Assembly (NCBI GenBank): GCA_041652555.1 | Contig: JBAZHE010000003.1 | Span: 4,096 to 68,095, forward strand | Reading direction: 5' to 3' | DNA length: 64,000 nt | Source of the DNA: Patescibacteria group bacterium | GTDB lineage: Bacteria; Patescibacteriota; Patescibacteriia; Patescibacteriales; WJLG01 | Shown: positions 1 to 64,000 of the stretch, one piece after another | Position numbering within the stretch: position 1 is the first letter of the stretch | How the letters are laid out: each line of letters opens with the position of its first letter | The notes under the pieces: model-generated | The model's database searches: none | Seen by the model: only the letters and a program-made list of their open reading frames with translations | Told to the model about the DNA's origin: nothing | Translations under genes and position numbers: made by a program

Positions 1-2
1 GG

Positions 3-209
3 AGGTTTGAAATACCACGCCTTTTCAAGAAAGAAATAACGAGATGTGCGCATTGCCCCAATTGCGCTAGTTATGCGGCAGATCGGTTTTATTGTAAAAT
101 GCACACGAAAAAATATGCTAATATACGTAATAACGAAGATTATCATCTTATACCCGATATTCGTGGTGAGATACCGGGATGGTGTGAGTTGGAAAAATTA
201 AGAAAATGA
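3..209 (+). CDS. C-terminal fragment of Cys/His-rich protein (5' end outside window)
   Basis: Frame 3 open from window edge to TGA 207-209; tail ...TRCAHCPNCASYAADRFYCKMHTKKY... has zinc-finger-like Cys/His spacing. Confidence 0.3.
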   Translation, partial: RFEIPRLFKKEITRCAHCPNCASYAADRFYCKMHTKKYANIRNNEDYHLIPDIRGEIPGWCELEKLRK

Positions 210-248
210 AAGAGTAATTTATTTATACTTCCACAACCAATACATTTT

Positions 249-542
249 ATGCAAATCTTAACACCCGATGTATCGCCGGAAGATTTCGACCGGTTCAAAG
301 GACTGCTTTTTGAACACCTGCATGTGCGCGACGCGCGGCTTAATAACGAACCTACGTTTATCAATGATTGTGATTCCACACTTCGGCTCACGCGGAATAT
401 CCTCAAAGCACACTTTCCAGAATACGACACGGCGGGAACGATTTCATATTTCGAGAAGATGATGTGGGGTTGTGATTGTCAGGTTTTTTATGAGTCGCCG
501 GATATTTGTGATGAATGTAGGGAGAGGATGGAGAAGGATTGA
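249..542 (+). CDS. hypothetical protein, 97 aa, C-terminal CxC..CxxC
   Basis: ORF track; TATA-like AT box about 216-228, roughly 27 nt upstream of ATG, no RBS. Confidence 0.55.
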   Translation: MQILTPDVSPEDFDRFKGLLFEHLHVRDARLNNEPTFINDCDSTLRLTRNILKAHFPEYDTAGTISYFEKMMWGCDCQVFYESPDICDECRERMEKD

Positions 543-633
543 TTTATTTCCTCTTTCTACACGTTTGATTACAATACCTTTTAATTGACTACCAATACTT
601 TTATATACTATTAGAGCATAATGTATTATATCG

Positions 634-1839
634 ATGCCTTCTTGGAAACACCCTCTTGGAATTAATGTTCTTGAAGCAGCGCAACAAAGAATTTCTTGGA
701 CATTTGATACCTTTCCAAAGATTTGTGTAAGTTTTTCCGGGGGGAAAGATTCTACTGTAATGTTACATCTTGTAGCAACAGAAGCAAAAAAACGTAATCG
801 TAAGTTCGCCGTTCTTTTTGTAGATTGGGAGGCGCAATATAAATACACAATAGATCACGTATCAGAAATGTTCACTCTTTACGAAGATCTCATAATCCCT
901 TTCTGGATCTCACTCCCTTTAAAAACCGTTAATGCTGTTTCCCAATTTGAACCGGAGTGGATTTCGTGGGAGCCAGATAAGGAAAGTTTGTGGGTGAGAC
1001 AACCACCATCTATTGCTATAACTGACCCTGCGATGCTACCATTCTATTCTTACGCCATGACATTCGAAGAGTTTGTTCCATCATTCCTTCAATGGTATTC
1101 TAATGGGACTCCGACTGCTTCATTCGTAGGTATTCGTACGCGCGAATCATTAAACAGATGGAGAACAATAGGAGCAGGAAAGAAACATTCTTACGATAAT
1201 AAATGCTATACCACAGTCGATAAAAGTGTTTGTAACATATTCCCAATCTACGATTGGACTGTAGATGATATATGGACATTCCACGGCAGAACAAATCTTC
1301 CGTATAATAAACTCTATGATCAAATGGCGCGTGCTGGTGTGCCTCTCCATAAGATGCGAATATGCGAACCATATGGCCCGGAACAGCGACAAGGATTGTG
1401 GTTATTTCATGCAATTGAACCAGATACTTGGGGGAAAGTTGTCGCGCGCGTGAATGGAGCAAATATGGGATCCATTTATGCAAATGAAAAAGGTAATGTA
1501 TTAGGAATCAATCAAATTGTTTTACCGACGGAGCATACTTGGAAATCATTCGCTACACACCTTCTTGATTCAATGCCCACAAAAACATCGGAACATTATA
1601 AAAACAAAATCGCTGTTTACTTGAAGTGGTATCAAGATAAAGGTATTACAATACCTGATACACAACCCAAAGATTGTGGAAGTTCTGATAATCATCCATC
1701 GTGGAAACGAATATGTAAGACCATTCTCCGGAATGATTTTTGGTGCAGAACACTTTCTTTCGCACCAACAAAAACATCAGCATATGAAAAATATTTAAAA
1801 TTAATGAAAATAAGGAGAGAAAAATGGGATCTGATTTAA
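634..1839 (+). CDS. PAPS-reductase / PP-loop ATPase family protein (IbrA / DndC-like)
   Basis: PP-loop motif VSFSGGKDSTVMLHL near N-terminus; length and long C-terminal extension typical of IbrA-like (DUF3440-type) proteins; TATA-like box 599-607. Confidence 0.8.
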   Translation: MPSWKHPLGINVLEAAQQRISWTFDTFPKICVSFSGGKDSTVMLHLVATEAKKRNRKFAVLFVDWEAQYKYTIDHVSEMFTLYEDLIIPFWISLPLKTVNAVSQFEPEWISWEPDKESLWVRQPPSIAITDPAMLPFYSYAMTFEEFVPSFLQWYSNGTPTASFVGIRTRESLNRWRTIGAGKKHSYDNKCYTTVDKSVCNIFPIYDWTVDDIWTFHGRTNLPYNKLYDQMARAGVPLHKMRICEPYGPEQRQGLWLFHAIEPDTWGKVVARVNGANMGSIYANEKGNVLGINQIVLPTEHTWKSFATHLLDSMPTKTSEHYKNKIAVYLKWYQDKGITIPDTQPKDCGSSDNHPSWKRICKTILRNDFWCRTLSFAPTKTSAYEKYLKLMKIRREKWDLI

Positions 1840-2465
1840 TCGAAAAAACAAAAGAAATATCAAAAGAACTATCTGAATATTCAGAGTCGGAACAATTGTT
1901 TTTACTCAATCAAATACGAACAATTCTTCACGAAACAAGTCCAATGAAAAATGAACCGGTTGATCTTGTGTTATGGGTCAAATCTGAAACAGTGGGAAAA
2001 AACGATTATAACCCAAATACCGTTGCACCCCCGGAGATGAAATTACTTGAAACTTCAATCATAGAAGATGGATATACGCAACCGGTAGTTTCTTGGAAAA
2101 CGAACAATATTTTTGAAGTTGTTGATGGATTCCACAGAACAAGAGTAGGAAAGGAAAGCAAAGATGTCATTACACGTACACATGGATATTTACCCATTGT
2201 TAAAGTCAATCAAGAACGAACTGATCGTAATGATCGTATGGCTTCCACAATCAGGCACAACCGCGCGCGGGGGAAGCATATCGTATCGGGTATGAGCGAA
2301 ATCGTACAAGAACTAGCACATCGCAGATGGAGTAACGAGAAGATTGGTCATGAACTGGGGATGGAACCCGATGAAGTGTTACGGTTAAAACAAGTAATGG
2401 GTCTTGCAGATTTATATAAAGAACGGGAATTTTCAGAAGCGTGGGAAGCGAAAGAACAAATTTAA
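1824..2465 (+). CDS. ParB N-terminal domain nuclease-like protein (IbrB-like)
   Basis: ParB-type motif VVDGFHRTRVG and ..HNRARGKH..; overlaps upstream PAPS-reductase gene; AAGGAG RBS 7 nt upstream. Confidence 0.75.
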   Translation: MGSDLIEKTKEISKELSEYSESEQLFLLNQIRTILHETSPMKNEPVDLVLWVKSETVGKNDYNPNTVAPPEMKLLETSIIEDGYTQPVVSWKTNNIFEVVDGFHRTRVGKESKDVITRTHGYLPIVKVNQERTDRNDRMASTIRHNRARGKHIVSGMSEIVQELAHRRWSNEKIGHELGMEPDEVLRLKQVMGLADLYKEREFSEAWEAKEQI

Positions 2466-2479
2466 AAAGGAGTATTAAA

Positions 2480-3208
2480 ATGCCACTACAAAAAGGTACG
2501 GAAAGATACAGATTGTGGAAAGAACACATTGATGAGGCTGCTGATAAAAGGAAAAATATTCCATTATCCCCAGAACATTGTGAAAAAATAAGCGAGTCTA
2601 ATAAAGGACGTATAAAATCTAAAGAAGAATGCGAACATATTAGCAAGGGGCTTAAAAACAAACCCAAGACACCGGAACATCGTAAGCATTTAAGTGAGGC
2701 CAATATGGGAAAAACGTCTCCAAGGAAAGGTGTAAAATTATCTGATGCAACAAAAGAAAAGATTCGAGTGTCGAAACTTGGAATGAAATCATCTTTAGAA
2801 ACATGCGAAAAAATAAGTGAATCTTTAATAGGAAATACCAGAACACTTGGTTATGTCCATTCTGATGAAACCAAAATTAAGATGAGAAAATCAGCACATC
2901 GTGGACCCGACCATCCCAATTATAGAGGGGGGATAACCGCACTTGATAAAGCAATACGAAGACTTCCTGAATATGATACTTGGAAATATGGTGTATTTGA
3001 ACGAGATGATTACACCTGTAGAGAATGTGGGAAACGCGGGGGAGATATGGAAAGTCACCACGATAGAAAAACATTTGCTCAAATTATAAAAGATAATAAT
3101 ATTAGAACTATCGAAGACGCATTAAATTGTAAAGAACTATGGGACATTGATAACGGAGTTACATTGTGTGTTGATTGCCACGACAAAAGACACACGAAGA
3201 AAGAATAG
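2480..3208 (+). CDS. HNH homing endonuclease with NUMOD3-type repeats
   Basis: Repeated H..K(I/L)SE..KG modules; C-terminal YTCRECG...ESHH...DNGVTLCVDCHDKRH (HNH with Zn cysteines); start moved to ATG 2480 behind AAGGAG RBS, N-terminus parallels paralogs. Confidence 0.8.
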   Translation: MPLQKGTERYRLWKEHIDEAADKRKNIPLSPEHCEKISESNKGRIKSKEECEHISKGLKNKPKTPEHRKHLSEANMGKTSPRKGVKLSDATKEKIRVSKLGMKSSLETCEKISESLIGNTRTLGYVHSDETKIKMRKSAHRGPDHPNYRGGITALDKAIRRLPEYDTWKYGVFERDDYTCRECGKRGGDMESHHDRKTFAQIIKDNNIRTIEDALNCKELWDIDNGVTLCVDCHDKRHTKKE

Positions 3209-3210
3209 AT

Positions 3211-3906
3211 ATGCCACCACCGAAAGATCCGGAAAAATATGCTGCATGGATAGAAAAACAAAGATTATCCCATATAGGGAAACATGCATCACAATCCACC
3301 ACTGATAAAATGATCGCGTCACATAAAGGTCTAATTCCTTGGAATAAAGGTGTGCCTTCAACAGAAGTATCCAAGCATAACCAAAGTATCGCATTAAAAA
3401 ACAAACCGAAACCCCCACGAACAAAAGAACATTGTGAAAATATAAGCAAATCAAAAATGGGAAAAAACAATCCGATGTTTGGAGAACATCATACATTTGA
3501 CGCACATATAAAAATGCACAACGCGCAATTGGGGAATACTAAAAAACTTGGATATCATTTCCCGTTAGAAACTAGAATAGGAATGAGTGAAGAAAATAGA
3601 GGAGAAAATGCATCCCGATGGGAAGGTGGGATAACTCCATTGAATAAAATGATCCGTGAGTCGTGGGAATATAGAGAATGGGTAATTGCCGTTTTCATTA
3701 GAGATAATTATACTTGCCAAAAATGCAAAACGCGCGGTGGGTATTTAGAAGCACACCACATAAAACTATTTTCTTTGATTTTAAAAGAATATAATATATT
3801 AACACTGGAAGATGCAAAGAATTGTAAAGAATTGTGGGACATAGATAATGGTATAACATATTGTGTAGATTGTCACAAAGACATACATTTCAAAAATAAT
3901 AAATAA
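3211..3906 (+). CDS. HNH homing endonuclease with NUMOD3-type repeats (paralog 2)
   Basis: MPPPKDPEKY N-terminus as in paralog 3; YTCQKCK..LEAHH...DNGITYCVDCHKDIH; directly abuts paralog 1 stop. Confidence 0.8.
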   Translation: MPPPKDPEKYAAWIEKQRLSHIGKHASQSTTDKMIASHKGLIPWNKGVPSTEVSKHNQSIALKNKPKPPRTKEHCENISKSKMGKNNPMFGEHHTFDAHIKMHNAQLGNTKKLGYHFPLETRIGMSEENRGENASRWEGGITPLNKMIRESWEYREWVIAVFIRDNYTCQKCKTRGGYLEAHHIKLFSLILKEYNILTLEDAKNCKELWDIDNGITYCVDCHKDIHFKNNK

Positions 3907-3907
3907 C

Positions 3908-4771
3908 ATGCCTCCTCCGAAAGATCCAAAAAAATACGACGAGTGGATAAGAAAAAACAGCGAAGCACATAAAAATAAACATCCGTCTGAAGAAACACGA
4001 AATAAATTAAAAGGAAGAAACCCGTGGAATAAAGGAATACCATTATCAGAAGAAGCAAAACAAAAATTGAGTGAATCTTGTAAAGGTAGAATCCCTTGGA
4101 ATAAAGGTGTCCCTCATAAACAAGAATCTAAAAATAAAATGAGCATAAAGAAAAAAGGTATCCCATTATCAGAAGAACATAAAAAACATTTATCCGAATC
4201 TCACAAAGGATTAAAGCCAAACGTGACTCCGGAATCTATAGAAAAAAATCGTATTGCTCATCTTGGTAAAAAGGCATCGGAAGAAACAAAAGAAAAGATG
4301 AGTATATCACATAAAGGAAAATCTTCGTGGAATAAAGGAATTAAAACTCCGATAGAAATTAGAAATAAAATGAGCAAATCGATGAAAGGAATAAAAAAGT
4401 CTGATGGATTTAGAAAAAATATGAGTGGTGAAAACAATCTTAACTGGAAAGGTGGTATTACAGAATTGGATAAAGCAATCCGTGCATTACCGGAAATGTT
4501 CGAGTGGAGAAGAAAAGTTTTTGAACGCGACCATTATAGAGATTGTTTTACAGGAAGTCTTGGAAATCACAATATCGAAGCGCATCATATTGTCGCGGTA
4601 TCTTTAATTATGGAAAGATTTAATATAACTTCGATAGAAGATGCTTTAAATTGTGAAGATATGTGGAATATAGATAACGGAGTAACAATGTTTAAAAATT
4701 CACATATTGAGCATCACAAAAAATACAAATTACAAATATTACCAAAAGAATATTATTTTAAAAACCAATAA
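3908..4771 (+). CDS. NUMOD3-repeat endonuclease paralog 3 with degenerate HNH
   Basis: About 8 copies of xSEExKxKxSxSxKGxxPWNKG; C-terminal IEAHH...DNGVTMFKNSHIEHH lacks the Zn-binding cysteines present in paralogs 1-2. Confidence 0.7.
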   Translation: MPPPKDPKKYDEWIRKNSEAHKNKHPSEETRNKLKGRNPWNKGIPLSEEAKQKLSESCKGRIPWNKGVPHKQESKNKMSIKKKGIPLSEEHKKHLSESHKGLKPNVTPESIEKNRIAHLGKKASEETKEKMSISHKGKSSWNKGIKTPIEIRNKMSKSMKGIKKSDGFRKNMSGENNLNWKGGITELDKAIRALPEMFEWRRKVFERDHYRDCFTGSLGNHNIEAHHIVAVSLIMERFNITSIEDALNCEDMWNIDNGVTMFKNSHIEHHKKYKLQILPKEYYFKNQ

Positions 4772-4790
4772 AAGAAATTTGTTTTTAAAT

Positions 4791-4812
4791 GGTGTAGGAA
4801 AATTCCTACACC
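4791..4812. terminator. perfect 8-bp hairpin between convergent genes
   Basis: ggtgtagg-aaaatt-cctacacc, flanked by T/A runs, between 3908..4771(+) and 4828..5166(-). Confidence 0.5.
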
Positions 4813-4827
4813 AAAACCCTTAAAGGC

Positions 4828-5166
4828 TCACTGACGCTCTCCACCTACGAAGATCCGGATAACCGGGATGAATTCGAGGAGAAGGACAATTGCACCCAAA
4901 AGGAACAGAGCGATACCCAAGAAAGTAAATGCCAGAGACACATTGCTCTGTGCGTTGCTCATGGTCGTATTCATGATACCCGTGAGGATCGGAAGGCTGT
5001 TGAACAAAGTTCCTACCATGAATATACCGATGACGATGAAGATTGCCCCACCGACGACCATCCCGATACCGGCGAGAGTTGCCTCACCGATTGCCTCGGA
5101 GTCGTGAACGAGCTCCATACCCTTGTGATATGCGTCCTTGAGGTAAGTCGTAACTTTCTCAAACAT
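4828..5166 (-). CDS. small hydrophobic membrane protein (112 aa), G+C visibly above flanks
   Basis: Two to three long hydrophobic stretches (GIGMVVGGAIFIVIGIFMVGTLF, LAFTFLGIALFLLGAIVLLLEFI); strong RBS GAGAGAGGTG upstream. Confidence 0.6.
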   Translation of the reverse strand: MFEKVTTYLKDAYHKGMELVHDSEAIGEATLAGIGMVVGGAIFIVIGIFMVGTLFNSLPILTGIMNTTMSNAQSNVSLAFTFLGIALFLLGAIVLLLEFIPVIRIFVGGERQ

Positions 5167-5235
5167 GTAAAATGCACCTCTCTCGCTTCTTAAGTCTAAT
5201 GCAAAGGTATATATATTAGTTGGTGTTTACTATAT

Positions 5236-5262
5236 ACATATGTTTCCAAACGGAACATATGT
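5236..5262. promoter_or_regulatory. near-perfect inverted repeat (operator-like) in divergent promoter region
   Basis: acatatgtttcc-aaac-ggaacatatgt lies between TATA-like tactatatac (5228-5240) and ATG 5270. Confidence 0.45.
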
Positions 5263-5269
5263 GTAAATC

Positions 5270-5410
5270 ATGACACGCGATGCTGTTGTTAAAATTGATA
5301 GAAAAATCGCCGAAGCCGGACGCGCGCGCGGTCTTAACCTAGCGACCGTTGCGGAAGAATCCATTAAGAGAAGAACTAAAAAACTGGAGGAAATTGATAA
5401 ATATGACTGA
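5270..5410 (+). CDS. small basic protein, possibly ribbon-helix-helix regulator (46 aa)
   Basis: Not in ORF track (<60 aa); MTRDAVVKIDRKIAEAGRARGLNLATVAEESIKRR.. fits a strand-helix-helix pattern; leaderless ATG about 30 nt after TATA; overlaps next gene. Confidence 0.4.
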   Translation: MTRDAVVKIDRKIAEAGRARGLNLATVAEESIKRRTKKLEEIDKYD

Positions 5411-5666
5411 AACTTATACCGAAGATGAAATGAAAAAAGCAATGAAATATGTACAGAAGAAAGAACGCCTCATCAGCGCGCTTAACAGTGCTGTGCGCAC
5501 CGCAGAAGCACCAATCTATGCAGAAGCATTAAATGAACTTATCGTGCTTCTTATTGAAGATAAACTCCTTCCGGATTCCTTTGATATCCACAAGTACTTT
5601 TCTGACCTGTATCCGCGAGCGACGCAGAAAAAAGAAGCAAAGGATGAAGATAAAGACGTCAATTAA
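5403..5666 (+). CDS. hypothetical protein (87 aa)
   Basis: ORF track 5349..5666 trimmed to ATG 5403, which overlaps stop of upstream small ORF. Confidence 0.45.
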   Translation: MTETYTEDEMKKAMKYVQKKERLISALNSAVRTAEAPIYAEALNELIVLLIEDKLLPDSFDIHKYFSDLYPRATQKKEAKDEDKDVN

Positions 5667-5710
5667 AAGCGGTTTGGAAATTTATTAATCTTTTTTAATT
5701 ACCCTTTGTG

Positions 5711-5746
5711 TACACCAAACATAACCACTGTGTTAATGTTGGTGTA
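5711..5746. terminator. 11-12 bp hairpin at 3' end of tRNA array and of plus-strand unit
   Basis: tacaccaaacat ... atgttggtgta (one bulged A). Confidence 0.4.
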
Positions 5747-5764
5747 TGGAAGGGGGATTTTTAA

Positions 5765-5844
5765 TAGGTCTGGCCGGAGTTGAACCGGCTTACACATAGA
5801 CCGTGTTTGAGACGGTTCCATAGCCGTTCTGGATACACAGACCC
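5765..5844 (-). tRNA. tRNA-Leu(CAA)-like, class II (long variable arm), irregular D region
   Basis: Hand fold on minus strand: acceptor GGGTCTG/CAGACCT (G1-U72), anticodon arm ACCGT-CTCAAAC-ACGGT, T arm GCCGG-TTCAACT-CCGGC; acceptor/D junction has extra nt. Confidence 0.6.
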
Positions 5845-5847
5845 AAA

Positions 5848-5929
5848 TGAGTGATGCCGGATGCGCGCCGGCGATGTTTCCTTGTACGGAGTCTAAATCC
5901 GGTGAAGTCGGCTTCTGTTCCAATCACTC
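5848..5929 (-). tRNA. tRNA-like gene, anticodon UAG (Leu), aberrant T and D loops
   Basis: Acceptor GAGTGAT/ATCACTC, anticodon loop TTTAGAC, long variable arm; T loop is CGCGCAT (no TTC) and D loop lacks GG. Confidence 0.4.
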
Positions 5930-5948
5930 TCGATTTCCCACAATGGGA

Positions 5949-6033
5949 TGCGTCCGTCAGGATTTGAACCTGAAATGTTTCGCTTCGTCACAGTGTTTAA
6001 GACTGTTGCGTTCAACCGTTTCGCCACGGACGC
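5949..6033 (-). tRNA. tRNA-Leu(UAA), class II
   Basis: Acceptor GCGTCCG/CGGACGC, D arm GCG-AAACGGTTGAA-CGC, anticodon arm ACAGT-CTTAAAC-ACTGT, T arm TCAGG-TTCAAAT-CCTGA. Confidence 0.85.
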
Positions 6034-6035
6034 GA

Positions 6036-6119
6036 TGTGTGAAGCAAGATTTGAACTTGCGTCGTTTCCTTGTCTGGAACCTCGATCCAGTGGAGTCAAC
6101 CGTGCTGTCCCATTCACAC
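6036..6119 (-). tRNA. tRNA-Leu(GAG), class II, C at position 33
   Basis: Acceptor GTGTGAA/TTCACAC, D arm GGA..TCC, anticodon arm CTGGA-TCGAGGT-TCCAG, T arm GCAAG-TTCAAAT-CTTGC. Confidence 0.7.
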
Positions 6120-6168
6120 ATAACTTATATGTTTTCAAATCATTTATACTTTCCCCTATGTAAGAGGA

Positions 6169-6253
6169 CGCCAACGACAGGAATTGAACCTGCAACCCTG
6201 TTAAGGGCGACGGTTTTCAGGACCGTTTAGCGCACCGCACTCCCCACGTTGGC
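6169..6253 (-). tRNA. tRNA-Ser(UGA)-like, class II, C33 and atypical D arm
   Basis: Acceptor GCCAACG/CGTTGGC, anticodon arm ACGGT-CCTGAAA-ACCGT, variable stem CCCT/AGGG, T arm GCAGG-TTCAATT-CCTGT. Confidence 0.55.
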
Positions 6254-6262
6254 AATAATATG

Positions 6263-6338
6263 AGCCGGATGAGAGAATTGAACTCCCGCCCTTTCGATTA
6301 CAGATCGAATGCACCAAACCAACAGATGCTTATCCGGC
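6263..6338 (-). tRNA. tRNA-Thr(UGU), class I, C at position 33
   Basis: Acceptor GCCGGAT/ATCCGGC, D arm GCAT..GTGC, anticodon arm TTCGA-TCTGTAA-TCGAA, T arm GGGAG-TTCAATT-CTCTC. Confidence 0.7.
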
Positions 6339-6340
6339 GA

Positions 6341-6428
6341 CGCTGCCTGAAAGATTTGAACTTTCGTTTCCGATCAGGAAAGCAACTTTAGCAGAATTGC
6401 GGCATAAACCAGACTCGCCCAAGGCAGC
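6341..6428 (-). tRNA. tRNA-Ser(GCU), class II
   Basis: Acceptor GCTGCCT/AGGCAGC, D arm GGC..GCC, anticodon arm CAATT-CTGCTAA-AGTTG, variable stem TTTCC/GGAAA, T arm GAAAG-TTCAAAT-CTTTC. Confidence 0.85.
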
Positions 6429-6580
6429 AAGATGAAACCAATACAAAACACCCTCACGATGTGGTGAGAAGCGTCAAACTGGACAGTAAACGCAATGATA
6501 GAATAGATGTTGATACGTTTATATTTACTGTCATGATATATAATAGTGTATGTTGTAATAGTATTTAAATATTTCTACAA

Positions 6581-6662
6581 TTGGTGGAGAGGGATTTGAA
6601 CCCTCGAAGCACTAAACACCGGATTTTGAATCCGGCCCCTTTGACCGCTCGGGTATCCACCA
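6581..6662 (-). tRNA. tRNA-Leu(CAA), class II, U1-A72
   Basis: Acceptor TGGTGGA/TCCACCA, D arm CCC-GAGCGGTCAAA-GGG, anticodon arm CCGGA-TTCAAAA-TCCGG, T arm GAGGG-TTCAAAT-CCCTC. Confidence 0.8.
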
Positions 6663-6792
6663 GTCATAGAATATAGGTGTTGTTTCTATTTAAAATGTTG
6701 GTTCGGAAATATATAGGTTAACTTTATATACTATAAAAATTTACTATACAACTAATTTATATACCACCAATAGTTTTAATATTTAAACCTTT

Positions 6793-9700
6793 CTAAAAAC
6801 CCCACTTCCCCAACGTCGGAGTCGCCGGGTCAAACTCGCACCAGTTGAAATTCAACGGTTCCATAATCCGTGATAACGGAGTCTTTAAAGTCTTCTCTAA
6901 CATTGTATCAACATCAACTATAAAAATGTTTCTATCTATTTGATCCGCATACTCAAAACAAACTACATCCGTGCGCGGATATTTTGAAGTAACATTCTTA
7001 ATATATAAACGTTTCGGTTTTGACCCCTTACCAAAATTCGTTCCCAGATAAGTGTTAGAATACACCGCCGCGCGCACCTGCGCATCTTGGATATCATATT
7101 CTTCCAATGGTTTACCAATGCCGCCGGGAATTCCTACATCGTCGAGACTATATTTACCCGCGCGGTATTTACGTATAACATCCGAAATAGTAGTTCTGAT
7201 TTCTTCATAAGGTTTGCCCTCAAGAACCATCTCGATAAGTGTTTTCATTGCGTCACGTGTGACCTTGGGGGAATCCGACCGCTTGGTTTCAAAACCCACA
7301 ATATCAATTTTATGCGCGTCTACACCTTCCTTCCAAATAAGGAGTCCAGCGTATCGCTTCTTCTTCCCGCCGCTAAAAAATCTCTGGTATAATTTTTCAA
7401 ATTTCACGGAGAAATATTGAACATCGGCATTTAATGTTTCTTTTGCAAACTGTGGATATGAGTTATTAAGAAGCGTTTCAAGTTCCTTCGCAATAAACAT
7501 AGTTCCTTCTTTCCCAATACTTTTTGGTATCTTTATACCAACCGAATCGGTATCACCAAAAACAATTTTATATTCTTCGTGTTCTACAAGTTTTTTGTTG
7601 TGCTCCAAAAGCGCGCGCCCTACTGATGTAATAGCCGAACCCACGTCACGGTCATTAAGACGGAACATCGGATTTGCCGAAACCCCATAATAAGAATTCA
7701 TGCAAACCTTAACCACGTCCTGTTTCATATTTAAAAGTTTATACTCACGAGAATCAAAAGGATACTTATTCCGTTCCTTTTTCATCTCATCTCGTTCACG
7801 TAAAAATTTCGCCTGAATCTTTCTAACCAATCCATCGGGTTCTTTTTTAAATCTGACACCATTAGGAGCGCGCAGTTCTCCTTTTGGATCTTTGGTTTCT
7901 GGAGATGCATTAATAGTCATCATCGACATTGGATACAATGATTTAGCATCCAAAACAGCAACGTTTTCTTGCACTCCGCGCATGGGAGCAATAACCGTAG
8001 CCCCTTCAAACGATTCTTGTGTATTTATAGAATTTGCCTTTGAAGGTAAAATAAACCCATTTTCTTTTGCTTCTCTCAAAACCAACATATCAATAATAGG
8101 CATACTATTTGTTGTCTTTTCCAGAGGACACCCGGCATAATGAGCAACATACCTGTGGAATTCAACAGTTTCGTCTTTTGCATTAATACCTACACATAAT
8201 TCCACATCAGTGAAGTTATAGTAAACCAGATTGGTAGGATCTTCTTTCCATAAATCGAAAACCTTTCCATTGTGATGGATTTTTTGTTTCCCCAATTCTT
8301 CTAATGCTATTGCATCAAGGCGATAAGAAGGTTGTTCACCCAAATGCATTCTTTTATACCCGGATAATAAATCAAAAAGTTGACGACCTTTGATTTCTAT
8401 GCGCCCGGTGTTTCCACTAGGCAACCGCGACCACGCATCGCGCGGGATACCTAATACATCCATACGACCCAGAATGTAAGGTATATCAAATTCATTACAA
8501 TTATGTACAACGCAACCAATCGAAAAATTATGTTCTGTCGTTTCAATATCGTAGCAATTTTTAGGCACGTCGTTACTTACATTTTTTACCCGCAGATACA
8601 TATTAGTTAGATTTCTATTAAAATTAAATCTGAAATGATCTTTCCTAGTAACTCGTTTTCTCTTAATTATATGGATTTTATTTTTTATTTTCTTCTGCAA
8701 AAACTTTTTCATACACTCTAATAGTTTTTGGGTTATACATAAGATCCGTAAATTTATATTACATGTAGATGAAGTTATCGCACCAAATCCTGCAAATAAC
8801 TGAAAATGCCGAATATTAATAGTATGATCTCCTATACAAAAGACATCTGAATACCCATCGCCATCATACCATCCAGCTAAAAAAGCCCCGAACTCTTCTA
8901 CAGATAGACGAGATAATAAACCAAAATTGAGTTGTTTCTTATCACCAACCAGAATGAGATGTTCTGCCCCTTTTAGATCTCGCTGCAATATATTAGAACA
9001 CCAGACACCTTTTGTAAACCATCTATGGTTTTCCCCGCAACATCTATTAATGAGGTTTATATTTTTATTGTAAAATCTAAATCTCCACTTATCTGGTCTG
9101 GCGCCATCGGAATAAATAAGTCCAGCCCTGTAACAATTAAAAGGATCAAGCCCGAGACCAATATTATTTTCATACTGCCGTATTGGAATATGCAATATAC
9201 TATCAGAAGTTATATTTTTAGAAATTTCGTATGTTGGTTCATAGTTTTCGCAATGTTCCCACACATAATGACGATCTTGTGGAATTTGAGAAACTAACAT
9301 TCGATGATCTTCCCCAACAATAAAATCCCATCCAATAGATGTTCTTATACGAGTTGTATTCTTAACCCCCGTATTATAAACGGATACAACTTTTCCACCT
9401 GTGTTTAAAACAATACCCGGTATTAATGCCTTAATTGGTATAAGACCGTTTTTTGTGTCAACCATTGTATCTTCTGGAACGCAGTTCCACCCCGTAATAA
9501 TATCCGGATCTGTGGATTTGATATATTCACAAAAATCCACAAGAAGAGATTTTTCATCCGTGTATGTTATAACGTCGTGGTGAGCGGGATCAAAGCACCC
9601 GTTCTCTTTAGGTGTTTCTATAAGAGGTGAAGTAGCGACAACAAATGTAATATAACGATTTGTAAAACTATCATGACAAGTAATGCAAAAAATTGGATCT

Positions 9701-10164
9701 TTCGTTGCATCCGGGAACCCGCGTTCATCAGAACATTCAATATCCACAATACAAACGCGCGCGGGATAGTTTAAATCTTTGAATAATATGTCGTCAATCG
9801 TGCATGGTGATTGTGTATAAGAGAAACCAGATTTTATTTTTGTATCAATCAGAAACCTCAATGTGTATAAAATATCCGCTTCATAGTGTTTAGAAAACTT
9901 CTCGCGCGATTCAAAAATGTCACCGGGTTTTTGAGTAATGACTTTCACCAAAGGTTCATGGAGAATGGAAAAATATTCATTTGAATCAACTTCGGAGGGT
10001 GGTGTTGCTTTGGGGGATTCTGATGCGGGAACAAAAAAATAAGGTTTGAAACCAACCACATCCACACGATGAGAAACACCGGAGGAGTCACGACCGAAGA
10101 TGTTAATGACAGGAGAGTTGTTATGGAAGGAGTATTCGGCTTGAGTTAAGCAGAGATCAGGCAT
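6793..10164 (-). CDS. polB: family B DNA polymerase, intein-containing (795-aa extein + 328-aa intein)
   Basis: Exo I VDIECS, Exo II GWN/CNEFDIPY (split by intein), motif A DAKSLYPMSMM, motif B KVCMNSYYGV, motif C VFGDTDSV. Confidence 0.95.
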   Translation of the reverse strand: MPDLCLTQAEYSFHNNSPVINIFGRDSSGVSHRVDVVGFKPYFFVPASESPKATPPSEVDSNEYFSILHEPLVKVITQKPGDIFESREKFSKHYEADILYTLRFLIDTKIKSGFSYTQSPCTIDDILFKDLNYPARVCIVDIECSDERGFPDATKDPIFCITCHDSFTNRYITFVVATSPLIETPKENGCFDPAHHDVITYTDEKSLLVDFCEYIKSTDPDIITGWNCVPEDTMVDTKNGLIPIKALIPGIVLNTGGKVVSVYNTGVKNTTRIRTSIGWDFIVGEDHRMLVSQIPQDRHYVWEHCENYEPTYEISKNITSDSILHIPIRQYENNIGLGLDPFNCYRAGLIYSDGARPDKWRFRFYNKNINLINRCCGENHRWFTKGVWCSNILQRDLKGAEHLILVGDKKQLNFGLLSRLSVEEFGAFLAGWYDGDGYSDVFCIGDHTINIRHFQLFAGFGAITSSTCNINLRILCITQKLLECMKKFLQKKIKNKIHIIKRKRVTRKDHFRFNFNRNLTNMYLRVKNVSNDVPKNCYDIETTEHNFSIGCVVHNCNEFDIPYILGRMDVLGIPRDAWSRLPSGNTGRIEIKGRQLFDLLSGYKRMHLGEQPSYRLDAIALEELGKQKIHHNGKVFDLWKEDPTNLVYYNFTDVELCVGINAKDETVEFHRYVAHYAGCPLEKTTNSMPIIDMLVLREAKENGFILPSKANSINTQESFEGATVIAPMRGVQENVAVLDAKSLYPMSMMTINASPETKDPKGELRAPNGVRFKKEPDGLVRKIQAKFLRERDEMKKERNKYPFDSREYKLLNMKQDVVKVCMNSYYGVSANPMFRLNDRDVGSAITSVGRALLEHNKKLVEHEEYKIVFGDTDSVGIKIPKSIGKEGTMFIAKELETLLNNSYPQFAKETLNADVQYFSVKFEKLYQRFFSGGKKKRYAGLLIWKEGVDAHKIDIVGFETKRSDSPKVTRDAMKTLIEMVLEGKPYEEIRTTISDVIRKYRAGKYSLDDVGIPGGIGKPLEEYDIQDAQVRAAVYSNTYLGTNFGKGSKPKRLYIKNVTSKYPRTDVVCFEYADQIDRNIFIVDVDTMLEKTLKTPLSRIMEPLNFNWCEFDPATPTLGKWGF
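8500..9483 (-). mobile_element. intein with LAGLIDADG homing endonuclease in PolB (residues 228-555)
   Basis: Starts CVPEDTMVDTKNG, ends CVVHN followed by +1 Cys; two LAGLIDADG motifs (YRAGLIYSDGA, FLAGWYDGDGY); removal restores T4/RB69-like GWNxxxFDIPY. Confidence 0.9.
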
Positions 10165-10333
10165 AGATAGGAGACCCCTCTACAAATAACATTAATGTTC
10201 CGACTGTAATTGCTAAAAGGATACCAGCAATAAATGAATGAATAATAATGCCCGTGACTCCCCCAAGACATCCTGCAAAAACGGCAGATAATAAAGAAAT
10301 TAAAATTCCCGTTCCTAACAACTCTTCTTTCAT
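10157..10333 (-). CDS. small glycine-zipper membrane protein (58 aa)
   Basis: ORF track 10157..10435 trimmed to MKEELL ATG 10333, preceded on the minus strand by tttatatcctttaaacgcgtatatattaacaac; longer form would overlap a divergent gene. Confidence 0.5.
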   Translation of the reverse strand: MKEELLGTGILISLLSAVFAGCLGGVTGIIIHSFIAGILLAITVGTLMLFVEGSPIYA

Positions 10334-10418
10334 GTTGTTAATATATACGCGTTTAAAGGATATAAAAGTATTGGTATAGTAGAAACCTTTAAATACACAA
10401 ACATCCAATACTATAAAT

Positions 10419-10565
10419 ATGTCTCTTGATATCAAAAATCAATTCTCTAGAACATTCAATCGACCAGAACCCAACGTTGGCGCGCTTGGTAAAAAGCAAC
10501 GTGGAGAATATTATAGTGGGATCAAAATCTGGGGTCGTCAAGTAAAAGGCGAAAACCGCGATTAA
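10419..10565 (+). CDS. small basic hypothetical protein (48 aa)
   Basis: Not in track (<60 aa); BRE/TATA-like agaaacctttaaatac 10381-10395 about 28 nt before a leaderless ATG. Confidence 0.4.
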   Translation: MSLDIKNQFSRTFNRPEPNVGALGKKQRGEYYSGIKIWGRQVKGENRD

Positions 10566-10753
10566 ATTTCATCAAAAGAATATTTAAAATCTAACACAAG
10601 CATTACCAATCCGAAACAAGCCCCAAATAACATACTAGCAATAATACTTCCCACAATTGCACCCACACAGCCACCAATTCCACCTGCGAGTAAACCATCA
10701 AAAAAAGAAATTATAAATGCGATGGTGGGGTTAAATTCTTTGGTCATTGACAA
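10562..10753 (-). CDS. small glycine-zipper membrane protein, paralog of 10157..10333
   Basis: Shares the AG(G/C)(I/L)GG(C/V)xG(A/I)I(V/I) pattern with the neighbouring gene. Confidence 0.5.
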   Translation of the reverse strand: MSMTKEFNPTIAFIISFFDGLLAGGIGGCVGAIVGSIIASMLFGACFGLVMLVLDFKYSFDEI

Positions 10754-11157
10754 GTTCCATTAATATGTTCACATTTAGCACGATCTGATAATTGTGGTGT
10801 ATTATCTGTAAACGAGTATATTTGCCTATCATCATTTTTGTTGCAATAATATTGGATTGTATAATTATCTCCAATATTTATAATTTTGATATTAAATGGT
10901 TGCGACAAATAATAATAACCATTACCGTTTTCATCAAACAATTCCATTGTTACACCCATACAACCAAAACCATTAAATATACCAACAACTTCTTTATTAG
11001 TGAAAACGATATTTTTTGTAATTAATTGAGATGTTGGTTCGGGCTGCGGTGGCGTGATGTGAAAAACAAATTGGTTAAACAAAACACACAATATAATAAC
11101 TGCAAACATTATCATTATGCATCGTAGTATAAATATTGAGTCGTCGTCGTCGCTCAT
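10744..11157 (-). CDS. hypothetical protein with N-terminal transmembrane anchor (137 aa)
   Basis: ORF track; hydrophobic IMIMFAVIILCVLF followed by a soluble Cys-containing domain. Confidence 0.5.
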   Translation of the reverse strand: MSDDDDSIFILRCIMIMFAVIILCVLFNQFVFHITPPQPEPTSQLITKNIVFTNKEVVGIFNGFGCMGVTMELFDENGNGYYYLSQPFNIKIINIGDNYTIQYYCNKNDDRQIYSFTDNTPQLSDRAKCEHINGTCQ

Positions 11158-11162
11158 ATTAT

Positions 11163-11536
11163 TTACCCCTCATCAAACACTTCTTCTACATTCGATATAT
11201 CATCAACATTTTTTGGAGTAAGAATCTTCTTACCTAATGCAATCGCCAATTCTCGTTCCATCGTCGCTCCTTGACTTTTTCCCATCCGGGCAGTAGAAGA
11301 ATGGCATCACATTTCTCCACAAATGCCAAACAAATATTCATCCACGTATCATAACCAATATCTACAACATGTTGAAACCCAGATGTATTTTTATGCGGTG
11401 TGAATGGTGCCCACCCTTTATAGACAGCAGCAAGCGCATAACGTGACGCTTCAATAATATTGATTTCTGTTCCGTGGAGTTCATCATAACCGTCGGGTAT
11501 GAGACTGAAAGGGCCGGAGATGTAGAGGGTTTTCAT
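11163..11536 (-). pseudogene. DUF4406 / nucleoside 2-deoxyribosyltransferase-like gene interrupted by a -1 frame change in an A5 run
   Basis: MKTLYISGPF...CDAILLLPGWEK, then the frame breaks at ggaaaaagtc (11271-11280); the -1 frame continues SQGATMERELAIALGKKIL.. to a stop at 11163, just before the next gene start. Confidence 0.55.
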
Positions 11537-11710
11537 CTACGCACCAACAAAAACATTCGTGTTCATATATTTATCCGGCATCATTATAGAAGCAACCATC
11601 ATAATTGGCATTGCAATAATCATAAGAAATGGATGGCGCAAATATACTGCGATTGCCATTGATAATATACATACCAGCATTAATATTAATATAAATAATG
11701 GGATTTTCAT
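11537..11710 (-). CDS. small membrane protein (57 aa)
   Basis: Not in track; MKIPLFILILMLVCILSMAIAVYL..; ATG abuts upstream stop and its stop abuts the next ATG. Confidence 0.45.
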   Translation of the reverse strand: MKIPLFILILMLVCILSMAIAVYLRHPFLMIIAMPIMMVASIMMPDKYMNTNVFVGA

Positions 11711-12643
11711 TCACGACCTCCCCTCAAATTTCAACGCCTCTCCGTTCTTCAAAATGAAAAACCCACTTCTCATTACCGGGTGTGTGGTCGTTTTACAAGT
11801 ATATTCCAACGCCTCTCTATCAAACAATCCCCCACCTTCTATACATATAAATCTCCCACTTATATCACGCCCCTGCAATAAATTGTGACCATGCGCCATA
11901 TGAATATTCTTTCCGAATTTTGCACACAACGCGCGCGCTACTCTCAAAGGCAAAATACTAAAGTTTTTCGGGTGGCAAAGCATCCATTCTTGAATCCGAT
12001 CATTTCCATTTTCATCCACACAATTGTGATTCAAAATCATAAAATCATCTGTAGTAGAATGAACACGTCTTTCATAATCAGATATGGTAATGTTTCTCGG
12101 CATCATCGCTAATACTATATCTTTAAACCCTTCTTTCCCACCAGTAAGTGCAATAATACGATTCTCGTGGTTTCCAGAACAAATATAAATTTCTTCAAAC
12201 CATTCAAGAAGGCGGGTCATTATTTTTCGACCTTCATCTTTTTCAGCCTTCCATGTAATAGACACACTTCGGTTTGACTCTGTAACACTAGTGAAAATAC
12301 TAAGGTTATCACAATCCAAGAAGTCTCCGTCGATTGCGAGTTTCCTAATATTTAAATCTTTACAAACACCAATCATATAATCAATAAGAGATTCATCGTG
12401 GCACGGTATGTGAAAATCGCACGCGAGACAAATATCGCCAGCAGTAAACACCAACGGCGCGCGCGCATTTATAAGTTGCTGCGCGAAAGATCCTTTCTTT
12501 GCTTTATATCTTCTACGATATTCGGCAGCACGATCCGGATGTTCTTTTTCATAAATATTACCCTGCACAGAACGTTGCGCAGAACGATTCCGTCTGGCAT
12601 TTCTCGCCTTAACGGTTAATGGATTTTCCAGACCGTGACTCAT
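11711..12643 (-). CDS. calcineurin-like metallophosphoesterase
   Basis: Motifs CDFHIPCHD, IDGDFLD, SGNHENR, MAHGHN in canonical order; basic N-terminal extension. Confidence 0.75.
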   Translation of the reverse strand: MSHGLENPLTVKARNARRNRSAQRSVQGNIYEKEHPDRAAEYRRRYKAKKGSFAQQLINARAPLVFTAGDICLACDFHIPCHDESLIDYMIGVCKDLNIRKLAIDGDFLDCDNLSIFTSVTESNRSVSITWKAEKDEGRKIMTRLLEWFEEIYICSGNHENRIIALTGGKEGFKDIVLAMMPRNITISDYERRVHSTTDDFMILNHNCVDENGNDRIQEWMLCHPKNFSILPLRVARALCAKFGKNIHMAHGHNLLQGRDISGRFICIEGGGLFDREALEYTCKTTTHPVMRSGFFILKNGEALKFEGRS

Positions 12644-12763
12644 TAGAAATCACCGTGACTATACAACTTTAAATAATAGGTATTGTGTTTTGACAATTAT
12701 ACAACCTCGAATTAAAAAGATTATGTTTAGTATATATACGCGTATTCTATTTAAGGGTTTCGT

Positions 12764-13045
12764 CTATACTTTCTTTTTCATCATAGTAATCTCCGTTTCA
12801 TACCAATCTCGGGGTTGCAGCAAATGAAAAAACTTAACAACAATTGCGTTAACTGTTAAAAATATCCCAACTGCTAAATAACCCCACGTGAGATAATAAG
12901 GTGTTACATTGGTAGAGGCATAAATTAAAAATGCCATTCCTCCAAGTAAATATAATGCCATAAACAAGATGTCTAAAATGGCAGACATAAATCCATCGTA
13001 AGTAATCTTACGCGAATCCCATTCTTCTTTTGTGTAAGTAGTCAT
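12764..13045 (-). CDS. membrane protein (93 aa), last gene of ATGA-coupled operon
   Basis: Start moved to ATG 13045, which forms an ATGA overlap with the upstream stop; two hydrophobic helices. Confidence 0.5.
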   Translation of the reverse strand: MTTYTKEEWDSRKITYDGFMSAILDILFMALYLLGGMAFLIYASTNVTPYYLTWGYLAVGIFLTVNAIVVKFFHLLQPRDWYETEITMMKKKV

Positions 13046-13344
13046 TTCGATTTCTCCTTTTTGCACCACGAAATTTTAATGCCGTATATGATAGCCATTA
13101 AAACTATCGCTCCGACAATAATAAGACCCCCTCCAATACGTTCTGAAAGAACATCCATTTCTGTGAGTGGCATTATTCGTCTGTTATTAAGCCATAATGT
13201 TACATCTCGCGGAATAAATAACATCAAAGATCCAAATATTAATATAGACCATACAAATAAGTTGGCAGATAAATTACATAAAAATTTCTTTATTTTGTGT
13301 AATGTCCTACATGAAATCGGAAGAAGTGTAATTTCTATTGTCAT
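13042..13344 (-). CDS. membrane protein (100 aa)
   Basis: ORF track; ATGA overlaps at both ends; hydrophobic segments. Confidence 0.5.
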   Translation of the reverse strand: MTIEITLLPISCRTLHKIKKFLCNLSANLFVWSILIFGSLMLFIPRDVTLWLNNRRIMPLTEMDVLSERIGGGLIIVGAIVLMAIIYGIKISWCKKEKSK

Positions 13345-13595
13345 TTAATATTAACCCCAACCATTTTTGCATTTTCATAATAAACAAGAGTCGCCCCAAC
13401 CAACATGAAGAATATACCAATCCCGCAACCGCTTATTGTTGATGCCGATTTTATATTATTAATAAGATTTAATACAAAATCGCTCGATGCTGGAAGATGC
13501 CCCATCATTGAAAAATACATCATAAAAGCGATTGGTGTTAATACGATTCCCCCGATCAATAAAACGACCCCAAATATTGTTACTTTGGTTATCAT
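13341..13595 (-). CDS. membrane protein (84 aa)
   Basis: Start moved to MITKV ATG 13595 behind GGTGGAAGTGA RBS, just after upstream stop. Confidence 0.5.
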   Translation of the reverse strand: MITKVTIFGVVLLIGGIVLTPIAFMMYFSMMGHLPASSDFVLNLINNIKSASTISGCGIGIFFMLVGATLVYYENAKMVGVNIK

Positions 13596-13596
13596 T

Positions 13597-14001
13597 TCAC
13601 TTCCACCATTTCCCCAACAACATTTCCTTAAACAACCACACACCCATTACCAACAGCGCACCAAATAAAACTGCTACCAAAGTAACAACATTCAATCCAG
13701 TGAGCAATTCAACTGCGATACCAAGAATGATACCTGCAACAAATACAATCATTAAAAATATCTTTGCAATGCTGCGCGCGGCACTTTCAATAACTTCGTT
13801 TCCAATATAATTTGTTTTCTGTTTCCACACAATCCACCCACACGCGACTGCTGTTATAATCGCAAGAACGATTACAAGTGCACGCACTAAATCCCCTATG
13901 AGAAGTGTTGCAGCGATGCCGGAGAAGATACCGGCTTCAAGAACGATTAAAATAAAGAATCGGATAAGGTTTCGGGCGATGGATTCTGGAGTTGTGGTCA
14001 T
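13597..14001 (-). CDS. membrane protein with an internally repeated helix pair (134 aa)
   Basis: Start moved to MTTTPE ATG 14001 (ATGA overlap); repeated ..AGI(F/I)(S/L)GIA(A/V).LL(I/T)G..V..LV..LA/F.. segments. Confidence 0.5.
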   Translation of the reverse strand: MTTTPESIARNLIRFFILIVLEAGIFSGIAATLLIGDLVRALVIVLAIITAVACGWIVWKQKTNYIGNEVIESAARSIAKIFLMIVFVAGIILGIAVELLTGLNVVTLVAVLFGALLVMGVWLFKEMLLGKWWK

Positions 14002-14411
14002 GGTGACACCCCACAAGTTTGGTTGCCGCACGAAATTGGGGCATCGATAGAATAAATCCATTTATAACCCAATTCTTCTTTAATTTTTACTTTGACCGTT
14101 TCATTATCTGCCACTTTAAATTTTGTAACTATATCACAGATATAATACACATTTTCATTGGTATCAATAACAGTCATATCACTATTTTGAATATGTTTGC
14201 ATATTGTTATTGTATCGGTGTATGTAGAACCACCAATAATAAATATTACTGCACAAATACAAGATAATATTGCGAATAAACAAGCAAATACTTCAAAAAA
14301 TGCTTTGGTGTTAGTATTGTCAAAAATAAAAATAATAATTGACAACACGGCAAAAATAGCACATATACCTACCAAATAATACCCCATCGGATCGACATCA
14401 AACGGAATCAT
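13998..14411 (-). CDS. membrane-anchored protein (137 aa)
   Basis: ORF track; two N-terminal TM helices then a soluble domain; ATGA overlaps. Confidence 0.5.
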   Translation of the reverse strand: MIPFDVDPMGYYLVGICAIFAVLSIIIFIFDNTNTKAFFEVFACLFAILSCICAVIFIIGGSTYTDTITICKHIQNSDMTVIDTNENVYYICDIVTKFKVADNETVKVKIKEELGYKWIYSIDAPISCGNQTCGVSP

Positions 14412-15076
14412 TTCCCATTCACCTTCTTAAACTCATCAATAGCAATCTGCACAACAGAATCTTCGTATCCTTCGATAATATCAAACGCCTTTTCCTTTAA
14501 CAGATTGATCGTGATGTCGGAGGGATTAATATTTTGTCCCTTACAGAAGAACGTAACGAGTTTTACAATGCGCGCGATGCCGGTTGGTTTAGAAGAAGCA
14601 ACCGGGGATGAAGAAACCGTACCTGTTGGCTGTGTTGCTGCAACAGAAAGTGCATCTGGAAATGTAGAAACCGAAGATTTCTCGGTTTCTACGACCGGAG
14701 GTGTAACGGGTGTTTCAACAACTTCCACAGGAGCAGTTACTTTCGGTGTGCGCTTCCTTCTTTCCTTAACAACTGGGGGTGCAATTGGTTCTACAACGGG
14801 TTCTTTTACTATTGGATTCTCTTTACATTTAGTCTTACAGTCTACAAAACTGCACTTTCTACACGCTTCTATTTCAAGAATGTTTGGCTCGGTATTATCG
14901 TGTTCTACATTATAACAGGATGGAATATCTTTATTTTTTCCTTCATACCTCTCCACAAGAGTAATAGAACTCATCTTTGTTTTAAGAGTAATATCAATTT
15001 CCGTGATGTCCTCTTCTGAAACTTTTAAGTTCACAAGGCTTACAAGCATGTTTTTGAGTTCGTCTTTTGTTGCCAT
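14408..15076 (-). CDS. hypothetical protein with Pro/Val/Thr-rich linker (222 aa), first gene of operon
   Basis: ORF track; Cys cluster CRKCSFVDCKTKC, PVVEP/PPVV linker. Confidence 0.55.
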   Translation of the reverse strand: MATKDELKNMLVSLVNLKVSEEDITEIDITLKTKMSSITLVERYEGKNKDIPSCYNVEHDNTEPNILEIEACRKCSFVDCKTKCKENPIVKEPVVEPIAPPVVKERRKRTPKVTAPVEVVETPVTPPVVETEKSSVSTFPDALSVAATQPTGTVSSSPVASSKPTGIARIVKLVTFFCKGQNINPSDITINLLKEKAFDIIEGYEDSVVQIAIDEFKKVNGK

Positions 15077-15126
15077 AATATCACAATTAGATAGAACGCG
15101 ATTGTATTTAATGGTTGTGTAGAAGG

Positions 15127-15135
15127 ATTTAAATA
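15127..15135 (+). promoter_or_regulatory. BRE/TATA-like box for leaderless unit starting at 15161
   Basis: agaagg-atttaaata, 26-34 nt upstream of ATG 15161, no RBS. Confidence 0.5.
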
Positions 15136-15160
15136 GATTGATGGCGTATATAGAACGTAT

Positions 15161-15325
15161 ATGACTGACGATTACCCGGTCCTAAATGGAGGATCTACAA
15201 CCAGCCAAAACATTTCCTGCTTCAGCAGATATCAAATGAACAGCGTGAAATGTCTATCCTGTGTTGCAGGGTCTCATTGCTATGATGAAAGAGAGAAACG
15301 CAAGGGTAAAGGTTTTGCACCATGA
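15161..15325 (+). CDS. small Cys-rich protein (54 aa)
   Basis: Not in track; leaderless ATG behind TATA box; ATGA overlap with next gene. Confidence 0.4.
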   Translation: MTDDYPVLNGGSTTSQNISCFSRYQMNSVKCLSCVAGSHCYDEREKRKGKGFAP

Positions 15326-15912
15326 CAACAGACAAGCAGCCGAAGGGATACGATTGCACAAAACCGCCCAAGGACATGTGCCCCAAAGATGCAACCTGTG
15401 GGCATTGTTTTTGGTGGTCGAATAAGACGGAAGCTCGTTCCCACCCAGTCATCGCCCCGCTAGAGGGAGCCGCAAAAAGACTTTTTCCCACGCCCCTCTG
15501 CCAGAAATGTCCCATATATTTAGTCGGGCGTGGTTGCATCCACGAACTTGCGTATGAAAGTTCTGGGGTGTGCGGTGCCGGAATTACCGCGATAGAGCAG
15601 GCAGCCCGGGAGAAAGTGCTGGAAGAAAATCTAGCACTAATCCGCGATGTCATCTCAAAAGATCAATCCGGTCTTGCAGAGGCGTTGGCAAAAATACAAT
15701 CTCTCGCAAAAGGATACGACTGGATCCCGGCCGGGGAATGGGGAAGTTACGACTATACGCAGCGTACAGTAGAAACGCTCCAAAAAGAATGCGGGTATCT
15801 TCTGGAGGAAATTGAAAAGATTGCATACGAAGGATTGCGAGATTCTGGAAACAGAGTTATTGCACATGTCCGGTCCTGTGAAGAATCCCTCCGTCATAAG
15901 GAGCAACCATGA
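15322..15912 (+). CDS. Cys-rich hypothetical protein (196 aa) in a G+C-richer island
   Basis: ORF track; CxxxxxxxCxxxxxCxxC N-terminus, coiled-coil-like C-terminal half. Confidence 0.6.
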   Translation: MTTDKQPKGYDCTKPPKDMCPKDATCGHCFWWSNKTEARSHPVIAPLEGAAKRLFPTPLCQKCPIYLVGRGCIHELAYESSGVCGAGITAIEQAAREKVLEENLALIRDVISKDQSGLAEALAKIQSLAKGYDWIPAGEWGSYDYTQRTVETLQKECGYLLEEIEKIAYEGLRDSGNRVIAHVRSCEESLRHKEQP

Positions 15913-16235
15913 CCAACAACTGTAGTCATTATAAACAAAATAATATCGTTAAATTCACTGATAAAAATTATCATCAATGTGAAACTTGCATGTGGATCGA
16001 CCCAAAAGATAAAACCCAATGCCACCCACCGGATTATGATTGCTGTGGAACGGAAGATGATTTTTATGAGTTAAACGAAACTTTAACCGATTTATATTGG
16101 ATAAAGGGGAGACTTGAAACAGCATTAAAAGAAAACCGATGCATTCGAAATGAATTTGAAACCGTATCGGAGCGTTTAAATAAAATTATCAAATTTTGTG
16201 AGTTTATTAAATATCTAAATAAAGAGAAACCATGA
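15909..16235 (+). CDS. Cys-rich hypothetical protein (108 aa)
   Basis: ORF track; ATGA overlap; AAGGAG RBS. Confidence 0.55.
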   Translation: MTNNCSHYKQNNIVKFTDKNYHQCETCMWIDPKDKTQCHPPDYDCCGTEDDFYELNETLTDLYWIKGRLETALKENRCIRNEFETVSERLNKIIKFCEFIKYLNKEKP

Positions 16236-16540
16236 CCGAAAACACCAAAAACCAATATCGATGCGAGACGTGTTGTAATTACGCATCTACAGATTGCCCA
16301 TCTGAAACAAACAAACTGTTATTTGATATCAATCATAATAATTTTTTGGGGTTCTCAATACAACGTGATAAAATGTATAATATTACAGAAACAATTGGTT
16401 GCGCTTCACACTCTTCCTTTATTAAAAATCCCACTAAACACTTAAGTAATCTTATCAAACACTTTGAAGCAATGGATGACCACGAAGATTTGTATCTTTG
16501 TGATATTATTGCATTGTTGAAAGGTGAGATTGAAACATAA
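16232..16540 (+). CDS. Cys-rich hypothetical protein (102 aa)
   Basis: ORF track; ATGA overlap with upstream gene. Confidence 0.55.
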   Translation: MTENTKNQYRCETCCNYASTDCPSETNKLLFDINHNNFLGFSIQRDKMYNITETIGCASHSSFIKNPTKHLSNLIKHFEAMDDHEDLYLCDIIALLKGEIET

Positions 16541-16642
16541 ATTTACATAACAAACCTTTAAATATAAATAAAACATAACTATATCACGCGTGTAAACGCA
16601 ATTCTGTATAGTTATCAGAACATAAATTTTTGGGAGACCCAA

Positions 16643-17336
16643 ATGGAAACTTACGAAGATAAACTCATTAAAGAACGATATTGCGTCGATGGAGAAAATA
16701 GTTATCCCGATGTTTGTGAACGTGTAGCGCGATTCATTTCAAGCAACGACGAACAATATCATCAGTTCAAGAAAATTCTTGTAGATAAAGATTTTTTGCC
16801 CAACTCACCAACCCTGATGAATGCCGGAACTTCTAACCCCGCCTTGTCAGCGTGTTTCTTTTTGCCGGTAGAAGATACAATTGAAAGTATTTTTGATGCT
16901 AACAAAAATGCAGCAAAAATCTTCGCTCGTGGGGGCGGGGTCGGATTCAATTTCTCAAAACTCCGACCCGCTGGAAGCAAAGTTGGAAAACGCAACGGTG
17001 TTTCCTCCGGTGTGGTTTCATTTATGGAAGTTTTTAACACAATGACAGAGGTTGTCAAGCAAGGAGGCCGTCGCCGGGGAGCTATGATGGGATGCCTTGA
17101 TATTGCGCATCCAGAAATCAAAAACTTTGTGACATGTAAACAGACAGAAGGAAAACTCTCTAACTTTAATATCTCTGTCAAACTCACAGATGAATTCATG
17201 AAGAATCCCACACCCGAAATCATGAACTTGATTGTGAACGGAATTTACAATAACGGAGAGCCGGGAATTCTGTTCAAAGATACAATCGAAAAGTATAACC
17301 CGGCTCCCGAATATGGAGAACTCAATACAAATCCAT
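16643..17336 (+). CDS. nrdJ: class II (B12-dependent) ribonucleotide reductase, exon 1
   Basis: FLPNSPTLMNAG, LSACFFLPVEDT, GGGVGFNFSKLRPAGS, QGGRRRGAMM; exon ends ...NTNP + T (first base of the Cys codon). Confidence 0.9.
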
Positions 17337-17607
17337 TAAACTCCGTGTGGATTTAAAATCGCGTAAATTGCTGGAACACCCTTAAGCATCTCTAACTACA
17401 ACGCAATCAGAAATGATAAACGTGAACGTTTTAAAAATAGAAATGATTGGGCAATCAGCAGCCAAGCATCTTATCAATAAGATGAAGGTTCAGAGACTAT
17501 AGACGCGACATCGATGATATAGTCCGATCTCATATGAGAATATGAGAGTGTGACAGAAATGATCACACCTGCAACGAAGCATCGTTGCTGTAACAAAAAA
17601 CCTCTTG
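17337..17607 (+). ncRNA. group I self-splicing intron, 271 nt, no ORF
   Basis: P1: exon AATCCAT (17330-36) pairs with intron GTGGATT (17347-53), U-G wobble at the splice site; core CAGAGACTATA (17491-501) and GATATAGTCC (17516-25) with P7 GACTA/TAGTC; three 3' hairpins; terminal G 17607; splicing gives an in-frame TNPCGE. Confidence 0.85.
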
Positions 17608-19001
17608 GCGGGGAGGCTCTATTAGAATCATGGGGGAGCTGCAACTTGGGTAGCATCAACCTTTCCCACCACATAAAAGACAATGCAATTGACTACGACA
17701 AACTCAAAGCCACAATAGACACAGCGGTTATATTCCTCAATAATGTAATCGACAAAAACAAATACCCACTCCAAGAAATTGACTTTGCATCCAAGCGAAC
17801 GCGCAAGATCGGTCTCGGTGTTATGGGATTCCACGACGCGTTGATTAAAATGGGGATTCCTTATAATAGTCAGAAGGCACTTGATATTGCCGAAGAAATT
17901 ATGAAATTTATTAATGAGCGCGCACATGAAGTGTCAGAGTCATTGGGTAAGAATCCGAATATCAAACAGAACAGGTTAAATGCTTCATTGACTTCGATTG
18001 CACCAACGGGAACAATTAGTATTATTGCGGGTGCTTCATCAGGTATCGAACCCGCATTTAATTGGGTATATACGCGGCATGACACGTTGGGCGAACATTA
18101 TATTGTGCATCCGTTGTTTGAAGAAGCGTTGAAAAATCTAATGACTGATCTTAATGGCAAAGTAGGATTCTTCGTAACCGTGGATGGCGTAAAATATGAT
18201 ACGTTGGATGGAACGAGACAAGCCATTATTAGACACTGCCATGAAAAGGGGACGATTCGCGATATAGAATTTTTACCAGATTCTTTCAAACTCCTCTACC
18301 AAAACGCAATGGACATCCCTTCATCAATGCACGTAAAAATGCAGGCCACATTCCAAAAGAATGTGGATATGTCCATTTCAAAAACAATCAACCTTCCAAA
18401 CTCTGCTACTAAAGAAGAAATCAAACAGATCATTATTGACGCGTGGAAGAGTGGTTGTAAAGGTCTTACAATCTATCGCAATGGTAGCCGTGAGAATGAA
18501 GTGTTGGCACTTAAGAAACCCGTGGTTGTTGAAAGTATCGTAGATTGGATCGAAACTGAAAATGCTTTCTACGAATCCAAAACCCCCGCTGTAATTTACA
18601 AAGTCCATAGTGGATGCGGGAAATTCTATGTTATCATTGGCCACGACAAAGAGGAACCAACAATGATCTTTGTGGAAGGTGATGGTGTTGGTGGGTGTCA
18701 GGCAAATATGGCAGCAATGGGGCGTTCTATTTCGGCAGGATTGGAATGGGGGACACCAGCAGAGAACTATGTAAAACAATTCTCTAAAGTAAAGTGCATG
18801 ACGGCGATGCAGAACAAATTATCGTGTGGTAAATCGTGCGCGGATATTACAGGAAAATGTTTGGACGATGCGATAAAAATGTTAATGCCCAAAAGTATAA
18901 AGGTTGAAGCAACAGAAGAAAAATGTTGTGACGCGCCGCATTATGTGATGGAAGGCGGATGCAGGATTTGTACGAATTGTGGCAAAAGTAGGTGTTCGTG
19001 A
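17608..19001 (+). CDS. nrdJ: class II ribonucleotide reductase, exon 2
   Basis: Begins GC GGG GAG.. giving C-GEALLESWGSCNLGSINL; RKIGLGVMGFHDAL, TSIAPTGTIS, ISKTINLP; Cys-rich C-terminal tail; exons total 2088 nt = 695 aa. Confidence 0.9.
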
Positions 19002-19318
19002 TGGTTAATCAAAAACTAACACCCCCACTACCGTGCCATAGAACCGGAGAAATCTACATCAACTTCGAAGATTGTAACCAAGACATTCTCTTATTTTGTG
19101 CGTTTCGATACGCTCTCGGTCGTCAAACTTATGTTGTCAGCACTATCGCTGATATCATAAAAGCAAACTGGGATCATATGCCACAGAGTAGAAGAAATCT
19201 TTTTAGAAAAGAAATAGAAGAAGCGATTGAAAAGGGATATGCGGGTAGTGTAAATATTGATGTGCCGGAATGGTTGTCGATTTTGCACTTGGTTGATACG
19301 GTGGTTGGAAATGATTGA
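19001..19318 (+). CDS. conserved phage-type hypothetical protein (105 aa)
   Basis: FRYALGRQTYVVS motif as seen in many phage proteins; ATG 19001 behind AGGTG RBS. Confidence 0.55.
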   Translation: MVNQKLTPPLPCHRTGEIYINFEDCNQDILLFCAFRYALGRQTYVVSTIADIIKANWDHMPQSRRNLFRKEIEEAIEKGYAGSVNIDVPEWLSILHLVDTVVGND

Positions 19319-19685
19319 CAAAAATGAAAAACTATTACCATGTCCATTTTGTGGAAGTAACGATCTAGAAATAGTGCCAGATCTGGCAGAAGATGATAAC
19401 AACCGAATTTATGCATATCATGTTTTTTGTAAAGATTGCTATGCGAGGGGGAGAAATCTCTATCCTCATTGTTGGTGCGAATCCGAACAACAAGCAATCG
19501 AAGCGTGGAACAATAGATTTATTCCAGCAATGATACCTGATGAAGTTGATGATAACCGTGTTCAATTATCTACAGATGCATTATTTATTATTAGAAGAGA
19601 ACTTATGAATTCTGAAAATATAATTAAACATATAAACGATCTTTTAACGCCAATTCAAATGGTTTCAAAAAAGGAGAAAAAATGA
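19311..19685 (+). CDS. Lar-family restriction-alleviation-like zinc protein
   Basis: LLPCPFCGSNDLEI ... CKDC ... QQAIEAWNNR, hallmark of Lar-like proteins; start at ATG 19311 overlapping upstream stop. Confidence 0.6.
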   Translation: MIDKNEKLLPCPFCGSNDLEIVPDLAEDDNNRIYAYHVFCKDCYARGRNLYPHCWCESEQQAIEAWNNRFIPAMIPDEVDDNRVQLSTDALFIIRRELMNSENIIKHINDLLTPIQMVSKKEKK

Positions 19686-19858
19686 TTAAGTTTATAGCAT
19701 TTACGTGTTGTGCGACTTGCGAACATAAGAAAACAAAAGAAAGTTCGTGTCATACAAATATGACTTGTGATCTTGATAACAGCGAGACGGATGATAATCT
19801 TGTTTGTGGGCAATGGAATATGAGCGAGTGTTTGAAGAGGTTTACGAATAAAGAGTAA
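19682..19858 (+). CDS. small Cys-rich protein (58 aa)
   Basis: Not in track; ATGA overlap, AAGGAG RBS. Confidence 0.4.
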   Translation: MIKFIAFTCCATCEHKKTKESSCHTNMTCDLDNSETDDNLVCGQWNMSECLKRFTNKE

Positions 19859-19911
19859 CAACATTTAATAACTATTAGAACGTATACTATTTACTATGAA
19901 AGGTAACAATC

Positions 19912-20919
19912 ATGTATAATGGAATTAAACGATGCTCAAATTACGAAGATGTAGATGCAACAATAGGATTATTGCATCTGTTATTTGGAGAAGTTCAATA
20001 TGGATATTATTTCAACTCCCGCATTCAAAAACCCGGGTTCCTGAAATACAGTATGTATTTTACTACACCTTTTGACAACATCGCCGAAAAAGAATATGGT
20101 GATCACAATGGGTTTTGCAAAGAAGAACACAAAACGTTTGAAAAGTGGGGGGTAATTAACGGAGAAAAAACAAAAGACTTAATGCAACATATCCCGCTAC
20201 AATATGATGATCATTCTCCGGCAGTATCATACGATTGTAACCACGGAAACCAATTTGATCGTGTTACCCCAACATACAAAGAAGCAATAACACGAAACAT
20301 ATGGTTTAATAACACATCAAGTCGGGGATTTTTTGAGCAGTTCAAGCGAAAGAACCGAAACCAAATTCTTGAAGATCTCGAACGTTCAATGTTGTATCAG
20401 GTTACATTTGATATTCCATTTGATGTTTTATCTGAGCATATAGTTATTGACAAAATTCAATATAATGGAGAAAACGAAAGTCACATCAATTTATATGCTC
20501 CAAAAGACACATCAAACCCAGTTCAAGAATTATTGAGAGATCTTGTTCGGGTGGAGTCCGTATTAACAGAAATGGCAAATTGCATCAACGAGATAAAATC
20601 CGATCCGGAAAAATATAAAAGAGATAATACCGAAGACTCATGGGCAAAAGAATGTTGTAAAGACGGGTACAACATGGAAAATGCAGAAGTCCTTCTGACA
20701 AAGTGCCAAAAAGCATTTAAACAGATGGAAGAAGTGTTATATCAGGCGCGATATTTTGATGTCAATGCGGAGCCGAAAATATCGGATATTACAAAATGTG
20801 CTCATAAAAAATGCACTCGCAACGCAGCAGAAGGCAGCAAATTCTGTGATCAATGCATCCAACTCCCTACAAAAGAATGTAACTATTGTGAAGTGGGAAA
20901 ATTTAATACGCGCATATAA
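19912..20919 (+). CDS. hypothetical protein (335 aa), C-terminal Cys cluster
   Basis: ORF track; no motif recognised. Confidence 0.6.
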   Translation: MYNGIKRCSNYEDVDATIGLLHLLFGEVQYGYYFNSRIQKPGFLKYSMYFTTPFDNIAEKEYGDHNGFCKEEHKTFEKWGVINGEKTKDLMQHIPLQYDDHSPAVSYDCNHGNQFDRVTPTYKEAITRNIWFNNTSSRGFFEQFKRKNRNQILEDLERSMLYQVTFDIPFDVLSEHIVIDKIQYNGENESHINLYAPKDTSNPVQELLRDLVRVESVLTEMANCINEIKSDPEKYKRDNTEDSWAKECCKDGYNMENAEVLLTKCQKAFKQMEEVLYQARYFDVNAEPKISDITKCAHKKCTRNAAEGSKFCDQCIQLPTKECNYCEVGKFNTRI

Positions 20920-20995
20920 GTATAGATAGTGCAGAAACAATAGAACGATTTATAAAAACGAAGACGGCGAAGCAAATTTGTAAGGAGAAATAAAA

Positions 20996-21538
20996 ATGAA
21001 AACTGGAACAAAATCTCTGTTGTGGGGCGTACATCAAATATTTTGGCATCCACTAACTGTTACACTCGCATGGAAAGAACTCTATAAATCGTGGCCATCA
21101 TGGAAAGAATTTGTTTGTATCTTCATCCACGATTTGGGATATTGGGGATGCCCAAATATGGATGGCACAGAGGGAGAAAATCATCCGGTGTGGGCAGCGA
21201 GTTTTGCAGCAAAATATCTCGATACAAAAACCGATACAGAATGGCGGCATTATAGAAATTTATGTTTATATCATTCTCGGCATTTTGCAAGAGCACGAAA
21301 CACAATTCCATCCAAACTTTGTTGGGCCGACAAACTATGTTACAAATATGATCCCGTTTGGTTCTACACACTGCGCGCCAAATTGAGTGGTGAAATAAAA
21401 GAATACCGCGCGCTTCCTCAAAGCCAAAACTTTAAAGGCTCTGATTCTGACTGGTATAGAGAACAAAGAAAATTATATATTAAACTTGCACTTTCACAGA
21501 AAGCAGATACTATTCCGTATCAGGATGTGAAGAATTGA
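20996..21538 (+). CDS. hypothetical protein, possible HD-type phosphohydrolase
   Basis: ORF track; IFIHDLGYWG and YHSRHF resemble H..HD metal sites; weak. Confidence 0.5.
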   Translation: MKTGTKSLLWGVHQIFWHPLTVTLAWKELYKSWPSWKEFVCIFIHDLGYWGCPNMDGTEGENHPVWAASFAAKYLDTKTDTEWRHYRNLCLYHSRHFARARNTIPSKLCWADKLCYKYDPVWFYTLRAKLSGEIKEYRALPQSQNFKGSDSDWYREQRKLYIKLALSQKADTIPYQDVKN

Positions 21539-21777
21539 TTAGAATAAAAATAATAGAAAATGCTGGAAATCATTTTGCTCAACGATTTTTAAAAAATTGT
21601 TTTGGTGGTGATGAAGCAGTAGCATACCTCGCATCCCAAAAAGCACATTGGCTTGAAAATCACGAAAGGGAAATTGGATTTCTCACTAAAGAATTCGGGG
21701 ATTTAAAAATATCGATTGGAGATGATTATGAGTTGTTTGATTCCGAATACACCGATTTATTTGAGGTTGTTGAATGA
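21535..21777 (+). CDS. hypothetical protein (80 aa)
   Basis: ORF track; ATGA overlaps at both ends. Confidence 0.5.
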   Translation: MIRIKIIENAGNHFAQRFLKNCFGGDEAVAYLASQKAHWLENHEREIGFLTKEFGDLKISIGDDYELFDSEYTDLFEVVE

Positions 21778-23330
21778 TTATCCAAGGCGACGCTTTAACA
21801 GTTTTGAAAAGGATGGATAGTGAGTCAGTGCATTGTGCGGTAACGTCAAGTCCATATTATGGATTGCGTTCGTACAATACCGAACCACAAATATGGGATG
21901 GAGATCCAAACTGCCAACATGAATGGGGGGAAGTTCATCCACCGGGATATAGATCATCTGATACAAAACCGGGTCCAATGCAACATGAAGGGAATACGCA
22001 CCGTGAGAATTTGCGAAGTGATATTTGTTCAAAGTGTGGAGCGTGGAAAGGTGAACTGGGACAAGAGCCTACACCTGAATTGTTTGTTAAACACCTAACA
22101 ACTATCTTTCATGAATTAAAAAGGATTTTAAGAAGCGACGGTGTTTTCTGGATGAATATTGGGGATAGTTATTGTGCTTCTAAATGCGGATCGTTCAACG
22201 GTGGATCAGATATTCTTAAAGGAAGAAATCTTGAAGGTCACTCTAAATCCGGGAATGTAGATAAGTCAAAACTTATGGGAATGAAACCCAAAGACCTTAT
22301 TGGTATCCCGTGGGCTTTAGCATTTTCTATGCGCTCCGATGGTGCCTCATCACCACAGACAATGTATACAGTAGAAAAAATCAAAACTTCGTTGCTTCGA
22401 GATTATGATACTTGGAATGACGTTCCAAAACATACTAAAAGAACAATTGAAGATTTGGATGAAGAGTGGTTAAAAGCAAGTAAGGGGGGTTGGTATCTCC
22501 GTTCTGATATTCCTTGGGTAAAAAGAAATTCACTTCCATCATCTGTAACAGATCGCCCCGGCTCTTCCATTGAACACATATTCTTATTCTCAAAATCACA
22601 GAAATATTACTATGACTACATAGCAACAATGCAACTTTCATCAGAATCTTACAACAAAGATAAAAGACCGCGCGGTGTTATTCGTCAATGCGTAAACACA
22701 AACTCCAAGTATCCAGATGGGGGGCAATTTAAAAAGCAAGATAACACAGGGAATGAAACTTACACAGGATTTAACGCTCGCTATGAACCTAATGGTTATG
22801 GCCTTCGTTACATGCGGGATTCCGATTTCTTCTTCAAGACATGGCAAGGACTTCTTCACAATGAAGATGGTGAACCAATGGCTCTTGTGGTAAATCCGAA
22901 ACCGTATAAAGGTTCACATTTTGCCGCATATCCGATAAGGCTTGTAGAACCCCTAATTCTCGCGGGAACATCAGAAAAAGGCGTTTGCCCACATTGTGGA
23001 GCGCCGTGGGTTAGAGTTGCGAAAAAAGAATCATATATAACTCGCCCCACCATTGGTTCTGATGATCAGAAGCAAAAACTCAATCCCGGTAATGCGCAGG
23101 GATTAGAACGCACTGGTGGTCATGTTGCTCAAATTACTGAAACCATAGATTGGCAACCATCTTGTAATTGCACAAATAACATACCAGTTCCCGCCACAAT
23201 TCTCGATCCCTTCTCCGGCTCATCAGCAACCGGTGTCGCTTGTAAACTCCATAATCGTGATTATATTGGTATAGAACTCAATCCTGAATATTGTGAACTT
23301 GGAAGAAAACGTATTCGTGAAGGCAAATAA
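21774..23330 (+). CDS. N4-cytosine / N6-adenine DNA methyltransferase (beta class), large insertion
   Basis: Motif IV VTSSPYYGLRSY near N-terminus, motif I ILDPFSGSSATGVA near C-terminus; no adjacent nuclease. Confidence 0.85.
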   Translation: MIIQGDALTVLKRMDSESVHCAVTSSPYYGLRSYNTEPQIWDGDPNCQHEWGEVHPPGYRSSDTKPGPMQHEGNTHRENLRSDICSKCGAWKGELGQEPTPELFVKHLTTIFHELKRILRSDGVFWMNIGDSYCASKCGSFNGGSDILKGRNLEGHSKSGNVDKSKLMGMKPKDLIGIPWALAFSMRSDGASSPQTMYTVEKIKTSLLRDYDTWNDVPKHTKRTIEDLDEEWLKASKGGWYLRSDIPWVKRNSLPSSVTDRPGSSIEHIFLFSKSQKYYYDYIATMQLSSESYNKDKRPRGVIRQCVNTNSKYPDGGQFKKQDNTGNETYTGFNARYEPNGYGLRYMRDSDFFFKTWQGLLHNEDGEPMALVVNPKPYKGSHFAAYPIRLVEPLILAGTSEKGVCPHCGAPWVRVAKKESYITRPTIGSDDQKQKLNPGNAQGLERTGGHVAQITETIDWQPSCNCTNNIPVPATILDPFSGSSATGVACKLHNRDYIGIELNPEYCELGRKRIREGK

Positions 23331-23342
23331 CCCACCACAACC

Positions 23343-23359
23343 TTTTTATATTAACGCGT
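23343..23359 (+). promoter_or_regulatory. TATA-like box plus ACGCGT element for leaderless glycosyltransferase unit
   Basis: tttttatatta-acgcgt, ATG 23376 follows 17 nt later without RBS. Confidence 0.5.
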
Positions 23360-23375
23360 CCTATCTTATTACAAT

Positions 23376-24164
23376 ATGCCTCCTCTCGTTTCTGTTATCA
23401 TTCCAACTCACAACCGCAACCTATCTTTAAAACGAGCAATCCAAAGTGTCCTAGATCAGACTTTTACAGATTATGAAATTATTGTTGTAGATGACACATG
23501 GGCAACCAACGAAATTTCCGATAATTATCCAAATGTCCATTTTCTTCATATACCTACAACATCATATCCAGCCATATCCAGAAACATGGGCATTAAAGTT
23601 TCAAATGGAAAATACATTGCCTTTTTAGATGATGATGATGTTTGGTATCCAGAAAAATTAGCATCGCAGATATCAAGATTATTAATAGACCCAAAATTAG
23701 GATTGGTTTGCAGTAACGGGAACATAGGAAAAGATTTATATATTAAAAGAAATATTACAAATGAACCCGACATGCTTCCACAGGAAATAATAGGGGATTT
23801 CGTTGTAACATCGTCATGTGTAATTCGCAGAAGTTTATTGGAAAAAACAGGTCTATACAACCTGCTCCCACTTTGTGAAGACTATGATTTCTCAATAAGA
23901 TTTGTAGCAACAACACAAATTTATTACGACCCGACACCTTTGTTTGAATATACTATTTCAGAAAATAGTATACAAAAACGAAGTAACTATTCCTTTGTTG
24001 CTTATCACCAAAACGTTATAAAAGTAATGGAAAATTTACGAGAATTTTTAAAAAGGAACAATCTGGAAAAACCAGAAACATCGTTTTTAATTCATTATAG
24101 AATTCTCGATGAAAAAATAATGGTAATGTGGAATATAGTTAAAGATTTTATTAGAGGATATTAA
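23376..24164 (+). CDS. family 2 glycosyltransferase
   Basis: VSVIIPTHNR...IIVVDD...AFLDDDDVW. Confidence 0.85.
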   Translation: MPPLVSVIIPTHNRNLSLKRAIQSVLDQTFTDYEIIVVDDTWATNEISDNYPNVHFLHIPTTSYPAISRNMGIKVSNGKYIAFLDDDDVWYPEKLASQISRLLIDPKLGLVCSNGNIGKDLYIKRNITNEPDMLPQEIIGDFVVTSSCVIRRSLLEKTGLYNLLPLCEDYDFSIRFVATTQIYYDPTPLFEYTISENSIQKRSNYSFVAYHQNVIKVMENLREFLKRNNLEKPETSFLIHYRILDEKIMVMWNIVKDFIRGY

Positions 24165-25157
24165 ATGACAAAAATCTTTTTCGCCGGAGATATGCGCAGT
24201 CCTTTTATACAAGGAGATGCAGAACTTTTAAAGGAAGATCACGATGTTTTTATTTTTAACACCCCGATCAAAAAAATGGATTTTCCGCTTTATCTATTTA
24301 AATGTTTTCAACAAGTTTTAAATATTAGAAAATCAAATCTCGTCTGGGTTTGGTTTGCAGATTGCCCGGCACTACCATTAGTTATTATTGCAAAAATATT
24401 TAATATACCCACAGCTGTGAATGTCGGTGGATTTGAAGTTTCTGGAATATCTGAAATTAATTATGGAAATCAACTTAAACCAATCCGTGGATATGTTTCA
24501 AGATGGATTATAAGAAATGCAACAGAAATTATTGTTCCTTCCCCCGTATACAATGTTAAAACATTAAAAGTTGGTATAGGAATAAAATTGATGGATAATA
24601 CATTTGCATTGCCCGAAGACGATTATTATTTTGAAAATTATTACTTAACCCACACAATGGCTCATATAATCACAATTCCGAATTGGGTTGATACGGAAAC
24701 TTGTGATATACCACTTCCACAAAAAGAAGATCTTGCTGTAACCGCCGTGTGTTCGAAACATGCGTATGCTTATAAAGGAATTTCAATATTTCAAGAAGCA
24801 TCAAAAAATATTCTTTATAACACAAAAATATTAGAACATCTCCCACGAAAAGAATACGAGGACTATTTGAAACGCGCCAAAGTCTATTGCCAACTTTCAC
24901 GCGATGAAACATTTGGTATCTCACTTGTAGAGGCAATGGCATATGGTTGTGTGCCTGTTGTTAGCGATAAAGGTGCTTTGCCGTGGATTGTAGAAGACAC
25001 GGGTATTATCGTGCCTTATGGAGATGTTACAGCAACTATTAATGCAATTAATAAAGCAATGACTATGGACGGTTCAAAAGCGCGTGAGCGCGCACGTTAT
25101 TTCAGCCGTGAAAGAAAACAAGAATCGGTGAAACAACTCATCAAGGAATTAATATGA
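24165..25157 (+). CDS. GT-B (GT1/GT4-like) glycosyltransferase
   Basis: C-terminal ETFGISLVEAMAYGCVPVVSD (EX7E region). Confidence 0.75.
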   Translation: MTKIFFAGDMRSPFIQGDAELLKEDHDVFIFNTPIKKMDFPLYLFKCFQQVLNIRKSNLVWVWFADCPALPLVIIAKIFNIPTAVNVGGFEVSGISEINYGNQLKPIRGYVSRWIIRNATEIIVPSPVYNVKTLKVGIGIKLMDNTFALPEDDYYFENYYLTHTMAHIITIPNWVDTETCDIPLPQKEDLAVTAVCSKHAYAYKGISIFQEASKNILYNTKILEHLPRKEYEDYLKRAKVYCQLSRDETFGISLVEAMAYGCVPVVSDKGALPWIVEDTGIIVPYGDVTATINAINKAMTMDGSKARERARYFSRERKQESVKQLIKELI

Positions 25158-26326
25158 CACGTATTCTTATACTCGGAGACTACCCACTACCCAATGAAAC
25201 AATAACCGGCGGAATAATGCGGTCAGTTTATTTAACTGCCAATGCATTATCAAAATTGTGCCCAGAATATGACTTTCACGTATTGACAATCACGGATGGA
25301 ATTGATAAATCTTTTGTGTCAATCAACAAAAATCTTGCAATCCATTATATCCATTTTCCTTTAAGAAACAAACCAATCTTGGTTCCAAAATTCCTTTCCA
25401 AGCAATTGATATTGCATGAAATAAATAAAATAAAACCAGATTTAATCCACGCCAATGGTTCAAGCTGGGAATATGGATACCCAGCAATTGCATATAAAAA
25501 ATGTCCTGTTCTTATAACTGTTCACGGAGTGTCACACAATGAATCAAAATATTGGTCTGGTCTAAAAGGCGCGTGGCATCGTATAAGTTGTTGTAAAATG
25601 GAATCACACATCTTTGAAAAAATGGAAAACGTTGTTGCCGTTTCTTATTATGTAGAAAGAGAAATGAGAAAATGCATATCGAAAACACAATATGGAAACT
25701 ATGCGATACATGTAGATGTCATTTCCAACCCGGTTGATCCATGTTTTATGGATGTTACAACAAAATACACAATACCAAATCTATTATTATATGTTGGGGG
25801 GATTGAAAAACGAAAAGGATTAGACGTTCTTATCCGATCACTTTATATAGTTAAAAAACAAATGCCTTATATAAAATTGAATGTCGTTGGTTCGATACGA
25901 AGTCCTATATATTGCGCAGATATAATGAAACTCATTTCCGATTTGGATTTAATTGACAATGTGAATTTTGTTGGAAAAGTAAGCGATACATTATTAATGA
26001 AAGAATATTCTAATGCATCAATATATATTTCACCTTCATATGAAGAATCAGAGGGTATAACCATTCTTGAAGCGATGGCTACAGGAACACCAGTAATAGC
26101 AACCCGGTCGGGCGGTTCGGAAAGTATAATAAAAGATGGTGTTGATGGATTGTTGGTAAAAAACGGAAACCACGAAGAACTAGCATTTAAGATTTTAATT
26201 TGTGGTGATGCATTAAAAGAGCAACTTGGAAAAGGAGGGAGGGAAACAGCATTGAAATATTTACCGGAGAATATTGCGAAACAGTATATGGAAGTTTACA
26301 GGAGGTTGTTGAAATGCCAAAACTAA
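25154..26326 (+). CDS. family 4 glycosyltransferase
   Basis: SYEESEGITILEAMATGTPVIATRSGG; ATGA overlap. Confidence 0.85.
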   Translation: MTRILILGDYPLPNETITGGIMRSVYLTANALSKLCPEYDFHVLTITDGIDKSFVSINKNLAIHYIHFPLRNKPILVPKFLSKQLILHEINKIKPDLIHANGSSWEYGYPAIAYKKCPVLITVHGVSHNESKYWSGLKGAWHRISCCKMESHIFEKMENVVAVSYYVEREMRKCISKTQYGNYAIHVDVISNPVDPCFMDVTTKYTIPNLLLYVGGIEKRKGLDVLIRSLYIVKKQMPYIKLNVVGSIRSPIYCADIMKLISDLDLIDNVNFVGKVSDTLLMKEYSNASIYISPSYEESEGITILEAMATGTPVIATRSGGSESIIKDGVDGLLVKNGNHEELAFKILICGDALKEQLGKGGRETALKYLPENIAKQYMEVYRRLLKCQN

Positions 26327-26958
26327 CCGAACGGGAGCGCGAAGGATTTGAAAAAATACTAACGCAGGATTTGAAAGCAATCAATCAACGCTTTATCAGT
26401 CAGATAAAAGATTTCTGGGGAATTGCTCGTAGTAATGTGCTTAAACGAAAAGGATGGGATACTCTCATACTCGAAAAAGAACAACTGGAACGGAAACAAA
26501 AAGAAATTAAACAAAGAATGCACGAGATAGAAGATATTTTAAATAGTGAAAAATTGAGAGTAGAACAAGTGGTTGAACTCGGTGGAAAATCAAATGAATA
26601 TGGACGATGCGAAGGTGCGAACTTTTATGGAATTCCGATTACATCACAATTTGAATATGAAATTGTAGAATACATCAAAGCAAATATTGACCTCGAAGTG
26701 CCGGCAAAAATGTTGCGTGATGTATGTGAATCATCAATCCGCGCTCTCGTAATGGCTGGAACGTTTGAAGAAGCACGTGGGGCATATGAAAAGTTTTATT
26801 CTCTGGATTTCAGAAAGTATGGTGTTGATATTCCCCCACGATTGGATGATATTTGTGCCAACAAAAATTCAATGTTATATGCTCAACAATCATTGCAACA
26901 AATTGAAAAAGAAAAACCGGATATTAAGTTGATTGAATGTAAGGAGGAGAAAGAATGA
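26314..26958 (+). CDS. hypothetical coiled-coil protein (214 aa)
   Basis: ORF track; AGGAGG RBS. Confidence 0.6.
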   Translation: MPKLTEREREGFEKILTQDLKAINQRFISQIKDFWGIARSNVLKRKGWDTLILEKEQLERKQKEIKQRMHEIEDILNSEKLRVEQVVELGGKSNEYGRCEGANFYGIPITSQFEYEIVEYIKANIDLEVPAKMLRDVCESSIRALVMAGTFEEARGAYEKFYSLDFRKYGVDIPPRLDDICANKNSMLYAQQSLQQIEKEKPDIKLIECKEEKE

Positions 26959-27143
26959 AAGATGGTTATAAATTAACAATATTTTTAAGTGTTATAGTAA
27001 TAATATTGGCAATATTTATACATGGCACAGTTATTCATTTAACACAAGTGGGTGAATTTCAAAAATGTGTAAATGCAACACTTTCTGATCCACTCTATTC
27101 CACATTTGCATGTGATAGACCGGGATGGTGGTTTGGAATATGA
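26955..27143 (+). CDS. small membrane protein (62 aa)
   Basis: ORF track; one TM helix; AAGGAGG RBS. Confidence 0.5.
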   Translation: MKDGYKLTIFLSVIVIILAIFIHGTVIHLTQVGEFQKCVNATLSDPLYSTFACDRPGWWFGI

Positions 27144-29617
27144 AAATCCTTTTTATCTTACCTAGATTTAATAAAGGTTTCGGAACTGTCTACAATGAAA
27201 ACGAAACCGGTATTGACTATGATTACTTAATGCCCGTGGGAATGCCCTACATCGCTTCTTATCTCAAACACAATGGATGTGATGTCTCGGCATTAAACCT
27301 TAATCACACACCCGGATTGGTTAAAAACATTGTACAAAAAACTATTACTGACACTCACTATGATTTCGTATTCACCGGCACAATTTCCATAATGTATCCC
27401 GCTGTGCGCGATATAATAAAATATGTACACGAAGCATCTCCCAATACAATAACCGTCTGTGGTGGAGGTATCATTTCGTCTAACCCCGAACTAATGATGA
27501 AACTTATTAATCCACATTACGGGATTATTTTTGAGGGTGAAGAAACAGCATTAGAGTTGATACAAACTATTGAGAAGGGGCAATCTGTGGAAAATGTTAA
27601 AGGTATTATTTATTCAACAACATGGCCTATTCCAACGTTTACTAAAACACAACCACGCCCCCAAATCAAAAACCTAGATGCACTCCCGTTTCCCGATCTT
27701 GAACTATTCGGTTATTCCGAATACTTGAAACACCAAGAACTTGGCGGTTGGAATCAATATCCACGAGATTATCCACCGCGCCCGTATATGTTGGTTTCAG
27801 CGCGCGGTTGTTCGGCAAATTGTTTATCAGGAGACACTTTAATTGCAACCACAAATGGCAACATTAAAATAAAAGATCTCGTTGGGCAGACCCCAAAAGT
27901 TCTTACACGAGATCCAATTACAAAAGATGTATTATATGCACAGTCCTCAATAGTTGCTAAAACCGGAGAAAATAAAAATCTCGTTAGAGTTTCATTTAAA
28001 GAGGGGGGATATATTGACTGTACACCAGATCACAAATTTGTAAAATTTTTAAACTCAAACCAATATGTCCCGTTGAGAGAGTATGAAACGGAAGCACAAT
28101 TTTTGAGACCCGGTGATAGTGTTCGTGCTGTTCATTATAAATTGAGCACCACTGGTTACACGATTATAATATGGGGAAGGAAAAAGCATCGATATCAGCA
28201 CACTTTAATAATGGAATCTATGATTGGAAGGAAACTCTCACAATACGAAAGGGTTCATCACAATGATCATAATCAAATAAATAATGTTGAAAAAAATTTA
28301 ACACTTACCGACAATCATAAACATATCCCAACTTACCATCCAGAACTATCACAACGTATGAAAGATAATAATCCCGCAAAAAATCTACCACACGAATTTT
28401 TTGTGCAACGCGGAAAAGAACAACGTGGTAAAGTTCGCTCTATAGAATCCAGAATGAATTATAAAGCATCCAAAACGGGGAATAAAAATCCGATGTGGAA
28501 AGGTGGTTGTGGAAGAACAACAAAATCCCGTATACCCGGGCAACCAGATGTAAATCACGTAGTTAAAAGCGTTGAACCACTAGATGGGTTACATAATACG
28601 TATTGTTTAGAAGTGCCGGGATATAATTGGTTCTATGCCAACGACGTTCTTGTTCATAATTGCACATTTTGCTACCACACAACCGGCCCAAAATACCGCT
28701 ACCGTTCCGCAGAAAATATAATGTCAGAAATCAAATACGTTGTTGAAAAATACCACATTAACTTCTTCACATTTCTTGACGAATTGTTTTCATACGATAA
28801 AGCGCGCGCACTTGAATTCTGCCGACAATTTAAAGAATATCAGAAAACCATTCCGTGGCGAATTGAAATGTATTGCAATCTGCGCGTTGATTGCGCGGAC
28901 GCAGAACTTCTTGATGCCATGAAATCCTGTGGGAATGTAGTTATCGGATTAGGTCTCGAAAGTTACAACCAAAAAGTTCTCGATTCAATGCGAAAACACA
29001 TAACACCCGCGCAGATTGAAACCACGCTTGGAATGATCGCAGAAAGAAATCTTGTTCCGCAAGGGGGGTTCATCTTTGGAGATAATGCAGAAACACTTTC
29101 CACCGCACGCACTACTTTACAATTCATTCGAGAACACCCACATCTTTCACGAGGTGGTTTATTTATGGGCTTTATTATTCCGTTTCCCGGGACCGCTATT
29201 TATAAACATGCTTTACAAAATGGAATCATAAAAGATGAAATAGAATTTATTAATAAATTGACAAGCACGGATTATAATTATGATAACGTATGTAATCTCA
29301 CAAATTTATCAGATGAAGATTTTGACACGTTGAAAAATGAAGTGTTCACTTTAAAATACACAGCAATTCCCGTATCTGTTCCAACAAAAATAACCAATGA
29401 TGAAATCTTTGTAAAATGCCCCCATTGTGGGAAGATGCAAACTTATAAAACAACTAAACGACCACATGCGCAATTCAGCGTGGGGGTAATTTGTAATAAC
29501 CCCGAATGTAATGGAAGATTTGAAATGGGCACACGATATATTCAATTGGGGAGACTCGCTGTAAAGTTATTGGGATTTAAAAGAATGCGACGGATTAAAA
29601 ATTGGATGGGGATTTGA
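27140..29617 (+). CDS. B12-binding-domain radical SAM enzyme, intein-containing
   Basis: N-terminal Rossmann-like B12 domain (KILFILP.., VCGGG), radical SAM motif C-SAN-[intein]-C-TF-C, C-terminal Cys-rich zinc ribbon; ATGA start at 27140. Confidence 0.8.
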   Translation: MKILFILPRFNKGFGTVYNENETGIDYDYLMPVGMPYIASYLKHNGCDVSALNLNHTPGLVKNIVQKTITDTHYDFVFTGTISIMYPAVRDIIKYVHEASPNTITVCGGGIISSNPELMMKLINPHYGIIFEGEETALELIQTIEKGQSVENVKGIIYSTTWPIPTFTKTQPRPQIKNLDALPFPDLELFGYSEYLKHQELGGWNQYPRDYPPRPYMLVSARGCSANCLSGDTLIATTNGNIKIKDLVGQTPKVLTRDPITKDVLYAQSSIVAKTGENKNLVRVSFKEGGYIDCTPDHKFVKFLNSNQYVPLREYETEAQFLRPGDSVRAVHYKLSTTGYTIIIWGRKKHRYQHTLIMESMIGRKLSQYERVHHNDHNQINNVEKNLTLTDNHKHIPTYHPELSQRMKDNNPAKNLPHEFFVQRGKEQRGKVRSIESRMNYKASKTGNKNPMWKGGCGRTTKSRIPGQPDVNHVVKSVEPLDGLHNTYCLEVPGYNWFYANDVLVHNCTFCYHTTGPKYRYRSAENIMSEIKYVVEKYHINFFTFLDELFSYDKARALEFCRQFKEYQKTIPWRIEMYCNLRVDCADAELLDAMKSCGNVVIGLGLESYNQKVLDSMRKHITPAQIETTLGMIAERNLVPQGGFIFGDNAETLSTARTTLQFIREHPHLSRGGLFMGFIIPFPGTAIYKHALQNGIIKDEIEFINKLTSTDYNYDNVCNLTNLSDEDFDTLKNEVFTLKYTAIPVSVPTKITNDEIFVKCPHCGKMQTYKTTKRPHAQFSVGVICNNPECNGRFEMGTRYIQLGRLAVKLLGFKRMRRIKNWMGI
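27821..28660 (+). mobile_element. intein with HNH endonuclease domain (280 aa) inside the radical SAM CxxxCxxC motif
   Basis: Starts CLSGDTLIATTNG, block B TPDHKF, ends NDVLVHN + Cys; internal HRYQH..VHHNDHNQINN..NL..H HNH signature. Confidence 0.85.
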
Positions 29618-29949
29618 TGACCATAAAAATTCCATTGTCAATTTTAAAATATATTGCAGATCGACAAACCGAGTTTCAGACCGCGTGGAACATATATCAA
29701 TATGTTTTTCCAATCGTGACGTTTGAAACATTTGCTATGTTGGCTTGTGAAAAATTTGGGATATATGGCAATGCTGCCATTCTTATTTATATAATTATTC
29801 CAATAATAGGATTTATCGGAGTTGTAATATCAGGGAGAGTTTTAATACGATCCGATTATCAATATTTATTTATGAAAAATTCAGCGGATTTGAATAAGGA
29901 TTGGAAGGAAGTCGTGACTATATTAAGAGAGTTGAAGGAGAGGAAATAA
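29617..29949 (+). CDS. membrane protein (110 aa)
   Basis: ORF track trimmed to ATG 29617 overlapping upstream stop; two TM helices. Confidence 0.5.
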   Translation: MTIKIPLSILKYIADRQTEFQTAWNIYQYVFPIVTFETFAMLACEKFGIYGNAAILIYIIIPIIGFIGVVISGRVLIRSDYQYLFMKNSADLNKDWKEVVTILRELKERK

Positions 29950-29950
29950 A

Positions 29951-30325
29951 ATGGAAGAATTTATAGAATTTTGGCCCATGGTTAAATGTTTAATATTTCC
30001 ACATATTATGGGAATATTATTTGGAATATTCGTTGGAATCTCGATATATATATTATTGTTTTCAAAAAAATATATATCCTTTTTATATAATTGGAATAAT
30101 GTAATAAAAATCGCTCCATTTTTAATAATATCACTTATGGGAGGAATATTAGGAATATTAAAAATTATAGAATTTGCAAGTGAAACGCAACCTATTTATC
30201 ATATGTGGGCATATATAATGGGATGTCAAATGATAATCATTTCTTATGGAATGATAACCGGATTTGGTTGTGGTGGAGCGATTGGATATTTTATTAATAA
30301 ATTCATGGATAAATTGGAGGATTAA
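29951..30325 (+). CDS. polytopic membrane protein (124 aa)
   Basis: ORF track; GAAGGAGAGG RBS; four hydrophobic helices. Confidence 0.55.
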   Translation: MEEFIEFWPMVKCLIFPHIMGILFGIFVGISIYILLFSKKYISFLYNWNNVIKIAPFLIISLMGGILGILKIIEFASETQPIYHMWAYIMGCQMIIISYGMITGFGCGGAIGYFINKFMDKLED

Positions 30326-30326
30326 A

Positions 30327-31196
30327 ATGAACCGCGTATTTTGGAACCCAATAGTAAAACCAACACCACTATATTTTGAATTGTTGCGAGAATTTAATTG
30401 CAAAAAATATAATGACAATCTTCCACTCGTAAGTATTGTCATTCCTGCTTATAATTCTGGAAAATACATCGGAGAATGCCTACAATCCGTTATCAACCAA
30501 ACTTACACAAACTGGGAATGTTTTATTGTTCTCGCACCATGCACAGATAATACATTGGATGAAATATGGAAATGCATTAATGTAGATGATCCAAATCCAA
30601 AAATCCGTATTATACGGGAAGATAAAAAATCTAATTGTGCGACCGCGCGCAATAAGGGGTTTAATGAATGTTCTGGTAAATATGTTACTTTCCTAGATGC
30701 TGATGATTGGTGGGAACCACAAAACTTGGAAAGAATGGTTATGGCAATGGAAAACTATATCAATTCAGATTTGGATTGGTGTGTGCATTGCCAAAAAATG
30801 CATAAAGATAATAAGGAACAAATTATTATGGAGATGCCCGGTACACACAACGAGATTGGGGGAATTGGAGGAATATTATTTAAAAAAGAAACATTAGATA
30901 AAATAAAATCTGAATATGGGTATGTGTTTGATGAATCTTTAAAACACACTGATGATGGAGATTTGTCTTTGCGTTTGCGAAAATATAAAGGTAGATTATT
31001 CCCAGAAGTTTTATCTCACTATCGTTGGAACGAAAGCGGGTTGACTGCAACAACGGGCAATATTAATCAATCGTGGGGCATTGTAAAAATTCTTATTAAA
31101 AGGGGTGCGTGGGATTTGCTGCCGTATCATTTGAAGAATTTGGGAGTTTGTATCGTTGAAGAAGTAACGGGGTTTGATTTGGTGAGGAAGAGATGA
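30327..31196 (+). CDS. family 2 glycosyltransferase
   Basis: VSIVIPAYNSGKYIGECLQSVINQTY..FLDADDWW; start at ATG 30327 behind GGAGG. Confidence 0.85.
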   Translation: MNRVFWNPIVKPTPLYFELLREFNCKKYNDNLPLVSIVIPAYNSGKYIGECLQSVINQTYTNWECFIVLAPCTDNTLDEIWKCINVDDPNPKIRIIREDKKSNCATARNKGFNECSGKYVTFLDADDWWEPQNLERMVMAMENYINSDLDWCVHCQKMHKDNKEQIIMEMPGTHNEIGGIGGILFKKETLDKIKSEYGYVFDESLKHTDDGDLSLRLRKYKGRLFPEVLSHYRWNESGLTATTGNINQSWGIVKILIKRGAWDLLPYHLKNLGVCIVEEVTGFDLVRKR

Positions 31197-31345
31197 AAAC
31201 GAACTACGATATATATTTCCAAGTTTACAACACATCATCTAAAAAATGGGTGAAATATGATAGAACACAGGGGAGAGTCGTGGATATCAAAGACGATGGC
31301 GAACCGTATGAAAATATACAGATATATAATGAGGGGATAAAATGA
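31193..31345 (+). CDS. small hypothetical protein (50 aa)
   Basis: Not in track; ATGA overlaps at both ends. Confidence 0.4.
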   Translation: MKTNYDIYFQVYNTSSKKWVKYDRTQGRVVDIKDDGEPYENIQIYNEGIK

Positions 31346-32142
31346 TCCTACCACCCTCCTACTTCGAGATCACAACCAAAATCGGTTGCTCAATCAACTG
31401 CCTAAAATATTGTCCACAGGAAACGATTATTAAAAATTACAAAGGTAATCCTTTAATGACACTTGACCAGTTCAAAAACTTTATGAAAACGGTTCCACAA
31501 AATCTACCCATTTTCTTTTCTGGTCTATGCGAACCATTCCTTAATCCACAGACAACAGATATGATTATGTGGGCACATCACAAAGGACACCCCATTTCTA
31601 TATTTAGCACACTAACCGGATTGACACCAACTAATGCTTGTAGGTTAATTGATATTCCCATCGACAAATTTGTCCTTCACCTCCCCGACGCTTATGGTAA
31701 TGCCAAAATCCCACAAACACAAGATTACTTTGAAGCACGCTCCATTATTGAAATGAATGTTAAGCATCTCGAATATATGAACATGGGGTGGGGGTTTATT
31801 TCCAATAAGTGCGAGGATATGGCGCGCGGTCGGGCCGAATTAAAAAAAGGGCGTAGACTTTGCAACTTCCTAGAATCACCTGCTTATCAACTCCTGCCCA
31901 ATGGCAACGTGTTCTTTTGTTGTATGGTGCGCGGGTTGACGGAGAAGGTTGGGTCGTTGTATGAGAATACATATCTAGAGTTGGCAGCGCGACATGGAAA
32001 GATCTCTGATAGATTGCAGAAAGACCAAAATTCTATTTGTCATTATTGTAATGTGTCGGAGAAATATTGGTTGAGGAGAGCGATACAAAAGAAGAATGAG
32101 TTGTTGAAGGGTAAGACGATTATGCAGGTGTTGGGGGTTTGA
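31342..32142 (+). CDS. radical SAM protein
   Basis: N-terminal GCSINCLKYC (CxxxCxxC); C-terminal Cys pairs (FFCC, CHYC). Confidence 0.7.
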   Translation: MILPPSYFEITTKIGCSINCLKYCPQETIIKNYKGNPLMTLDQFKNFMKTVPQNLPIFFSGLCEPFLNPQTTDMIMWAHHKGHPISIFSTLTGLTPTNACRLIDIPIDKFVLHLPDAYGNAKIPQTQDYFEARSIIEMNVKHLEYMNMGWGFISNKCEDMARGRAELKKGRRLCNFLESPAYQLLPNGNVFFCCMVRGLTEKVGSLYENTYLELAARHGKISDRLQKDQNSICHYCNVSEKYWLRRAIQKKNELLKGKTIMQVLGV

Positions 32143-32149
32143 AAACAAT

Positions 32150-32365
32150 TTATTTTTCTATTTTAGAGTGAAGCAATTTTAATCCTTCTTGATAAGTTGG
32201 GCATTCTTCGCATGAAATATAACGTGGCAATGTAGATTTTCCTTTCCCTCTACATAAACATCTACGTTGATTTTTCTTAACATCTTTGGAGAAAAATGAA
32301 TGTGTTTCTACGGCCATTCCAAGATATTTGCATTCCATTTCAACACAAAAATGAAGCGGAATCAT
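32150..32365 (-). CDS. small Cys-rich protein (71 aa)
   Basis: ORF track. Confidence 0.45.
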   Translation of the reverse strand: MIPLHFCVEMECKYLGMAVETHSFFSKDVKKNQRRCLCRGKGKSTLPRYISCEECPTYQEGLKLLHSKIEK

Positions 32366-32776
32366 TTAAGGCTCCACCCACATTCCCTTTTCAAACCATC
32401 CTTGCCCAGACAAGAAATTATTAATTTCTAAAAGCCTCTTGTCGATTTTCTCTTTTTGCTTCTCCAATTTTATTTTTTCCTGCTGCATATTACCAATATA
32501 CAGATCATCGCCATTCTCCGAAAGATAATCACGGAATGCGATTTCTTCTGCGCGCGATGTTGAAAAAGATCTTTTCAAACTCGCATCTATTTCTGGTAAA
32601 AGATCCATAGCATCGGTATAATAAATCTCATAATCTGTATTGAGATTCATATAACTTTTTTGCTTCCCATCGGGTGTCACAACAGCGATATGGGTTGAAA
32701 CCGATTCCTGTGAAGGATCACAGAAATTGAAGTGGCCACGACGACTCGTTACTTGGATGTAGTTGTGGAGTTTCAT
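32366..32776 (-). CDS. hypothetical protein (136 aa)
   Basis: ORF track trimmed to MKLHNY ATG 32776 (ATGA overlap with upstream gene). Confidence 0.5.
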   Translation of the reverse strand: MKLHNYIQVTSRRGHFNFCDPSQESVSTHIAVVTPDGKQKSYMNLNTDYEIYYTDAMDLLPEIDASLKRSFSTSRAEEIAFRDYLSENGDDLYIGNMQQEKIKLEKQKEKIDKRLLEINNFLSGQGWFEKGMWVEP

Positions 32777-33012
32777 AATGTCTCCCTCACAATAAAAGAC
32801 TGACAACCAACCGCGCGAAGTAGTTGCAAATCGATAACGCGCATAGGCATTACGTGGACCCATGCTGATGGGCAATAACACCCATATTTTGCGTTTCCAT
32901 CTTCGTTCTCTAACATATCGGGAGTCAATCGACCCAATGGTGGATGATCCCCTCCAAAATTATCAGTAACGATTTCATGGAAAAACCAACAGTTGGGGCA
33001 GTAGTGTTGCAT
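32773..33012 (-). CDS. Cys-rich hypothetical protein (79 aa)
   Basis: ORF track; CPNC...CYC. Confidence 0.5.
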   Translation of the reverse strand: MQHYCPNCWFFHEIVTDNFGGDHPPLGRLTPDMLENEDGNAKYGCYCPSAWVHVMPMRVIDLQLLRAVGCQSFIVRETL

Positions 33013-33015
33013 TTC

Positions 33016-33201
33016 TCACTCACTCCATGAATGATCAATTATCTGCGATACTTTGATATCAACTTCTTCGACTTCCAAATCTTTAACCCCATAATATGGT
33101 TTTTGTTTAATCATCTCAATAGCCGTTTCCTTCGTCTTTGCAAGCACAACTCCGCAACCTTGATCATATGAAATGTCGTATGCGTATTTGAATAGTTTCA
33201 T
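33016..33201 (-). CDS. hypothetical protein (61 aa)
   Basis: ORF track trimmed to ATG 33201 (ATGA overlap). Confidence 0.45.
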   Translation of the reverse strand: MKLFKYAYDISYDQGCGVVLAKTKETAIEMIKQKPYYGVKDLEVEEVDIKVSQIIDHSWSE

Positions 33202-33395
33202 AGCAACCCCTTTAATTTCAAATGGGCATACTGTTCCAAATTCAATGATTCGCTCCATTCATATCCACATTCGTTGCAACCAAAATTTACTTTAACCATC
33301 GATCTTCCTGTCTTTGCGATATATTCTTCATCTCCACATACGATGACTAGATCGTAACCACATGCTGGGCAAATGTCACGTTTCTTTGTGCTCAT
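33198..33395 (-). CDS. zinc-ribbon protein (65 aa)
   Basis: CPACG ... CNECG. Confidence 0.5.
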   Translation of the reverse strand: MSTKKRDICPACGYDLVIVCGDEEYIAKTGRSMVKVNFGCNECGYEWSESLNLEQYAHLKLKGLL

Positions 33396-33398
33396 TTC

Positions 33399-33599
33399 TC
33401 ACACATCCACATGATCCCCGAAATAACCCAACGGCAAATTAGTTATTTCACACGGTGTTGGAACTGCTTTGCCTGAAAGCAATTCATCAATGCGCTTCAA
33501 CTTGTCTTCATAAAACACGACGCGCAACTTGTGCTTTTGAAGATGATTTAAATACATTCGCTTTCGTGTTTGTAGTGTAATAATTTCGTGGTCTTTCAT
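33399..33599 (-). CDS. hypothetical protein (66 aa)
   Basis: ORF track. Confidence 0.45.
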   Translation of the reverse strand: MKDHEIITLQTRKRMYLNHLQKHKLRVVFYEDKLKRIDELLSGKAVPTPCEITNLPLGYFGDHVDV

Positions 33600-33955
33600 T
33601 CTGCGTCATCTCTCATAGACTCAATGGTTGATTTTAAGCATGAGACATCAACGGTGAAATATTGGCAGGTATCACAATTATATTCCCCGTTTCTAGTTCC
33701 GGGACAACCACCCTCCCCACTGATTCTATCATCAAGATATGCACACTCTAACAAACAAGCATCAATTTTATCAAGTAAATTATTCTTTACTTTCTTGATT
33801 TCATCTGATATCGGATTGATACGAATTGTTCCTGCAAGACCACGCGCGTTTTTATATTTTTCTTCGGTGTGGTTATCGTCGTCTTCTACATAGTCTCCAA
33901 ACTTTTCAATTTGAACATTTGTGATTACATATTGCCCTTCCGTGTTCATTTTCAC
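33596..33955 (-). CDS. hypothetical Cys-containing protein (119 aa), first gene of minus-strand unit
   Basis: ORF track; minus-strand TATA and ACGCGT (33981-86) upstream. Confidence 0.55.
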   Translation of the reverse strand: MKMNTEGQYVITNVQIEKFGDYVEDDDNHTEEKYKNARGLAGTIRINPISDEIKKVKNNLLDKIDACLLECAYLDDRISGEGGCPGTRNGEYNCDTCQYFTVDVSCLKSTIESMRDDAE

Positions 33956-34055
33956 AACTCCAAACTTTCTATAACATACTACGCGTTTAAAATATTTATA
34001 CCTAACGGTCTGAATATTTATAATTATAAAAAAAGAAATTTAAAAAATATTTATT

Positions 34056-34286
34056 TTAAGCCTTGCCCGCGTTCTTCATCGGAGCCCGCTCAATGCGACC
34101 GCTCTTACCGAGGAAATACAAGTAACCGGGTTCCTTCTTAACCGCTTCCTTGCTTACCGTCTTCCTAGAACCGGTCTTGTTTGACTTCGCGGGAACACGA
34201 TCAACGTTTCCATCCTTTGTAATACAATAAAGGTATCCTTTCTCACGCGTAATAACTTCTTTACCAACAATTTCACTATTAGTCAT
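34056..34286 (-). CDS. small basic protein with an internal tandem duplication (76 aa)
   Basis: KGYLYCITKDGNVDRVPAK / PGYLYFLGKSGRIERAPMK repeats; Lys/Arg-rich; G+C above flanks. Confidence 0.6.
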   Translation of the reverse strand: MTNSEIVGKEVITREKGYLYCITKDGNVDRVPAKSNKTGSRKTVSKEAVKKEPGYLYFLGKSGRIERAPMKNAGKA

Positions 34287-34468
34287 ATTTTAAAATTCTC
34301 CTAAAAACGTCTAATCGTTTCATCGATTGACACTACAATGTATGCACTTCTAGTTTATATACTTTTCGTCTACTTACGATGAAAATGTAAAAAAGATGAA
34401 AGATATTTTAAAAACGCGCGAGGGGAAAGGTTTATTATGTTTTGAGACTAATACGTATATTGATAATC

Positions 34469-35059
34469 ATGACCAAAAAAGAAAAACAACCACGCGACGG
34501 AATGGGAAAGTTTGTAAAACAAACACCTATGATCGCATTACACAGCAAAGATGGATCGACTGCTTATTTCTCTTCCGTGGAGGAGATGGAGAAGTTTACA
34601 AAAACGAGCAATCTTAAATTTAAAGAACGAATAGATAATAACAAACCAATCGCGCTTTATGGTGAGAATGGAAATGTCGCATACTTCACAAAGGAAGAAC
34701 TTGCTGGTTTTAAAAACCCGGATTGTGAACCGGCGACAAAAGGTTTCGTTAAATGTTTGATGAGGAAAACACGCAATCATACACACATTATAAGATGGGA
34801 GGGAACACCAATATCATTATCATTGCTTGGTGGATGTATCGCCAGTATTATTCTTGGGGCCGGTTGCCTTTCGGTTAATGAAACTGCACGAAACATCGGG
34901 AATCAATATTTTGTCCCGGTTTTTCTATTTACAATTGTAGTCACTTGTATATTTTGCGAATTTATGAATTTCGAAGTTGAAGAAATTAAAGAGTGTGTTC
35001 CACCCGAACTTCAAAAATACACCCCACCCACGTGCGAGAAGAAGGATGAGTGTGATTAA
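34469..35059 (+). CDS. membrane-anchored protein with a duplicated N-terminal motif
   Basis: ALHSKDGSTAYFSSVEEMEKF / ALYGENGNVAYFTKEELAGF; two C-terminal TM helices; leaderless ATG 34469 about 30 nt after tttattat. Confidence 0.55.
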   Translation: MTKKEKQPRDGMGKFVKQTPMIALHSKDGSTAYFSSVEEMEKFTKTSNLKFKERIDNNKPIALYGENGNVAYFTKEELAGFKNPDCEPATKGFVKCLMRKTRNHTHIIRWEGTPISLSLLGGCIASIILGAGCLSVNETARNIGNQYFVPVFLFTIVVTCIFCEFMNFEVEEIKECVPPELQKYTPPTCEKKDECD

Positions 35060-35061
35060 TT

Positions 35062-35352
35062 TTAAAACTTTTTTAAAATCTCTTTTACTAACACCCATTC
35101 AAATTCCACAATTGGAGAAATAACTACTGCTGCTATCAAAGATGATGCAACACTAATAACAGGTGAAACATTTTCCACAATCACTTTATTAAAAAATCCA
35201 ATCGTGGTTAAAGTTGTCGGGTCTTGGATGTATTGAAAAATAATGGAGATACTAACAAAAATTATAGAAATACATATCCACTTCAATTTATAAAAATCTA
35301 ATATCCGCATTTTTCGTGGTTCGGGTGGGTCTATAAAAATGTGGTCTTTCAT
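35062..35352 (-). CDS. membrane protein (96 aa)
   Basis: ORF track trimmed to ATG 35352, just after upstream stop. Confidence 0.45.
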   Translation of the reverse strand: MKDHIFIDPPEPRKMRILDFYKLKWICISIIFVSISIIFQYIQDPTTLTTIGFFNKVIVENVSPVISVASSLIAAVVISPIVEFEWVLVKEILKKF

Positions 35353-35353
35353 T

Positions 35354-35578
35354 TTAAAACTTATTCTTTTTTCCACATTCCGGACAAACAAATCCAACAA
35401 CTGCGTCGGGCGCGCTCACTTTAAATCCACAATATTCTTCGTATCCTTGTTTTTCATATATAACATCTTCGTCATCCAGTGCATCAAAATTGACAAGCAC
35501 GTGGCAATGTTCACACTCGTCGTAAATGTCTTTATAATCTTCGTAATCGGAATCTTCGGGATAGATTATTTTCTTCAT
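35354..35578 (-). CDS. zinc-ribbon protein (74 aa)
   Basis: CEHCH ... CPECG. Confidence 0.5.
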   Translation of the reverse strand: MKKIIYPEDSDYEDYKDIYDECEHCHVLVNFDALDDEDVIYEKQGYEEYCGFKVSAPDAVVGFVCPECGKKNKF

Positions 35579-35603
35579 TAAATACCTCCACTGGGTATTA
35601 TAT

Positions 35604-35963
35604 TCATTTATTTCTCTCCTCCAAAAACTTTAATACTTTAATAGACGCCTCTGTAGCCCCGTGACACACTAAGCAAGTATAACCAACTCTCTGAAGGTAT
35701 GTCATTATCTTTTTCTGTGCCTCGGAAACAACCCCACCTTTTTCCCTTTTAAGCTCAATGTATAACGCCCACGATGGCACAAACAAATCTGGTATGCCTG
35801 CCACGACGCCCATCTTCTTTAAGCGCACAGCGGTTTTTATAGAACGTTTTTCTCCATTCGGACAATGATAAATTAAAACGCCGGGGAACTTCTGGTGAAA
35901 CCAAATCAAGAAGCCGTATTGGTGCGATGCCTCGGTAGCTTGTTTTGTTGTTTTACTTTTCAT
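35604..35963 (-). CDS. VRR-NUC domain nuclease
   Basis: GIPDLFV...YIELKREKGGVVSEAQKKIMTYLQRVGY (PD-(D/E)xK core typical of VRR-NUC). Confidence 0.75.
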   Translation of the reverse strand: MKSKTTKQATEASHQYGFLIWFHQKFPGVLIYHCPNGEKRSIKTAVRLKKMGVVAGIPDLFVPSWALYIELKREKGGVVSEAQKKIMTYLQRVGYTCLVCHGATEASIKVLKFLEERNK

Positions 35964-36166
35964 CTTCTTGTAAACCTCCTTCGTTTACTTCGCGCCGGGT
36001 AGTGAGTGTGTGGAATATAATTGCAAATATTTTCTACAATAGACGACCCAATATCAGTTACAACTAACGAGACTATTAAAGAACAAACCCATTCTGGGCA
36101 TGTATAATTTAAAACAAACCATACAGAAATCCAAAATAAAATAACAAACGCAACATTTATAATCAA
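35960..36166 (-). CDS. small membrane protein; start uncertain (TTG in track)
   Basis: ORF track; frame stays open upstream without an ATG. Confidence 0.35.
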   Translation of the reverse strand: MIINVAFVILFWISVWFVLNYTCPEWVCSLIVSLVVTDIGSSIVENICNYIPHTHYPARSKRRRFTRR

Positions 36167-36254
36167 ATTGGTTTGCGCAACAACAATTACTAAATAAATT
36201 ACAAAACATGGAATTAAAATAGAAAGAGCAGTCTTTAAAATTTCTGAAATGATG

Positions 36255-36539
36255 TTAAATATTTTTATATTTCTTCCCCCACATCCCTTTTATATTACCA
36301 GCATTTTTATTCACGCTAGATCGTTTACAAATACTATAATACTTTCCCGTTACAGGATTATAAACCTTTTGTTCGGACTTCGCATATAAAATTTTATAAA
36401 TATCTTTAACCGCGCCGTCAATTATCCTGCATTCACGCTCTGCTTTATTGATGGGCAAATTTATTTGAATCTTTAAAAGGTTCATAACTATTTCGTCGTG
36501 TTGTTCTTGTGTGTATTCATAGTATGGTGTTGTTGTCAT
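36255..36539 (-). CDS. hypothetical protein (94 aa)
   Basis: ORF track. Confidence 0.5.
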   Translation of the reverse strand: MTTTPYYEYTQEQHDEIVMNLLKIQINLPINKAERECRIIDGAVKDIYKILYAKSEQKVYNPVTGKYYSICKRSSVNKNAGNIKGMWGKKYKNI

Positions 36540-36540
36540 T

Positions 36541-36996
36541 TCATTCTACCCCACAATAAATATCATAATAACTCTCACTCGGATAAATATAATAACTACA
36601 TCTATTATTGTCTATTAATATATTATACTTTGCACTACTTATCATAGGGAAATCAACTTCGGAATTGTTATCGGTGTAACTATACATTTCTTGTGTATTT
36701 CGAAAACACTCATTACTCATTTTTATAGAAACATTTATTCCTTTTTGTTCGTGTCGAATATGAAATTTTACATAATGTGGAATATATGTAAAATCCTCAT
36801 GTGTATAATTTTGATATGCGAAATTGTAATTTTTATCCACCCCCAAATAATTATATAAAAAATTACAGTAATTACTATAAACAATATCATTTGTTTTAAA
36901 TGACATATCTTGCTCGTGTGTAAAATATAAAACAAGACCAAACAATGTGCAGCCAATTAGCATACACATTATAATAAAAATAAATGTGTGTTTCAT
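36541..36996 (-). CDS. secreted or membrane-anchored hypothetical protein (151 aa)
   Basis: N-terminal hydrophobic segment FIFIIMCMLIGCTLFGL with a possible lipobox (LIGC). Confidence 0.5.
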   Translation of the reverse strand: MKHTFIFIIMCMLIGCTLFGLVLYFTHEQDMSFKTNDIVYSNYCNFLYNYLGVDKNYNFAYQNYTHEDFTYIPHYVKFHIRHEQKGINVSIKMSNECFRNTQEMYSYTDNNSEVDFPMISSAKYNILIDNNRCSYYIYPSESYYDIYCGVE

Positions 36997-36999
36997 ACC

Positions 37000-37104
37000 T
37001 CACACCACCCCACAAACCTTTCTCGGAATCCACCATATCAATAATGCCACTACTGCCCATAATACAAAAATTGATGCGCCATTTAATGTTTCTCTTATTG
37101 TCAT
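37000..37104 (-). CDS. very small membrane protein (34 aa)
   Basis: Not in track; ATGA overlap upstream, stop 3 nt before next ATG. Confidence 0.35.
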   Translation of the reverse strand: MTIRETLNGASIFVLWAVVALLIWWIPRKVCGVV

Positions 37105-37379
37105 GGTTTCCTCTTCGGTATATTAAAATAATAATGCCCGCCGCGTTCCGTCTTTTGCCAATACAATATCCAAAACACTTTATTCTTTTCGAGAGCACTA
37201 ATTATTTCTTCGTTGCCACTCCATCCACCGGTGTGCAATTCAAGTTCACGCGTGTTCTTGTCGTATTTGAAATAACCAATATCTGCATATGCCCACATGC
37301 TTTTTATCATACAAATAAGATCGCATGGTTCTGGGTTTTTAATGCAGTCGTAGGTTTCGATGTAGTTTAGGTTTGTCAT
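37101..37379 (-). CDS. conserved phage-type hypothetical protein (92 aa)
   Basis: HTGGWSGNEEIISAL...RGGHYYF motif, recalled from phage proteins. Confidence 0.55.
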   Translation of the reverse strand: MTNLNYIETYDCIKNPEPCDLICMIKSMWAYADIGYFKYDKNTRELELHTGGWSGNEEIISALEKNKVFWILYWQKTERGGHYYFNIPKRKP

Positions 37380-37645
37380 GTTTCCTCCTTCAATCTCTTA
37401 ATTAACCAATTAGAAAATCGAACATATCCCATATATAACAATGCAATAATAGATATAACGAGCATTGTTATCCCAAAAAATAAAATCGGCGCTGCCGCTA
37501 ATGATGGCGTATTATTTGGTAGAAGGTGTAATACGATAAGCGAAAATACAAAACACTCAATCCCAGATATAAAAAATTCAAACACAACCGGATCGCAAGT
37601 TTGCATCTTTCCCCTATCTCTTGCTTCTTGTATTGGTGTTGGCAT
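37376..37645 (-). CDS. membrane protein (89 aa)
   Basis: ORF track; two TM helices. Confidence 0.5.
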   Translation of the reverse strand: MPTPIQEARDRGKMQTCDPVVFEFFISGIECFVFSLIVLHLLPNNTPSLAAAPILFFGITMLVISIIALLYMGYVRFSNWLIKRLKEET

Positions 37646-37647
37646 TT

Positions 37648-39285
37648 TTACCCCTCCAACTTCTGCTGCGTCGATTGCCCCTTTGCAAAGACGAAGCCGG
37701 TCACTCTAGTAAATTTACCATCGGGTCGGACTTCGATCTTTTCAACTTTCCGCCAATTGGGATATTCTTTTAATGCTTCCTCCACCGATTTTGATTTTCC
37801 TCCAAGTTGTTGAACCAATGCACGCGCTTTTTCAGCGGCGTAGTTCCGGTGATCAAGGCAGATCCAAATCGGATAGGCACGATCCATTCTATCAATAAAT
37901 TCCACTTTCACCGACGGTATTTTTCCCGGTTTGGAGTGTTTGGAAACGTAGGTGTCAACTACATCTATAATGTAGGGTTTTATTTGATCACTCATTACCG
38001 GGCCAGAATACGCGGTAGCACCGTGCCTTGCTTCGGTGTCTTCATCTTTCGGATAAACAAACCCACACCCCGGACAAACAGATAACCGCGCGTGGTGAAT
38101 GCAGTGGCAACGCTCGCACTCACGCATAGGCGGTTTTGCTGGTGGTTTCCCAAATATATCTTTTCCATGTATCTTTACTGGATCTATAGAATCAATCGGG
38201 CCATGTTCAATACAATTATTTCCAAAATCGAGCAAAATAGCGTTTGCCTTGTTTGTCGTCGGGGAAGGTCTCATAGAACGGCCCACCATCTGGATGTAGC
38301 GCCCCGTTGATTTTGTACTTGTTAAAAGCGCCACAAGATCAATAGCCGGAACGTCCAATCCTTTTGTGTAGATTCCGACGTTAATCAAACATCTCAATTT
38401 ACCATTTCTATATTTTTCCACAATTTTATTTCTTTCTTCAGACGGTGTATCTCCGGTTACAATCTCGCAATCAATTTTATGCTTTTTTAATTCTTCGGCA
38501 ACGTGCTCTGAATGTTTTATACCAGAAGTAAATATCAACCAGCACTTTCTATCCTTACCATATTCCACGATTTCATTAACAGCCTTTTCAACCAATATCT
38601 TCGAATCTGCTGCATAGGCAAGATCTTTAGAATTATAATCTCCCGCTTGAACGCGCACTCCCTTTAAATCAATTTTCGCCAATCCGCCTTTGCTAATTAC
38701 ATTTACCAAATATCCTTCTTTAATCAATCTCTTCATATCACAGACATACACAATATCTTCAAATAAAGCATCGTCTCCTTCGTTTAACATTCCGTCGGAA
38801 AGCCTAAATGGTGTTGCGGTTAGACCAACGACCACAAAATGCGGTGATGATACCCGAAGTTGTGTAAAAAATTTCTGGAATCTTGTTGTGGATTTGGGTG
38901 AAACTAAATGAGCTTCGTCAATTATGACAACATCCACACGACCGAAATCATATGCTTTATTATACATACTCTGAATGCCACAGCAAATCACGGTTGGCTT
39001 AACACTTTTCTCACGTAACCCCGCACTGTAAATTCCAATGTTGCATTCTGGGTAGTGGTTTTTTATAGATTTGTAATCCTGCGAAATTAATTCTCTGGTG
39101 TCGGTAATAACCAATATTTTAATGTCGGAACTATCCAAACATAATCGTTTAATCATCTCTGCCAAAATAATGCTTTTCCCAGAACCCGTTGGGGAGACGA
39201 TCAGAGCGTTTCTACCGTTTCCACTTTCCCAGTAGTTCCAGACTGCTTGGACAGCCTCGTTTTGATAATCCCGAAGAATTGCCAT
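37648..39285 (-). CDS. superfamily 2 DEAH-box DNA helicase with zinc ribbon
   Basis: SPTGSGKS (Walker A), IIDEAHLV, GLTATPFR, later CERCHC..CPGCG; start at MAILRDYQ ATG 39285. Confidence 0.85.
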   Translation of the reverse strand: MAILRDYQNEAVQAVWNYWESGNGRNALIVSPTGSGKSIILAEMIKRLCLDSSDIKILVITDTRELISQDYKSIKNHYPECNIGIYSAGLREKSVKPTVICCGIQSMYNKAYDFGRVDVVIIDEAHLVSPKSTTRFQKFFTQLRVSSPHFVVVGLTATPFRLSDGMLNEGDDALFEDIVYVCDMKRLIKEGYLVNVISKGGLAKIDLKGVRVQAGDYNSKDLAYAADSKILVEKAVNEIVEYGKDRKCWLIFTSGIKHSEHVAEELKKHKIDCEIVTGDTPSEERNKIVEKYRNGKLRCLINVGIYTKGLDVPAIDLVALLTSTKSTGRYIQMVGRSMRPSPTTNKANAILLDFGNNCIEHGPIDSIDPVKIHGKDIFGKPPAKPPMRECERCHCIHHARLSVCPGCGFVYPKDEDTEARHGATAYSGPVMSDQIKPYIIDVVDTYVSKHSKPGKIPSVKVEFIDRMDRAYPIWICLDHRNYAAEKARALVQQLGGKSKSVEEALKEYPNWRKVEKIEVRPDGKFTRVTGFVFAKGQSTQQKLEG

Positions 39286-39286
39286 T

Positions 39287-40168
39287 TTACCACCCCCACA
39301 TATCATGATATGCTTTATGAGAATTCTTCAACATGGTGATTCCATTATTTATATCCCATAATTCTTCGCATGATTCTGCTTCTTCCAAAGTCGTTATATT
39401 ATATTTTTCTATTATTGTATGGAAAGGTATTATATGGTGTGCTTGAATAGGGTTTTTGCGTGTTCCTTTGCATCCGCTGAACCAATCTCGGTAATTATCT
39501 CTGGCAAATATAGAAAGAATCCATTTTCTCATTTTTGTGCAATGTCTAATTTGATTATTTAATGATGTGACACCATCCTTCCATTGATATGCATTTTCAC
39601 CACGTCTTATATATCTTAAATTTAAACATTTATCCTCTGACCATTTTTTCCCGATTCGAAATTTGCGACTGCATTCATCAGAACAAAATTTCCCCCTTTC
39701 GTGATCAACTTTGTATTGTGTGGTTTCAAATTCTTTCCCACATTGCTGACAAACACGATTTATACGTTTTCTTCTGGCAATCGATTTACATCCAACCGAG
39801 CAATATTTCCCACCACCCCTAACAATATAAGATGTCCACACTTCAAATTCTTTTCCGAATGTCAAGCATTTACATTTTATTTTACTTCTATTTCCGATAT
39901 ATGCACACTCACGAGAACAATATTGCGGGTGTTGATATGGATATTTTACTTCGAATACAATTCCACATTGTTTACAAATACGCAAAACATCACGGATTTT
40001 TGATTCCGTTGGATGTAATATTTTATTTCTTTCCCTCCCATATTCACTTTGGCAATCTTTACACCACATTTGCAATCCATCTTTTCTACTTTTTTCTCTC
40101 CTAAACTTCGTTAACGGCAATCCCCTCTTACACCGACTACAAACCTTTGTTTTAATTTCTTCTTCCAT
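39287..40168 (-). CDS. zinc-ribbon-rich endonuclease paralog with degenerate HNH
   Basis: Several CxxC..CxxC ribbons; C-terminus QWKDGVTSLNNQIR..IQAHHIIPF..DINNGITMLKNSHKAYH aligns with the 2480-4771 paralogs. Confidence 0.65.
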   Translation of the reverse strand: MEEEIKTKVCSRCKRGLPLTKFRREKSRKDGLQMWCKDCQSEYGRERNKILHPTESKIRDVLRICKQCGIVFEVKYPYQHPQYCSRECAYIGNRSKIKCKCLTFGKEFEVWTSYIVRGGGKYCSVGCKSIARRKRINRVCQQCGKEFETTQYKVDHERGKFCSDECSRKFRIGKKWSEDKCLNLRYIRRGENAYQWKDGVTSLNNQIRHCTKMRKWILSIFARDNYRDWFSGCKGTRKNPIQAHHIIPFHTIIEKYNITTLEEAESCEELWDINNGITMLKNSHKAYHDMWGW

Positions 40169-40343
40169 TTAACGACCCAACCCAATCAAAATCAACCTTC
40201 CAACAAGTTGCCGTGACATGATATTGAAGTCTTGACTTCGGACAATAAAAAACAGATTCGCCGCGCATTAATCTATCAACAGCATCACATCGCGCAACGG
40301 AATTCTCTTCTTTTAAACATTCACATTTTTTGTATTTAGTCAT
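40152..40343 (-). CDS. small Cys-rich protein (63 aa)
   Basis: ORF track. Confidence 0.45.
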   Translation of the reverse strand: MTKYKKCECLKEENSVARCDAVDRLMRGESVFYCPKSRLQYHVTATCWKVDFDWVGSLNGRRN

Positions 40344-40351
40344 TATAAGTA

Positions 40352-40633
40352 TTATGTTTTAATAGTATTTAATACTATCGTTTGATTCAACATCCTCGCA
40401 GATTCATTCATCATATTTTGTTGAAACACAAACAACGGATTGTTCGTAACAAGACCACTATACAAGAACCCAACGGGGTCGTGAATAAATTGCGCTCCTA
40501 GAACCACGATACAGACGATTAAACCGACAATGCAAACGGCAAGAATGCCATATAACAAAATTTCGGGTGCATAGACTGTTATTAATATTAGAATAATTAT
40601 TAATAATAAACCCACTATAAGAAGATCGGTCAT
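40352..40633 (-). CDS. membrane protein (93 aa)
   Basis: ORF track; two TM helices. Confidence 0.5.
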   Translation of the reverse strand: MTDLLIVGLLLIIILILITVYAPEILLYGILAVCIVGLIVCIVVLGAQFIHDPVGFLYSGLVTNNPLFVFQQNMMNESARMLNQTIVLNTIKT

Positions 40634-40764
40634 TTTAACTTCTCATTATGCACTGAGCATTCACTTAACATTTTAAACGGACATGGTAATCCATAAAAAC
40701 CACAATCTTCATTAGTGCAATCGCCAGTAAAGTTGTATCCACATTCCCACGATTCATCTGTCAT
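40630..40764 (-). CDS. small Cys-rich protein (44 aa)
   Basis: Not in track; ATGA overlaps at both ends. Confidence 0.35.
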   Translation of the reverse strand: MTDESWECGYNFTGDCTNEDCGFYGLPCPFKMLSECSVHNEKLK

Positions 40765-41237
40765 ACTAGAACTTTCCCAAATTGTGAATTTAAATAATCA
40801 TATGTAGCCATCATTGTTGGAACGATTGTTGGTTTAGAAACAACAGAGTTTAAACCGGGATCTAAAATATCCAACCCATAATGTAATGGAGTTCCATTCC
40901 CGCATTGCTTGTCTTTCATTATAATATATTCATCCAACGAATATCGTATATCATCGGTTCTCCCACTTCCAAAGGTTGGTGAGTCTATTATAAAATCCAC
41001 ACTATATTTATTATGTTGGTAAACGAGGAAATTTTTTATTTGACTCCAATTTCCTTTATATTCTCCCTTCCCATATGCATCATAAATAAACGCATGAAAA
41101 TCACCGTTATTTTCACACCAACCGGGTTGATTACCAATCATTATAACATGAGATGATTTTTGATAATAATATCCACATAAAATAATGGCAATTGTGAAAA
41201 TTATAATCATCGCAATTTTTAATTTATTTTCTACCAT
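40761..41237 (-). CDS. secreted/anchored hypothetical protein
   Basis: ORF track trimmed to MVENK ATG 41237 behind AGGTGA RBS; N-terminal TM/signal. Confidence 0.5.
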   Translation of the reverse strand: MVENKLKIAMIIIFTIAIILCGYYYQKSSHVIMIGNQPGWCENNGDFHAFIYDAYGKGEYKGNWSQIKNFLVYQHNKYSVDFIIDSPTFGSGRTDDIRYSLDEYIIMKDKQCGNGTPLHYGLDILDPGLNSVVSKPTIVPTMMATYDYLNSQFGKVLV

Positions 41238-41248
41238 CACAATCACCT

Positions 41249-41383
41249 TCACGGAAACGGATTCTCGTACATGGTCTCATTATCAAACTCATTCTCCAAC
41301 TCCTCCTTATCAGTTAAAGGGTCAAGAATGGGTTCCTCTTTCTTCTTCACCATCAACTGACGACGCGCGTATTCGTGGGACAT
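41249..41383 (-). CDS. small acidic protein (44 aa)
   Basis: Not in track; TAATG overlap with upstream stop. Confidence 0.35.
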   Translation of the reverse strand: MSHEYARRQLMVKKKEEPILDPLTDKEELENEFDNETMYENPFP

Positions 41384-41604
41384 TAATCCCCCATATTAAA
41401 AAATGATGCAAGCATTCCTTCAATAATCAAAGTCGCTCCAAAAATGCTCCCCCAGCAAAATAGTTTTATATCAGAATGACCAATGAGCGCGCACCATAAT
41501 GTTATTGTTGACAAAATCAAAATGAAAAATCCTATTACAACAACACAATTTATAAATTTGTGATAATCAACTTTTTGTTTGCCGTAAGAATCGTCTGTTG
41601 TCAC
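41383..41604 (-). CDS. membrane protein (73 aa), GTG start
   Basis: ORF track; two TM helices. Confidence 0.45.
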   Translation of the reverse strand: MTTDDSYGKQKVDYHKFINCVVVIGFFILILSTITLWCALIGHSDIKLFCWGSIFGATLIIEGMLASFFNMGD

Positions 41605-41606
41605 AA

Positions 41607-41765
41607 TTACCCTTCCACTTCTTCATTACCCACGATTTCCTTCAACTCTTTATATACTTCAAAAATTTTCCTTGCTGTAGGGAAAGGAATGTTTGTTCCT
41701 TCCATCGCTTCAATCGTTGCCATTAAATGGCGAATTTTTAAATTTTCATCTTTTGTTATACTCAT
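41607..41765 (-). CDS. small hypothetical protein (52 aa)
   Basis: Not in track; ATGA overlap. Confidence 0.35.
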   Translation of the reverse strand: MSITKDENLKIRHLMATIEAMEGTNIPFPTARKIFEVYKELKEIVGNEEVEG

Positions 41766-41920
41766 TCATACTCCCCCTCATACGTCGCTTCAAACTCATC
41801 GCCCTTTATTTTCACCGTTGCAACACGACCATCTGGTAATTTTACTTTGAGTGTGTCTGCATTAACACCGATAATTATTCCGTCATAAAGTTGTGTCGGG
41901 CATAATGGGAAGGTTATCAT
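41762..41920 (-). CDS. small hypothetical protein (52 aa), leaderless first gene
   Basis: Not in track; ATG 41920 lies about 26 nt downstream of the minus-strand TATA. Confidence 0.4.
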   Translation of the reverse strand: MITFPLCPTQLYDGIIIGVNADTLKVKLPDGRVATVKIKGDEFEATYEGEYE

Positions 41921-41933
41921 ATGTATGTATAGA

Positions 41934-41950
41934 ACGCGTTAGTATTTAAT
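41934..41950 (-). promoter_or_regulatory. TATA-like box plus ACGCGT element (minus strand)
   Basis: Minus strand reads attaaatactaacgcgttctatacatacATG. Confidence 0.5.
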
Positions 41951-42161
41951 GGTTGTTGTTTATTTTTCCACACTCACTACACAACTTCCCACAATACCAA
42001 CATCGTGCCGGCACAAGAAACGGCGGGGTTAATGAAACGTCGCATGTTGGGTTGTTGCAACAATCTGTGTTTGGGTGTTTTATGGATGTTGTTTTGATGC
42101 ACATAATAATACCATTGTTTCAAAAGTATTTATAACTTTGTAGAATAGAAAAGTTTAAATA

Positions 42162-43133
42162 TCAGATATTTTTCTTATTAATAACCTTTTCCAAATCCAC
42201 GCTCAATACATTCCCAGCGCCATTTATAATACCCCCTTCGTATTCGATAGTGCCCTTTTCCGGGTCTGCACCAATTAACCGAAGCGGCACAAGTTCCGGA
42301 ATAAAAATGTGTCCCACACAACCCTGCTTCTGTTCAAACTCACTAATCACCCTTTTCTCAAAACGTCCACACGTCCACGTGCCGTCTACTTCGGGGGTAG
42401 AGAAAGCGCAGGTGCGGCAACTCACAAGGGGGAGTCCGCCGTGCCAGCATAAATCCGCGTGGTCGCAGAATTTACAGCAGAACGATGTTTCTTTGTCTCC
42501 CAACTTCTCCAATGGTATCGACGAATATACCACGCGCTTTGCCTTATCTGCCTGTCTTTCTGCAAAATCTTTATCGTAGTATATTCGTTCAGAAAAAATT
42601 TCGTCTGTATCTTTATTTACAACGAAAAAGAAGGCTCTTGTTAACTTAAACCACCTCATATAATCTTGGACTTGAGCGTAATAGAGTGGCTTGATCTTCT
42701 GAACCCCTTGCTTTTTTATGAGATTAAAATATTTGTTGGAAGCACTTTTAATTTCTAAAATATGCCACTCTTTTGACTCTTCAAACCCTTGAGCGATACC
42801 ATCTACACTCCCACTGTGGTGTGGGCAATCCTCGTCAAAACAAGATAATTGTTTTCCGGAAGATGGATCACGGTCGTATACGCAGACGCCAATATTTCTC
42901 AAATCATTTATAATACGTTCTTCTTCGATTTTCCCCGTGGCAAAAAGCCTCTGCATTCTACCAATGAAATTGGGAGAAGAGCAGTGTCTAAATGAATACC
43001 ATAACTTTCTTTGACAGTCCTCACCGATCAAAGAGGCTCCGAGATGCGGTCTTCGCCATTCAATATTTTTATCCACATAATATTTATAAATTTTATCAAC
43101 CGTTGGTTGATGTTGGATTGGTAGTTCGGCCAT
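42162..43133 (-). CDS. PD-(D/E)xK exonuclease, Cas4/RecB-like with Fe-S-type cysteines
   Basis: N-terminal GEDCQRKLWY, core SVDGI...ILEIKS, QVQDYM, C-terminal CCKFCDHADLC; sits in the recombination module. Confidence 0.7.
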   Translation of the reverse strand: MAELPIQHQPTVDKIYKYYVDKNIEWRRPHLGASLIGEDCQRKLWYSFRHCSSPNFIGRMQRLFATGKIEEERIINDLRNIGVCVYDRDPSSGKQLSCFDEDCPHHSGSVDGIAQGFEESKEWHILEIKSASNKYFNLIKKQGVQKIKPLYYAQVQDYMRWFKLTRAFFFVVNKDTDEIFSERIYYDKDFAERQADKAKRVVYSSIPLEKLGDKETSFCCKFCDHADLCWHGGLPLVSCRTCAFSTPEVDGTWTCGRFEKRVISEFEQKQGCVGHIFIPELVPLRLIGADPEKGTIEYEGGIINGAGNVLSVDLEKVINKKNI

Positions 43134-43134
43134 T

Positions 43135-43398
43135 TTACGTCACCTTAAAAAATATTGAGAATGTTATGTTTGGAGGAGTAATTGGCGGCATCGCTAACAA
43201 CACAATATTAATCATATACACGGCGGAAGTAAGAATCCCTATACAACATAACACTACCCCAAATAACAAAAATATAATATCTTTAGAATCAAAAATTTTC
43301 CACGAAATCAAAATACAAATTATACCTATTACACCCAATATTAAACCAATTAATATTGGGCGGGGTATCATCGACAACGGAATAACAATTTCAATCAT
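43135..43398 (-). CDS. membrane protein (87 aa)
   Basis: ORF track; three hydrophobic helices. Confidence 0.5.
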   Translation of the reverse strand: MIEIVIPLSMIPRPILIGLILGVIGIICILISWKIFDSKDIIFLLFGVVLCCIGILTSAVYMINIVLLAMPPITPPNITFSIFFKVT

Positions 43399-43449
43399 TT
43401 AAAACTCCTAAACACCTCTCCACGGAACGAACCGAAAAAAGAGGTTAAT

Positions 43450-43953
43450 TTATTTCCTTTCCCACGGCTTCTTTGCCTTAGCCCCGCCAGTACCACCAAC
43501 AACCGGCGCAGCACCCTTTACCGGCGCAGTCGCATCCGTAATGTCCTTAAGTTCTTTTCCATCGGTGCGGGAATAACCTTTAATCACATTTCGATCTTCA
43601 AACCCGTTTGAACCGGCGCGAATGCCCACGCTGATTACCAGCGGCTTTCCATGAAGTTCCGCGCTGTCCTTCGGATGTAAAACACCAGTTGCACGACAAA
43701 CAGCGGAAAGCGCGCGCTGTGCTATTTCAACAGTCTGTGTATTCGTGTTAACAAGATTGAGTGTGTCGAAAATTTTCCGTCCCTTGAAGTCTCCTTCTGC
43801 TACCTCATAGGTCAGCAACAGATACTTTCCGTCGCCTTTCTTGGTATCTTTCATTTCGCTATCAACAATAATTGCCAAATAATCGTCTACGGGGATTGGG
43901 GTGAATTTTCCCATCGGATCTACGACGTTGCTATCAAAGTTTAATTCAGTCAT
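43450..43953 (-). CDS. DUF669-like putative ssDNA-binding protein
   Basis: Family resemblance (..PIPVDDYLAIIVDSEMKDTKKGDGKYLLLTYEV..GRKIFD.LNL..) and position next to an AAA_24-like ATPase. Confidence 0.6.
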   Translation of the reverse strand: MTELNFDSNVVDPMGKFTPIPVDDYLAIIVDSEMKDTKKGDGKYLLLTYEVAEGDFKGRKIFDTLNLVNTNTQTVEIAQRALSAVCRATGVLHPKDSAELHGKPLVISVGIRAGSNGFEDRNVIKGYSRTDGKELKDITDATAPVKGAAPVVGGTGGAKAKKPWERK

Positions 43954-43959
43954 TTTATA

Positions 43960-44178
43960 TCAGTCTCCTTTTATTTCTGTTATTTCATCATATCCGCAAT
44001 ACTCGTCATCTGCATATGATATAGCATCTTCCAAACTATCAAATTCATCATATATCGTTTGTTCCGGTATATGAATCACAAATTTCTTTTTCTTCGGATA
44101 TTCCTTTTTGGGAGGATGCAACTCTGGATATTCCTTTTCCATGTGTTTTTCTACATCTTCCTTAAATCCCACGATCAT
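43960..44178 (-). CDS. small acidic hypothetical protein (72 aa)
   Basis: ORF track; ATGA overlap. Confidence 0.5.
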   Translation of the reverse strand: MIVGFKEDVEKHMEKEYPELHPPKKEYPKKKKFVIHIPEQTIYDEFDSLEDAISYADDEYCGYDEITEIKGD

Positions 44179-44960
44179 TCCTCTTTCTTTACACTTCCAC
44201 CCGGAATATACTTCTCAAATTCCGTGTAATCCAGTGGCATTTCATCGGGCATATTACGGTAACGTTTCTTTGCTACATAGCCTGCTGTTGGAGCAACATG
44301 CAAGACGCGCTGTCCTGTTGACACGGCAATATTTCTGGTCTTGTCAAAACCTGCTTTTTCACTACGAGTCAGAGTTGTGAGCGAACAGAACCCCACCACG
44401 TCGCCCCATTCAACAATTTTAGCAGCCGCAAGTTTCTGGAGTTTGAGCGTGTTCTTGTCGTATGCGGAACACAGGGGATCTTCAATCTTGACCACGGCAG
44501 AATGCGCAACCAGAATAACCATCATTCCCTTTGTATCGCGCAGATATGTCAAGGCATCAAGAAAATCCTGCCACTCAGTCATGCATTCAACATAACCGCG
44601 CCCGTAACCCGGGTCTTCGATAGACTTTGCGTTGAGACGTTTGCACGTAGCCTTCCATACAAGGGGTTGGAACCAATCGAGCGTATCTATAACCACGGTC
44701 TTGTAATCATGATCGGTCGTGGCAAGGATCTGAATACAATCCATCACCTCTTCATAGGAACGCGCTGCGCGGGGTTTGCCATTTTCATCCTGTGGGATCG
44801 CAGTGGCGTCAATGTCTCCCAATCCATCTTCAGTAAGAATTAAAATGGAGTCTTTTGCCATAGACCCGAAAGTAGATTTGCCAATTCCTTCAGGTCCATA
44901 GATAACAACCAATGGGATTTTAGGAGCGTTCTTCTTTGAAATTTTGTTTAAATCAATCAC
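44175..44960 (-). CDS. RecA-fold ATPase, AAA_24 / Sak4-like recombinase candidate (GTG start)
   Basis: Walker A YGPEGIGKST, Walker B VVIDTLD; AAGGAG RBS; typical phage pairing with DUF669. Confidence 0.75.
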   Translation of the reverse strand: MIDLNKISKKNAPKIPLVVIYGPEGIGKSTFGSMAKDSILILTEDGLGDIDATAIPQDENGKPRAARSYEEVMDCIQILATTDHDYKTVVIDTLDWFQPLVWKATCKRLNAKSIEDPGYGRGYVECMTEWQDFLDALTYLRDTKGMMVILVAHSAVVKIEDPLCSAYDKNTLKLQKLAAAKIVEWGDVVGFCSLTTLTRSEKAGFDKTRNIAVSTGQRVLHVAPTAGYVAKKRYRNMPDEMPLDYTEFEKYIPGGSVKKEE

Positions 44961-45075
44961 AATAGATCTCCTTTCGTTTTGTTCGTTTGTCGTTTCATGT
45001 TACGGTCGGGGCAGCATATGCCCAAATCGCGTATCTATGTAGGACGCGTTAGTATAAATAGTTATGGTTGGAAGA

Positions 45076-45258
45076 TTAAAAACCAAGTCCACCATAACTA
45101 TTTGAAACCATAGTTAAATATTGACCAAATTGAAAAACACGTGGAACTAAAAAACCAAACACAAAAATAAGTAAAAACGTGGTAATCAAAATAGTTATAA
45201 TGTCGGTCTTACTAAAAACATCTGCAAATGTTACCGTTTCCTTTTCTTCTTTAATCAT
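45076..45258 (-). CDS. small membrane protein (60 aa)
   Basis: ORF track. Confidence 0.45.
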   Translation of the reverse strand: MIKEEKETVTFADVFSKTDIITILITTFLLIFVFGFLVPRVFQFGQYLTMVSNSYGGLGF

Positions 45259-45440
45259 ATTTTATTATCCACAATTTTTTGAATGCTCGGGAAATCTGAT
45301 AATTTGATGGATTCTGTGAATCTTATATTAATCCCAGTAATTTGATCATCTTGAGAATTTACCACAAGAGAACTTCTTAATTCTCTAACCGACGCAAATT
45401 TTATTACAAGATTAATTGTATCTTTTGTATCTCCATTCAT
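45255..45440 (-). CDS. hypothetical protein (61 aa)
   Basis: ORF track; ATGA overlap. Confidence 0.45.
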   Translation of the reverse strand: MNGDTKDTINLVIKFASVRELRSSLVVNSQDDQITGINIRFTESIKLSDFPSIQKIVDNKI

Positions 45441-45447
45441 AATTAAT

Positions 45448-45816
45448 TCAGCCCACCGGATAACCTGCGTTCACGCATTCTGATAGCCACGCGGGGCGAT
45501 TGCCAATATTATTGTTATCAAATGGCACGTAGCACGTCTCAACCCACTGCGCTTTAACCAACTCTTCTAATAAATCATTTTGTTTAGTCAGAGCGTTTAA
45601 AACGATCTGGTCTTGTGTGGGGCACATTGAGAGGTGGGATCGCCCATCCGTGGAGTTTAAACCAATGTCGGTCCAAGTCCAGCTGTCATTGCTTCCCCCG
45701 ATATACCATTTTTCTGACGAAGCGGGCTGTATTGAATTCTGCACTTTTGATTCATCTCCCATTACAGGAGTAATGCATAGAAGGAGGAGAAGGATTATCA
45801 AGAATTTTGTTTTCAT
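45448..45816 (-). CDS. secreted hypothetical protein
   Basis: ORF track trimmed to MKTKFLIILLLLLCITPV (signal peptide) ATG 45816, preceded by minus-strand tatatatcc and ACGCGT. Confidence 0.5.
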   Translation of the reverse strand: MKTKFLIILLLLLCITPVMGDESKVQNSIQPASSEKWYIGGSNDSWTWTDIGLNSTDGRSHLSMCPTQDQIVLNALTKQNDLLEELVKAQWVETCYVPFDNNNIGNRPAWLSECVNAGYPVG

Positions 45817-45856
45817 AATAGTGTTATACGCGTTTATTGGATATATAGTTTTCATA

Positions 45857-46960
45857 TCATTTCCCCGACTTCGTTCTATTATGGTGCATACAAAGCATCT
45901 GACAATTATCTTCTACCGATTTTCCACCTTTTACCCACGGAACAATATGATCCGCTTCCATCTCTTCAAACTCATAATGTTTAGAGGGATCACATATAGG
46001 GCATATACCTTTTTGTCTTTCATATACTTTTGTTGTGATTTTTTCATCAAAGGTTCGTAAGTTTAAAGACGACTGATCTTTTTCTCCACTCAACAGGAAT
46101 TTATAAATACCTTTTTTATTTCCCACTTCATCGTCATCCATAAGTTCTTTGATGCGATCTTCCATAATAGAGGGGGTGTATTTAAAATCCTTATATTTAT
46201 TATAGAATATACCCCATTCTAACCCTTTCATTTCTTTTCTATAATTTGAAAATATTGCTTTCACCCAATTAATAACCCCTTGGAAATATAACCACATTTC
46301 ATTGGCATTAGTATCATGCTGGTGGATTGACATATAGTCTTCTATCCCAATACCGTCTCTTTCAGAAATCCATTTTATAGCGGTTTCCAAATAATCTTGT
46401 CTTATAGACGAACCCACCAAATATTTACTTGCAATATCGTGAGCAGGGCACATATTTTTTGAAAAATATTTTTTAGCGTCAGAAAGCCACTCTCCCGTAT
46501 AAGTGGCATTCCGCAATTCTTGATCAGTGAGTTTGATACCTGCTATATTTATAATTTTAAACCAATCTAACTTCTCCTTATCATTGCCTTGACAAATATA
46601 AATCATCAATTTATAATTTAATATTTGTTCCTTTTCCACATCTGTGAGATTGTGAAAAAACATACAATCTACTGAAAAATCACCATTAATATATTGGCAA
46701 ATACTCACTGTTCTTTGCTGACCATCAAGCAATTCATATGTGCCATTATTATTAACTACCCAATACATAATATTTAATGGGAACCCTTTAACAATTGTTT
46801 TAATAACTTCGTTTCTTTGATTAACATTATAAACAAATTCTCTTTGAAATGGTGGGCGAATATTTAGTTTACCATTATATCCAAATGCCCCATTTTCAAC
46901 ATCATCCACATATCCTTCTGATATTTCTTTAATAGGTATTTCTTTTAGTATTATTTTCAT
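45857..46960 (-). CDS. DUF262 (ParB-like NTPase) - HNH nuclease fusion
   Basis: N-terminal PPFQREFVYN and LLDGQQR; C-terminal CPICD..EADHIVPWVKGG..NCQMLCMHHNRTK. Confidence 0.8.
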   Translation of the reverse strand: MKIILKEIPIKEISEGYVDDVENGAFGYNGKLNIRPPFQREFVYNVNQRNEVIKTIVKGFPLNIMYWVVNNNGTYELLDGQQRTVSICQYINGDFSVDCMFFHNLTDVEKEQILNYKLMIYICQGNDKEKLDWFKIINIAGIKLTDQELRNATYTGEWLSDAKKYFSKNMCPAHDIASKYLVGSSIRQDYLETAIKWISERDGIGIEDYMSIHQHDTNANEMWLYFQGVINWVKAIFSNYRKEMKGLEWGIFYNKYKDFKYTPSIMEDRIKELMDDDEVGNKKGIYKFLLSGEKDQSSLNLRTFDEKITTKVYERQKGICPICDPSKHYEFEEMEADHIVPWVKGGKSVEDNCQMLCMHHNRTKSGK

Positions 46961-47881
46961 CTACTTCACCTTTCTTTTTATAACGATGCGAGCATAAACT
47001 TTTTTTCCATTTATATATGGATACCCATAATTAAATTCATCAATCTTTGTGGTTGTCATACATCCAATAATCTCAAACTGATCTGGGTTATATTTATCAA
47101 TAAATGTAATTGGAACACCGAACTCGCCAAAATAATCTATTGGTATATCTTTAATCTTATTCACATTAATAGCATCATAATTGTCATATTCGGGATACTC
47201 TACATCATTATATTTTTTATAAAGAATCAATTCTTCGCATCTCTTCTTTATTTCGAGATTTGTAAACCAATAAGTATTACCCATACCACGATATTTAATC
47301 CCATTTTCTTCTCTACATCCATTACTATTTAATTCATAATAATTAGGCACTATATATTCTTTATATCCATTATTATACCCAACCCATATTTTATTCTCTT
47401 TAAGCAGGGGGAAAATTTCTTTATAAGTAATAGCATTCAAACTCCCAATAATCAAAAACCTCTTTTCATATTCCATCAACTGCGCTACATATTCACGGAA
47501 TAAAGAAAATGGTGGGTTGGTAACAACAATATCGGATTCTTTCAATAACTCGATACATTGCGGGCTTCTAAAATCACCGTTTTCTTCCAAATTTGTTTCT
47601 TTAAAGTCCACGCCGTCGTATTCTAGTTTATATGTGGGTTTCAATGAATCATAATGTGTCGATATTAATTTCTTCAACCCAAGATATTTAAACTTTAAAC
47701 AAAAATAACCCGTGAAGTTACTTTCTCTCGGATCATCACAATTGCAGAAAACGGTCTTCCCTTTGAAATATTCTTTATAATGTTTTAATTCCTTTTCTAT
47801 ATCGGACATTTGTGTGTAAAACTCATCCTGCTTATCTTTCTTTGCTTTGTTAAGTTGGCAGTTCTTTGAAGTTGTAGTCAT
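46961..47881 (-). CDS. adenine-specific DNA methyltransferase (EcoRI-methylase-like)
   Basis: DEFYTQ near N-terminus, motif IV VVTNPPFSLF; stop abuts start of the DUF262-HNH gene. Confidence 0.75.
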   Translation of the reverse strand: MTTTSKNCQLNKAKKDKQDEFYTQMSDIEKELKHYKEYFKGKTVFCNCDDPRESNFTGYFCLKFKYLGLKKLISTHYDSLKPTYKLEYDGVDFKETNLEENGDFRSPQCIELLKESDIVVTNPPFSLFREYVAQLMEYEKRFLIIGSLNAITYKEIFPLLKENKIWVGYNNGYKEYIVPNYYELNSNGCREENGIKYRGMGNTYWFTNLEIKKRCEELILYKKYNDVEYPEYDNYDAINVNKIKDIPIDYFGEFGVPITFIDKYNPDQFEIIGCMTTTKIDEFNYGYPYINGKKVYARIVIKRKVK

Positions 47882-47924
47882 TTTTAATCACAACACTATA
47901 TGCGTCCATCGTAGATATAATTTT

Positions 47925-48506
47925 CTATGTTGCTCCGGATTCACCATGTTCAAAACGCGCAGAACGGGCTTTGTATGCGGCATCTTTAGTTAACACTTCA
48001 AATGTGTCTTGTTTAAAGTATTCCCACTGTTCGTCGTCCGGATGATATAGTGAAACAACATTTGAGTTTGTATCCCATTCAGAAACAAATACAATTCTAT
48101 CTTCTCTTCCCGTTCTAACTTGTAATCCCACCCAATCCCCATCTACTCCAAATATACATTCGTCATCATATGAACCACCGCCGCTATCACAAGAGTCCCA
48201 CCCATAAAACCAACCAATATAATTCCAAGGCGATCCACGCATCAACACAATCGCATTGTTTATTTTGCTAGAAAACTCACTATATAAACCACTTCCTTTA
48301 TCGCTATCGGGTTTGATCTCAACAAAAACTTTAATTTCTGGTAACCAAAAATCCGGCAAATACCATTTTCCATTAATATCATAACCTTCGATTTCATATT
48401 CCCATTTTATACCAAGAACATCAAAGTAGACAGCATATCGGGCTTCTAATCTTGACCTAAAATTGCATCCTTTATACTTGGTTTGTATTGGCTTTATTTC
48501 AGTCAT
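47925..48506 (-). CDS. PD-(D/E)xK (restriction-endonuclease-fold) nuclease
   Basis: FRSRLEARYAVYFD..WEYE...YLPDFWL..VFVEIKP. Confidence 0.65.
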   Translation of the reverse strand: MTEIKPIQTKYKGCNFRSRLEARYAVYFDVLGIKWEYEIEGYDINGKWYLPDFWLPEIKVFVEIKPDSDKGSGLYSEFSSKINNAIVLMRGSPWNYIGWFYGWDSCDSGGGSYDDECIFGVDGDWVGLQVRTGREDRIVFVSEWDTNSNVVSLYHPDDEQWEYFKQDTFEVLTKDAAYKARSARFEHGESGAT

Positions 48507-48599
48507 GCATATATGTAAGTTCTCATACTATTTATACTTATCTAAACAATTTTTATCAAATGGATACAATTAAATACTAGAAGCACCTACATTGTTTAC

Positions 48600-48779
48600 A
48601 TGTTGACACTGGAAGAAATTGTTACTATTTTACAAGACCGGAACTTAAGCGAAGTCAGTAGAAGAACAGGACTTGCAATACCAACGGTTTGGAGAATAGC
48701 AAATAATCAGGCGGGTAATGTTGGATATGAAACAGTGAAACGCCTCTCCGACTACTTAGAAAAGAAACCCGGTGAGTGA
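48600..48779 (+). CDS. small helix-turn-helix DNA-binding protein (59 aa)
   Basis: Not in track; LSEVSRRTGLAIPTVWRIANN fits an HTH; overlaps GTG start of the primase gene. Confidence 0.5.
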   Translation: MLTLEEIVTILQDRNLSEVSRRTGLAIPTVWRIANNQAGNVGYETVKRLSDYLEKKPGE

Positions 48780-51133
48780 TATCTTTGGAAAACACATTGT
48801 TCATTCCGCGCGCGCTTGAAAACAGAGTTAAACTCATTAAGTTAAAACAGAAATCCAAAATTCCCGACCAAGATACTTGGAGTGTCGAAAATAGCTTCTT
48901 CCCGAATGATACAGAAATCATAGATCATGTATCTTCGGGAAAAAATTATGGTATAATCCCAATCAACAATACGATAGTAATTGATTGTGATACCGAAGAA
49001 TTATATTCGACAATCGGGGGACATTGGAAAAAAACACTTACTGTGATTACTGGGAGAAGTGGAGTTATCGGAAGACATTTGTTTTTCGATTGCCCCGACT
49101 CCCCAAAAGATAAAATATTAATAAATGATCCAAATAACCCAAAAATACAACTCGGGGATATAAGGGGCAGCGAATCGCCATTTTATACAGTTGGCGCTGG
49201 AAGCATTCATCCAGATACCGAAAGAAAATATAAATATAAAGACCCGAATGCTTCTTTGATTTCTATATCTTGGAAAGATATTCAATCTGAATTGCTCGAC
49301 AAATTCAAATTAAAAATCAAAGAAGAAATACCAGTCAAAACAAAAAACATTGCACAAAACCCGTTGACGAATAAACTAAATTTGCGAATAGAAAATTTCG
49401 CTATGCCAACCGGTAAAATCGAAAGGCGCGCAAATGGAGATATACAAGGCACGCATCCAATACATGGTTCCACTACAAAAATGAATTTTGCTATAAATTC
49501 GAATAAGAATGTCTTTCATTGTTATCGTCACGACGTTGGTGGCGACCCGATATCTTGGATAGCGTATGCACATTGTGGTGTTCCAGAAGAAGATTGTAAT
49601 AAATTAACAGATGATCAATTTAAAGAAGTTGTTGAATGGTTACGTGACAATGGTTTTGAAAAGGAACTTAAAGAACTAGACGAAAAATATTCACCAAACT
49701 TAAATGTAGAAATAATAGATGAAAGATCTATAAATAATATTATAAATCAAAAACCCCCTACTAAAACCACAACTACAAACAATCCACCAATTGTTGGTAA
49801 CACAATCGACATGGAAATAAAAGCTGCAAATGACAGATGTAAACTTCCAAATTTTCCCGAAATTGACGAAGGGTTATTTAAAGAATATATAGAATTAGGT
49901 AAACGAGTGTCATATTCTTTGCACGAATTTCACTTTGCGGCATTGCTTTCAATTGCATCAATGGCTATAAAAAGAAGAGTTCTTATACAAGTAGGGATGA
50001 CAAAAATTTATACTAATGTATTTGCAATGGTGGTCGGTCATACAACAATTAGTGGAAAGTCCGTAGCATGTAATATGGCCATCGATTCATTTTCCCAAGC
50101 AATCATCCATGAAGAAAACTTAAATAAATTACAATCAACCAATCTTCTCCGTGGGACAATAAGCGAACCCGCACTTATTCAAGGATTGGATGAAACATAT
50201 AATTCCCTTTGGTATTACGATGATTGCGCTGGATTTTTTGAAGATGCTGGTAATTGGAATGCACATGTTCTTGGAACATTATGCAGTTTATATGATTGCA
50301 CTGCAATTGAAAGAACGCTTTCAAAACGCGGAAAAAACGGGGAGAAATATAAATGGGAATGCCCAACACCATTTATGTCTATATTATTCAATACAACGAA
50401 TAAAGATATTGAAACTGTCGCAAGCGCACGGTTGTTTTCATCCGGATTTTTCCCACGATTAATGTGGTTTTATGGTCAGGGTGGAACACCGAGGAAGAAC
50501 GAAAATGTATCTGAAAGCGATAAGAAGATTACCAACAATGTGTTTAAAGAGATTGTTGGGTTAAGAACAAAACTTGAAATATATCCAGATGATGGTATTA
50601 TATTTGGGGTATGCAACGAAATAGAAGATTGGAAACTTAACTCAACGCTTGGAAAACTTGGTGTTGAAGACGAATCATATAGAACATCAATTTCAAGAGG
50701 GTTTATACATGCGTATAAAATTGCAGTGATCCTTACTATGGTCGATAAAGAATTCCAAAGAAAAAATATACCGGAAAGGTTAAAAAAACTTGAACCCGGT
50801 GAAATATATCAACCAATAGTGCTAACAATTCCCCATAAACACGCAATGATGGCAATAAAGATAGTAAACGATTATCTTATACCACGTATGATGTATGTAT
50901 ACGATCTATGCAATAATTCGGATATGAAAAACCACCAAGTGATTGTAAGAAAGGCTATAATTGGATTTGGGGGTTCCGTGGAAAGAACCAAACTTTTAAA
51001 GAAGACGCATCTTAACAGCAAAGACCTTAATACTGCATTGAATACTATGGTAGAATCTGGAGAAATAAAGATGTATGAGAATAAAAAGACTGGTAGCGAT
51101 AAACCAACAACATTTGTTATCTTAAATGATTAG
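48776..51133 (+). CDS. primase-polymerase (AEP) fused to a P-loop helicase-like domain
   Basis: AEP motifs VIDCDTEE, GRSGVIGRHLFF, GSIHPDT; zinc-finger-like FHCYRHDVGGDPISW; Walker A GHTTISGKS. Confidence 0.8.
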   Translation: MISLENTLFIPRALENRVKLIKLKQKSKIPDQDTWSVENSFFPNDTEIIDHVSSGKNYGIIPINNTIVIDCDTEELYSTIGGHWKKTLTVITGRSGVIGRHLFFDCPDSPKDKILINDPNNPKIQLGDIRGSESPFYTVGAGSIHPDTERKYKYKDPNASLISISWKDIQSELLDKFKLKIKEEIPVKTKNIAQNPLTNKLNLRIENFAMPTGKIERRANGDIQGTHPIHGSTTKMNFAINSNKNVFHCYRHDVGGDPISWIAYAHCGVPEEDCNKLTDDQFKEVVEWLRDNGFEKELKELDEKYSPNLNVEIIDERSINNIINQKPPTKTTTTNNPPIVGNTIDMEIKAANDRCKLPNFPEIDEGLFKEYIELGKRVSYSLHEFHFAALLSIASMAIKRRVLIQVGMTKIYTNVFAMVVGHTTISGKSVACNMAIDSFSQAIIHEENLNKLQSTNLLRGTISEPALIQGLDETYNSLWYYDDCAGFFEDAGNWNAHVLGTLCSLYDCTAIERTLSKRGKNGEKYKWECPTPFMSILFNTTNKDIETVASARLFSSGFFPRLMWFYGQGGTPRKNENVSESDKKITNNVFKEIVGLRTKLEIYPDDGIIFGVCNEIEDWKLNSTLGKLGVEDESYRTSISRGFIHAYKIAVILTMVDKEFQRKNIPERLKKLEPGEIYQPIVLTIPHKHAMMAIKIVNDYLIPRMMYVYDLCNNSDMKNHQVIVRKAIIGFGGSVERTKLLKKTHLNSKDLNTALNTMVESGEIKMYENKKTGSDKPTTFVILND

Positions 51134-51316
51134 TGTTAAATAAATATAATTAACTTAATAACTTTTGTTTTACTTAATTATTTTTAATTAACTTATTAAA
51201 CTACATGTTCAATCATTATAAATAAATTTGATTTAACATGATTAATTATTATAATATATTGTAAATATATTTTATTTAACTTTTCATATTTATTAATCAT
51301 TTCTATTAAATAGCAA
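51134..51316. other. extremely AT-rich ORF-free tract (candidate DNA unwinding element)
   Basis: Almost pure A/T with reiterated ttaactt/taattaa words, directly after the primase gene. Confidence 0.5.
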
Positions 51317-51352
51317 GTTCACAAAGTTCACAAAGTTCACAAAGTTCACAAA
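51317..51352 (+). repeat. four perfect tandem 9-mers GTTCACAAA (iterons)
   Basis: gttcacaaa x4, read directly. Confidence 0.9.
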
Positions 51353-51414
51353 GAGTACGTAGTTATCATACCCTATTTTTTAACGTCGTAGTTACTTCTA
51401 TAATAGATAGGGTC

Positions 51415-51468
51415 TGTGAACTTTGTGAATTTTGTGCGTTATGTGAGCTTTGTGCGTTTTGTGAACTT
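51415..51468 (-). repeat. six tandem 9-mers in inverted orientation (2 perfect, 4 degenerate)
   Basis: tgtgaactt tgtgaattt tgtgcgtta tgtgagctt tgtgcgttt tgtgaactt; complement of the 51317-51352 unit. Confidence 0.85.
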
Positions 51469-51684
51469 GGTAATACGTATACTCGTTTTCCATCGGAAAT
51501 GATGGTTAAATAAATTTTTTAATACGCGCGTTGTTGCCAATGGAAAGCGCGGTTTCCCTATCAATTTTCAAAACCATGAACACTTACTCACAAAACAATA
51601 GAACCGAGAAATCTTACGCAGGTATTGCGGCTCTATGTTGATTTTGTTGTGGGTGTCGAAAATGGTTTTGCTTGTGTGGGAAAA

Positions 51685-51693
51685 CTATATAAT
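51685..51693 (+). promoter_or_regulatory. TATA-like box for leaderless unit starting at 51716
   Basis: gggaaaa-ctatataat, ATG 23 nt downstream of box end, no RBS. Confidence 0.45.
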
Positions 51694-51715
51694 GTTTGAA
51701 TGCGTATAGTTTGGT

Positions 51716-51907
51716 ATGGAAGATAGTGTTGAAAATGCACAAAAAGTGCTTAACGAATTAAAGGAAGATATTAACGAGAGAATTAAAGGTCTCAGCAATA
51801 TGATGCAGAAAGAATCTATCACCCCAACACAATTCGTGACAATTGCAGCAGTAAAAGGTGAACTTGAACGATTTATTGATGCTTACCCAGAACTTAAAAA
51901 TTATTGA
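51716..51907 (+). CDS. hypothetical protein (63 aa)
   Basis: ORF track. Confidence 0.5.
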   Translation: MEDSVENAQKVLNELKEDINERIKGLSNMMQKESITPTQFVTIAAVKGELERFIDAYPELKNY

Positions 51908-51918
51908 GGAGTGGTAAT

Positions 51919-52167
51919 ATGGTCGAAAAACTACACACAATCCACTACATCTGCGTCTGGAACTATGCCAACCTTCCAGACCCCATTAAGAGTTGGATGG
52001 AAAAAGAACACATTGCAAGAGATGACCTTGATTGGATTGCATTGGTTCCACCGTGTTACTCGGATGTATGGATTAATTGGTTAGAAGAACCAGTATTTGG
52101 TTGCTGCTCCGTAAAGACATATGATTTCGGTAAAGATCACAATCTCGTGTTTGGGTATCATGCATGA
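51919..52167 (+). CDS. hypothetical protein (82 aa)
   Basis: ORF track trimmed to ATG 51919 behind GAGGAG RBS. Confidence 0.5.
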   Translation: MVEKLHTIHYICVWNYANLPDPIKSWMEKEHIARDDLDWIALVPPCYSDVWINWLEEPVFGCCSVKTYDFGKDHNLVFGYHA

Positions 52168-52991
52168 AATTCCAATACGCATTTATTCTATGCATTTTAT
52201 TCCTTCTCATTGTCGGTTGCACCCAAACCGTGCCTGCGCCCATAAATAACAACGGTAATCTTGCTGTTCACTTCATCGATGTTGGTCAAGGAGATTCAGA
52301 ACTTGTCCGATTTCCCAATGGTGAAACAATGCTCGTGGATGCAGGCACAACGGATTCCGAAGTGTCGGAACTTGCGTATCTAAAGAAGATTGGTGTAACA
52401 CACCTAGACGCAGTGGTTGCAACCCATCCGCATGTGGATCATATTGGTGGTATGGAATACATTATCACGAATGTTCCAACGTCTGAATACATTGATGGCG
52501 GATCAACTTCCACAGAAAAAACTTATACTTCGTTGATGACTAAAATTCCCAACCACGTGATTGTTCGTCATGGAGATTCTATTGTTTTAGACCCAAACGT
52601 GTCTGTGAAAGTTTTGAGCAGTAAAGGATATGTTGATTCCGAAGATTTGAATGAACAGAGCGTGGTTTTACAAATCACGTATGGTAGAAATACATTCTTA
52701 TTAATGGGAGATGCCGGATACCCGATTGAAACTAAACTTGTGACGAGTGGCGATGAATTAGGCGCGGATGTTTTGAAGGTTGGGCATCACGGAAGTTCAA
52801 CGGCGAGTAGTGTGCAATTTTTAAATGCCATCGTGCCAAGATATGCGGTGATTGAAGTTGGAGCGAATAATAAATACGGACACCCGACGAAACAAACACT
52901 GGCGCGGTTGGAAAAGGTGAAAGTGTATAGAACGGATTTGGGTGGGACGATAGTTATAAGTAGTAATGGGGATAATATAAGTGTGATATGA
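52164..52991 (+). CDS. metallo-beta-lactamase-fold hydrolase (ComEC C-terminal-domain-like) with lipobox
   Basis: Signal/lipobox FLLIVGC; VHFIDVGQGDS, THPHVDHIGG, GHHGS. Confidence 0.8.
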   Translation: MKFQYAFILCILFLLIVGCTQTVPAPINNNGNLAVHFIDVGQGDSELVRFPNGETMLVDAGTTDSEVSELAYLKKIGVTHLDAVVATHPHVDHIGGMEYIITNVPTSEYIDGGSTSTEKTYTSLMTKIPNHVIVRHGDSIVLDPNVSVKVLSSKGYVDSEDLNEQSVVLQITYGRNTFLLMGDAGYPIETKLVTSGDELGADVLKVGHHGSSTASSVQFLNAIVPRYAVIEVGANNKYGHPTKQTLARLEKVKVYRTDLGGTIVISSNGDNISVI

Positions 52992-52992
52992 A

Positions 52993-53262
52993 ATGACCTG
53001 CCCAAATGCTCCATATGGAATAGTAGACTCCGCATACATCGAAGGTGTTGAAAAATACGCTGGCAAAAAGTTCACGCGCATTGGAAAGTTCAATCTTGAA
53101 CTCTTGTGCGAGACATTAGAAAAGGTATGCGCGGAAACTTCTGGAGAAGTAGAGTTACTTTCGTTATCCGATATCGAAATGCCTATGGGTGGAAAGGCAG
53201 GTATGTTTGTGATTAAGTATGATGGGGAGAATTATATTGCGTTGGCTGGGGTGAGGGAATGA
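52993..53262 (+). CDS. hypothetical protein (89 aa)
   Basis: ORF track. Confidence 0.5.
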   Translation: MTCPNAPYGIVDSAYIEGVEKYAGKKFTRIGKFNLELLCETLEKVCAETSGEVELLSLSDIEMPMGGKAGMFVIKYDGENYIALAGVRE

Positions 53263-53468
53263 CTCCAAAAGACGCAGATGATTTAAAACAGATGGACGCT
53301 TCGATAGAAAATCACATCCGACGAATTGAACGATTAAAAACTTTAAAAGAAGTATATGATCGTTTAGAAGGAATGTCATATCAAGATTTCGAAAGTGGGT
53401 GCAAACACGCTGTTGTAGATTGGTCGGATATTGATTGTTTGTTTGCAGAGTTAGGAGGAGAGGAATAA
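53259..53468 (+). CDS. hypothetical protein (69 aa)
   Basis: ORF track; ATGA overlap. Confidence 0.5.
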   Translation: MTPKDADDLKQMDASIENHIRRIERLKTLKEVYDRLEGMSYQDFESGCKHAVVDWSDIDCLFAELGGEE

Positions 53469-53471
53469 ACT

Positions 53472-53612
53472 ATGATAACGATCAACGAACTTGAAAATTA
53501 TTACGTTTATAATCAACCAATATCAGAAAGAAGTAGAATCAATGGTGTTATCAAAGTTGACGAAACCGCGTGGAAATCAGAAACTGATTTTAATGGGCCG
53601 GTGAAAAAATGA
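53472..53612 (+). CDS. small hypothetical protein (46 aa)
   Basis: Not in track; GGAGGAGAGG RBS; ATGA overlap with next gene. Confidence 0.4.
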   Translation: MITINELENYYVYNQPISERSRINGVIKVDETAWKSETDFNGPVKK

Positions 53613-54316
53613 GTGACGCATTATCGGATATTCGAAAAGCAGATCGTAATAGACCGAGATATTCACAAGTTGAATATGAAGATGCTATTAGAAAGGCGAG
53701 AGAAGAGGAAAGGAATAAATGTCCAACATTCGACAGTATTGCTAACGAAATACGTTTAACTGACGCCGGATATGTTAAATGCAAATTTGATGGTAAGTGC
53801 GAGTGTGACACGTGTGGAAAGAAAAGTAAAGAACTTTATACACATCTTGATTGGGAAACAAACGAATCTGACGGTTGGGTTTGTCCAGATTGTGCTTTTA
53901 AAGTATTACGCGATGCGCGCACCGAATCGTTCTTGTTTAATCAAGAAATAGAAAATGATCACATAAAAGAAATACAAAAAGAAGCAAATCCGTTTAATAG
54001 ATCGTGTTTAGGAAATATTCATGACTGCCCATGTGAAGACGAATGCGGTGCAAAAAGCGATTGTTTTAAATTTGCCAATATTATAAATAAACACGAAATA
54101 ATATCTACCCACTGTGGTTATGAGAAGGCATTAAGTGATATGAAAAATCGTGCCGATTGCGGATTTTATATTAAAGGGGTTTCGGACACGCTGGAAGGTA
54201 GGATTTATAAAACTATAGAATTACTTCAAAATTCTAATATGATGGATTCTGAAGAGCAGTGCAAAATGTGTGAAGAACAACTCGGTTCTGCATATTGCAT
54301 AGGATGTAAAGAATGA
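53609..54316 (+). CDS. Cys-rich hypothetical protein (235 aa)
   Basis: ORF track; multiple CxxC pairs. Confidence 0.6.
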   Translation: MSDALSDIRKADRNRPRYSQVEYEDAIRKAREEERNKCPTFDSIANEIRLTDAGYVKCKFDGKCECDTCGKKSKELYTHLDWETNESDGWVCPDCAFKVLRDARTESFLFNQEIENDHIKEIQKEANPFNRSCLGNIHDCPCEDECGAKSDCFKFANIINKHEIISTHCGYEKALSDMKNRADCGFYIKGVSDTLEGRIYKTIELLQNSNMMDSEEQCKMCEEQLGSAYCIGCKE

Positions 54317-54333
54317 AATAAAAACTAAAAGTT

Positions 54334-54351
54334 GGCGGGACGCTGCCCGCC
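54334..54351 (+). terminator. GC hairpin after the plus-strand unit
   Basis: ggcggg-acgctg-cccgcc, followed by a T/G-rich tract. Confidence 0.45.
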
Positions 54352-54483
54352 TATTGTATCGATTGTGGAGATTTGTTGTGTGGTATGGTTTTCTTCTAAC
54401 CTCGGTTTGTTTTAGGAGTGCCGACCCACTCCATGAAAAGATAGTTTGTTCTTATTAATAAACTTTTCGGTTAGAAGGAAAGG

Positions 54484-54492
54484 TATTTAAAG
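54484..54492 (+). promoter_or_regulatory. BRE/TATA-like box for leaderless gene at 54515
   Basis: ggaaagg-tatttaaag, ATG 23 nt downstream of box end, no RBS. Confidence 0.5.
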
Positions 54493-54514
54493 TTAAAACG
54501 CATATAATATTGCC

Positions 54515-55063
54515 ATGAGAAAATATTGTGCTATGGTAGATGTTGACAACACCCTCTTCGATTTCGCCACGCCATTATACGAAATGTTTATAAAGGATGG
54601 AATTAATATTTCACCACCCACAGAATGGAATATTTGGGATTATTTTTATCCCGAGTACATGACCAGCAAAGTAGCGCACGAGTATTTCAACAATGTGCAT
54701 TCACATCAATTGGAATACGAGCCATTTGAAGATGCGCGCGTATTTTTGAGAGATTTGATGATGTATTATAAAGTGGTAATTGTATCTCATAGGCGACCGC
54801 ACCACTGTGGCATTCTAAAAGAATGGTTAGATATTAACCATTTGTCATATGATGAAGTTAAATGTTCAAACGATAAAACTAAAATGTTTGACAAAGATGT
54901 TTTCGATGTGGTTATTGATGATTGCCCTATGACACTAACGGCGGCGAAAAATGCAGGCATTGTTGGTTACGGATTGATTCGTCCGTGGAATGTTGGATGT
55001 AAAGACGGGGTGTTATTGTCTACATTGACGGAGATTGGGAAGTGTGGGGGTTGGATAGAATGA
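54515..55063 (+). CDS. HAD-superfamily 5'(3')-deoxyribonucleotidase-like protein
   Basis: N-terminal DxDxT motif MVDVDNTLFDF; size and VVIDD region fit the NT5C-like family. Confidence 0.6.
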   Translation: MRKYCAMVDVDNTLFDFATPLYEMFIKDGINISPPTEWNIWDYFYPEYMTSKVAHEYFNNVHSHQLEYEPFEDARVFLRDLMMYYKVVIVSHRRPHHCGILKEWLDINHLSYDEVKCSNDKTKMFDKDVFDVVIDDCPMTLTAAKNAGIVGYGLIRPWNVGCKDGVLLSTLTEIGKCGGWIE

Positions 55064-55269
55064 CTCGTGCGGATTATTGGAATCAACAGATAGCATTTGA
55101 CTGCCCAATTACAAAGAAGCGACATACTTTAAATGATTGCTTTCATAGATGTCAAGAGAATGGTTTTGAATATTTAGAATCTAATAAAAGGGTAGAGGCA
55201 TTTTTATATTGTTGTTTAGATTCGCAAGAAAGGTTTTTACATGACGGAAAGGTTAGGAGAGATCTTTGA
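55060..55269 (+). CDS. hypothetical protein (69 aa)
   Basis: ORF track trimmed to ATG 55060 (ATGA overlap). Confidence 0.45.
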   Translation: MTRADYWNQQIAFDCPITKKRHTLNDCFHRCQENGFEYLESNKRVEAFLYCCLDSQERFLHDGKVRRDL

Positions 55270-55332
55270 ACTGTAAGATAATATCTAATAGTTGGGTTAT
55301 CACCACAGTGTGATAATCAGAAGAATATATTA

Positions 55333-55605
55333 GTGATAATAATGCTAGACAAATATAAACGCTACCACATCGGACGTATAATCCGCGCGACCAATAATCT
55401 ATTTAAAGAGCCAGATTCCATCTGCCATAAGTGTCACAACGTGGAAGGCGATTTAAATTGTTTCTTTTGTTTTTGTCCGCTATACGAAGAATATGAGTGT
55501 GGTGGCGATTATGTTATTCTGAATAACGGGTTGAAGGATTGTTCGGGTTGTTTGAGACCACACATGAAGGAGTTTATTGAGGAGCAACTTTTAAAAATAA
55601 TGTAA
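55333..55605 (+). CDS. cysteine-rich small domain protein (archaeal zf-like); start 55333 (GTG) or 55342 (ATG)
   Basis: CHKCH...CFFCFCPLY...CGG...CSGCLRPH matches my recollection of the Cys-rich small domain common in methanogens. Confidence 0.55.
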   Translation: MIIMLDKYKRYHIGRIIRATNNLFKEPDSICHKCHNVEGDLNCFFCFCPLYEEYECGGDYVILNNGLKDCSGCLRPHMKEFIEEQLLKIM

Positions 55606-55652
55606 TGTTGGAAAAGTATATATACTTTAAAAACAATAATGTATGTGTTGGA

Positions 55653-55725
55653 GTTCGCATAGCACAATTGGTAGTGCGTCGGGATTGCAATCCGAAGGTT
55701 GGGGGTTCAACTCCCCCTGCGAACT
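55653..55725 (+). tRNA. tRNA-Ala(UGC)-type (anticodon call only; no G3-U70)
   Basis: Acceptor GTTCGCA/TGCGAAC, D arm GCAC-AATTGGTA-GTGC, anticodon arm TCGGG-ATTGCAA-TCCGA, T arm GGGGG-TTCAACT-CCCCC; flanks extend the acceptor helix by 3 bp (gga/tcc). Confidence 0.8.
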
Positions 55726-55766
55726 CCTTCATCTTGTGTTCCGCATACACATGAAACCTGCGGTGG

Positions 55767-55815
55767 AGTTCGCAATAAAATTGGGCATCTCGCGGTTCAT
55801 ATCCGTGTGATGCTC
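55767..55815 (+). pseudogene. decayed tRNA copy / tRNA-like hairpin
   Basis: Repeats tggagttcgca (also at 55649-55659), then AAAATTGGG (D-loop-like) and the stem-loop GGGCATC-t-CGCGG-TTCATAT-CCGTG-t-GATGCTC; no anticodon arm. Confidence 0.3.
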
Positions 55816-55874
55816 TTATCAAGTGCACGAAAATAGATAAAATCGTGCATTATAATGTTTGGAGTGCACGAAAC

Positions 55875-55883
55875 TTTTAAATA
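55875..55883 (+). promoter_or_regulatory. BRE/TATA-like box for leaderless gene at 55907
   Basis: cgaaac-ttttaaata, ATG 24 nt after box; flanked by direct repeat agtgcacgaaa (about 55812 and 55863). Confidence 0.5.
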
Positions 55884-55906
55884 CTATAAAATAGAATTAA
55901 CAGAGA

Positions 55907-56527
55907 ATGTTACCAAAAACTTTATATATAACAATTTTAGTAATCACGATTTTCGCCGCCGGTTGCACCTCCGTTCAACCAACCGTAGTAGAAAATGTGC
56001 CTACTCCGGTTGCGGTCACACAGACATACGTGACCATTACAGATACACCAACCGAAATACCGGGCCCTGCACCCACGAATGATATGGGCGCGTGCTTCAA
56101 CCGATCAGACTCGGTGTATCCGGATTATTGTTACGACTACTATTATTGGGTCAAACCAACAACTACACCCGTGGGTATGGGATATACTGCTAAAGTGTGG
56201 CAAAATTCGTCGTGCGTTTATAGGAACCGGACGAGTGATGAATGCGAAATGTGGGGGGATGATTCTTGGACGGCGATCTTCATGAAAAATCTGACGGTGG
56301 TTAGGAATATTAGTGGAATTAACATTACAGAGGTCGTTGCAGCCGCGTCTTACTACAATGATACGTGGGGGTTGAACGTGGTGAATGGAGCCGACTTTAA
56401 TAGTTTTGTAAAGGCATACTGGAATGGAATTTACCCCGATGTGAAATATGATAAAAGTTTATTTGCGCCGGATAAGAATGTTAGCGTGGTTGTAACAAAT
56501 GCGACCTTCAATCCTGCTGCGTTTTAG
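55907..56527 (+). CDS. putative lipoprotein (206 aa)
   Basis: Signal + lipobox ITIFAAGC; Thr/Pro linker; N-x-S/T sequons. Confidence 0.6.
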   Translation: MLPKTLYITILVITIFAAGCTSVQPTVVENVPTPVAVTQTYVTITDTPTEIPGPAPTNDMGACFNRSDSVYPDYCYDYYYWVKPTTTPVGMGYTAKVWQNSSCVYRNRTSDECEMWGDDSWTAIFMKNLTVVRNISGINITEVVAAASYYNDTWGLNVVNGADFNSFVKAYWNGIYPDVKYDKSLFAPDKNVSVVVTNATFNPAAF

Positions 56528-56710
56528 AAACGGAATAAATGGGATTTTAGATATTTTTTGTTATTTTTATATAGAAACATTTATATACTATCAATTACAA
56601 TATTGTAACACACTTTGATAAAGTGATTTTGTAATGCAATGTGATGTGATGTGTTGTCATGTTCTGTATTGTTTTGTGATGTAATGTTATCTGGCGTATT
56701 GTAATGTTTT

Positions 56711-58243
56711 CTACTGTATGGATCGAGTGAGATTTAATATCTCACTCTCATTTTTACGTTCGTACAGACTCCATGCTCCGGAAAAAACTTCTGTATATTC
56801 GTCATTTACCCTTTTTACAATATTTTTCTTCTCGATGGAATCTAATCCAAACCAACCATCCGCTTTCCCCAAAGGTCCATCTGCGAGGATATATCTATTA
56901 GAATAGTTCATAATACACATATATTCTTCTTTGTATGCCGGCAACGTACTTACAATTGTTCGGTTTGGATTCATTCTCTGTATAACTAATGGTGCGACGT
57001 AGCGGCAACTACTATTCGTAGAAAAATAGTACGGAGCCGATCCCGTATCGAGATACAAAAGTGTATTTTCTTTAGATAAATTAAACTTTATTTCAATTGC
57101 ATTTGCATTTTCATTGAAATAATTGTTCATCTTCAACTCCTGAACGCCGTAATTTTGTTCTAGACCCCAGATTGGTTGTGGACTATAAAGAATGCACCAC
57201 ATTGCGAATAGAACGAGGATTGATGCGGATACAACATTTTCGCGCTTAATTTTTTTAGTTATCCCTCTTTCCCTTGGTGTGTCTATCTCGTAAAGCACAA
57301 TACCGACGATGGCAGGGAGAAGAAAAACGTAATACTGGTACGCAAAACTCTCGCTTTGATAAAAAACCACAAATAACGGGGCTAAAAATGAAATTACAAA
57401 CCATTTTGCGCGCGGATCGCGAATATGATTTTTTAACCACACGCCACTGTATATAATTCCGATGCCAATACAGGGAATATATATACTCATCGAGATTACT
57501 GTTGCAATACCGGTTACTCCGATTTGCCCTATCCAATCATATTCACCCACGTGACTTAAAATTGGAGCCATGAGAATGTCAGGGATAATTTGTGGCCATA
57601 CAAAAATATCTGCCGCGAGGAATGCCAAACCCATTAATATGAAACCAATCACACCACGAATCAAATCTATATGTTTATTAAAAATCAATACGATACACAC
57701 GGCGGAAACTATAAGGCACCCCGTTGTGCCTTTAACCAACAATACCCAAATTAAAAGTGCGCCGGCGATATAGTGCCAAAGATTACTCTTCTCCACGAAG
57801 AGCGCGCATGAAATCATTGCGAAAATAATTGCTAAAAATTCAGCCTGTAAAATATTTAAATTGAGCGCGCAGAACATTCCGAAGAAGCAGAGGAGGAACG
57901 AGTATTTTACCTTTAATATATTTTTTGAAAATAACCACGATGCAAAAATAACTAAAGCGACCGCAACACATTTAATTATCGGTTCCTGTAAGGCGTGATT
58001 TGAGAATGGGACAAAGATATTAGTAAACAACGCAATGAGAAATTCACATATGTGATTCCCAACCGGTTTTATTTCCCAAAAACCGCCGTAAACATTTTGT
58101 GGGAATGATAGGTATTTTATCCCTAATTCCTCAATTCCGTAAAAAATCCGAACGTCATTAGTAAGAGGCGAAAGTATAGAACCAACTGCCACTATTGGAA
58201 ACATTATAAAATATAACAACTTCTCGAAAATCGTAAACGCCAT
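56711..58243 (-). CDS. polytopic membrane protein, candidate GT-C-fold glycosyltransferase (GtrC/ArnT/PMT-like)
   Basis: About 12 hydrophobic helices followed by a roughly 130-aa soluble C-terminal domain; acidic residue in first loop (LTNDVRIFYG); call from architecture only. Confidence 0.4.
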   Translation of the reverse strand: MAFTIFEKLLYFIMFPIVAVGSILSPLTNDVRIFYGIEELGIKYLSFPQNVYGGFWEIKPVGNHICEFLIALFTNIFVPFSNHALQEPIIKCVAVALVIFASWLFSKNILKVKYSFLLCFFGMFCALNLNILQAEFLAIIFAMISCALFVEKSNLWHYIAGALLIWVLLVKGTTGCLIVSAVCIVLIFNKHIDLIRGVIGFILMGLAFLAADIFVWPQIIPDILMAPILSHVGEYDWIGQIGVTGIATVISMSIYIPCIGIGIIYSGVWLKNHIRDPRAKWFVISFLAPLFVVFYQSESFAYQYYVFLLPAIVGIVLYEIDTPRERGITKKIKRENVVSASILVLFAMWCILYSPQPIWGLEQNYGVQELKMNNYFNENANAIEIKFNLSKENTLLYLDTGSAPYYFSTNSSCRYVAPLVIQRMNPNRTIVSTLPAYKEEYMCIMNYSNRYILADGPLGKADGWFGLDSIEKKNIVKRVNDEYTEVFSGAWSLYERKNESEILNLTRSIQ

Positions 58244-58294
58244 TATTTAGTATGTGTTCGGAAAGTATTTATAGGTTTGCGACAATATACTATT

Positions 58295-58663
58295 ATGAAG
58301 ATTTGGAAAGTTGTTTTGGTATTGATAGCAGTGCTACTGTTTTGTGGAGTTGTATCCGCGTGTGATTCTTCATACACAAATTATGGAAATGGGGTATTGT
58401 ATTTTCATAAAGCGTTTGGATATACGCCACAAATTGGATGTAATTATCTAGAAGCAGGTGCAAGTATGTCGCAATATCTTGCAGATCATCCAGAGAAACA
58501 TATTGTATCTATTGTCCCCGATGCATATATTGGATACGGGTTGACCGGTGGATTTTATGTTATTGTAGAAAATAAAAGTGTTGGTAAGATGGATTGCGAA
58601 CCCAATAGTGCATTGGGGGGATTTGGAACCACGGTTTTTAATTATACTTGTATAGAGGAGTAA
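58295..58663 (+). CDS. secreted protein (122 aa)
   Basis: Leaderless ATG 58295 about 25 nt after gaaag-tatttatag; signal peptide VVLVLIAVLLFCGVVSAC. Confidence 0.55.
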   Translation: MKIWKVVLVLIAVLLFCGVVSACDSSYTNYGNGVLYFHKAFGYTPQIGCNYLEAGASMSQYLADHPEKHIVSIVPDAYIGYGLTGGFYVIVENKSVGKMDCEPNSALGGFGTTVFNYTCIEE

Positions 58664-58668
58664 TTAAT

Positions 58669-59022
58669 ATGCCATCCGGAAACGAAACAATATTAGTAAT
58701 ACTGGTGTTATTGATTGGTGGAGCGATTGGTGCATACGCAATTATGTATCAATCAACACCAACATCCACAGCACCAATGAATATAACCATCGTAGAAAAA
58801 TATTCTGTCCATTCGTATCAAGAACAATGTGGTGGCGGCAAAGCAGCAGGTATGAAATGTACTTACACAGACCCACCAAAAATTATCGATGATAAAGGGG
58901 ACTTGTATATAGTGCAGAATGAAGACGACTGGGCTAAAATGCAGATAAACAAAACGTATAATGTGCAATATGCAAGTTATCCAAACGTGCAGAAGGGAAA
59001 GATTGTTGGGATTAATTATTAA
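58669..59022 (+). CDS. membrane-anchored protein (117 aa)
   Basis: ORF track trimmed to ATG 58669 behind GAGGAG RBS; N-terminal TM helix. Confidence 0.5.
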   Translation: MPSGNETILVILVLLIGGAIGAYAIMYQSTPTSTAPMNITIVEKYSVHSYQEQCGGGKAAGMKCTYTDPPKIIDDKGDLYIVQNEDDWAKMQINKTYNVQYASYPNVQKGKIVGINY

Positions 59023-59026
59023 AAAC

Positions 59027-59301
59027 CCCACCGACTTCACCCTAGGCATCCTACTCGCTCTAGTCTTTGCACTAGACATTGCCACAACCCAGAGATTTGC
59101 CTTTCAACCGGAATTGGGTTTGAAGGAAACCCTATAATGCGCGCGGTCGTGGATAATTCGTTGTTGATAATTGCTGCAAAAGGCGTGGCATTAGGTTTAA
59201 CTATTTACATTGTGAATAAGTTTAAAGATCATTTTCCTAGTTGGATCGGTCACTTTGGAATGTCGTGGTTATTGGAATTACTTGGGTGCGGTCATAAATA
59301 A
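59027..59301 (+). pseudogene. small membrane protein gene (DUF5658-like LD..TT...E.NP motif) broken by a frame change
   Basis: Frame A: ..LLALVFALDIATTQRFAFQPELGLKE-TL*; the -1 frame continues NPIMRAVVDNSLLIIAAKGVALGLTIYIV.. to stop 59301; shift at 59126-59130. Confidence 0.35.
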
Positions 59302-59392
59302 TTTGTTGGTGATTTTTTAGGACAAATTGTAAATTGGGTTTCCAATCCGCCCAACCAAAACCTTTATCATCTTTCAAAACGTATATGATAAG

Positions 59393-59614
59393 ATGAATCA
59401 TAAAACAAAAGGAAACGATACTCTCCGCCAACGGTTAAAATTATTTTTAAATAAAATACCTAGTGGGAAAGAAATCGAAACAAATCACTTGGTCATGGAA
59501 CTTTCAAAACTCAATAAGAATTATTCTTTGAATTCAGCGCGCGTAACTAATCTTTTAAAAGAAAACCGAGAAGTCGTTAGATTTATTAGATCTGGGATTT
59601 GGTTGAAACTATAA
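59393..59614 (+). CDS. small basic protein, possible winged-helix DNA binding (73 aa)
   Basis: ORF track; weak. Confidence 0.45.
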   Translation: MNHKTKGNDTLRQRLKLFLNKIPSGKEIETNHLVMELSKLNKNYSLNSARVTNLLKENREVVRFIRSGIWLKL

Positions 59615-59676
59615 AATTTAACCTTCAACCGAAAAGTATAAGTAATTATGAGTTTATATAAAAAGTGGGAATTTAT

Positions 59677-60408
59677 ATGAAGTCAAAATACATTATGATT
59701 TTTATAGCATTGCTTGTTAGTGCTATCTGTATTGCTGGATGTATAAATAATACTCCTACACCAACTGTAGTAACTGTTAAAGAAATCGGGCAACCTGCTC
59801 TACTATATTCATATCCAACTACAATACCCACGGTGCCCACCCCTGCTCCTATAATAAAATCTGTTTCTGGATATTCGTCGCGTGGAACAAGCGAAGTAAT
59901 TATACCCGGGAGTGATAAACATCTTTTTTATCCAAATTCGTGGACTGTAAAAACCATAAGCGGTTCACAAATGAAGTCTGCTACTTCCGATGGGTCAACA
60001 TCTAACCTTCAATTAACAGATGCGATTTATATTATTTCGCCATCAAAATCTACAATAGTAGCAGGAGAAGGTGTGGATATAAGTACAATGATATTTGGAT
60101 CTTCTCAATTTATTTCCATATTAGATAAGGGATATATTACCGATGACGAACTTGACGAAAATTCGCTAATTGATTCTTATGAGAAAGATGGATATACAAA
60201 TGTTCAATTTGATCCAACATATTACAAAATAAATGGAAACCCCGCGCGGTCGATGTCTTTTGATTCTTCGAAGGATAATACACATGTATCTGCGTATATC
60301 ATAGTATCTGATTCGAAAATGGGGTATGTTACTATGATAATTTATAATGCAAATTCTCCCAGTGGAGAAGTAAGTCAAGGGTATCAAATAATTCAATCGT
60401 TTGTATAA
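59677..60408 (+). CDS. putative lipoprotein (243 aa)
   Basis: Signal + lipobox AICIAGC, Thr/Pro linker. Confidence 0.6.
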   Translation: MKSKYIMIFIALLVSAICIAGCINNTPTPTVVTVKEIGQPALLYSYPTTIPTVPTPAPIIKSVSGYSSRGTSEVIIPGSDKHLFYPNSWTVKTISGSQMKSATSDGSTSNLQLTDAIYIISPSKSTIVAGEGVDISTMIFGSSQFISILDKGYITDDELDENSLIDSYEKDGYTNVQFDPTYYKINGNPARSMSFDSSKDNTHVSAYIIVSDSKMGYVTMIIYNANSPSGEVSQGYQIIQSFV

Positions 60409-60473
60409 ATTTATAATTTATCAACATTTTTGTAATAGAAACCTTTAACTACTATAACACACTATACATTTTT

Positions 60474-60938
60474 ATGCGCGTTAAAATTATATTAATCGCA
60501 ACACTTGTTGTTATAAGTGCGTTAGTATGTTCGGTCGGCGCAATGCCCGATCCAAATAAATATGCTCCTGTTGTCATTAATAACGGAGATGGAACCGGCT
60601 CTCTATACATCCAAGCAATGTGTGGGCATACACTAATAACTAAAGATGTTATTATTCAAGAAGTTGTTCTGAAAGATGAAAAATATAATCTGGGAACAAT
60701 GAACGCTCTTATTCAAAAAGATAATCTTAATCTATATAACCCGGTTGGAGAAAATAAAACCATTGAACTAGATGCCAATGGAAAGTATGATGCATTTTTT
60801 AAACCCGGTATATATGCATTAACATTCTTAAATGAACAAGCAGCCGGGAATGAATATGCTATTGCACAAGTTAATGCGAACTACAAAACGCAGATAAACT
60901 TTGCTGGGCATGGAGTTACGAAAGCGGATGAAAATTAA
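60474..60938 (+). CDS. secreted protein (154 aa)
   Basis: Signal peptide IILIATLVVISALVCSVGA. Confidence 0.55.
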   Translation: MRVKIILIATLVVISALVCSVGAMPDPNKYAPVVINNGDGTGSLYIQAMCGHTLITKDVIIQEVVLKDEKYNLGTMNALIQKDNLNLYNPVGENKTIELDANGKYDAFFKPGIYALTFLNEQAAGNEYAIAQVNANYKTQINFAGHGVTKADEN

Positions 60939-61098
60939 AAATTAATTATTATTAACTTTTTTATTACCAAAAGATATAAATATTATTAAAGTTTATTATT
61001 ATATACCGTTGTTGAAACGGGTTTGGTTGGGTAAGGTTTGTTTTGGTGCGGCAATGCCGGGCAAGGTATGTTACGGTTGGGTCGGTTTTGGTAAGGAA

Positions 61099-62205
61099 TT
61101 AAAACTTGGGTGAATTTTCCACCCAAGTTATTCTTCTATTCATCAAAAAATTCCAAATATATCCGATTACTATTCCTATAGCATTTCCTATTAAATAGTT
61201 TATTCCTACGAATGTTAGTGCCACCAAAACAGTAACATTTATTATCATTGATCCAATACAGATTGAATTATAACTAAACATTCTGTGAAGGAATGATTTT
61301 TGGCATTTTGCTCCTTTAAATGTAAAATTATCATTCATTAAAAAATTTGTTATAATACTTATTTCTATCGCTAGGAAACTTGCAAAAACCAAAGGCGTAT
61401 TAAAAACTTCTTTGAACACGGACAAACAAATCATATTTGTTGCCACTCCGATAAGACCAACGATCCCAAATTTTACCATCTTTCTTAATTCTTCTCTTCC
61501 ACGTCCGGGGAACAATGCATTATCAATAAATTGTTTTGCGAATTGAATAATTGTGGATTTCTTTAATTTGCTTTCACCCACTTTTCTGTTTGTGAAAACA
61601 TACGGTAATTCTTTCACTATAGTCCAATGGCATTTTGAAAGAATCTCCAATAAGATTTTATATCCACACCGTGGGTTTAATGAAGGTGTGTGCATTATTA
61701 AATCCTTTTTTGCTCCGAAGAATCCGGAAATTGGATCGGTAATTTTCGGGAAAAGGAGGCGACCGAGGAATGTTGCCCCGAAAGAAATAACACGACGTTT
61801 TAAAGGCCAGTCTTTGATACCACCATTTGGCATATATCTTGACCCAATTGCGATATCTACATTATTGTTTTTTATTTCATTGAACATTGCAGGAATAATT
61901 TCTATTGAGTGCGATAAATCTGCGTCCGTCACTACCACCACGTTTCCGCGCGCTTTATTTATTCCGGCAATAACAGATTGGGAAAGTCCCGGATCTTTTG
62001 TGCGCGTTATTAAAACCACGGGATACTTCCTAATGATAAGATCGGTAACAATAAGTTGTGTCTTATCCGTGGAAGAATCATCGACAACGATTATTTCAAA
62101 AGTTATAGTGGTGAGACGAAGAGTATGAGAAATTTTTTGTATTGTGTTTTGAATGTTTTCTTCTTCGTTGTAAGTGGGGATGATTATAGAAAGAGATGGA
62201 CGCAT
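61099..62205 (-). CDS. polyprenyl-phosphate glycosyltransferase (GT2, Dpm1/GtrB-like) fused to GtrA-like domain
   Basis: LSIIIPTYNEEENI, IIVVDDSSTDKT, VVVTDADLSH; C-terminal four-helix GtrA-type region KFGIVGLIGVATN...NFLMNDNFTF...NFLMNRRITW. Confidence 0.85.
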   Translation of the reverse strand: MRPSLSIIIPTYNEEENIQNTIQKISHTLRLTTITFEIIVVDDSSTDKTQLIVTDLIIRKYPVVLITRTKDPGLSQSVIAGINKARGNVVVVTDADLSHSIEIIPAMFNEIKNNNVDIAIGSRYMPNGGIKDWPLKRRVISFGATFLGRLLFPKITDPISGFFGAKKDLIMHTPSLNPRCGYKILLEILSKCHWTIVKELPYVFTNRKVGESKLKKSTIIQFAKQFIDNALFPGRGREELRKMVKFGIVGLIGVATNMICLSVFKEVFNTPLVFASFLAIEISIITNFLMNDNFTFKGAKCQKSFLHRMFSYNSICIGSMIINVTVLVALTFVGINYLIGNAIGIVIGYIWNFLMNRRITWVENSPKF

Positions 62206-62274
62206 GATATATAAAGGTTATTAAGATGTAGTATAAAATAGTTTCGTCTGGAAATTTATAAAACAGATTGGTGG

Positions 62275-62457
62275 TTATCTTCGTGTTGCGCGGCGAGATC
62301 CTCTTATAGTTTTTGTTAAATGCCCCGACCTTCCTCCAAAACCGTGTTTGCTTCTTTTTTGAATAGAAACTAATTGTGATTTACCTATCTTCCCGGTTTT
62401 GTTGAATGCTCTTGTATTTATTCTTTCAACCTTTATATTTTTGCCTTTTGTCGTCAA
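62275..62457 (-). CDS. very basic small protein (60 aa), TTG start
   Basis: ORF track; AGGTGA RBS 7-8 nt upstream of TTG; Lys/Arg-rich. Confidence 0.45.
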   Translation of the reverse strand: MTTKGKNIKVERINTRAFNKTGKIGKSQLVSIQKRSKHGFGGRSGHLTKTIRGSRRATRR

Positions 62458-62863
62458 GATGTTTCACCTTTATTATTTTATTATAATGACATTATCATAT
62501 TTAAACCTTTCTATTCATTTAGTATACTTTGAATTAGTCTAATTTGGATTAGACTAATTAAAAATACGGTGAAGAATAAGTTTTAAATACTTATAAGTCA
62601 TACAATAGTATAGCCAAGAGTTACAAAATCAATACGAATGTGAGGTCAGCGAATTTTCGAAACCTCCAACATTCTTATGGTTAGAACTTTTGAGCTAATG
62701 TACAGAAGTCCGACTAATCATCTCTCATGCTTTGCTTTCCGCACAGGAATAAGTTTGGCGGATACTTACCAACAACCGCCATAAAACAATCGTCTAATAT
62801 TGACATTTGTGAAAATAGTTTGTGTAAAAGACCGGCGCAATAAAATAATGCGCCGGTCAAAAT

Positions 62864-62920
62864 GCAACCAAGATAACCCCTCGTGGCAGATCGTTGCGGG
62901 TTCAACACCCGCTGGTTGCT
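62864..62920 (+). other. 57-nt tRNA-like element (acceptor stem + canonical T arm, no D/anticodon arms)
   Basis: GCAACCA-[25 nt]-GCGGG-TTCAACA-CCCGC-TGGTTGC-t. Confidence 0.35.
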
Positions 62921-62977
62921 TTTGGTTAAAACAATGGAGTGTACAAAGACTCTCGTTTTGGCCAGAATATATTTTTC

Positions 62978-63054
62978 GGGCCTGTAGCTCAGTCCGGTTA
63001 GAGCGCCCGGCTCATAACCGGGAGATTTCATCGGTTCAAATCCGATCTGGCCCA
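62978..63054 (+). tRNA. tRNA with CAU anticodon (Met or Ile2)
   Basis: GGGCCTG-TA-GCTC-AGTCCGGTTA-GAGC-G-CCCGG-CTCATAA-CCGGG-AGATTTC-ATCGG-TTCAAAT-CCGAT-CTGGCCC-A; one U-U mismatch in the acceptor, 7-nt variable loop. Confidence 0.75.
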
Positions 63055-63065
63055 CTAATCGAAAC

Positions 63066-63073
63066 ATATATAA
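63066..63073 (+). promoter_or_regulatory. TATA-like box for leaderless gene at 63101
   Basis: gaaac-atatataa, ATG 28 nt after box, no RBS. Confidence 0.45.
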
Positions 63074-63100
63074 CTCATCACAACCAATACGTATATAGAT

Positions 63101-64000
63101 ATGAAAATTCTTCTCGTTTCTTCTCAAGATTACATTCACCATCCAGTTCCAAGCCGTCATCATTATATTTTTGAAGAACTGGCAACACGTCATGAAATAC
63201 ACGTCGCGCATTTTCACGTAAGTAATAACAACGACCGCGCGACCCTTCTTATTCCTGAAGAAGTTACAATGTTTAATATCAAGTCCCCATTTTTGCATTA
63301 CACATTAAACGCGCCATATCATTTTTATAAATTTGATGCAATACTACATCACGAACATTATGATGCCGTGGTTGTAGCAAACATTCTCGCGGGCACAGCA
63401 GTGATCTGCGCGGCCAACAAATATAAGGTTCCCGTGGTTTTTGATTTAAAAGATTGGTTCCCGGACAGCGCGGCAATGTATATAAAAAATAATATTCTCA
63501 AGGAAGTCGTGCGCATGTCGGTTCTGGACATTACAAAATATAATCTTGAACGTAGTAATAAAATTGTCACGGTTTCCCCCTCACTGGTTAAAAAGTTAAA
63601 TGCGCTGGGATTCGAATCGGAACTTATTACAAACGGAGTGGATACCTCCATTTTTAAACCGATGCCAAAAACAAATGATAATGATTTCGTCATCGGGTTT
63701 GTAGGGAGTGTTGAACGTTGGTATGGTCTTGATGAAATAATTAAGGCTATGCCCAAATTGCTTAAATATAATCCTAATATGAAATTGCTCATTGTCGGGG
63801 ATTCATTATTTACTGAATATGGGAAGGAATTAAAATCTTTAGTTAATAATTTAAATTTATTTGATAATGTTATTTTTACCGGGTTGAAACCTTACAATGA
63901 ATTGCCACATTATATTTCTATGATGGATGTTTGTGCTATCCCCCCTATACCTCCACAGTGGAGAAACATTGCGTTACCAAATAAATTTTTTGAATATACC
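63101..64000 (+). CDS. GT-B (GT4-like) glycosyltransferase, 3' end beyond window
   Basis: Not in track (no stop in window); frame open for 300 codons from ATG 63101: MKILLVSSQDY...VSPSLVKKL...ITNGVDTSIF...FVGSVERWYGLD.. Confidence 0.7.
   Translation, partial: MKILLVSSQDYIHHPVPSRHHYIFEELATRHEIHVAHFHVSNNNDRATLLIPEEVTMFNIKSPFLHYTLNAPYHFYKFDAILHHEHYDAVVVANILAGTAVICAANKYKVPVVFDLKDWFPDSAAMYIKNNILKEVVRMSVLDITKYNLERSNKIVTVSPSLVKKLNALGFESELITNGVDTSIFKPMPKTNDNDFVIGFVGSVERWYGLDEIIKAMPKLLKYNPNMKLLIVGDSLFTEYGKELKSLVNNLNLFDNVIFTGLKPYNELPHYISMMDVCAIPPIPPQWRNIALPNKFFEYT

Follow-up and report, generated by a model that had tools for sequence, protein, structure and literature searches.

Between positions 23376 and 32142 of the window (the whole stretch of 64,000 nucleotides analysed here), the plus strand carries eleven translationally coupled ORFs. 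Three glycosyltransferase genes (GT2, GT-B and GT4) come first, then a 214-aa protein, a 62-aa membrane protein and a B12-binding radical SAM (rSAM) enzyme, and the order ends with two membrane proteins of 110 and 124 aa, a second GT2, a 50-aa ORF and a 266-aa rSAM-like protein. All are present at the coordinates below, listed together with the intein found inside one of them and a glycosyltransferase gene lying elsewhere in the window:

23376..24164, plus strand: GT2a, 262-aa family-2 (GT-A) glycosyltransferase (Pfam Glycos_transf_2, 100 bits, E 1.4e-28)
24165..25157, plus strand: GT1, 330-aa GT-B glycosyltransferase (Pfam Glycos_transf_1, 64 bits)
25154..26326, plus strand: GT4, 390-aa GT-B glycosyltransferase of family 4 (Pfam Glycos_transf_1, 116 bits, and Glyco_transf_4, 51 bits)
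26314..26958, plus strand: cc214, 214-aa soluble protein, putatively coiled-coil on a reading of its sequence, accessory and outside the conserved core
26955..27143, plus strand: tm62, 62-aa single-pass membrane protein, lineage-specific accessory
27140..29617, plus strand: B12 rSAM precursor of 825 aa, of which predicted splicing would leave a 545-aa enzyme; the ORF opens at 27125
27821..28660, plus strand: class-1 intein of 280 aa with an HNH endonuclease domain (aa 233-512 of the ORF)
29617..29949, plus strand: tm110, 110-aa membrane protein with about two hydrophobic segments and a charged amphipathic C-terminal tail (hydropathy)
29951..30325, plus strand: tm124, 124-aa membrane protein with two to three hydrophobic segments, lineage-specific accessory
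30327..31196, plus strand: GT2b, 289-aa family-2 glycosyltransferase (Pfam Glycos_transf_2, 110 bits); the ORF opens at 30264
31193..31345, plus strand: s50, 50-aa ORF whose translation has no cysteines
31342..32142, plus strand: SPASM266, 266-aa BtrN-like Twitch rSAM protein with the variant motif C16-x3-C20-x3-C24
61099..62205, minus strand: family-2 glycosyltransferase fused to a GtrA/DPMS transmembrane domain (Pfam), of the polyprenyl-phosphate sugar synthase type

At their junctions the ORFs meet end to end or share 1-13 bases (24164/24165, 25154-25157, 26314-26326 and 26955-26958 in the first part of the operon; 27140-27143, 29617, 31193-31196 and 31342-31345 in the remainder). The likely true starts of the B12 rSAM, tm110 and GT2b genes are 27140, 29617 and 30327, as taken from gene calls on identical contigs in other samples (L008/L009 in the case of GT2b). 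ORF coordinates and Pfam matches thus agree with the sequence-only reading, which saw here a single tightly coupled unit of glycosyltransferases and two radical SAM proteins. Its two ‘polytopic membrane proteins’, tm110 and tm124, are indeed membrane proteins, but small ones. The unit is no ‘island’, however, as its GC content (0.34-0.37, against 0.31-0.41 in the rest of the window) is the genome's own and the module forms part of the backbone conserved in a virus group. It forms the 3′ end of a long plus-strand block beginning at about 15.3 kb, with genes for a ribonucleotide reductase (RNR) and a DNA N6/N4 methyltransferase directly upstream and a helicase block downstream; structural genes do not adjoin it.

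Among the glycosyltransferases, GT2a carries a DxD-type motif (FLDDDDVW), GT1 is recognised by Pfam in its C-terminal Glycos_transf_1 half alone, and GT4 finds in NCBIfam generic matches only, every one far under cut-off. No transmembrane segments were found by hydropathy in any of the four. The minus-strand gene at 61099..62205 scores 116 bits with Glycos_transf_2 and 78 bits with GtrA_DPMS_TM, and is GtrB-like in PHROG (E 4.7e-37). Since it lies 29 kb from the operon we can only infer a functional tie between the two, which is possible.

The core of the operon (GT2, GT1, GT4, B12 rSAM, tm110, GT2 and the 266-aa protein) keeps the same order in four other viral lineages (L001/L002, L003/L004, L007 and L093), at 52-85% amino acid identity, and a reduced triad of rSAM, small membrane protein and GT2 is seen in a more distant viral contig (L091, 45% identical). 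With linkage so conserved among viral relatives, these genes are not scattered host-like copies. Orthologs of GT2a hold the same position at 54-79% identity in L001, L003 and L007, where those of GT1 (57-68%) and tm110 (62-78%) also occur, and identities are 52-82% for GT4 and 55-75% for GT2b. The membrane protein tm110, without a family match in Pfam, PHROG or NCBIfam, always stands between the rSAM gene and GT2b, and in L091 its slot is taken by a 107-aa protein of similar layout and undetectable sequence similarity. The remaining small proteins are less constant. The protein cc214, which has no match in Pfam, PHROG or NCBIfam, is present in L001/2 (84%) and L093 (96%) and absent from L003 and L007; tm62, with one hydrophobic segment at aa 2-33, and tm124 are confined to contigs identical to the window (L008 for the former, L008 and L009 for the latter). 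The position of s50 is not conserved either: in L003 its homolog precedes GT2a, L007 lacks it, and L001 has unrelated 83-aa and 52-aa ORFs in its place. No PHROG family matched the small proteins, the Twitch rSAM or the B12 extein; for the B12 ORF the only matches are in the HNH domain of the intein, with a marginal one to a transcriptional regulator.

The B12 rSAM ORF (27125-29617) is 825-830 aa long because it contains an intein, and it matches the Pfam families B12-binding (49 bits), Radical_SAM (53 bits) and Intein_splicing (45 bits). The gene had been recognised from the sequence alone as a B12-binding radical SAM gene, but the intein that splits its CxxxCxxC, which more than anything else sets this locus apart, had been missed. 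The insertion falls inside this motif, between the x3 and the second cysteine (…RGCSAN / CLSGDT…VLVHN / CTFCYH…), and is precise when aligned with intein-free CxxxC(S/T)FC homologs. Two splicing models score above cut-off (TIGR01445, 42.8; TIGR01443, 19.5), the splicing motifs are intact, and HNH PHROG matches span aa 334-412 of the ORF. The intein parts the first cysteine of the cluster motif from the other two, and its +1 nucleophile doubles as the second cluster ligand, so that splicing must precede [4Fe-4S] assembly and activity; the unspliced precursor would be inactive. An identical 825-aa protein (P0001) exists in other samples, and the same intein-bearing ORF in three of them. Homologs at 81-87% identity are without the intein, an allelic intein is present in P0013 of L007, and further rSAM proteins, sharing only 21-52% identity, carry related inteins at this very point of the motif. 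Elsewhere in this genome PolB contains an intein, RNR is interrupted by a group I intron, and there are several free-standing HNH genes.

The model of the 545-aa extein (pLDDT 88.9) finds its best folds in TsrM, MgmA, AprD4, OxsB, CysS and TokK, with Foldseek E values of 1e-22 to 1e-13 against its class B relatives at identities of just 13-21%. Its C-terminus bears a four-cysteine motif invariant in the family alignment (C480, C483, C505 and C510, 545-aa numbering). B12-dependent methylation by this enzyme is an assumption, its nearest solved relatives including the non-methylating AprD4 and OxsB. For SPASM266 the Pfam scores (Radical_SAM 20.2 and SPASM 19.7 bits) are both under the gathering cut-offs, and its rSAM identity was confirmed later by profile and fold. 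Its model (pLDDT 92.2) has BtrN (4m7t) as the top Foldseek match (E 9e-9, TM 0.65/0.70), followed by BlsE, anSME, SpeY and DesII, and its profile matches BtrN (E 1.8e-5) with all cluster cysteines aligned. The family alignment shows invariant C16, C20, C24, G61, C174, C193, C194, C233 and C236; the viral clade has Cx3Cx3C, distant cellular members the canonical Cx3Cx2C. No specific functional family or equivalog model in NCBIfam is reached at cut-off by any of the operon proteins.

Cellular homologs of both rSAM proteins are found in surface-glycan or wall-polymer loci, although whole-module synteny at the sequence level was not found beside them (0/79). The best ones of the B12 enzyme belong to Methanoregulaceae and DPANN archaea. 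In a Methanoregulaceae locus (L005) a homolog of this enzyme is accompanied by Wzm/Wzt ABC-2 exporter genes, a TylF-type O-methyltransferase and an epimerase, as well as by heptose-pathway genes and an rSAM-SPASM gene; in locus L092 the homolog stands beside Wzx, DegT, NTP-transferases, epimerases, GT2, GT4 and a sugar C-methyltransferase. The SPASM266 homolog lies in a Lachnospiraceae wall-glycopolymer locus with TarI/TarJ-like, TagF-like, GT2, GT4, RgpF and GT-D genes. Of the glycan or lipid pathway proposed from the sequence, these contexts favour the glycan half, whilst for the lipid half no lipid-pathway family is reached at cut-off.

We therefore consider it probable that the operon is a virus-encoded system for building and tailoring a glycan, carried in the conserved backbone of large uncultured dsDNA viruses of anoxic habitats. 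The product would most likely be a short sugar chain, built and chemically tailored by the operon enzymes. The four soluble glycosyltransferases (two GT-A/GT2 and two GT-B/GT4-type) may transfer sugars one after another from host nucleotide sugars at the cytoplasmic side, and both rSAM enzymes would act on unactivated positions of a sugar: SPASM266 probably as a radical dehydrogenase or related oxidant acting on sugar C-H/C-OH, and the class-B-type B12-domain enzyme perhaps by C-methylation or another radical rearrangement. The conserved tm110, translationally coupled between the rSAM gene and GT2b, would keep these reactions at the membrane. The operon ORFs include no initiating phosphoglycosyl transferase, flippase, GT-C or nucleotide-sugar synthesis gene, so that the pathway would be incomplete alone. 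As acceptor we tentatively favour, at somewhat less than an even chance, a host envelope glycoconjugate remodelled in infection over virion proteins.

Virus-encoded glycosylation of virions is an established kind of system, known from mycobacteriophages and giant viruses, and the GTs and rSAMs could in principle decorate cytoplasmic capsid or tail proteins ahead of particle assembly, serving to shield, stabilise or adsorb. That all four GTs are soluble would suit this, as would a conserved backbone module in a genome of lytic-type appearance (no integrase among the window ORFs scanned). Such a role is nevertheless rather unlikely, given that the operon is away from the structural genes and has a conserved membrane protein inside it, that the polyprenyl-phosphate-sugar synthase type GT of the genome points to membrane-linked glycans, and that the cellular homologs of both rSAMs are in envelope polysaccharide loci. 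The placement of the operon, directly 3′ of the RNR and DNA methyltransferase genes and 5′ of the helicase block, also suits a nucleic-acid modification system, in which GTs would glycosylate modified viral bases and rSAMs elaborate the adduct as a shield against host nucleases. GT2a and GT4 do show weak similarity to TAGT (16.6 bits, cut-off 27.5) and GT4-conflict (24.9, cut-off 26), but these scores are below cut-off and dwarfed by those of generic GT2/GT4. No base hydroxymethylase or TET/JBP-type oxygenase is found among the ORFs scanned, the operon includes membrane proteins, the rSAM homologs of cells are in glycan and not DNA-modification loci, and known DNA glycosylation systems use fewer than four GTs, all of which makes DNA or nucleotide hypermodification very unlikely.

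It is highly improbable that s50 is a RiPP-type precursor peptide, modified by the two rSAMs and then glycosylated. Peptide maturation is common among SPASM/Twitch and class-B rSAMs, s50 is coupled to SPASM266, and there is weak NCBIfam similarity to RiPP rSAM methylases (TIGR03975, 79 bits, cut-off 282) and to an rSAM-system-associated GT family (TIGR04157, 63 bits, cut-off 400); but these scores are far under cut-off, the cysteine-free s50 is as inconstant among relatives as described above, and SPASM266 matches sugar-acting enzymes ahead of the peptide-acting SuiB and EpeE. The suggested tailoring of archaeal membrane lipids, with the B12 rSAM methylating or cross-linking isoprenoid lipids of an archaeal host, is scarcely credible: the archaeal affinities of this enzyme and of PolB (closest to haloarchaeal tailed viruses, 31-33%) would fit, but the lipid-type models score far under cut-off (HpnJ 127 bits against 578, TIGR04072 96 against 360, HpnR 47 against 650), the Methanoregula homolog is in a sugar/polysaccharide and not a lipid locus, the 37% GC of the virus is far from that of Methanoregula (about 55%), and the group I intron, a bacterial-phage-like helicase and the Patescibacteria/Paceibacterota labels of the MAGs make us lean toward a bacterial host.

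The intein resembles those of phages and their homing endonucleases (in RNR, terminase, DnaB and PolB) in hitting the most conserved catalytic motif, and in that intein-bearing and intein-free alleles coexist among close relatives. It differs from them in that its target is an auxiliary metabolic rSAM gene instead of a replication or packaging gene, and in that one intein lineage occupies the same motif position across such divergent rSAM proteins. Another parallel is the MoaA intein of Pyrococcus abyssi, which interrupts an oxygen-labile rSAM and has extein cysteines near the catalytic Cys1, with a Cys(-3)-Cys1 disulfide acting as a redox trap (PMC3922620, PMC10663303). The viral intein likewise has Cys-4, Cys1, Cys+1 and Cys+4 clustered, whilst its B12-domain extein, viral context and HNH endonuclease domain set it apart; in the viral case the second cluster ligand is the +1 nucleophile.

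As to the enzymes, the B12 rSAM shares with the class B (cobalamin-dependent) rSAMs TsrM, MgmA, TokK, CysS and OxsB, and with the B12-domain-like AprD4, an N-terminal Rossmann B12-binding domain followed by an rSAM barrel, as well as the CxxxCxxC, here restored after splicing; unlike them it has the extra invariant C-terminal four-cysteine module and an intein-interrupted gene. SPASM266 is of the size of BtrN, the 2-deoxy-scyllo-inosamine dehydrogenase of butirosin (chains of 246-270 residues), and combines, as do BtrN and the Twitch sugar-tailoring rSAMs SpeY, BlsE and DesII, a partial rSAM barrel with a Twitch auxiliary-cluster domain, although it is only 14% identical to BtrN and has Cx3Cx3C in place of Cx3Cx2C. 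The operon as a whole joins several viral GTs in one unit, like phage Gtr-type O-antigen conversion and the virion glycosylation of mycobacteriophages and giant viruses. As in Gtr-type systems the viral genome has a GtrB/DPMS-type gene, here outside the operon, which unlike them has soluble GTs and no GtrA/GtrC partner. What distinguishes it from other virus-encoded glycan machinery is the presence of two rSAM tailoring enzymes as integral, conserved members.

The plus-strand unit at 23376-32142 consists, by ORF listing and translation, of 11 open reading frames (ORFs) that abut or overlap by 1-13 bases, and a convergent minus-strand block begins after it at 32150. Its members with Pfam assignments are the following:

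23376-24164, plus strand: GT2a, a GT2 glycosyltransferase (100 bits, above the gathering score)
24165-25157, plus strand: GT1, Glycos_transf_1 (64 bits, above the gathering score)
25154-26326, plus strand: GT4, a GT4 glycosyltransferase (116 bits, above the gathering score)
27125-29617, plus strand: the B12 radical SAM (rSAM) ORF, B12-binding and Radical_SAM
30264-31196, plus strand: GT2b, a GT2 glycosyltransferase (110 bits, above the gathering score)
31342-32142, plus strand: SPASM266, a 266-aa protein, Radical_SAM/SPASM, weak

The proteins of 214, 62, 110, 124 and 50 amino acids (cc214, tm62, tm110, tm124 and s50) match no Pfam, PHROG or NCBIfam family. Hydropathy gives one hydrophobic segment in the 62-aa protein, about two in the 110-aa and two to three in the 124-aa protein, and shows no transmembrane segment in any of the four operon glycosyltransferases (GTs). 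ORF listing, translation, Pfam and hydropathy leave the gene inventory of the sequence-only reading essentially correct. Its word ‘island’ has to be dropped in the compositional sense, since the operon, at a GC content of 0.34-0.37, does not differ from the remainder of the window. A scan for sigma-70 promoters and terminators over 14.5-34 kb gave 80 against 72±10 and 14 against 14±4 in shuffled sequences, counts no higher than chance that give no guide to the operon's boundaries or to the host domain. In an exact-sequence look-up the 266-aa protein was on record, and the 830-aa rSAM ORF and the protein P0131 were without a record because of start-codon differences.

The sequence-only reading had proposed a linked unit, and what we find in viral relatives is not scattered, unlinked copies but a conserved order. 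The contigs (44, 83 and 79 kb) that carry P0005 and P0007, two intein-free homologs of the B12 rSAM enzyme, read RNR, (DNA methylase), GT2, GT1, GT4, (214 aa), B12 rSAM, 110 aa, small ORF, GT2, small ORF and a protein of about 267 aa, followed by a minus-strand block that ends in the same helicase as in the window. The contig of the intein-bearing homolog P0013 (L007) and the IMG/VR contig L093 agree with this order. In tblastn the conserved core GT2a-GT1-GT4-rSAM-tm110-GT2b-SPASM266 shows 52-85% identity, with the exception that L093 has no detected tm110 and ends within GT4; two of the viral contigs, L001 and L002, are one sequence from two samples. Depending on the contig, cc214, tm62, tm124 and s50 are present or absent. 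In a more distant viral contig (L091), small membrane ORFs and a GT2 again come after a 45%-identical rSAM gene, and the tm110 slot is conserved across lineages, this analogous layout included. A holin role for tm110, with its two transmembrane segments and charged tail, is less likely given this conserved, coupled slot between the rSAM gene and GT2b. The cc214 gene (26314-26958, plus strand) is 96% identical in L093 (L093:695), closer than its neighbours there, GT4 at 70% and rSAM at 83%, which suggests recent exchange of cc214 between lineages. Among 50,697 phage records searched by megablast, none matched the 8.8-kb operon region, which thus has no cultured relative within these records.

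The B12 rSAM family extends to Methanoregulaceae (46, 40 and 37% identity) and, at 33-39%, to many DPANN archaea and diverse anaerobic bacteria. In Methanoregula its neighbours are ABC-2 exporter genes, a TylF-type O-methyltransferase, an epimerase and heptose-pathway genes, together with an rSAM-SPASM gene and transketolase halves; at another cellular locus the homolog lies among Wzx, DegT, nucleotidyltransferases, epimerases, GT2, GT4 and a sugar C-methyltransferase. A Lachnospiraceae homolog of SPASM266 belongs to a wall-glycopolymer locus (TarI/J-like, TagF-like, GT2, GT4, RgpF and GT-D) with three more rSAM genes. When all operon proteins were searched by tblastn against 79 cellular loci with B12 rSAM homologs, none held the whole viral module, and scattered GT matches at 25-38% were all that appeared. 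This absence of module synteny at the 79 loci rules out a captured host operon and argues, from sequence comparison, that the module was assembled in viruses.

What the sequence-only reading had left out of its inventory is an intein, placed by Pfam, TIGRFAM models and alignment inside the Fe-S motif of the B12 rSAM enzyme. Pfam Intein_splicing scores 45.1 against a cut-off of 35.8 between the B12 and rSAM domains, and it is because of this insert that the ORF is 825-830 aa long. The precursor reads …RGCSAN/CLSGDTLI…TPDH…HHNDHN…YCLEVPGYNWFYANDVLVHN/CTFCYH… (slashes mark the junctions); the intein covers aa 233-512 (280 aa; DNA 27821-28660), and its excision restores CSANCTFC, that is CxxxCxxC. 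All class 1 splicing blocks are present (Cys1 in CLSGDT, block B TPDH as TxxH, VLVHN and the +1 Cys), the N- and C-terminal intein models pass their cut-offs (TIGR01445, 42.8 against 24.5; TIGR01443, 19.5 against 15.6), and HNH PHROG matches at aa 334-412 (best E 3.5e-9; motif HHNDHN…N…H) mark an endonuclease domain. By these criteria the insert is a class 1 HNH intein, for which splicing and homing are predicted. In a search, the spliced 550-aa enzyme (the extein) returned P0001, which is identical and has the intein, nine homologs of 542-558 aa that lack it at 81-87% identity, and one further intein-bearing homolog, P0013, at 75%, whose intein is allelic and at the same site. Aligned with the precursor, every intein-free homolog has a gap with precise boundaries, x3 on one side and the second Cys on the other, and in the viral contigs L001 and L003 the empty site reads TGC…TCG/TGTTCCTTCTGC. 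Apart from the P0001 contig, two more contigs, assembled independently and from different samples, carry the intein-bearing ORF of the window, which excludes an assembly artefact.

Searched by itself, the intein has relatives in five protein fragments, and each of them interrupts the motif at this position (GCKWK/C…/CTFC, QCPFS/C…/CTFC, …/CKFC, GCIAN/C… and GCPFN/C…). Four of their exteins are 21-52% identical to the window enzyme, the fragments of the fifth being too short for comparison. The shared position in such distant exteins argues that the target of the lineage is the rSAM cluster motif itself.

The contiguous CxxxCxxC (GCSAN+CTFC) exists in the spliced product only, the primary translation being split by 280 aa. 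In the extein, Pfam recognises a B12-binding N-terminal Rossmann domain at aa 35-145 (PF02310, 49 bits against 32.1) and Radical_SAM (53 against 29.5 bits). Its AlphaFold model (pLDDT 88.9) matches TsrM, MgmA, AprD4, OxsB, CysS and TokK at 13-21% identity, and the enzyme as modelled has class-B rSAM architecture. The best NCBIfam scores, to HpnJ (127 bits, cut-off 578), PhpK (120, cut-off 600), BchE (110, cut-off 481) and the MCR glutamine methylase (MgmA/MJ_0865; 96, cut-off 360), reach a fifth to a quarter of the cut-offs; the HpnR model, at 47 bits (cut-off 650), is likewise below. Judged by these models, the extein falls outside every known specific class B family. AprD4, a close structural match with the same domain layout, is annotated as a 1,2-diol dehydratase and not as a methylase; the B12-binding domain alone is therefore no proof of methyl transfer. 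At the C-terminus (window 29000-29617, plus strand) lies a four-cysteine module, VKCPHCG…ICNNPECNG (C480, C483, C505, C510), invariant across 26 family members down to 36% identity and predicted to be a small beta-rich domain, either a zinc ribbon or an extra metal site.

SPASM266 belongs to a mostly metagenomic family and misses the Pfam cut-offs (Radical_SAM 20.2 against 29.5, SPASM 19.7 against 21.5 bits). It lacks the canonical CxxxCxxC: the protein and its viral clade have C16-x3-C20-x3-C24, and distant cellular members Cx3Cx2C. The family invariants are C16, C20, C24, the G61-EP motif, C174, C193/194, C233 and C236; with the three cluster cysteines kept, SPASM266 may have retained its function. 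Its model (pLDDT 92.2) is closest in Foldseek to BtrN (E 9e-9, TM 0.65/0.70), followed by BlsE, anSME, SpeY and DesII; sugars or cyclitols are the substrates of four among these five best distinct matches in structure. A sequence search with the family profile likewise reaches BtrN (E 1.8e-5), every cluster cysteine being aligned, and both the auxiliary-cluster cysteines and the fold of a BtrN-like Twitch/SPASM rSAM enzyme are present.

What is directly established is a tightly coupled set of four soluble GTs, two rSAM enzymes with folds of sugar-tailoring classes and one small membrane protein that is conserved, together with an intein that splits the motif. In the proposed mechanism, the four GTs would lengthen a short glycan at the inner membrane face, drawing on host nucleotide sugars. 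The BtrN-like SPASM266 would oxidise a sugar carbon by abstracting hydrogen from it, the B12-domain enzyme, after its splicing and loading, would methylate or rearrange an unactivated carbon, and tm110 would tether the complex. As acceptor we rank first a host envelope glycoconjugate, because of the membrane protein, the envelope-glycan context of the cellular homologs and a GT2-GtrA/DPMS fusion at 61099-62205. The latter (minus strand, 368 aa; Pfam 116 and 78 bits) joins a GT2 to a GtrA/DPMS transmembrane part, is GtrB-like in PHROGs (E 4.7e-37), of polyprenyl-phosphate sugar synthase type, and could feed extracytoplasmic glycosylation. Virion proteins rank second as acceptors. That the operon glycosylates or modifies DNA is unlikely: TAGT, one of the models for DNA base glycosylation (TAGT or T-even type), reaches 16.6 bits against a cut-off of 27.5, and no base hydroxymethylase or oxygenase is found among the ORFs scanned in the window. 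RiPP maturation with s50 as precursor peptide is also unlikely, there being no conserved adjacent precursor and the position of s50 not being kept in L001, L003 and L007. Of the glycan- or lipid-modification pathway proposed earlier, the glycan part is supported by the coupled unit of GTs and two rSAM genes and by the glycan-locus homologs; its archaeal lipid part finds no support with a bacterial or an archaeal host, the lipid B12 rSAM model TIGR04072 scoring 96 bits against 360.

The window carries virus-type genes (PolB, RNR, helicase, primase, a Cas4-like nuclease, a Sak4-like annealing protein and many HNH genes). PolB is closest to haloarchaeal tailed viruses (31-33%) and the helicase to bacterial phages (40%); the primase has no match in tblastn against phages, and Pfam revealed no useful lysin or host-domain marker among ten further ORFs. 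Identical or near-identical copies of the 266-aa protein (proteins MFA5247910.1, MFA5745575.1, MFA6258175.1) occur in three metagenome-assembled genomes that bear the label Patescibacteria group or Ca. Paceibacterota. The viral contigs concerned, 87,830 and up to 138,951 bp long, were either binned with their host or mis-binned. The signals from PolB, helicase, homolog taxonomy, these labels and an intron conflict. Group I introns are typical of bacteria and bacterial phages, and for this reason we lean towards a bacterial host. The self-splicing intron in question (17327-17546, plus strand; Rfam RF00028, 67.3 bits against a gathering score of 50, E 6.5e-15, full-length model) lies between ORFs 16643-17356 and 17550-19001 and divides the RNR large-subunit gene, which is uninterrupted (682-698 aa) in related contigs.

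A second intein, of LAGLIDADG type (LAGWYDGDG), occupies 8500-9483 (minus strand), aa 228-555 of the PolB ORF 6793-10164, inside the Exo II motif (…ITGWN/CVPEDTMV…CVVHN/CNEFDIPY…); Pfam reports nothing for it at E<=0.001, and it explains why PolB was covered in tblastn to only 70% and in two pieces. At least five free-standing ORFs resemble HNH or homing endonucleases, three of them in tandem:

2441-3208, plus strand: HNH-like ORF, tandem
3175-3906, plus strand: HNH-like ORF, tandem
3908-4771, plus strand: HNH-like ORF, tandem
39287-40168, minus strand: HNH-like ORF
45857-46960, minus strand: HNH-like ORF

With these, two inteins and a group I intron, the genome is unusually rich in selfish elements. 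ARAGORN predicts nine tRNA genes, at 5765-6662 (minus), 55653-55727 (plus) and 62978-63055 (plus), of which seven form a cluster (Leu x4, Ser x2, Thr) and only five reach the Rfam tRNA gathering score. The N6/N4 DNA methyltransferase at 21774-23330 (plus) is 518 aa long, where its 36%-identical counterpart in L001 has 400 aa, and contains several insertion blocks, one Cys-rich (…CQHEW…CSKCGAW…), in which no intein signature was found. A PAPS-reductase-like ORF (634-1839, plus; PHROG 2302, E 6e-86) overlaps a ParB-like one (1824-2465, plus; PHROG 2159, E 1e-64), a conserved phage gene pair.

The unspliced precursor should be unable to ligate its [4Fe-4S] cluster, and splicing would in that case gate activity. 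In the MoaA intein of P. abyssi a disulfide between an N-extein Cys and Cys1 blocks splicing under oxidising conditions (PMC3922620, PMC10663303), and redox control may operate here too. It is tempting to join all this in a single picture, which we hold to be improbable as a whole: HNH inteins specialised on the DNA encoding the rSAM motif would hop among rSAM genes whose exteins are merely 21-52% identical; with the +1 nucleophile as second [4Fe-4S] ligand and Cys-4, Cys1, Cys+1 and Cys+4 clustered, splicing could be a redox- or iron-gated post-translational switch; and this switch would free an oxygen-labile B12-type sugar-tailoring enzyme under reducing conditions only, so that the envelope of a host among the ultra-small Patescibacteria or DPANN would receive an unprecedented radical-modified sugar, e.g., C-branched. 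In such a host, the operon would bear on viral reshaping of episymbiont attachment surfaces.

For rSAM enzymology, the operon offers a compact BtrN-like enzyme whose motif is Cx3Cx3C, and a B12-domain family that methanogens, DPANN archaea and anaerobic bacteria carry in surface-glycan loci; it implies a C-methylated or otherwise radically modified sugar, without assigned product. For intein biology, a +1 nucleophile that is an Fe-S ligand, presence or absence among alleles 81-87% identical, and recurrence at one motif position in distant rSAM paralogs make MoaA-style redox-conditional splicing directly testable. The new element is the intein lineage targeting the rSAM cluster motif, weightier still if splicing is conditional or the glycan chemically new.

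Virus-encoded glycosylation is already known, and the operon is best classed as a variant of such glycan machinery; a conserved viral operon of four GTs and two rSAM genes is absent from the PHROG families and isolate phage genomes searched. It differs from GtrABC serotype conversion, where a GtrA flippase, GtrB and GtrC (GT-C) form a unit: such a unit is absent here, no operon protein matches GtrA or GT-C families in Pfam, PHROG or NCBIfam, and the GT2-GtrA/DPMS_TM fusion is 29 kb away. A large intein survey mentions neither radical SAM nor Fe-S nor cobalamin (PMC4760082), and in the literature searched on inteins in the radical SAM motif MoaA was the sole precedent found; within that literature the P. 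abyssi MoaA intein is the closest counterpart.

Follow-up and report, generated by a model that had tools for sequence, protein, structure and literature searches.

A class 1 intein with a nested HNH-type endonuclease in the cluster-binding motif of a predicted B12-binding radical SAM protein

The host gene and its interrupted cysteine motif

We analyzed a window of 64,000 nucleotides (the whole stretch of DNA under study) in which an open reading frame on the forward strand (27125..29617) keeps an intact frame across 830 codons. The true translation start is likely Met6 at 27140, downstream of the longest-ORF start at 27125; MKILFILP is the N-terminus in all homologues. The predicted product is a B12-binding radical SAM protein. 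The precursor matched the Pfam models for the B12-binding domain (49 bits), Radical_SAM (53 bits) and Intein_splicing (PF14890, 45-48.6 bits), all three above the gathering cut-offs. As an earlier note on this DNA had proposed, the junctions and the Pfam matches place an intein between the first and the second cysteine of the CxxxCxxC motif, and the +1 nucleophile is itself the second motif cysteine (RGC-SAN / intein / C-TF-C, slashes marking the splice junctions).

The N-extein (27140..27820, forward strand) comprises the B12-binding domain (PF02310 at residues 35-145) and the start of the radical SAM core, up to ...RGC(229)SAN, with the Cys229 codon at 27809-27811. The C-extein (28661..29617, forward strand) holds the rest of the radical SAM barrel (PF04055 at precursor residues 511-668) and aligns with intein-free homologues. 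It opens with Cys+1 (28661-28663), the second cluster ligand, followed by T, F and then Cys+4 (28670-28672), the third cluster ligand, and its C-terminal tail is zinc-ribbon-like (CxxC...CxxxxC). After removal of the insert in silico, the Radical_SAM match (PF04055) grew from profile positions 9-166 to 3-166 and from 53 to 61.7 bits, the B12-binding match (PF02310) scored 49.9 bits and the motif read CSANCTFC, which bears out the earlier view that the flanks form a radical SAM core once the insert is taken away.

The two features of class B enzymes that we looked for, an N-terminal B12-binding domain and a radical SAM core with CxxxCxxC, were both present in the host protein. None of the NCBIfam equivalogs (HpnJ, PhpK, BchE and others) was reached; the best score was obtained with HpnJ (110 bits against a cut-off of 578) and the other equivalogs stayed far below their own cut-offs. 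The host is thus a predicted class B radical SAM enzyme, and from its genomic context we would guess that it modifies a glycan or a sugar.

Splicing blocks, predicted fold and nested endonuclease

The insert, a predicted class 1 intein of 280 amino acids with a nested HNH endonuclease, is encoded at 27821..28660 on the forward strand and is absent from homologues that are 81-88% identical. It runs from TGT at 27821-27823 (Cys1) to AAT at 28658-28660 (the terminal Asn), i.e. 840 nucleotides or 280 codons, exactly the extent that had been claimed, and the junctions read ...SARGCSAN / CLSGDTLIATT...NDVLVHN / CTFCYHTTG. Besides PF14890, the NCBIfam models of the intein N- and C-terminal regions, TIGR01445 and TIGR01443, matched the precursor.

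The N-terminal splicing region (27821..28075, forward strand) contains block A (C1-LSGDT) and block B (IDC-T68-PD-H71-KF), the latter with the TxxH signature as T68-P-D-H71 inside IDCTPDHKF. The residues of both blocks are invariant or nearly so in the family alignment, with C1, G4, D5 and T6 invariant, and a PDB profile search matched the RadA, DnaB and NrdJ-1 inteins over intein residues 2-89. The C-terminal splicing region (28553..28660, forward strand) contains block F (NTY-C262-LEVPGYNWFYAN) and block G (DVLV-H279-N280), with TIGR01443 matching at residues 260-280. W270, F271, A273, N274 and N280 show no variation among the aligned family members, and the intein ends in VLVH279-N280 with Cys as the next residue (+1). 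The AlphaFold2 model of the intein had a mean pLDDT of 87.3, and Foldseek aligned it with the Ssp and Npu DnaB inteins, which are mini-inteins, at E-values of 1e-7 to 6e-7 and target TM-scores of 0.76-0.83. The presence of an intein, as claimed by the earlier note, is thus upheld by blocks A, B, F and G, by the three domain models, by the predicted HINT fold and by the intein-free relatives, and both its sequence and its modeled structure mark the insert as a canonical class 1 intein. Position 4 of block F is a Cys in the window intein, in place of the usual Asp. A class 3 intein, suggested by this residue (TYC262LEV), was rejected, as the intein has Cys1 and lacks the WCT triplet: B:12 is Phe and not Trp, and G:5 is Val and not Thr.

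The endonuclease insert (28148..28480, forward strand) appears from homologue matches, the family alignment and the model to consist of an HNH_3-type beta-beta-alpha-metal core followed by helical NUMOD3-like DNA-binding repeats. The core residues are E143, H146-H147, D149, N154, N159-L160 and H173; of these, H146, H147, D149, N154, N159 and H173 do not vary across the family alignment, and the window copy has them all. The AlphaFold2 model gives the core two strands (143-147 and 160-164) and then a helix (168-172). In the sequence, the repeats are recognizable as the strings RM..NNP and GK.RS.ESR..Y..SK.G.KNP. Searched on its own against Pfam, the endonuclease segment of the window copy had no HNH match, even at E<=10. 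PF13392 (HNH_3) matched the aligned region of two relatives, P0122 (38 bits) and P0121 (25.2 bits), and across the family an HNH_3 match was found in 47 of 65 members and a NUMOD3 match in 3 of 65. The family profile also matched I-HmuI (1u3e) weakly (E=0.047). Via its homologues and the conserved residues, the nested nuclease is assigned as a putative HNH_3-type enzyme; the earlier reading of HNH and not LAGLIDADG therefore stands, with Pfam silent on the window copy itself. Like I-HmuI and the HNH_3-NUMOD3 phage homing endonucleases, the window intein places NUMOD3-like helices after an HNH beta-beta-alpha-metal motif, but those enzymes are free-standing or intron-encoded, whereas the window nuclease sits inside a HINT domain.

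Relatives with and without the intein

The spliced protein aligned gap-free to nine intein-free homologues at 81-88% identity, e.g. GCLAACTFCFHTTG, and the core motifs of the exteins are all intact in comparison with them. Two syntenic intein-free contigs (L001 and L003) share 72-85% nucleotide identity with the window, and the alignment to them stops at 27810 and restarts at 28667/28676. The GC content of the intein (0.36) is close to that of the host gene (0.38-0.40), so a recent invasion is not required.

Relatives of the intein were examined as the best 151, representatives of 50%-identity clusters. Among these, 109 lie at the identical junction, GCxxx/C...N/CxxC, in very diverse radical SAM proteins, and 5 at adjacent positions inside the same 8-residue motif. 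The Radical_SAM Pfam model matched 62 of 65 relatives. In IMG/VR, 27 viral contigs (L015-L041) carry the intein, 25 of them with the standard junction; in L039 and L040, a Pro replaces Cys1 at the same site. Four different motif positions are used by the family, a few members lying before Cys1, after Cys2 (Ser+1) or before Cys3, and one protein (P0188) carries two inteins four residues apart. The suggestion that the insertion site is undescribed or unusual did not hold, since this recurrence makes it common, though the source names stay generic: YgiQ-family radical SAM enzyme, Mg-protoporphyrin cyclase, "hypothetical protein" or "radical SAM protein". Under automated annotation ("radical SAM protein", "YgiQ family"), many radical SAM genes that contain an intein go unrecognized.

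By alignment, the window intein belongs to a large, mostly phage-borne family that appears to target the DNA of the radical SAM cluster motif (G-C-P-x-x / C-x-F-C). The metagenomic and viral members (P0126-P0229 and others; L015-L041) resemble it in their junction and in their HINT, HNH_3 and NUMOD3-like architecture. They are 40-66% identical to the window intein and reside mostly in B12-binding radical SAM proteins, but these hosts share about 28% identity with the window extein and are its paralogues. Intein identity exceeded extein identity in 65 of 66 hosts (medians of 45% versus 28%). Since the inteins are more alike than their hosts, we infer a lateral spread into paralogous genes via conserved motif-coding DNA, which at occupied sites reads GG.TGcCC.TAtaa/TGc...TTcTG.

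Close loci in the GTDB representative genomes numbered only 3, each on a MAG contig, and one of them coincides in length and coordinates with an IMG/VR viral contig. The other 7 loci were 6 ribonucleotide reductase (RNR) inteins of Acidobacteria, including Pyrinomonadaceae (L008-L013), and a partial match in a Promethearchaeota MAG (L014). Using tblastn against cultured phage genomes (INPHARED), we found no radical SAM gene with a window-type intein; the matches were weak and partial, and they fell in HNH genes, in unrelated inteins and in a single B12 radical SAM gene that has no intein. RNR inteins are classic and well described. Those of the class II enzymes (GxxMG.../C...HN/C.HPD site) are the next-closest by sequence, with about 30-36% identity and similar length and termini, but they differ in host and target site.

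MoaA is a radical SAM enzyme. An intein in a radical SAM protein has precedents in the Pyrococcus abyssi (Pab) MoaA intein (PMC3922620, PMC10663303) and in NCBIfam NF038136 ("intein-containing Rv2578c family radical SAM protein"), a curated model of intein-carrying radical SAM proteins. The window protein matched NF038136 locally (protein residues 225-340 to model positions 65-183), with an onset 8 residues upstream of the intein, a geometry compatible with a similar junction. Membership was rejected (18.2 bits against a cut-off of 700), and the NF038136 host family differs from the window host in having no B12-binding domain. The papers searched on inteins in connection with radical SAM, B12-binding, S-adenosylmethionine or iron-sulfur clusters describe no intein inside the CxxxCxxC motif. 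The distribution of a single intein lineage over paralogous radical SAM genes, in which each of the three cluster cysteines serves as +1 nucleophile in different members, appears to be undescribed in the searchable literature.

Homing and the alternatives to it

The insert is very probably a canonical class 1 intein with an HNH_3-type homing endonuclease that acts as a selfish mobile element, and it is a further case of a known intein type. Homing, i.e. cleavage of intein-free alleles by the predicted nuclease, is suggested by the presence/absence polymorphism, by intein identity above host identity and by the conserved target DNA. The HNH nuclease would cut intein-free radical SAM alleles at the conserved motif DNA, probably in co-infection, and recombinational repair would then copy the intein gene into the cut allele. 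The cluster motif would be an ideal landing site: an intein inserted there is assured of a +1 nucleophile by the invariant cysteines, and the underlying DNA varies little from one paralogue to the next. The intein is probably splicing-competent: an N-S acyl shift at Cys1 would be followed by passage of the N-extein to Cys+1 and by cyclisation of Asn280, and a final S-N shift would restore CSANCTFC, the complete [4Fe-4S]/SAM motif.

Taken alone, the window locus is of minor significance, since it adds a further, probably selfish, intein to those of phages. The family is a clear case in which a catalytic motif common to a whole superfamily serves a homing element, which appears to move among paralogues that share little past about 25 bp of motif-coding DNA and uses essential cluster cysteines as splice nucleophiles.

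It is decidedly unlikely that the intein is instead a conditional post-translational switch, as the earlier note had raised, whose precursor is trapped when conditions are oxidising or the cluster is limiting and splices only under reducing, anaerobic conditions in which the O2-labile radical SAM cluster can survive. The trap would be a disulfide, or metal or Fe-S ligation, among Cys-4, Cys1, Cys+1 and Cys+4. Four cysteines do lie at the splice junctions, and the host enzyme must presumably be inactive before splicing, given the 31-kDa insert in its cluster loop. Disulfide precedents are also available: in the Pab MoaA intein (Callahan et al. 2011, as reported in reviews), a Cys-3/Cys1 disulfide stops splicing until it is reduced, and a disulfide between Cys1 and Cys+1 is known from the Pab PolII intein (PMC3922620, PMC10663303). 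The MoaA intein is the published redox-control model for splicing, the same idea as that of the note; it lies in an oxygen-sensitive enzyme with an extein cysteine a few residues upstream of Cys1 (PMC3922620, PMC10663303), two features that the window intein shares. However, the MoaA trap is a Cys-3/Cys1 pair (CxxC), whereas the upstream cysteine of the window is at -4 (C-S-A-N-C1, CxxxC), and an extein Cys-3 forming CxxC with Cys1 is absent from the window intein; two relatives at site c (P0225 and P0254) have an extein Cys-3. The hosts also differ (archaeal MoaA versus a phage class B enzyme), and close kinship of the two inteins is unsupported in this comparison, which is drawn via reviews.

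Against a regulatory function, near-identical syntenic phage genomes manage without the intein, which argues that it is dispensable for regulation. The four motif positions, the variable Cys1 (Pro or Ser) and the variable penultimate residue suggest opportunistic insertion and not a tuned sensor. A switch is not needed to explain the data. In the precursor, the four cysteines, three of them destined to ligate the [4Fe-4S] cluster, might form a disulfide or bind a metal or Fe-S species, so that redox state or cluster supply would gate maturation, with the family retained partly for this reason; we regard this as unlikely. A secondary regulatory role may be compatible with a selfish origin, and the family provides naturally occurring systems in which to study splicing under redox or metal control beside an Fe-S site.

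Decay of the insert into a non-splicing remnant, leaving the radical SAM gene effectively a pseudogene, or its persistence as a permanent domain, is very improbable. The non-canonical Cys of block F, the position of the window copy under the Pfam HNH_3 reporting threshold and the predicted nature of its splicing would fit such a reading. In contrast, the window intein keeps every family-invariant residue, including C1, T68, H71, H279, N280, C+1 and the HNH histidines, the frame is intact throughout, and the exteins retain their identity to intein-free homologues and their core motifs. An assembly chimera or sequencing artefact, for which the metagenomic origin alone would speak, can be dismissed with near certainty because the same precursor (P0001; 5 member sequences) was also recovered from a separate JGI contig. 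The orthologous intein-bearing precursor P0013, the exact in-frame fit of the insert, its canonical junctions and the existence of over 100 other cases also stand against it.

Within the window, a phmmer search of six-frame ORFs of at least 80 aa with the intein recovered only itself. The PolB and N6/N4 methylase genes look interrupted; an intein in either was rejected, with no intein Pfam match. Compact HNH inteins with Cys+1 junctions, such as those of this family, could be of interest to protein engineers. The window is phage-like, with the host gene located in a phage glycosyltransferase cluster. It carries other mobile elements as well: the RNR gene contains a group I intron, and free-standing HNH genes are present.

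Splice junctions and host gene

In the DNA, the insert opens with the Cys1 codon TGT (27821-27823) and closes with the codon of its last residue, Asn (AAT, 28658-28660); the intein coordinates proposed in the earlier note are therefore exact. The junctions of the 280-aa insert are RGC(229)-S-A-N / C1-LSGDTLIATT ... NDVLV-H-N / C(+1)-T-F-C(+4)-YHTTG (slashes mark the splice junctions). The longest ORF for the precursor covers 27125..29617 (+, 830 aa), and its true start is probably 27140, the sixth codon, because all homologues begin at MKILFILP. Pfam detected B12-binding (residues 35-145, 49 bits), Intein_splicing (246-512, 45 bits) and Radical_SAM (511-668, 53 bits), all above the gathering threshold, and NCBIfam detected the generic intein models TIGR01445 (N-terminal, 233-306) and TIGR01443 (C-terminal, 492-513). 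Many class B radical SAM equivalogs of NCBIfam were matched, all far below their cut-off (the best, HpnJ, at 110 bits vs 578); the host is a class B radical SAM enzyme that has yet to be characterised.

After in silico deletion of the 280 insert residues, the resulting 550-aa query returned 615 homologues. Nine among the closest (P0002-P0010; 542-558 aa, 81-88% identity over 99% of the length) are without the intein, and the insert was present in two homologues: P0001 (825 aa), which comes from a different JGI contig and is essentially the window protein, and P0013 (823 aa, extein identity 73-75%). In the alignment, the insert forms a clean 280-column block, preceded by GC-x-x-x and followed by C-x-F-C; homologues without it are continuous across the insertion point, e.g. 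GCLAACTFCFHTTG and GCNFSCSFCFHTTG. The window DNA is also collinear, at 72-85% identity, with three intein-free contigs, L001 (NCBI GCA_041890195.1) and L003/L004 (JGI), which have in common with it the gene order RNR, small ORFs, GT2, GT4, GT4, 214-aa ORF, radical SAM gene, GT2 and helicase; within the radical SAM gene, the alignment breaks at 27810 and picks up at 28667/28676. Once the insert was deleted, the Radical_SAM score rose to 61.7 bits and the match lengthened to cover profile positions 3-166. The flanks therefore do align to a radical SAM core, so the first refuting condition of the earlier note does not apply. The sole extein difference from the independently assembled P0001 is Tyr517 (28673-28675), an Asp in P0001 (CTFCY vs CTFCD); this position directly follows CxxxCxxC and is Phe in intein-free homologues.

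Predicted fold of the intein and nested nuclease

In the family alignment, the window intein possesses all the canonical class 1 elements: Cys1, block B (T68-x-x-H71, IDCTPDHKF), block F/G (...WFYANDVLV-H279-N280) and Cys+1. Modelling with AlphaFold2 from an alignment of 15 family sequences gave a confident structure (mean pLDDT 87.3, pTM 0.74). Against the PDB, Foldseek ranked DnaB mini-inteins first for this model (E ~1e-7, target TM-score 0.76-0.83) and VMA, GyrA, RecA, RadA and NrdJ-1 inteins next; the sequence profile of the family likewise matched these inteins. Position 4 of block F, usually Asp, is here a Cys (TYC262LEV) that at least 90% of family members share. Assignment to class 3, which this residue suggests, was rejected because the rest of the 'WCT' signature is absent.

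The central ~150 residues contain the pattern E-x2-HH-x-D-x4-N-x4-NL-x12-H, invariant family-wide. Pfam HNH_3 (PF13392) gave no score for the window copy alone; it did score P0122 (38 bits) and P0121 (25 bits) in the aligned region, as well as 47 of 65 family members. NUMOD3 was matched in three of the 65 scanned. The HNH homing endonuclease I-HmuI (1u3e) matched the family profile weakly (E=0.047), and the strand-strand-helix expected of HNH is predicted at intein residues 143-172 of the model. On the HNH_3 matches in relatives, the invariant pattern and this modelled element, we accept the proposal that the nuclease is of the HNH and not the LAGLIDADG type. Overall, the insert behaves as a class 1 intein, all of whose computational tests it passes, and holds a predicted homing endonuclease of the HNH type.

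Recurrence of the junction and probable spread between hosts

Searched exhaustively with phmmer, a set of 1.84 billion cluster representatives (50% identity) contained 2108 matches to the window intein, 89 at E<=1e-30 and 265 at E<=1e-10; for the best 151 we read out the junctions. The insertion site had been considered unusual, a claim that fails: 109 of these best 151 have the junction of the window, GCxxx / C...N / CxxC (in 97 the N-terminal junction can be seen, mostly together with the C-terminal one, and 12 show the C-junction alone, on a truncated contig). The others lie before cluster Cys1 (one, P0197), after cluster Cys2 with Ser+1 (two, P0161 and P0214), before cluster Cys3 (two, P0225 and P0254), at the classic class II RNR site GxxMG.../C.HPD (14) or in other hosts (23). 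Across all these motif positions, each of the three cluster cysteines would serve as the +1 nucleophile in some family member. Among 65 representatives scanned with Pfam, Radical_SAM was found in 62 and B12-binding as well in 58.

A pattern scan of IMG/VR recovered 27 viral contigs with a window-type intein, 25 of them with the GCxxx/C...N/CxxC junction and two (L039/L040) with the same site and Pro replacing Cys1. In GTDB representative genomes, close loci numbered only three, each on a MAG contig; further matches were six RNR inteins of Acidobacteria (including Pyrinomonadaceae) and a partial one in a Promethearchaeota MAG (L014). No window-type intein was found in cultured phage genomes. 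Every source name seen for the hosts lacked an intein label and was generic ('radical SAM superfamily enzyme YgiQ', 'anaerobic magnesium-protoporphyrin IX monomethyl ester cyclase', 'hypothetical protein', 'radical SAM protein'). In public data, then, copies of the allele are common, most of them viral, and in effect carry no label.

The 'Candidatus Paceibacterota' MAG contig JBAZFF010000003.1 (L005), one of the three close GTDB loci, and IMGVR_UViG_3300037067_021817 (L023) are both 46,482 bp, with equal match coordinates and identical junction sequences, and appear to be one contig filed twice, as bacterial MAG and as viral genome. A metagenome protein from NCBI (P0188, 1269 aa) carries two inteins in one motif, four residues apart (within residues ~194-884): ...YRN / intein-1 ...GILVHN / CPFS / CLSGDT... 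intein-2 ...VLVHN / CSYC, the middle extein being merely CPFS. In some members (L039/L040, P0215, P0227, P0201), Pro or Ser replaces Cys1 (GCPYN/PLRGDT..., /SLAGDT...), and in the same group the penultimate His is Ser, Lys, Ala or Arg in some members. The Pro1 variants might conceivably splice in a class-3-like way via the block F Cys.

We computed identity to the window protein separately for intein and extein in 66 full-length hosts. The intein was more similar in 65 of them (medians 45% vs 28%), the exception being the orthologue P0013 (intein 63% vs extein 73%), so the hosts are paralogous radical SAM genes with one intein lineage in common, a pattern that points to lateral spread. In the 'spliced' DNA of 26 occupied sites, conservation is confined to ~25 bp at the junction, GG.TGcCC.TAtaa/TGc...TTcTG, encoding G-C-P-(Y/F)-x/C-x-F-C; this stretch is a plausible nuclease target. 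Inteins standardly occupy the most conserved motifs of host proteins. The radical SAM cluster loop is such a motif, and its invariant cysteines moreover ensure a +1 nucleophile.

Proposed splicing control, known systems and phage setting

HNH inteins are already known, and MoaA is a radical SAM enzyme. In the Pyrococcus abyssi MoaA intein, a Cys-3/Cys1 disulfide is reported to stop splicing until reduction, a trap read by reviewers as protecting an oxygen-labile enzyme (PMC3922620; PMC10663303). This real precedent for redox-blocked splicing speaks for a dedicated post-translational switch, as the earlier note had suggested. However, the upstream extein Cys of the window protein is at -4 and not -3, the close relatives of the phage are entirely without the intein, and family members occur at four insertion positions and vary at residue 1 and the penultimate residue; we therefore regard such a switch as unlikely. 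The unspliced precursor is almost certainly non-functional, because a 31-kDa insert interrupts the cluster loop, but a regulatory role does not follow from that by itself. The view in the earlier note that cluster binding must await splicing need not hold: both splice junctions stand side by side in HINT domains, so the four junction cysteines may be near each other in the precursor.

Inteins in radical SAM enzymes are already known from P. abyssi MoaA and from the curated NCBIfam model NF038136 ('intein-containing Rv2578c family radical SAM protein'), to which the window protein does not belong (18 bits vs 700). The literature searched on inteins and radical SAM yielded no description of the CxxxCxxC junction or of the window-type family, and the family-level pattern may thus be undescribed. 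The mechanism at the window locus is ordinary; the family-wide picture adds modest value.

The window is a fragment of a tailed-phage-like genome (GC ~37%), with a primase-polymerase, helicases, Cas4-like and Sak4-like recombination genes, a tail-protein-like ORF, DNA methylases and a glycosyltransferase block surrounding the radical SAM gene. Nine tRNA genes were found (5765-6662 (-), 55653-55727 and 62978-63055), seven in a single cluster (Leu x4, Ser x2, Thr) adjoining the DNA polymerase gene. A group I intron at 17327-17546 (+), which contains no ORF and matches Rfam RF00028 over the whole model (67 bits), divides the RNR gene (16643-19001) into ORFs 16643..17356 and 17550..19001; the RNR is unbroken in the syntenic L001 and L003 (682-698 aa). 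Free-standing nucleases are an HNH/endonuclease VII-like ORF adjoining a helicase (39287-40168, -), a GmrSD_N+HNH protein (45857-46960, -) and a homing-endonuclease-like ORF (3908-4771, +). Gain or loss of the intein among close relatives fits these other mobile elements.

In the family B DNA polymerase (6793-10164, -, 1123 aa), ~330 residues between exonuclease (92-227) and polymerase (from ~554) match nothing, and no intein domain was detected there. The N6/N4 DNA methylase (21774-23330, +, 518 aa) has its Pfam match in two stretches, and its counterpart in L003/L004 is shorter (400 aa) and just 36% identical, suggesting gene replacement or insertion. The glycosyltransferase block around the radical SAM gene also includes a second, small radical-SAM-like ORF (31342-32142, +), which has CSINCLKYC close to its N-terminus, matches no PHROG and is kept in relatives.

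What the first reader, a model, noticed from the sequence alone, without database searches (positions are those of the whole stretch)
45857..48506. Virus-borne methyltransferase + DUF262-HNH nuclease (+ PD-(D/E)xK nuclease) cluster
An EcoRI-methylase-like adenine methyltransferase (DEFYT, NPPF) ends 1 nt before a DUF262 (FQREFVYN, DGQQR) protein fused to a C-terminal HNH. A restriction-fold nuclease sits 44 nt upstream. DUF262-nuclease fusions are the architecture of GmrSD/BrxU-type modification-dependent restriction enzymes. Coupling one to a methyltransferase looks like a self-contained restriction-modification or superinfection-exclusion system carried by the element. The specificity logic, methyl-protected versus methyl-directed, is unresolved.
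Basis: partly seen in the sequence, partly recalled or inferred. Interest (0 to 1): 0.55.

Follow-up and report, generated by a model that had tools for sequence, protein, structure and literature searches.

The report
Phage-borne BanLI-type restriction-modification cassette
A phage has picked up an ordinary two-gene restriction-modification cassette, an EcoRI-family adenine methylase plus a DUF262-HNH cutting enzyme, related to the already named BanLI system; the neighbouring third nuclease is not part of it.

Summary
All three minus-strand genes exist as described. Only two form a unit.

- **The pair.** The 306-aa EcoRI-family methyltransferase (46961-47881) abuts the 367-aa DUF262+HNH protein (45857-46960).
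- **Co-conservation.** In 162 of 163 related loci from bacteria, archaea, plasmids and phages, the nuclease sits downstream of such a methylase on the same strand. The one exception is cut at a contig end.
- **Closest characterised system.** The nuclease is 50% identical over its full length to R.BanLI of Bifidobacterium animalis. The methylase is 50% identical to both M.BanLI and M.EcoRI. PADLOC calls the pair Type II REase plus MTase.
- **Direction of protection.** Published BanLI data point to methyl-protected restriction, not methyl-directed: methylation of RTC(6mA)GG, a 10-fold drop in phage plating, and better transformation after pre-methylation.
- **Third gene.** The upstream nuclease is T7-endonuclease-I-like. 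It travels with the phage recombination genes and is never linked to the pair.
- **Origin.** A close relative of this phage lacks the cassette at the same slot, and the cassette's GC is 31% against 35-41% in the flanks, so it is acquired cargo.

Verdict: a new member of a known kind. Recognition site, NTP dependence and role in the phage remain untested.

The parts
46961..47881 (-). N6-adenine DNA methyltransferase, EcoRI family (306 aa); the modification component
   Evidence: PF13651, E 1.6e-121. PADLOC MTase_II PDLC03297, E 5.6e-117. 50% identical to M.EcoRI, E 4e-99, and to M.BanLI, E 7e-110. The NPPF catalytic motif is at residues 122-125.
45857..46960 (-). DUF262 (ParB/Srx-type NTPase) + helical middle + HNH endonuclease (367 aa); the restriction component, a homologue of R.BanLI
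   Evidence: PADLOC REase_II PDLC03418, full length, E 1.1e-132. 50% identical over the full length to R.BanLI, E 5e-147. AF2 model pLDDT 80.5. Best PDB fold matches are BrxU, ParB CTPases and Gme HNH.
46499..46861 (-). DUF262/GmrSD_N domain (residues 34-154) with invariant QR (39-40) and DGQQR (79-83)
   Evidence: The motif roles are taken from BrxU mutagenesis (PMC8565348).
45866..46003 (-). HNH domain (residues 320-365): C320 C323 ... D337 H338 ... N352 C353 C357 N361
   Evidence: PF01844, E 4e-9. Profile match to Gme HNH 4h9d and McrA 6ghc. These residues are invariant in 42 sequences.
46958..46963 (-). Gene junction TAG|ATG: the methylase stop abuts the nuclease start, with GGTGA 8 nt upstream, suggesting translational coupling
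   Evidence: Sequence read. In 97 of 152 related loci the two genes overlap, abut or lie at most 30 nt apart, with modes at -4 and -11.
45857..47914 (-). Extent of the acquired cassette: no counterpart in the closest related phage contig, and low GC
   Evidence: Nucleotide homology to L169 stops at window 47915 and resumes at 45585. L169 carries a SprT-like ORF in the slot instead. GC is 31.2% against 40.9% and 35.4% in the flanks.

Best explanation
This is a two-gene, BanLI-type Type II restriction-modification cassette carried as accessory cargo by a large phage.

The EcoRI-family enzyme methylates N6 of adenine in a short target sequence that is still unknown, on phage DNA and, during infection or lysogeny, on host DNA. 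The DUF262-HNH protein cuts DNA that lacks this mark, using its zinc-finger HNH site. Its ParB/Srx-type nucleotide-binding domain probably gates or licenses cutting through NTP binding and hydrolysis.

The methylase gene comes first and abuts the nuclease gene, so protection is made before or together with the nuclease. In a phage, the likely payoffs are exclusion of competing phages and plasmids, attack on unmodified host DNA, and selfish maintenance of the cassette.

Shown here: gene anatomy, homology, intact catalytic residues, co-conservation, co-evolution, and acquisition by insertion.

Inferred: methyl-protected logic (from BanLI and from the strict linkage), NTP dependence (from the invariant motifs and BrxU), and the biological role.
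For: - **Classification.** PADLOC gives full-length Type II REase and MTase hits. The REase model is essentially R.BanLI: 905 bits over 1-372 of 372 positions.
- **The BanLI locus.** It was recovered with the four published primers, all exact. The nuclease is 50% identical to R.BanLI and the methylase 50% identical to M.BanLI.
- **Published BanLI experiments (PMC3990576).** M.BanLI methylates RTC(6mA)GG. M plus R in E. coli lowers P1vir plating about 10-fold. Pre-methylation raises transformation 1.8-fold.
- **Linkage.** 162 of 163 loci carry an upstream same-strand methylase.
- **Co-evolution.** Pairwise identities of the two proteins correlate, r = 0.68, and 0 of 500 Mantel permutations reach that value.
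- **Other carriers.** The pair also occurs on small plasmids and in the cultured Flavobacterium phage laban6-1 as gp07/gp08.
- **Catalytic residues.** They are invariant.
- **Acquisition.** The cassette is absent from the close relative L169, and its GC is low.
- **Maintenance.** An identical nuclease in the same gene context was found in four contigs from four different samples.
Against: - No experiment exists for this cassette.
- The measured effects of BanLI are weak: 10-fold and 1.8-fold.
- The recognition sequence could not be inferred. Palindrome statistics were uninformative. The methylase is equidistant from a palindromic enzyme (M.EcoRI) and an asymmetric one-strand enzyme (M.BanLI).
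- An invariant NTPase domain is unusual for a Type II enzyme, so the real mechanism may differ from simple site cutting.
- No paper was found that characterises the biochemistry of any DUF262-HNH restriction enzyme.
Confidence: 0.8

Rival explanations
1. Methyl-directed (Type IV-like) logic. The DUF262-HNH protein acts like GmrSD or BrxU and cuts modified DNA. The methylase serves another purpose, for example marking targets or evading host restriction.
For: The N-terminal domain is DUF262, and the best fold match is BrxU. The characterised DUF262 nucleases GmrSD and BrxU are modification-dependent (PMC4619093, PMC8565348).
Against: A nuclease aimed at the product of its obligate neighbour would kill the carrier, yet the pair is stable in at least 162 loci across many phyla and on small plasmids. 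The nuclease domain is PF01844, not DUF1524. No solitary copies were seen. BanLI data run the other way: methylation protects. SspE shows that DUF262 nucleases can also act on unmodified DNA (PMC9646914 abstract).
Confidence: 0.05
2. The methylase is the functional part, protecting the phage from host BanLI- or EcoRI-like enzymes. The HNH protein is a selfish homing or mobility nuclease, or an inactive passenger.
For: Phages often carry solitary protective methylases, and this window has a second one at 21774-23330. The window is rich in HNH/NUMOD homing-type genes. Some related loci have 2-4 methylase paralogues. R genes are disrupted on some plasmids.
Against: The nuclease is intact with all invariant residues. 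It co-evolves with the methylase. It is found mostly in cellular genomes and plasmids, not next to typical homing targets. An identical copy is kept across samples.
Confidence: 0.1
3. A three-gene system in which the upstream PD-(D/E)xK nuclease is a second restriction subunit.
For: It lies 43 nt upstream on the same strand and has a restriction-type fold.
Against: None of 163 pair-bearing loci has a homologue. It has no PADLOC hit. In L169 and L171 it sits with the same recombination genes (Sak4, SSB and Cas4-type exonuclease) but without the pair; L169 also has the HTH and prim-pol genes beside it. Its best named family is Holliday junction resolvase.
Confidence: 0.03

Closest known systems
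[quoted passage not shown]
   Same: The gene order is M then R, with stop and start overlapping or abutting. The methylase is EcoRI-family, 50% identical. The nuclease is DUF262+HNH, 50% identical over its full length, with the same invariant residues.
   Different: This copy is on a phage, not beside a chromosomal integrase. The methylase is shorter (306 against 363 aa) and lacks most of the variable segment between residues about 75 and 100, so the target sequence is probably different. BanLI's site is RTCAGG, methylated on one strand.
EcoRI R-M system (E. coli ColE1-type plasmids)
   Same: The methylase is homologous over its full length (50%, E 4e-99). M.EcoRI nests inside the diversity of nuclease-linked methylases: it is 67% identical to the L039 methylase and ranks 85th of 141.
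   Different: The restriction enzyme is unrelated, DUF262-HNH instead of the PD-(D/E)xK R.EcoRI. The gene order is reversed (R then M in EcoRI). GAATTC specificity is not established here.
GmrSD / BrxU / SspE (DUF262 + DUF1524 nucleases)
   Same: All have an N-terminal ParB/Srx-type DUF262 with QR and DGQQR motifs followed by a His-Me nuclease. BrxU is the best fold match.
   Different: This protein is much shorter (367 against about 560-590 aa). Its nuclease is a PF01844 Cys4 HNH, not DUF1524. It has an obligate methylase partner. The inferred target is unmodified rather than modified DNA.
Flavobacterium phage vB_FspS_laban6-1 gp07/gp08
   Same: A cultured phage with the same methylase-then-DUF262-HNH pair, overlapping by 4 nt.
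   Different: It belongs to the 388-aa 'long' subfamily, 38% identical. The pair lies next to tail genes, not in a replication module. It is uncharacterised.

Membership tests
BanLI-type Type II R-M | Restriction protein homologous over its full length to R.BanLI (DUF262 + HNH) | tested here: met
   50% identity, E 5e-147. PDLC03418, E 1.1e-132 over 1-367. R.BanLI itself scores 905 bits on that model.
BanLI-type Type II R-M | EcoRI-family N6-adenine methyltransferase with the NPPF motif | tested here: met
   PF13651, E 1.6e-121. 50% identical to M.BanLI. NPPF is at residues 122-125.
BanLI-type Type II R-M | Methylase immediately upstream of the nuclease on the same strand, conserved as a unit | tested here: met
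   0-nt spacer here. 162 of 163 loci. Mirror-tree r = 0.68.
BanLI-type Type II R-M | Methylation by M protects DNA from R | not testable with these tools
   Only the published BanLI data bear on this. No data exist for this cassette.
BanLI-type Type II R-M | Defined recognition sequence | tested here: inconclusive
   Palindrome observed/expected ratios in the window and pooled loci show no specific signal. The methylase is equidistant from M.EcoRI and M.BanLI.
GmrSD/BrxU Type IV restriction enzymes | N-terminal DUF262 with DGQQR | tested here: met
GmrSD/BrxU Type IV restriction enzymes | C-terminal DUF1524 (PF07510) nuclease | tested here: not met
   Pfam reports PF01844 and PF14279 only, with no DUF1524 at E <= 0.01.
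GmrSD/BrxU Type IV restriction enzymes | Acts alone, without a cognate methyltransferase | tested here: not met
   A methylase lies upstream in 162 of 163 loci.
GmrSD/BrxU Type IV restriction enzymes | Cleavage depends on base modification | not testable with these tools
   Genomic context and the BanLI experiments argue against it.
EcoRI R-M system | R.EcoRI-type PD-(D/E)xK endonuclease next to the methylase | tested here: not met
   The partner is DUF262-HNH.
T7 endonuclease I-like junction resolvases (for ORF 47925-48506 only) | E...PD...ExK core and linkage to recombination genes | tested here: inconclusive
   phrog_9019, E 1.8e-9. The PDB match to 1m0d is weak (E 0.19) with the motif aligned. 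It travels with the same recombination genes (Sak4, SSB and Cas4-type exonuclease) in L169 and L171.

The most novel reading that the evidence does not exclude
DUF262-HNH restriction enzymes may be a mechanistically distinct, NTP-gated class that REBASE files under Type II.

One methylase marks only one strand of an asymmetric site, as measured for BanLI. A ParB/Srx-type nucleotide switch would then provide the licensing, or the communication between sites, that keeps freshly replicated self DNA safe. That is the logic of Type III or MmeI-like enzymes, built from Type IV-style parts.

My survey shows that a single methylase is the normal state (155 of 163 loci). It is therefore not a decayed Type IIS system, as the BanLI authors proposed.
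Probability: 0.25. Interest if true: 0.6.

Novelty: new member of a known kind. Interest (0 to 1): 0.3.

Why it matters
For this window, the result is mainly tidy annotation. The cluster is a standard, tool-detectable R-M cassette that a phage acquired. It is not a new defence architecture, and the third nuclease belongs to phage recombination.

The wider value is modest but real:
- The family is very large, with two subfamilies that each hit the 8000-candidate scoring cap of the homology searches, and it spans bacteria, archaea, plasmids and phages.
- Only one member has been characterised, and only weakly.
- It puts a nucleotide-switch domain known from modification-dependent enzymes into a methylation-blocked enzyme.
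- The classic M.EcoRI turns out to sit inside a methylase family that, in the loci sampled here, is typically partnered with this nuclease rather than with R.EcoRI.
- A cultured phage (laban6-1) and BanLI offer ready experimental handles.

Tried and rejected
- **Site avoidance.** I computed palindromic 4-mer and 6-mer observed/expected ratios in the window and pooled over 160 loci to guess the recognition site. GAATTC and AATT-core sites behave like other palindromes, so this was uninformative.
- **Promoter and terminator scan** of 44900-48900: counts equal the shuffled expectation.
- **PDB sequence search for the methylase:** no hit.
- **Literature searches** on DUF262, HNH, EcoRI, PF13651, PF03235 and REBASE found no biochemical study of a DUF262-HNH restriction enzyme. 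The BanLI lead came indirectly through PMC13091528.
- **Homology search from the B. choerinum fragment** did not surface B. animalis. A primer search in viral contigs found nothing. The primer search in metagenome contigs succeeded.
- **Three-gene system:** considered and rejected.
- **Antisense promoter as a conserved regulator:** considered and rejected, because it is not conserved.

Full report
**Observation.** The minus strand carries three consecutive ORFs: 47925-48506 (193 aa), 46961-47881 (306 aa) and 45857-46960 (367 aa).
- The 306-aa protein is a full-length EcoRI-family adenine methyltransferase (PF13651, E 1.6e-121). DEFYT lies at residues 19-23 and NPPF at 122-125.
- The 367-aa protein has DUF262/GmrSD_N (residues 34-154) and a PF01844 HNH domain (residues 320-365).
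- The methylase stop TAG abuts the nuclease ATG, and the first gene ends 43 nt before the methylase start.

The sequence-level observation is therefore correct.

**Setting.** The genes lie in a leftward operon with Sak4-like, DUF669 SSB and Cas4-type exonuclease genes. This operon diverges from an HTH regulator and a prim-pol primase. Elsewhere the window encodes a DNA polymerase, RNR, a helicase and homing-type nucleases. The same nuclease sequence occurs in the same context on a 139-kb contig and on shorter contigs from three further samples. The element is phage-like, although NCBI labels the contig as a Paceibacterota MAG.

**Which genes belong together.** I collected 163 loci that encode a relative of the DUF262-HNH protein:
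- 80 came from species-representative genomes spanning Clostridia, Treponema, Cyanobacteria, Bacteroidota, Proteobacteria, CPR bacteria and DPANN archaea.
- 80 came from IMG/VR.
- 3 are GenBank phage records.

An EcoRI-family methylase lies on the same strand in 162 of the 163 loci, upstream in all but one (L124, where it lies downstream). The one locus without a methylase is truncated 245 nt upstream of the nuclease. In 97 of 152 measurable loci the two genes overlap, abut or lie at most 30 nt apart. Pairwise identities of the two proteins correlate (r = 0.68), and 0 of 500 Mantel permutations reach that value. None of the 163 loci has a homologue of the 193-aa nuclease or of the downstream 135-aa ORF. 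The pair also sits on small plasmids of Enterococcus, Macrococcoides and others and in the cultured Flavobacterium phage laban6-1.

**The third gene.** The 193-aa protein matches a full-length phage family and 'Holliday junction resolvase'. It aligns weakly to T7 endonuclease I across the PD...ExK core. It has no PADLOC hit. In the related contigs L169 and L171 it accompanies the same recombination genes without the methylase-nuclease pair. It belongs to the phage recombination module.

**Acquisition.** L169 is a close relative, with 73-92% protein identity in prim-pol, HTH, the 193-aa nuclease, Sak4 and SSB. In the slot between the resolvase-like gene and the ORF135 homologue it carries a 116-aa SprT-like ORF. 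Nucleotide homology stops at window 47915 and resumes at 45585. Cassette GC is 31.2%, against 40.9% and 35.4% in the flanks. The pair is swapped-in cargo at a variable slot.

**What it is.**
- PADLOC scores the nuclease as Type II REase PDLC03418 over its full length (E 1.1e-132) and the methylase as MTase_II.
- A 2026 paper notes that REBASE's RTCAGG enzyme of B. animalis is annotated as a DUF262 protein. The original BanLI paper aligns M.BanLI with M.EcoRI.
- Using the four primers from that paper's Table S1, I recovered the locus from gut metagenome contigs, with all four primers matching exactly. It contains an integrase, banLI.M (363 aa) and banLI.R (372 aa, DUF262+HNH).
- R.BanLI scores 905 bits over all 372 positions of PDLC03418, so that model is essentially BanLI.
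- The window nuclease is 50% identical to R.BanLI over its full length (E 5e-147). The methylase is 50% identical to M.BanLI and to genuine M.EcoRI from ColE1-type plasmids.
- M.EcoRI falls inside the diversity of nuclease-linked methylases: it is 67% identical to one of them and ranks 85th of 141.

**How it most likely works.** Published BanLI experiments show three things. M.BanLI methylates one strand of RTC(6mA)GG. M+R in E. coli lowers P1vir plating about 10-fold. Pre-methylation improves transformation 1.8-fold. Methylation therefore protects. Together with the strict linkage and the methylase-first order, this supports classical methyl-protected restriction.

The nuclease has an intact HNH site: D337, H338, N352, N361 and a Cys4 zinc site, all invariant. 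It resembles Gme HNH and McrA. The DUF262 motifs QR and DGQQR are also invariant. In BrxU the equivalent residues bind and hydrolyse NTP, and hydrolysis is needed before DNA cleavage. The AF2 model (pLDDT 80.5) best matches BrxU and the ParB CTPases in the N-terminal part and Gme HNH at the C-terminus. NTP gating is therefore a reasonable inference, but it is untested.

**Open points.**
- The recognition site is unknown. Site-avoidance statistics were uninformative.
- The BanLI authors read the single methylase as a decayed Type IIS system. In my sample, however, 155 of 163 loci have one methylase and only 8 have two to four. One methylase is therefore the norm. This leaves room for a one-strand, NTP-licensed mechanism.

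**Verdict.** This is a new, phage-borne member of a known and tool-detectable R-M family. The Type IV analogy and the three-gene cluster are not supported.

Noticed in passing
window 46589-46617 (+): This is the only perfect sigma-70 consensus (TTGACA-17-TATAAT) in the 64-kb window. It lies antisense inside the nuclease gene and points into the methylase gene. 13 of 100 shuffles give at least one match anywhere in the window. It is not present at the equivalent place in other loci.
   Followed up: partly
L133 2194-7149 (also L127, L134, L135, L141, L150, L095, L019): Eight loci, seven from IMG/VR viral contigs and one from a Treponema genome, carry 2-4 tandem EcoRI-family methylase paralogues upstream of the nuclease. 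L133 (and the matching L134) also has an extra 330-aa ORF (L133 5002-5994) with no Pfam hit between methylase and nuclease.
   Followed up: partly
L164 (Enterococcus dispar pK205-4b-C) and L173 (Bifidobacterium choerinum pBC): Resistance genes have inserted into the cassette. optrA sits between the methylase and the nuclease. A cmx gene lies in the region that separates the methylase from a 272-aa C-terminal nuclease fragment, so the restriction gene appears split.
   Followed up: partly
L167 864-1844 compared with L039 and others: The classic M.EcoRI nests within the methylases that are partnered with DUF262-HNH nucleases, up to 67% identical. This suggests replacement of the restriction gene within one methylase family.
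   Followed up: partly
window 27125-29617 (+): An 830-aa B12-binding radical SAM protein is interrupted by an intein that carries an HNH endonuclease.
   Followed up: no
window 21774-26326, 30264-31196 and 61099-62205: There is a second DNA methyltransferase (PF01555; its match splits into two stretches across residues 19-404, so it may carry an insert) next to several glycosyltransferase genes. A PAPS-reductase/DUF3440 protein lies at 634-1839, and NUMOD3/HNH homing-type genes lie at 2441-3208 and 3908-4771. This may be a DNA or surface modification cluster.
   Followed up: no
whole window: GTAC (observed/expected 0.27), AGCT (0.25) and CATG (0.61) are strongly avoided. GAATTC is not (16 observed against 20 expected).
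   Followed up: partly
L169 1419-1769: In the closest relative, the slot that holds the R-M cassette here holds a 116-aa SprT-like HExxH protein instead. The position is a variable cargo site.
   Followed up: partly
source contig: NCBI labels the 139-kb source contig as a Candidatus Paceibacterota MAG, but its gene content is phage-like. This is probably a binning artefact.
   Followed up: no
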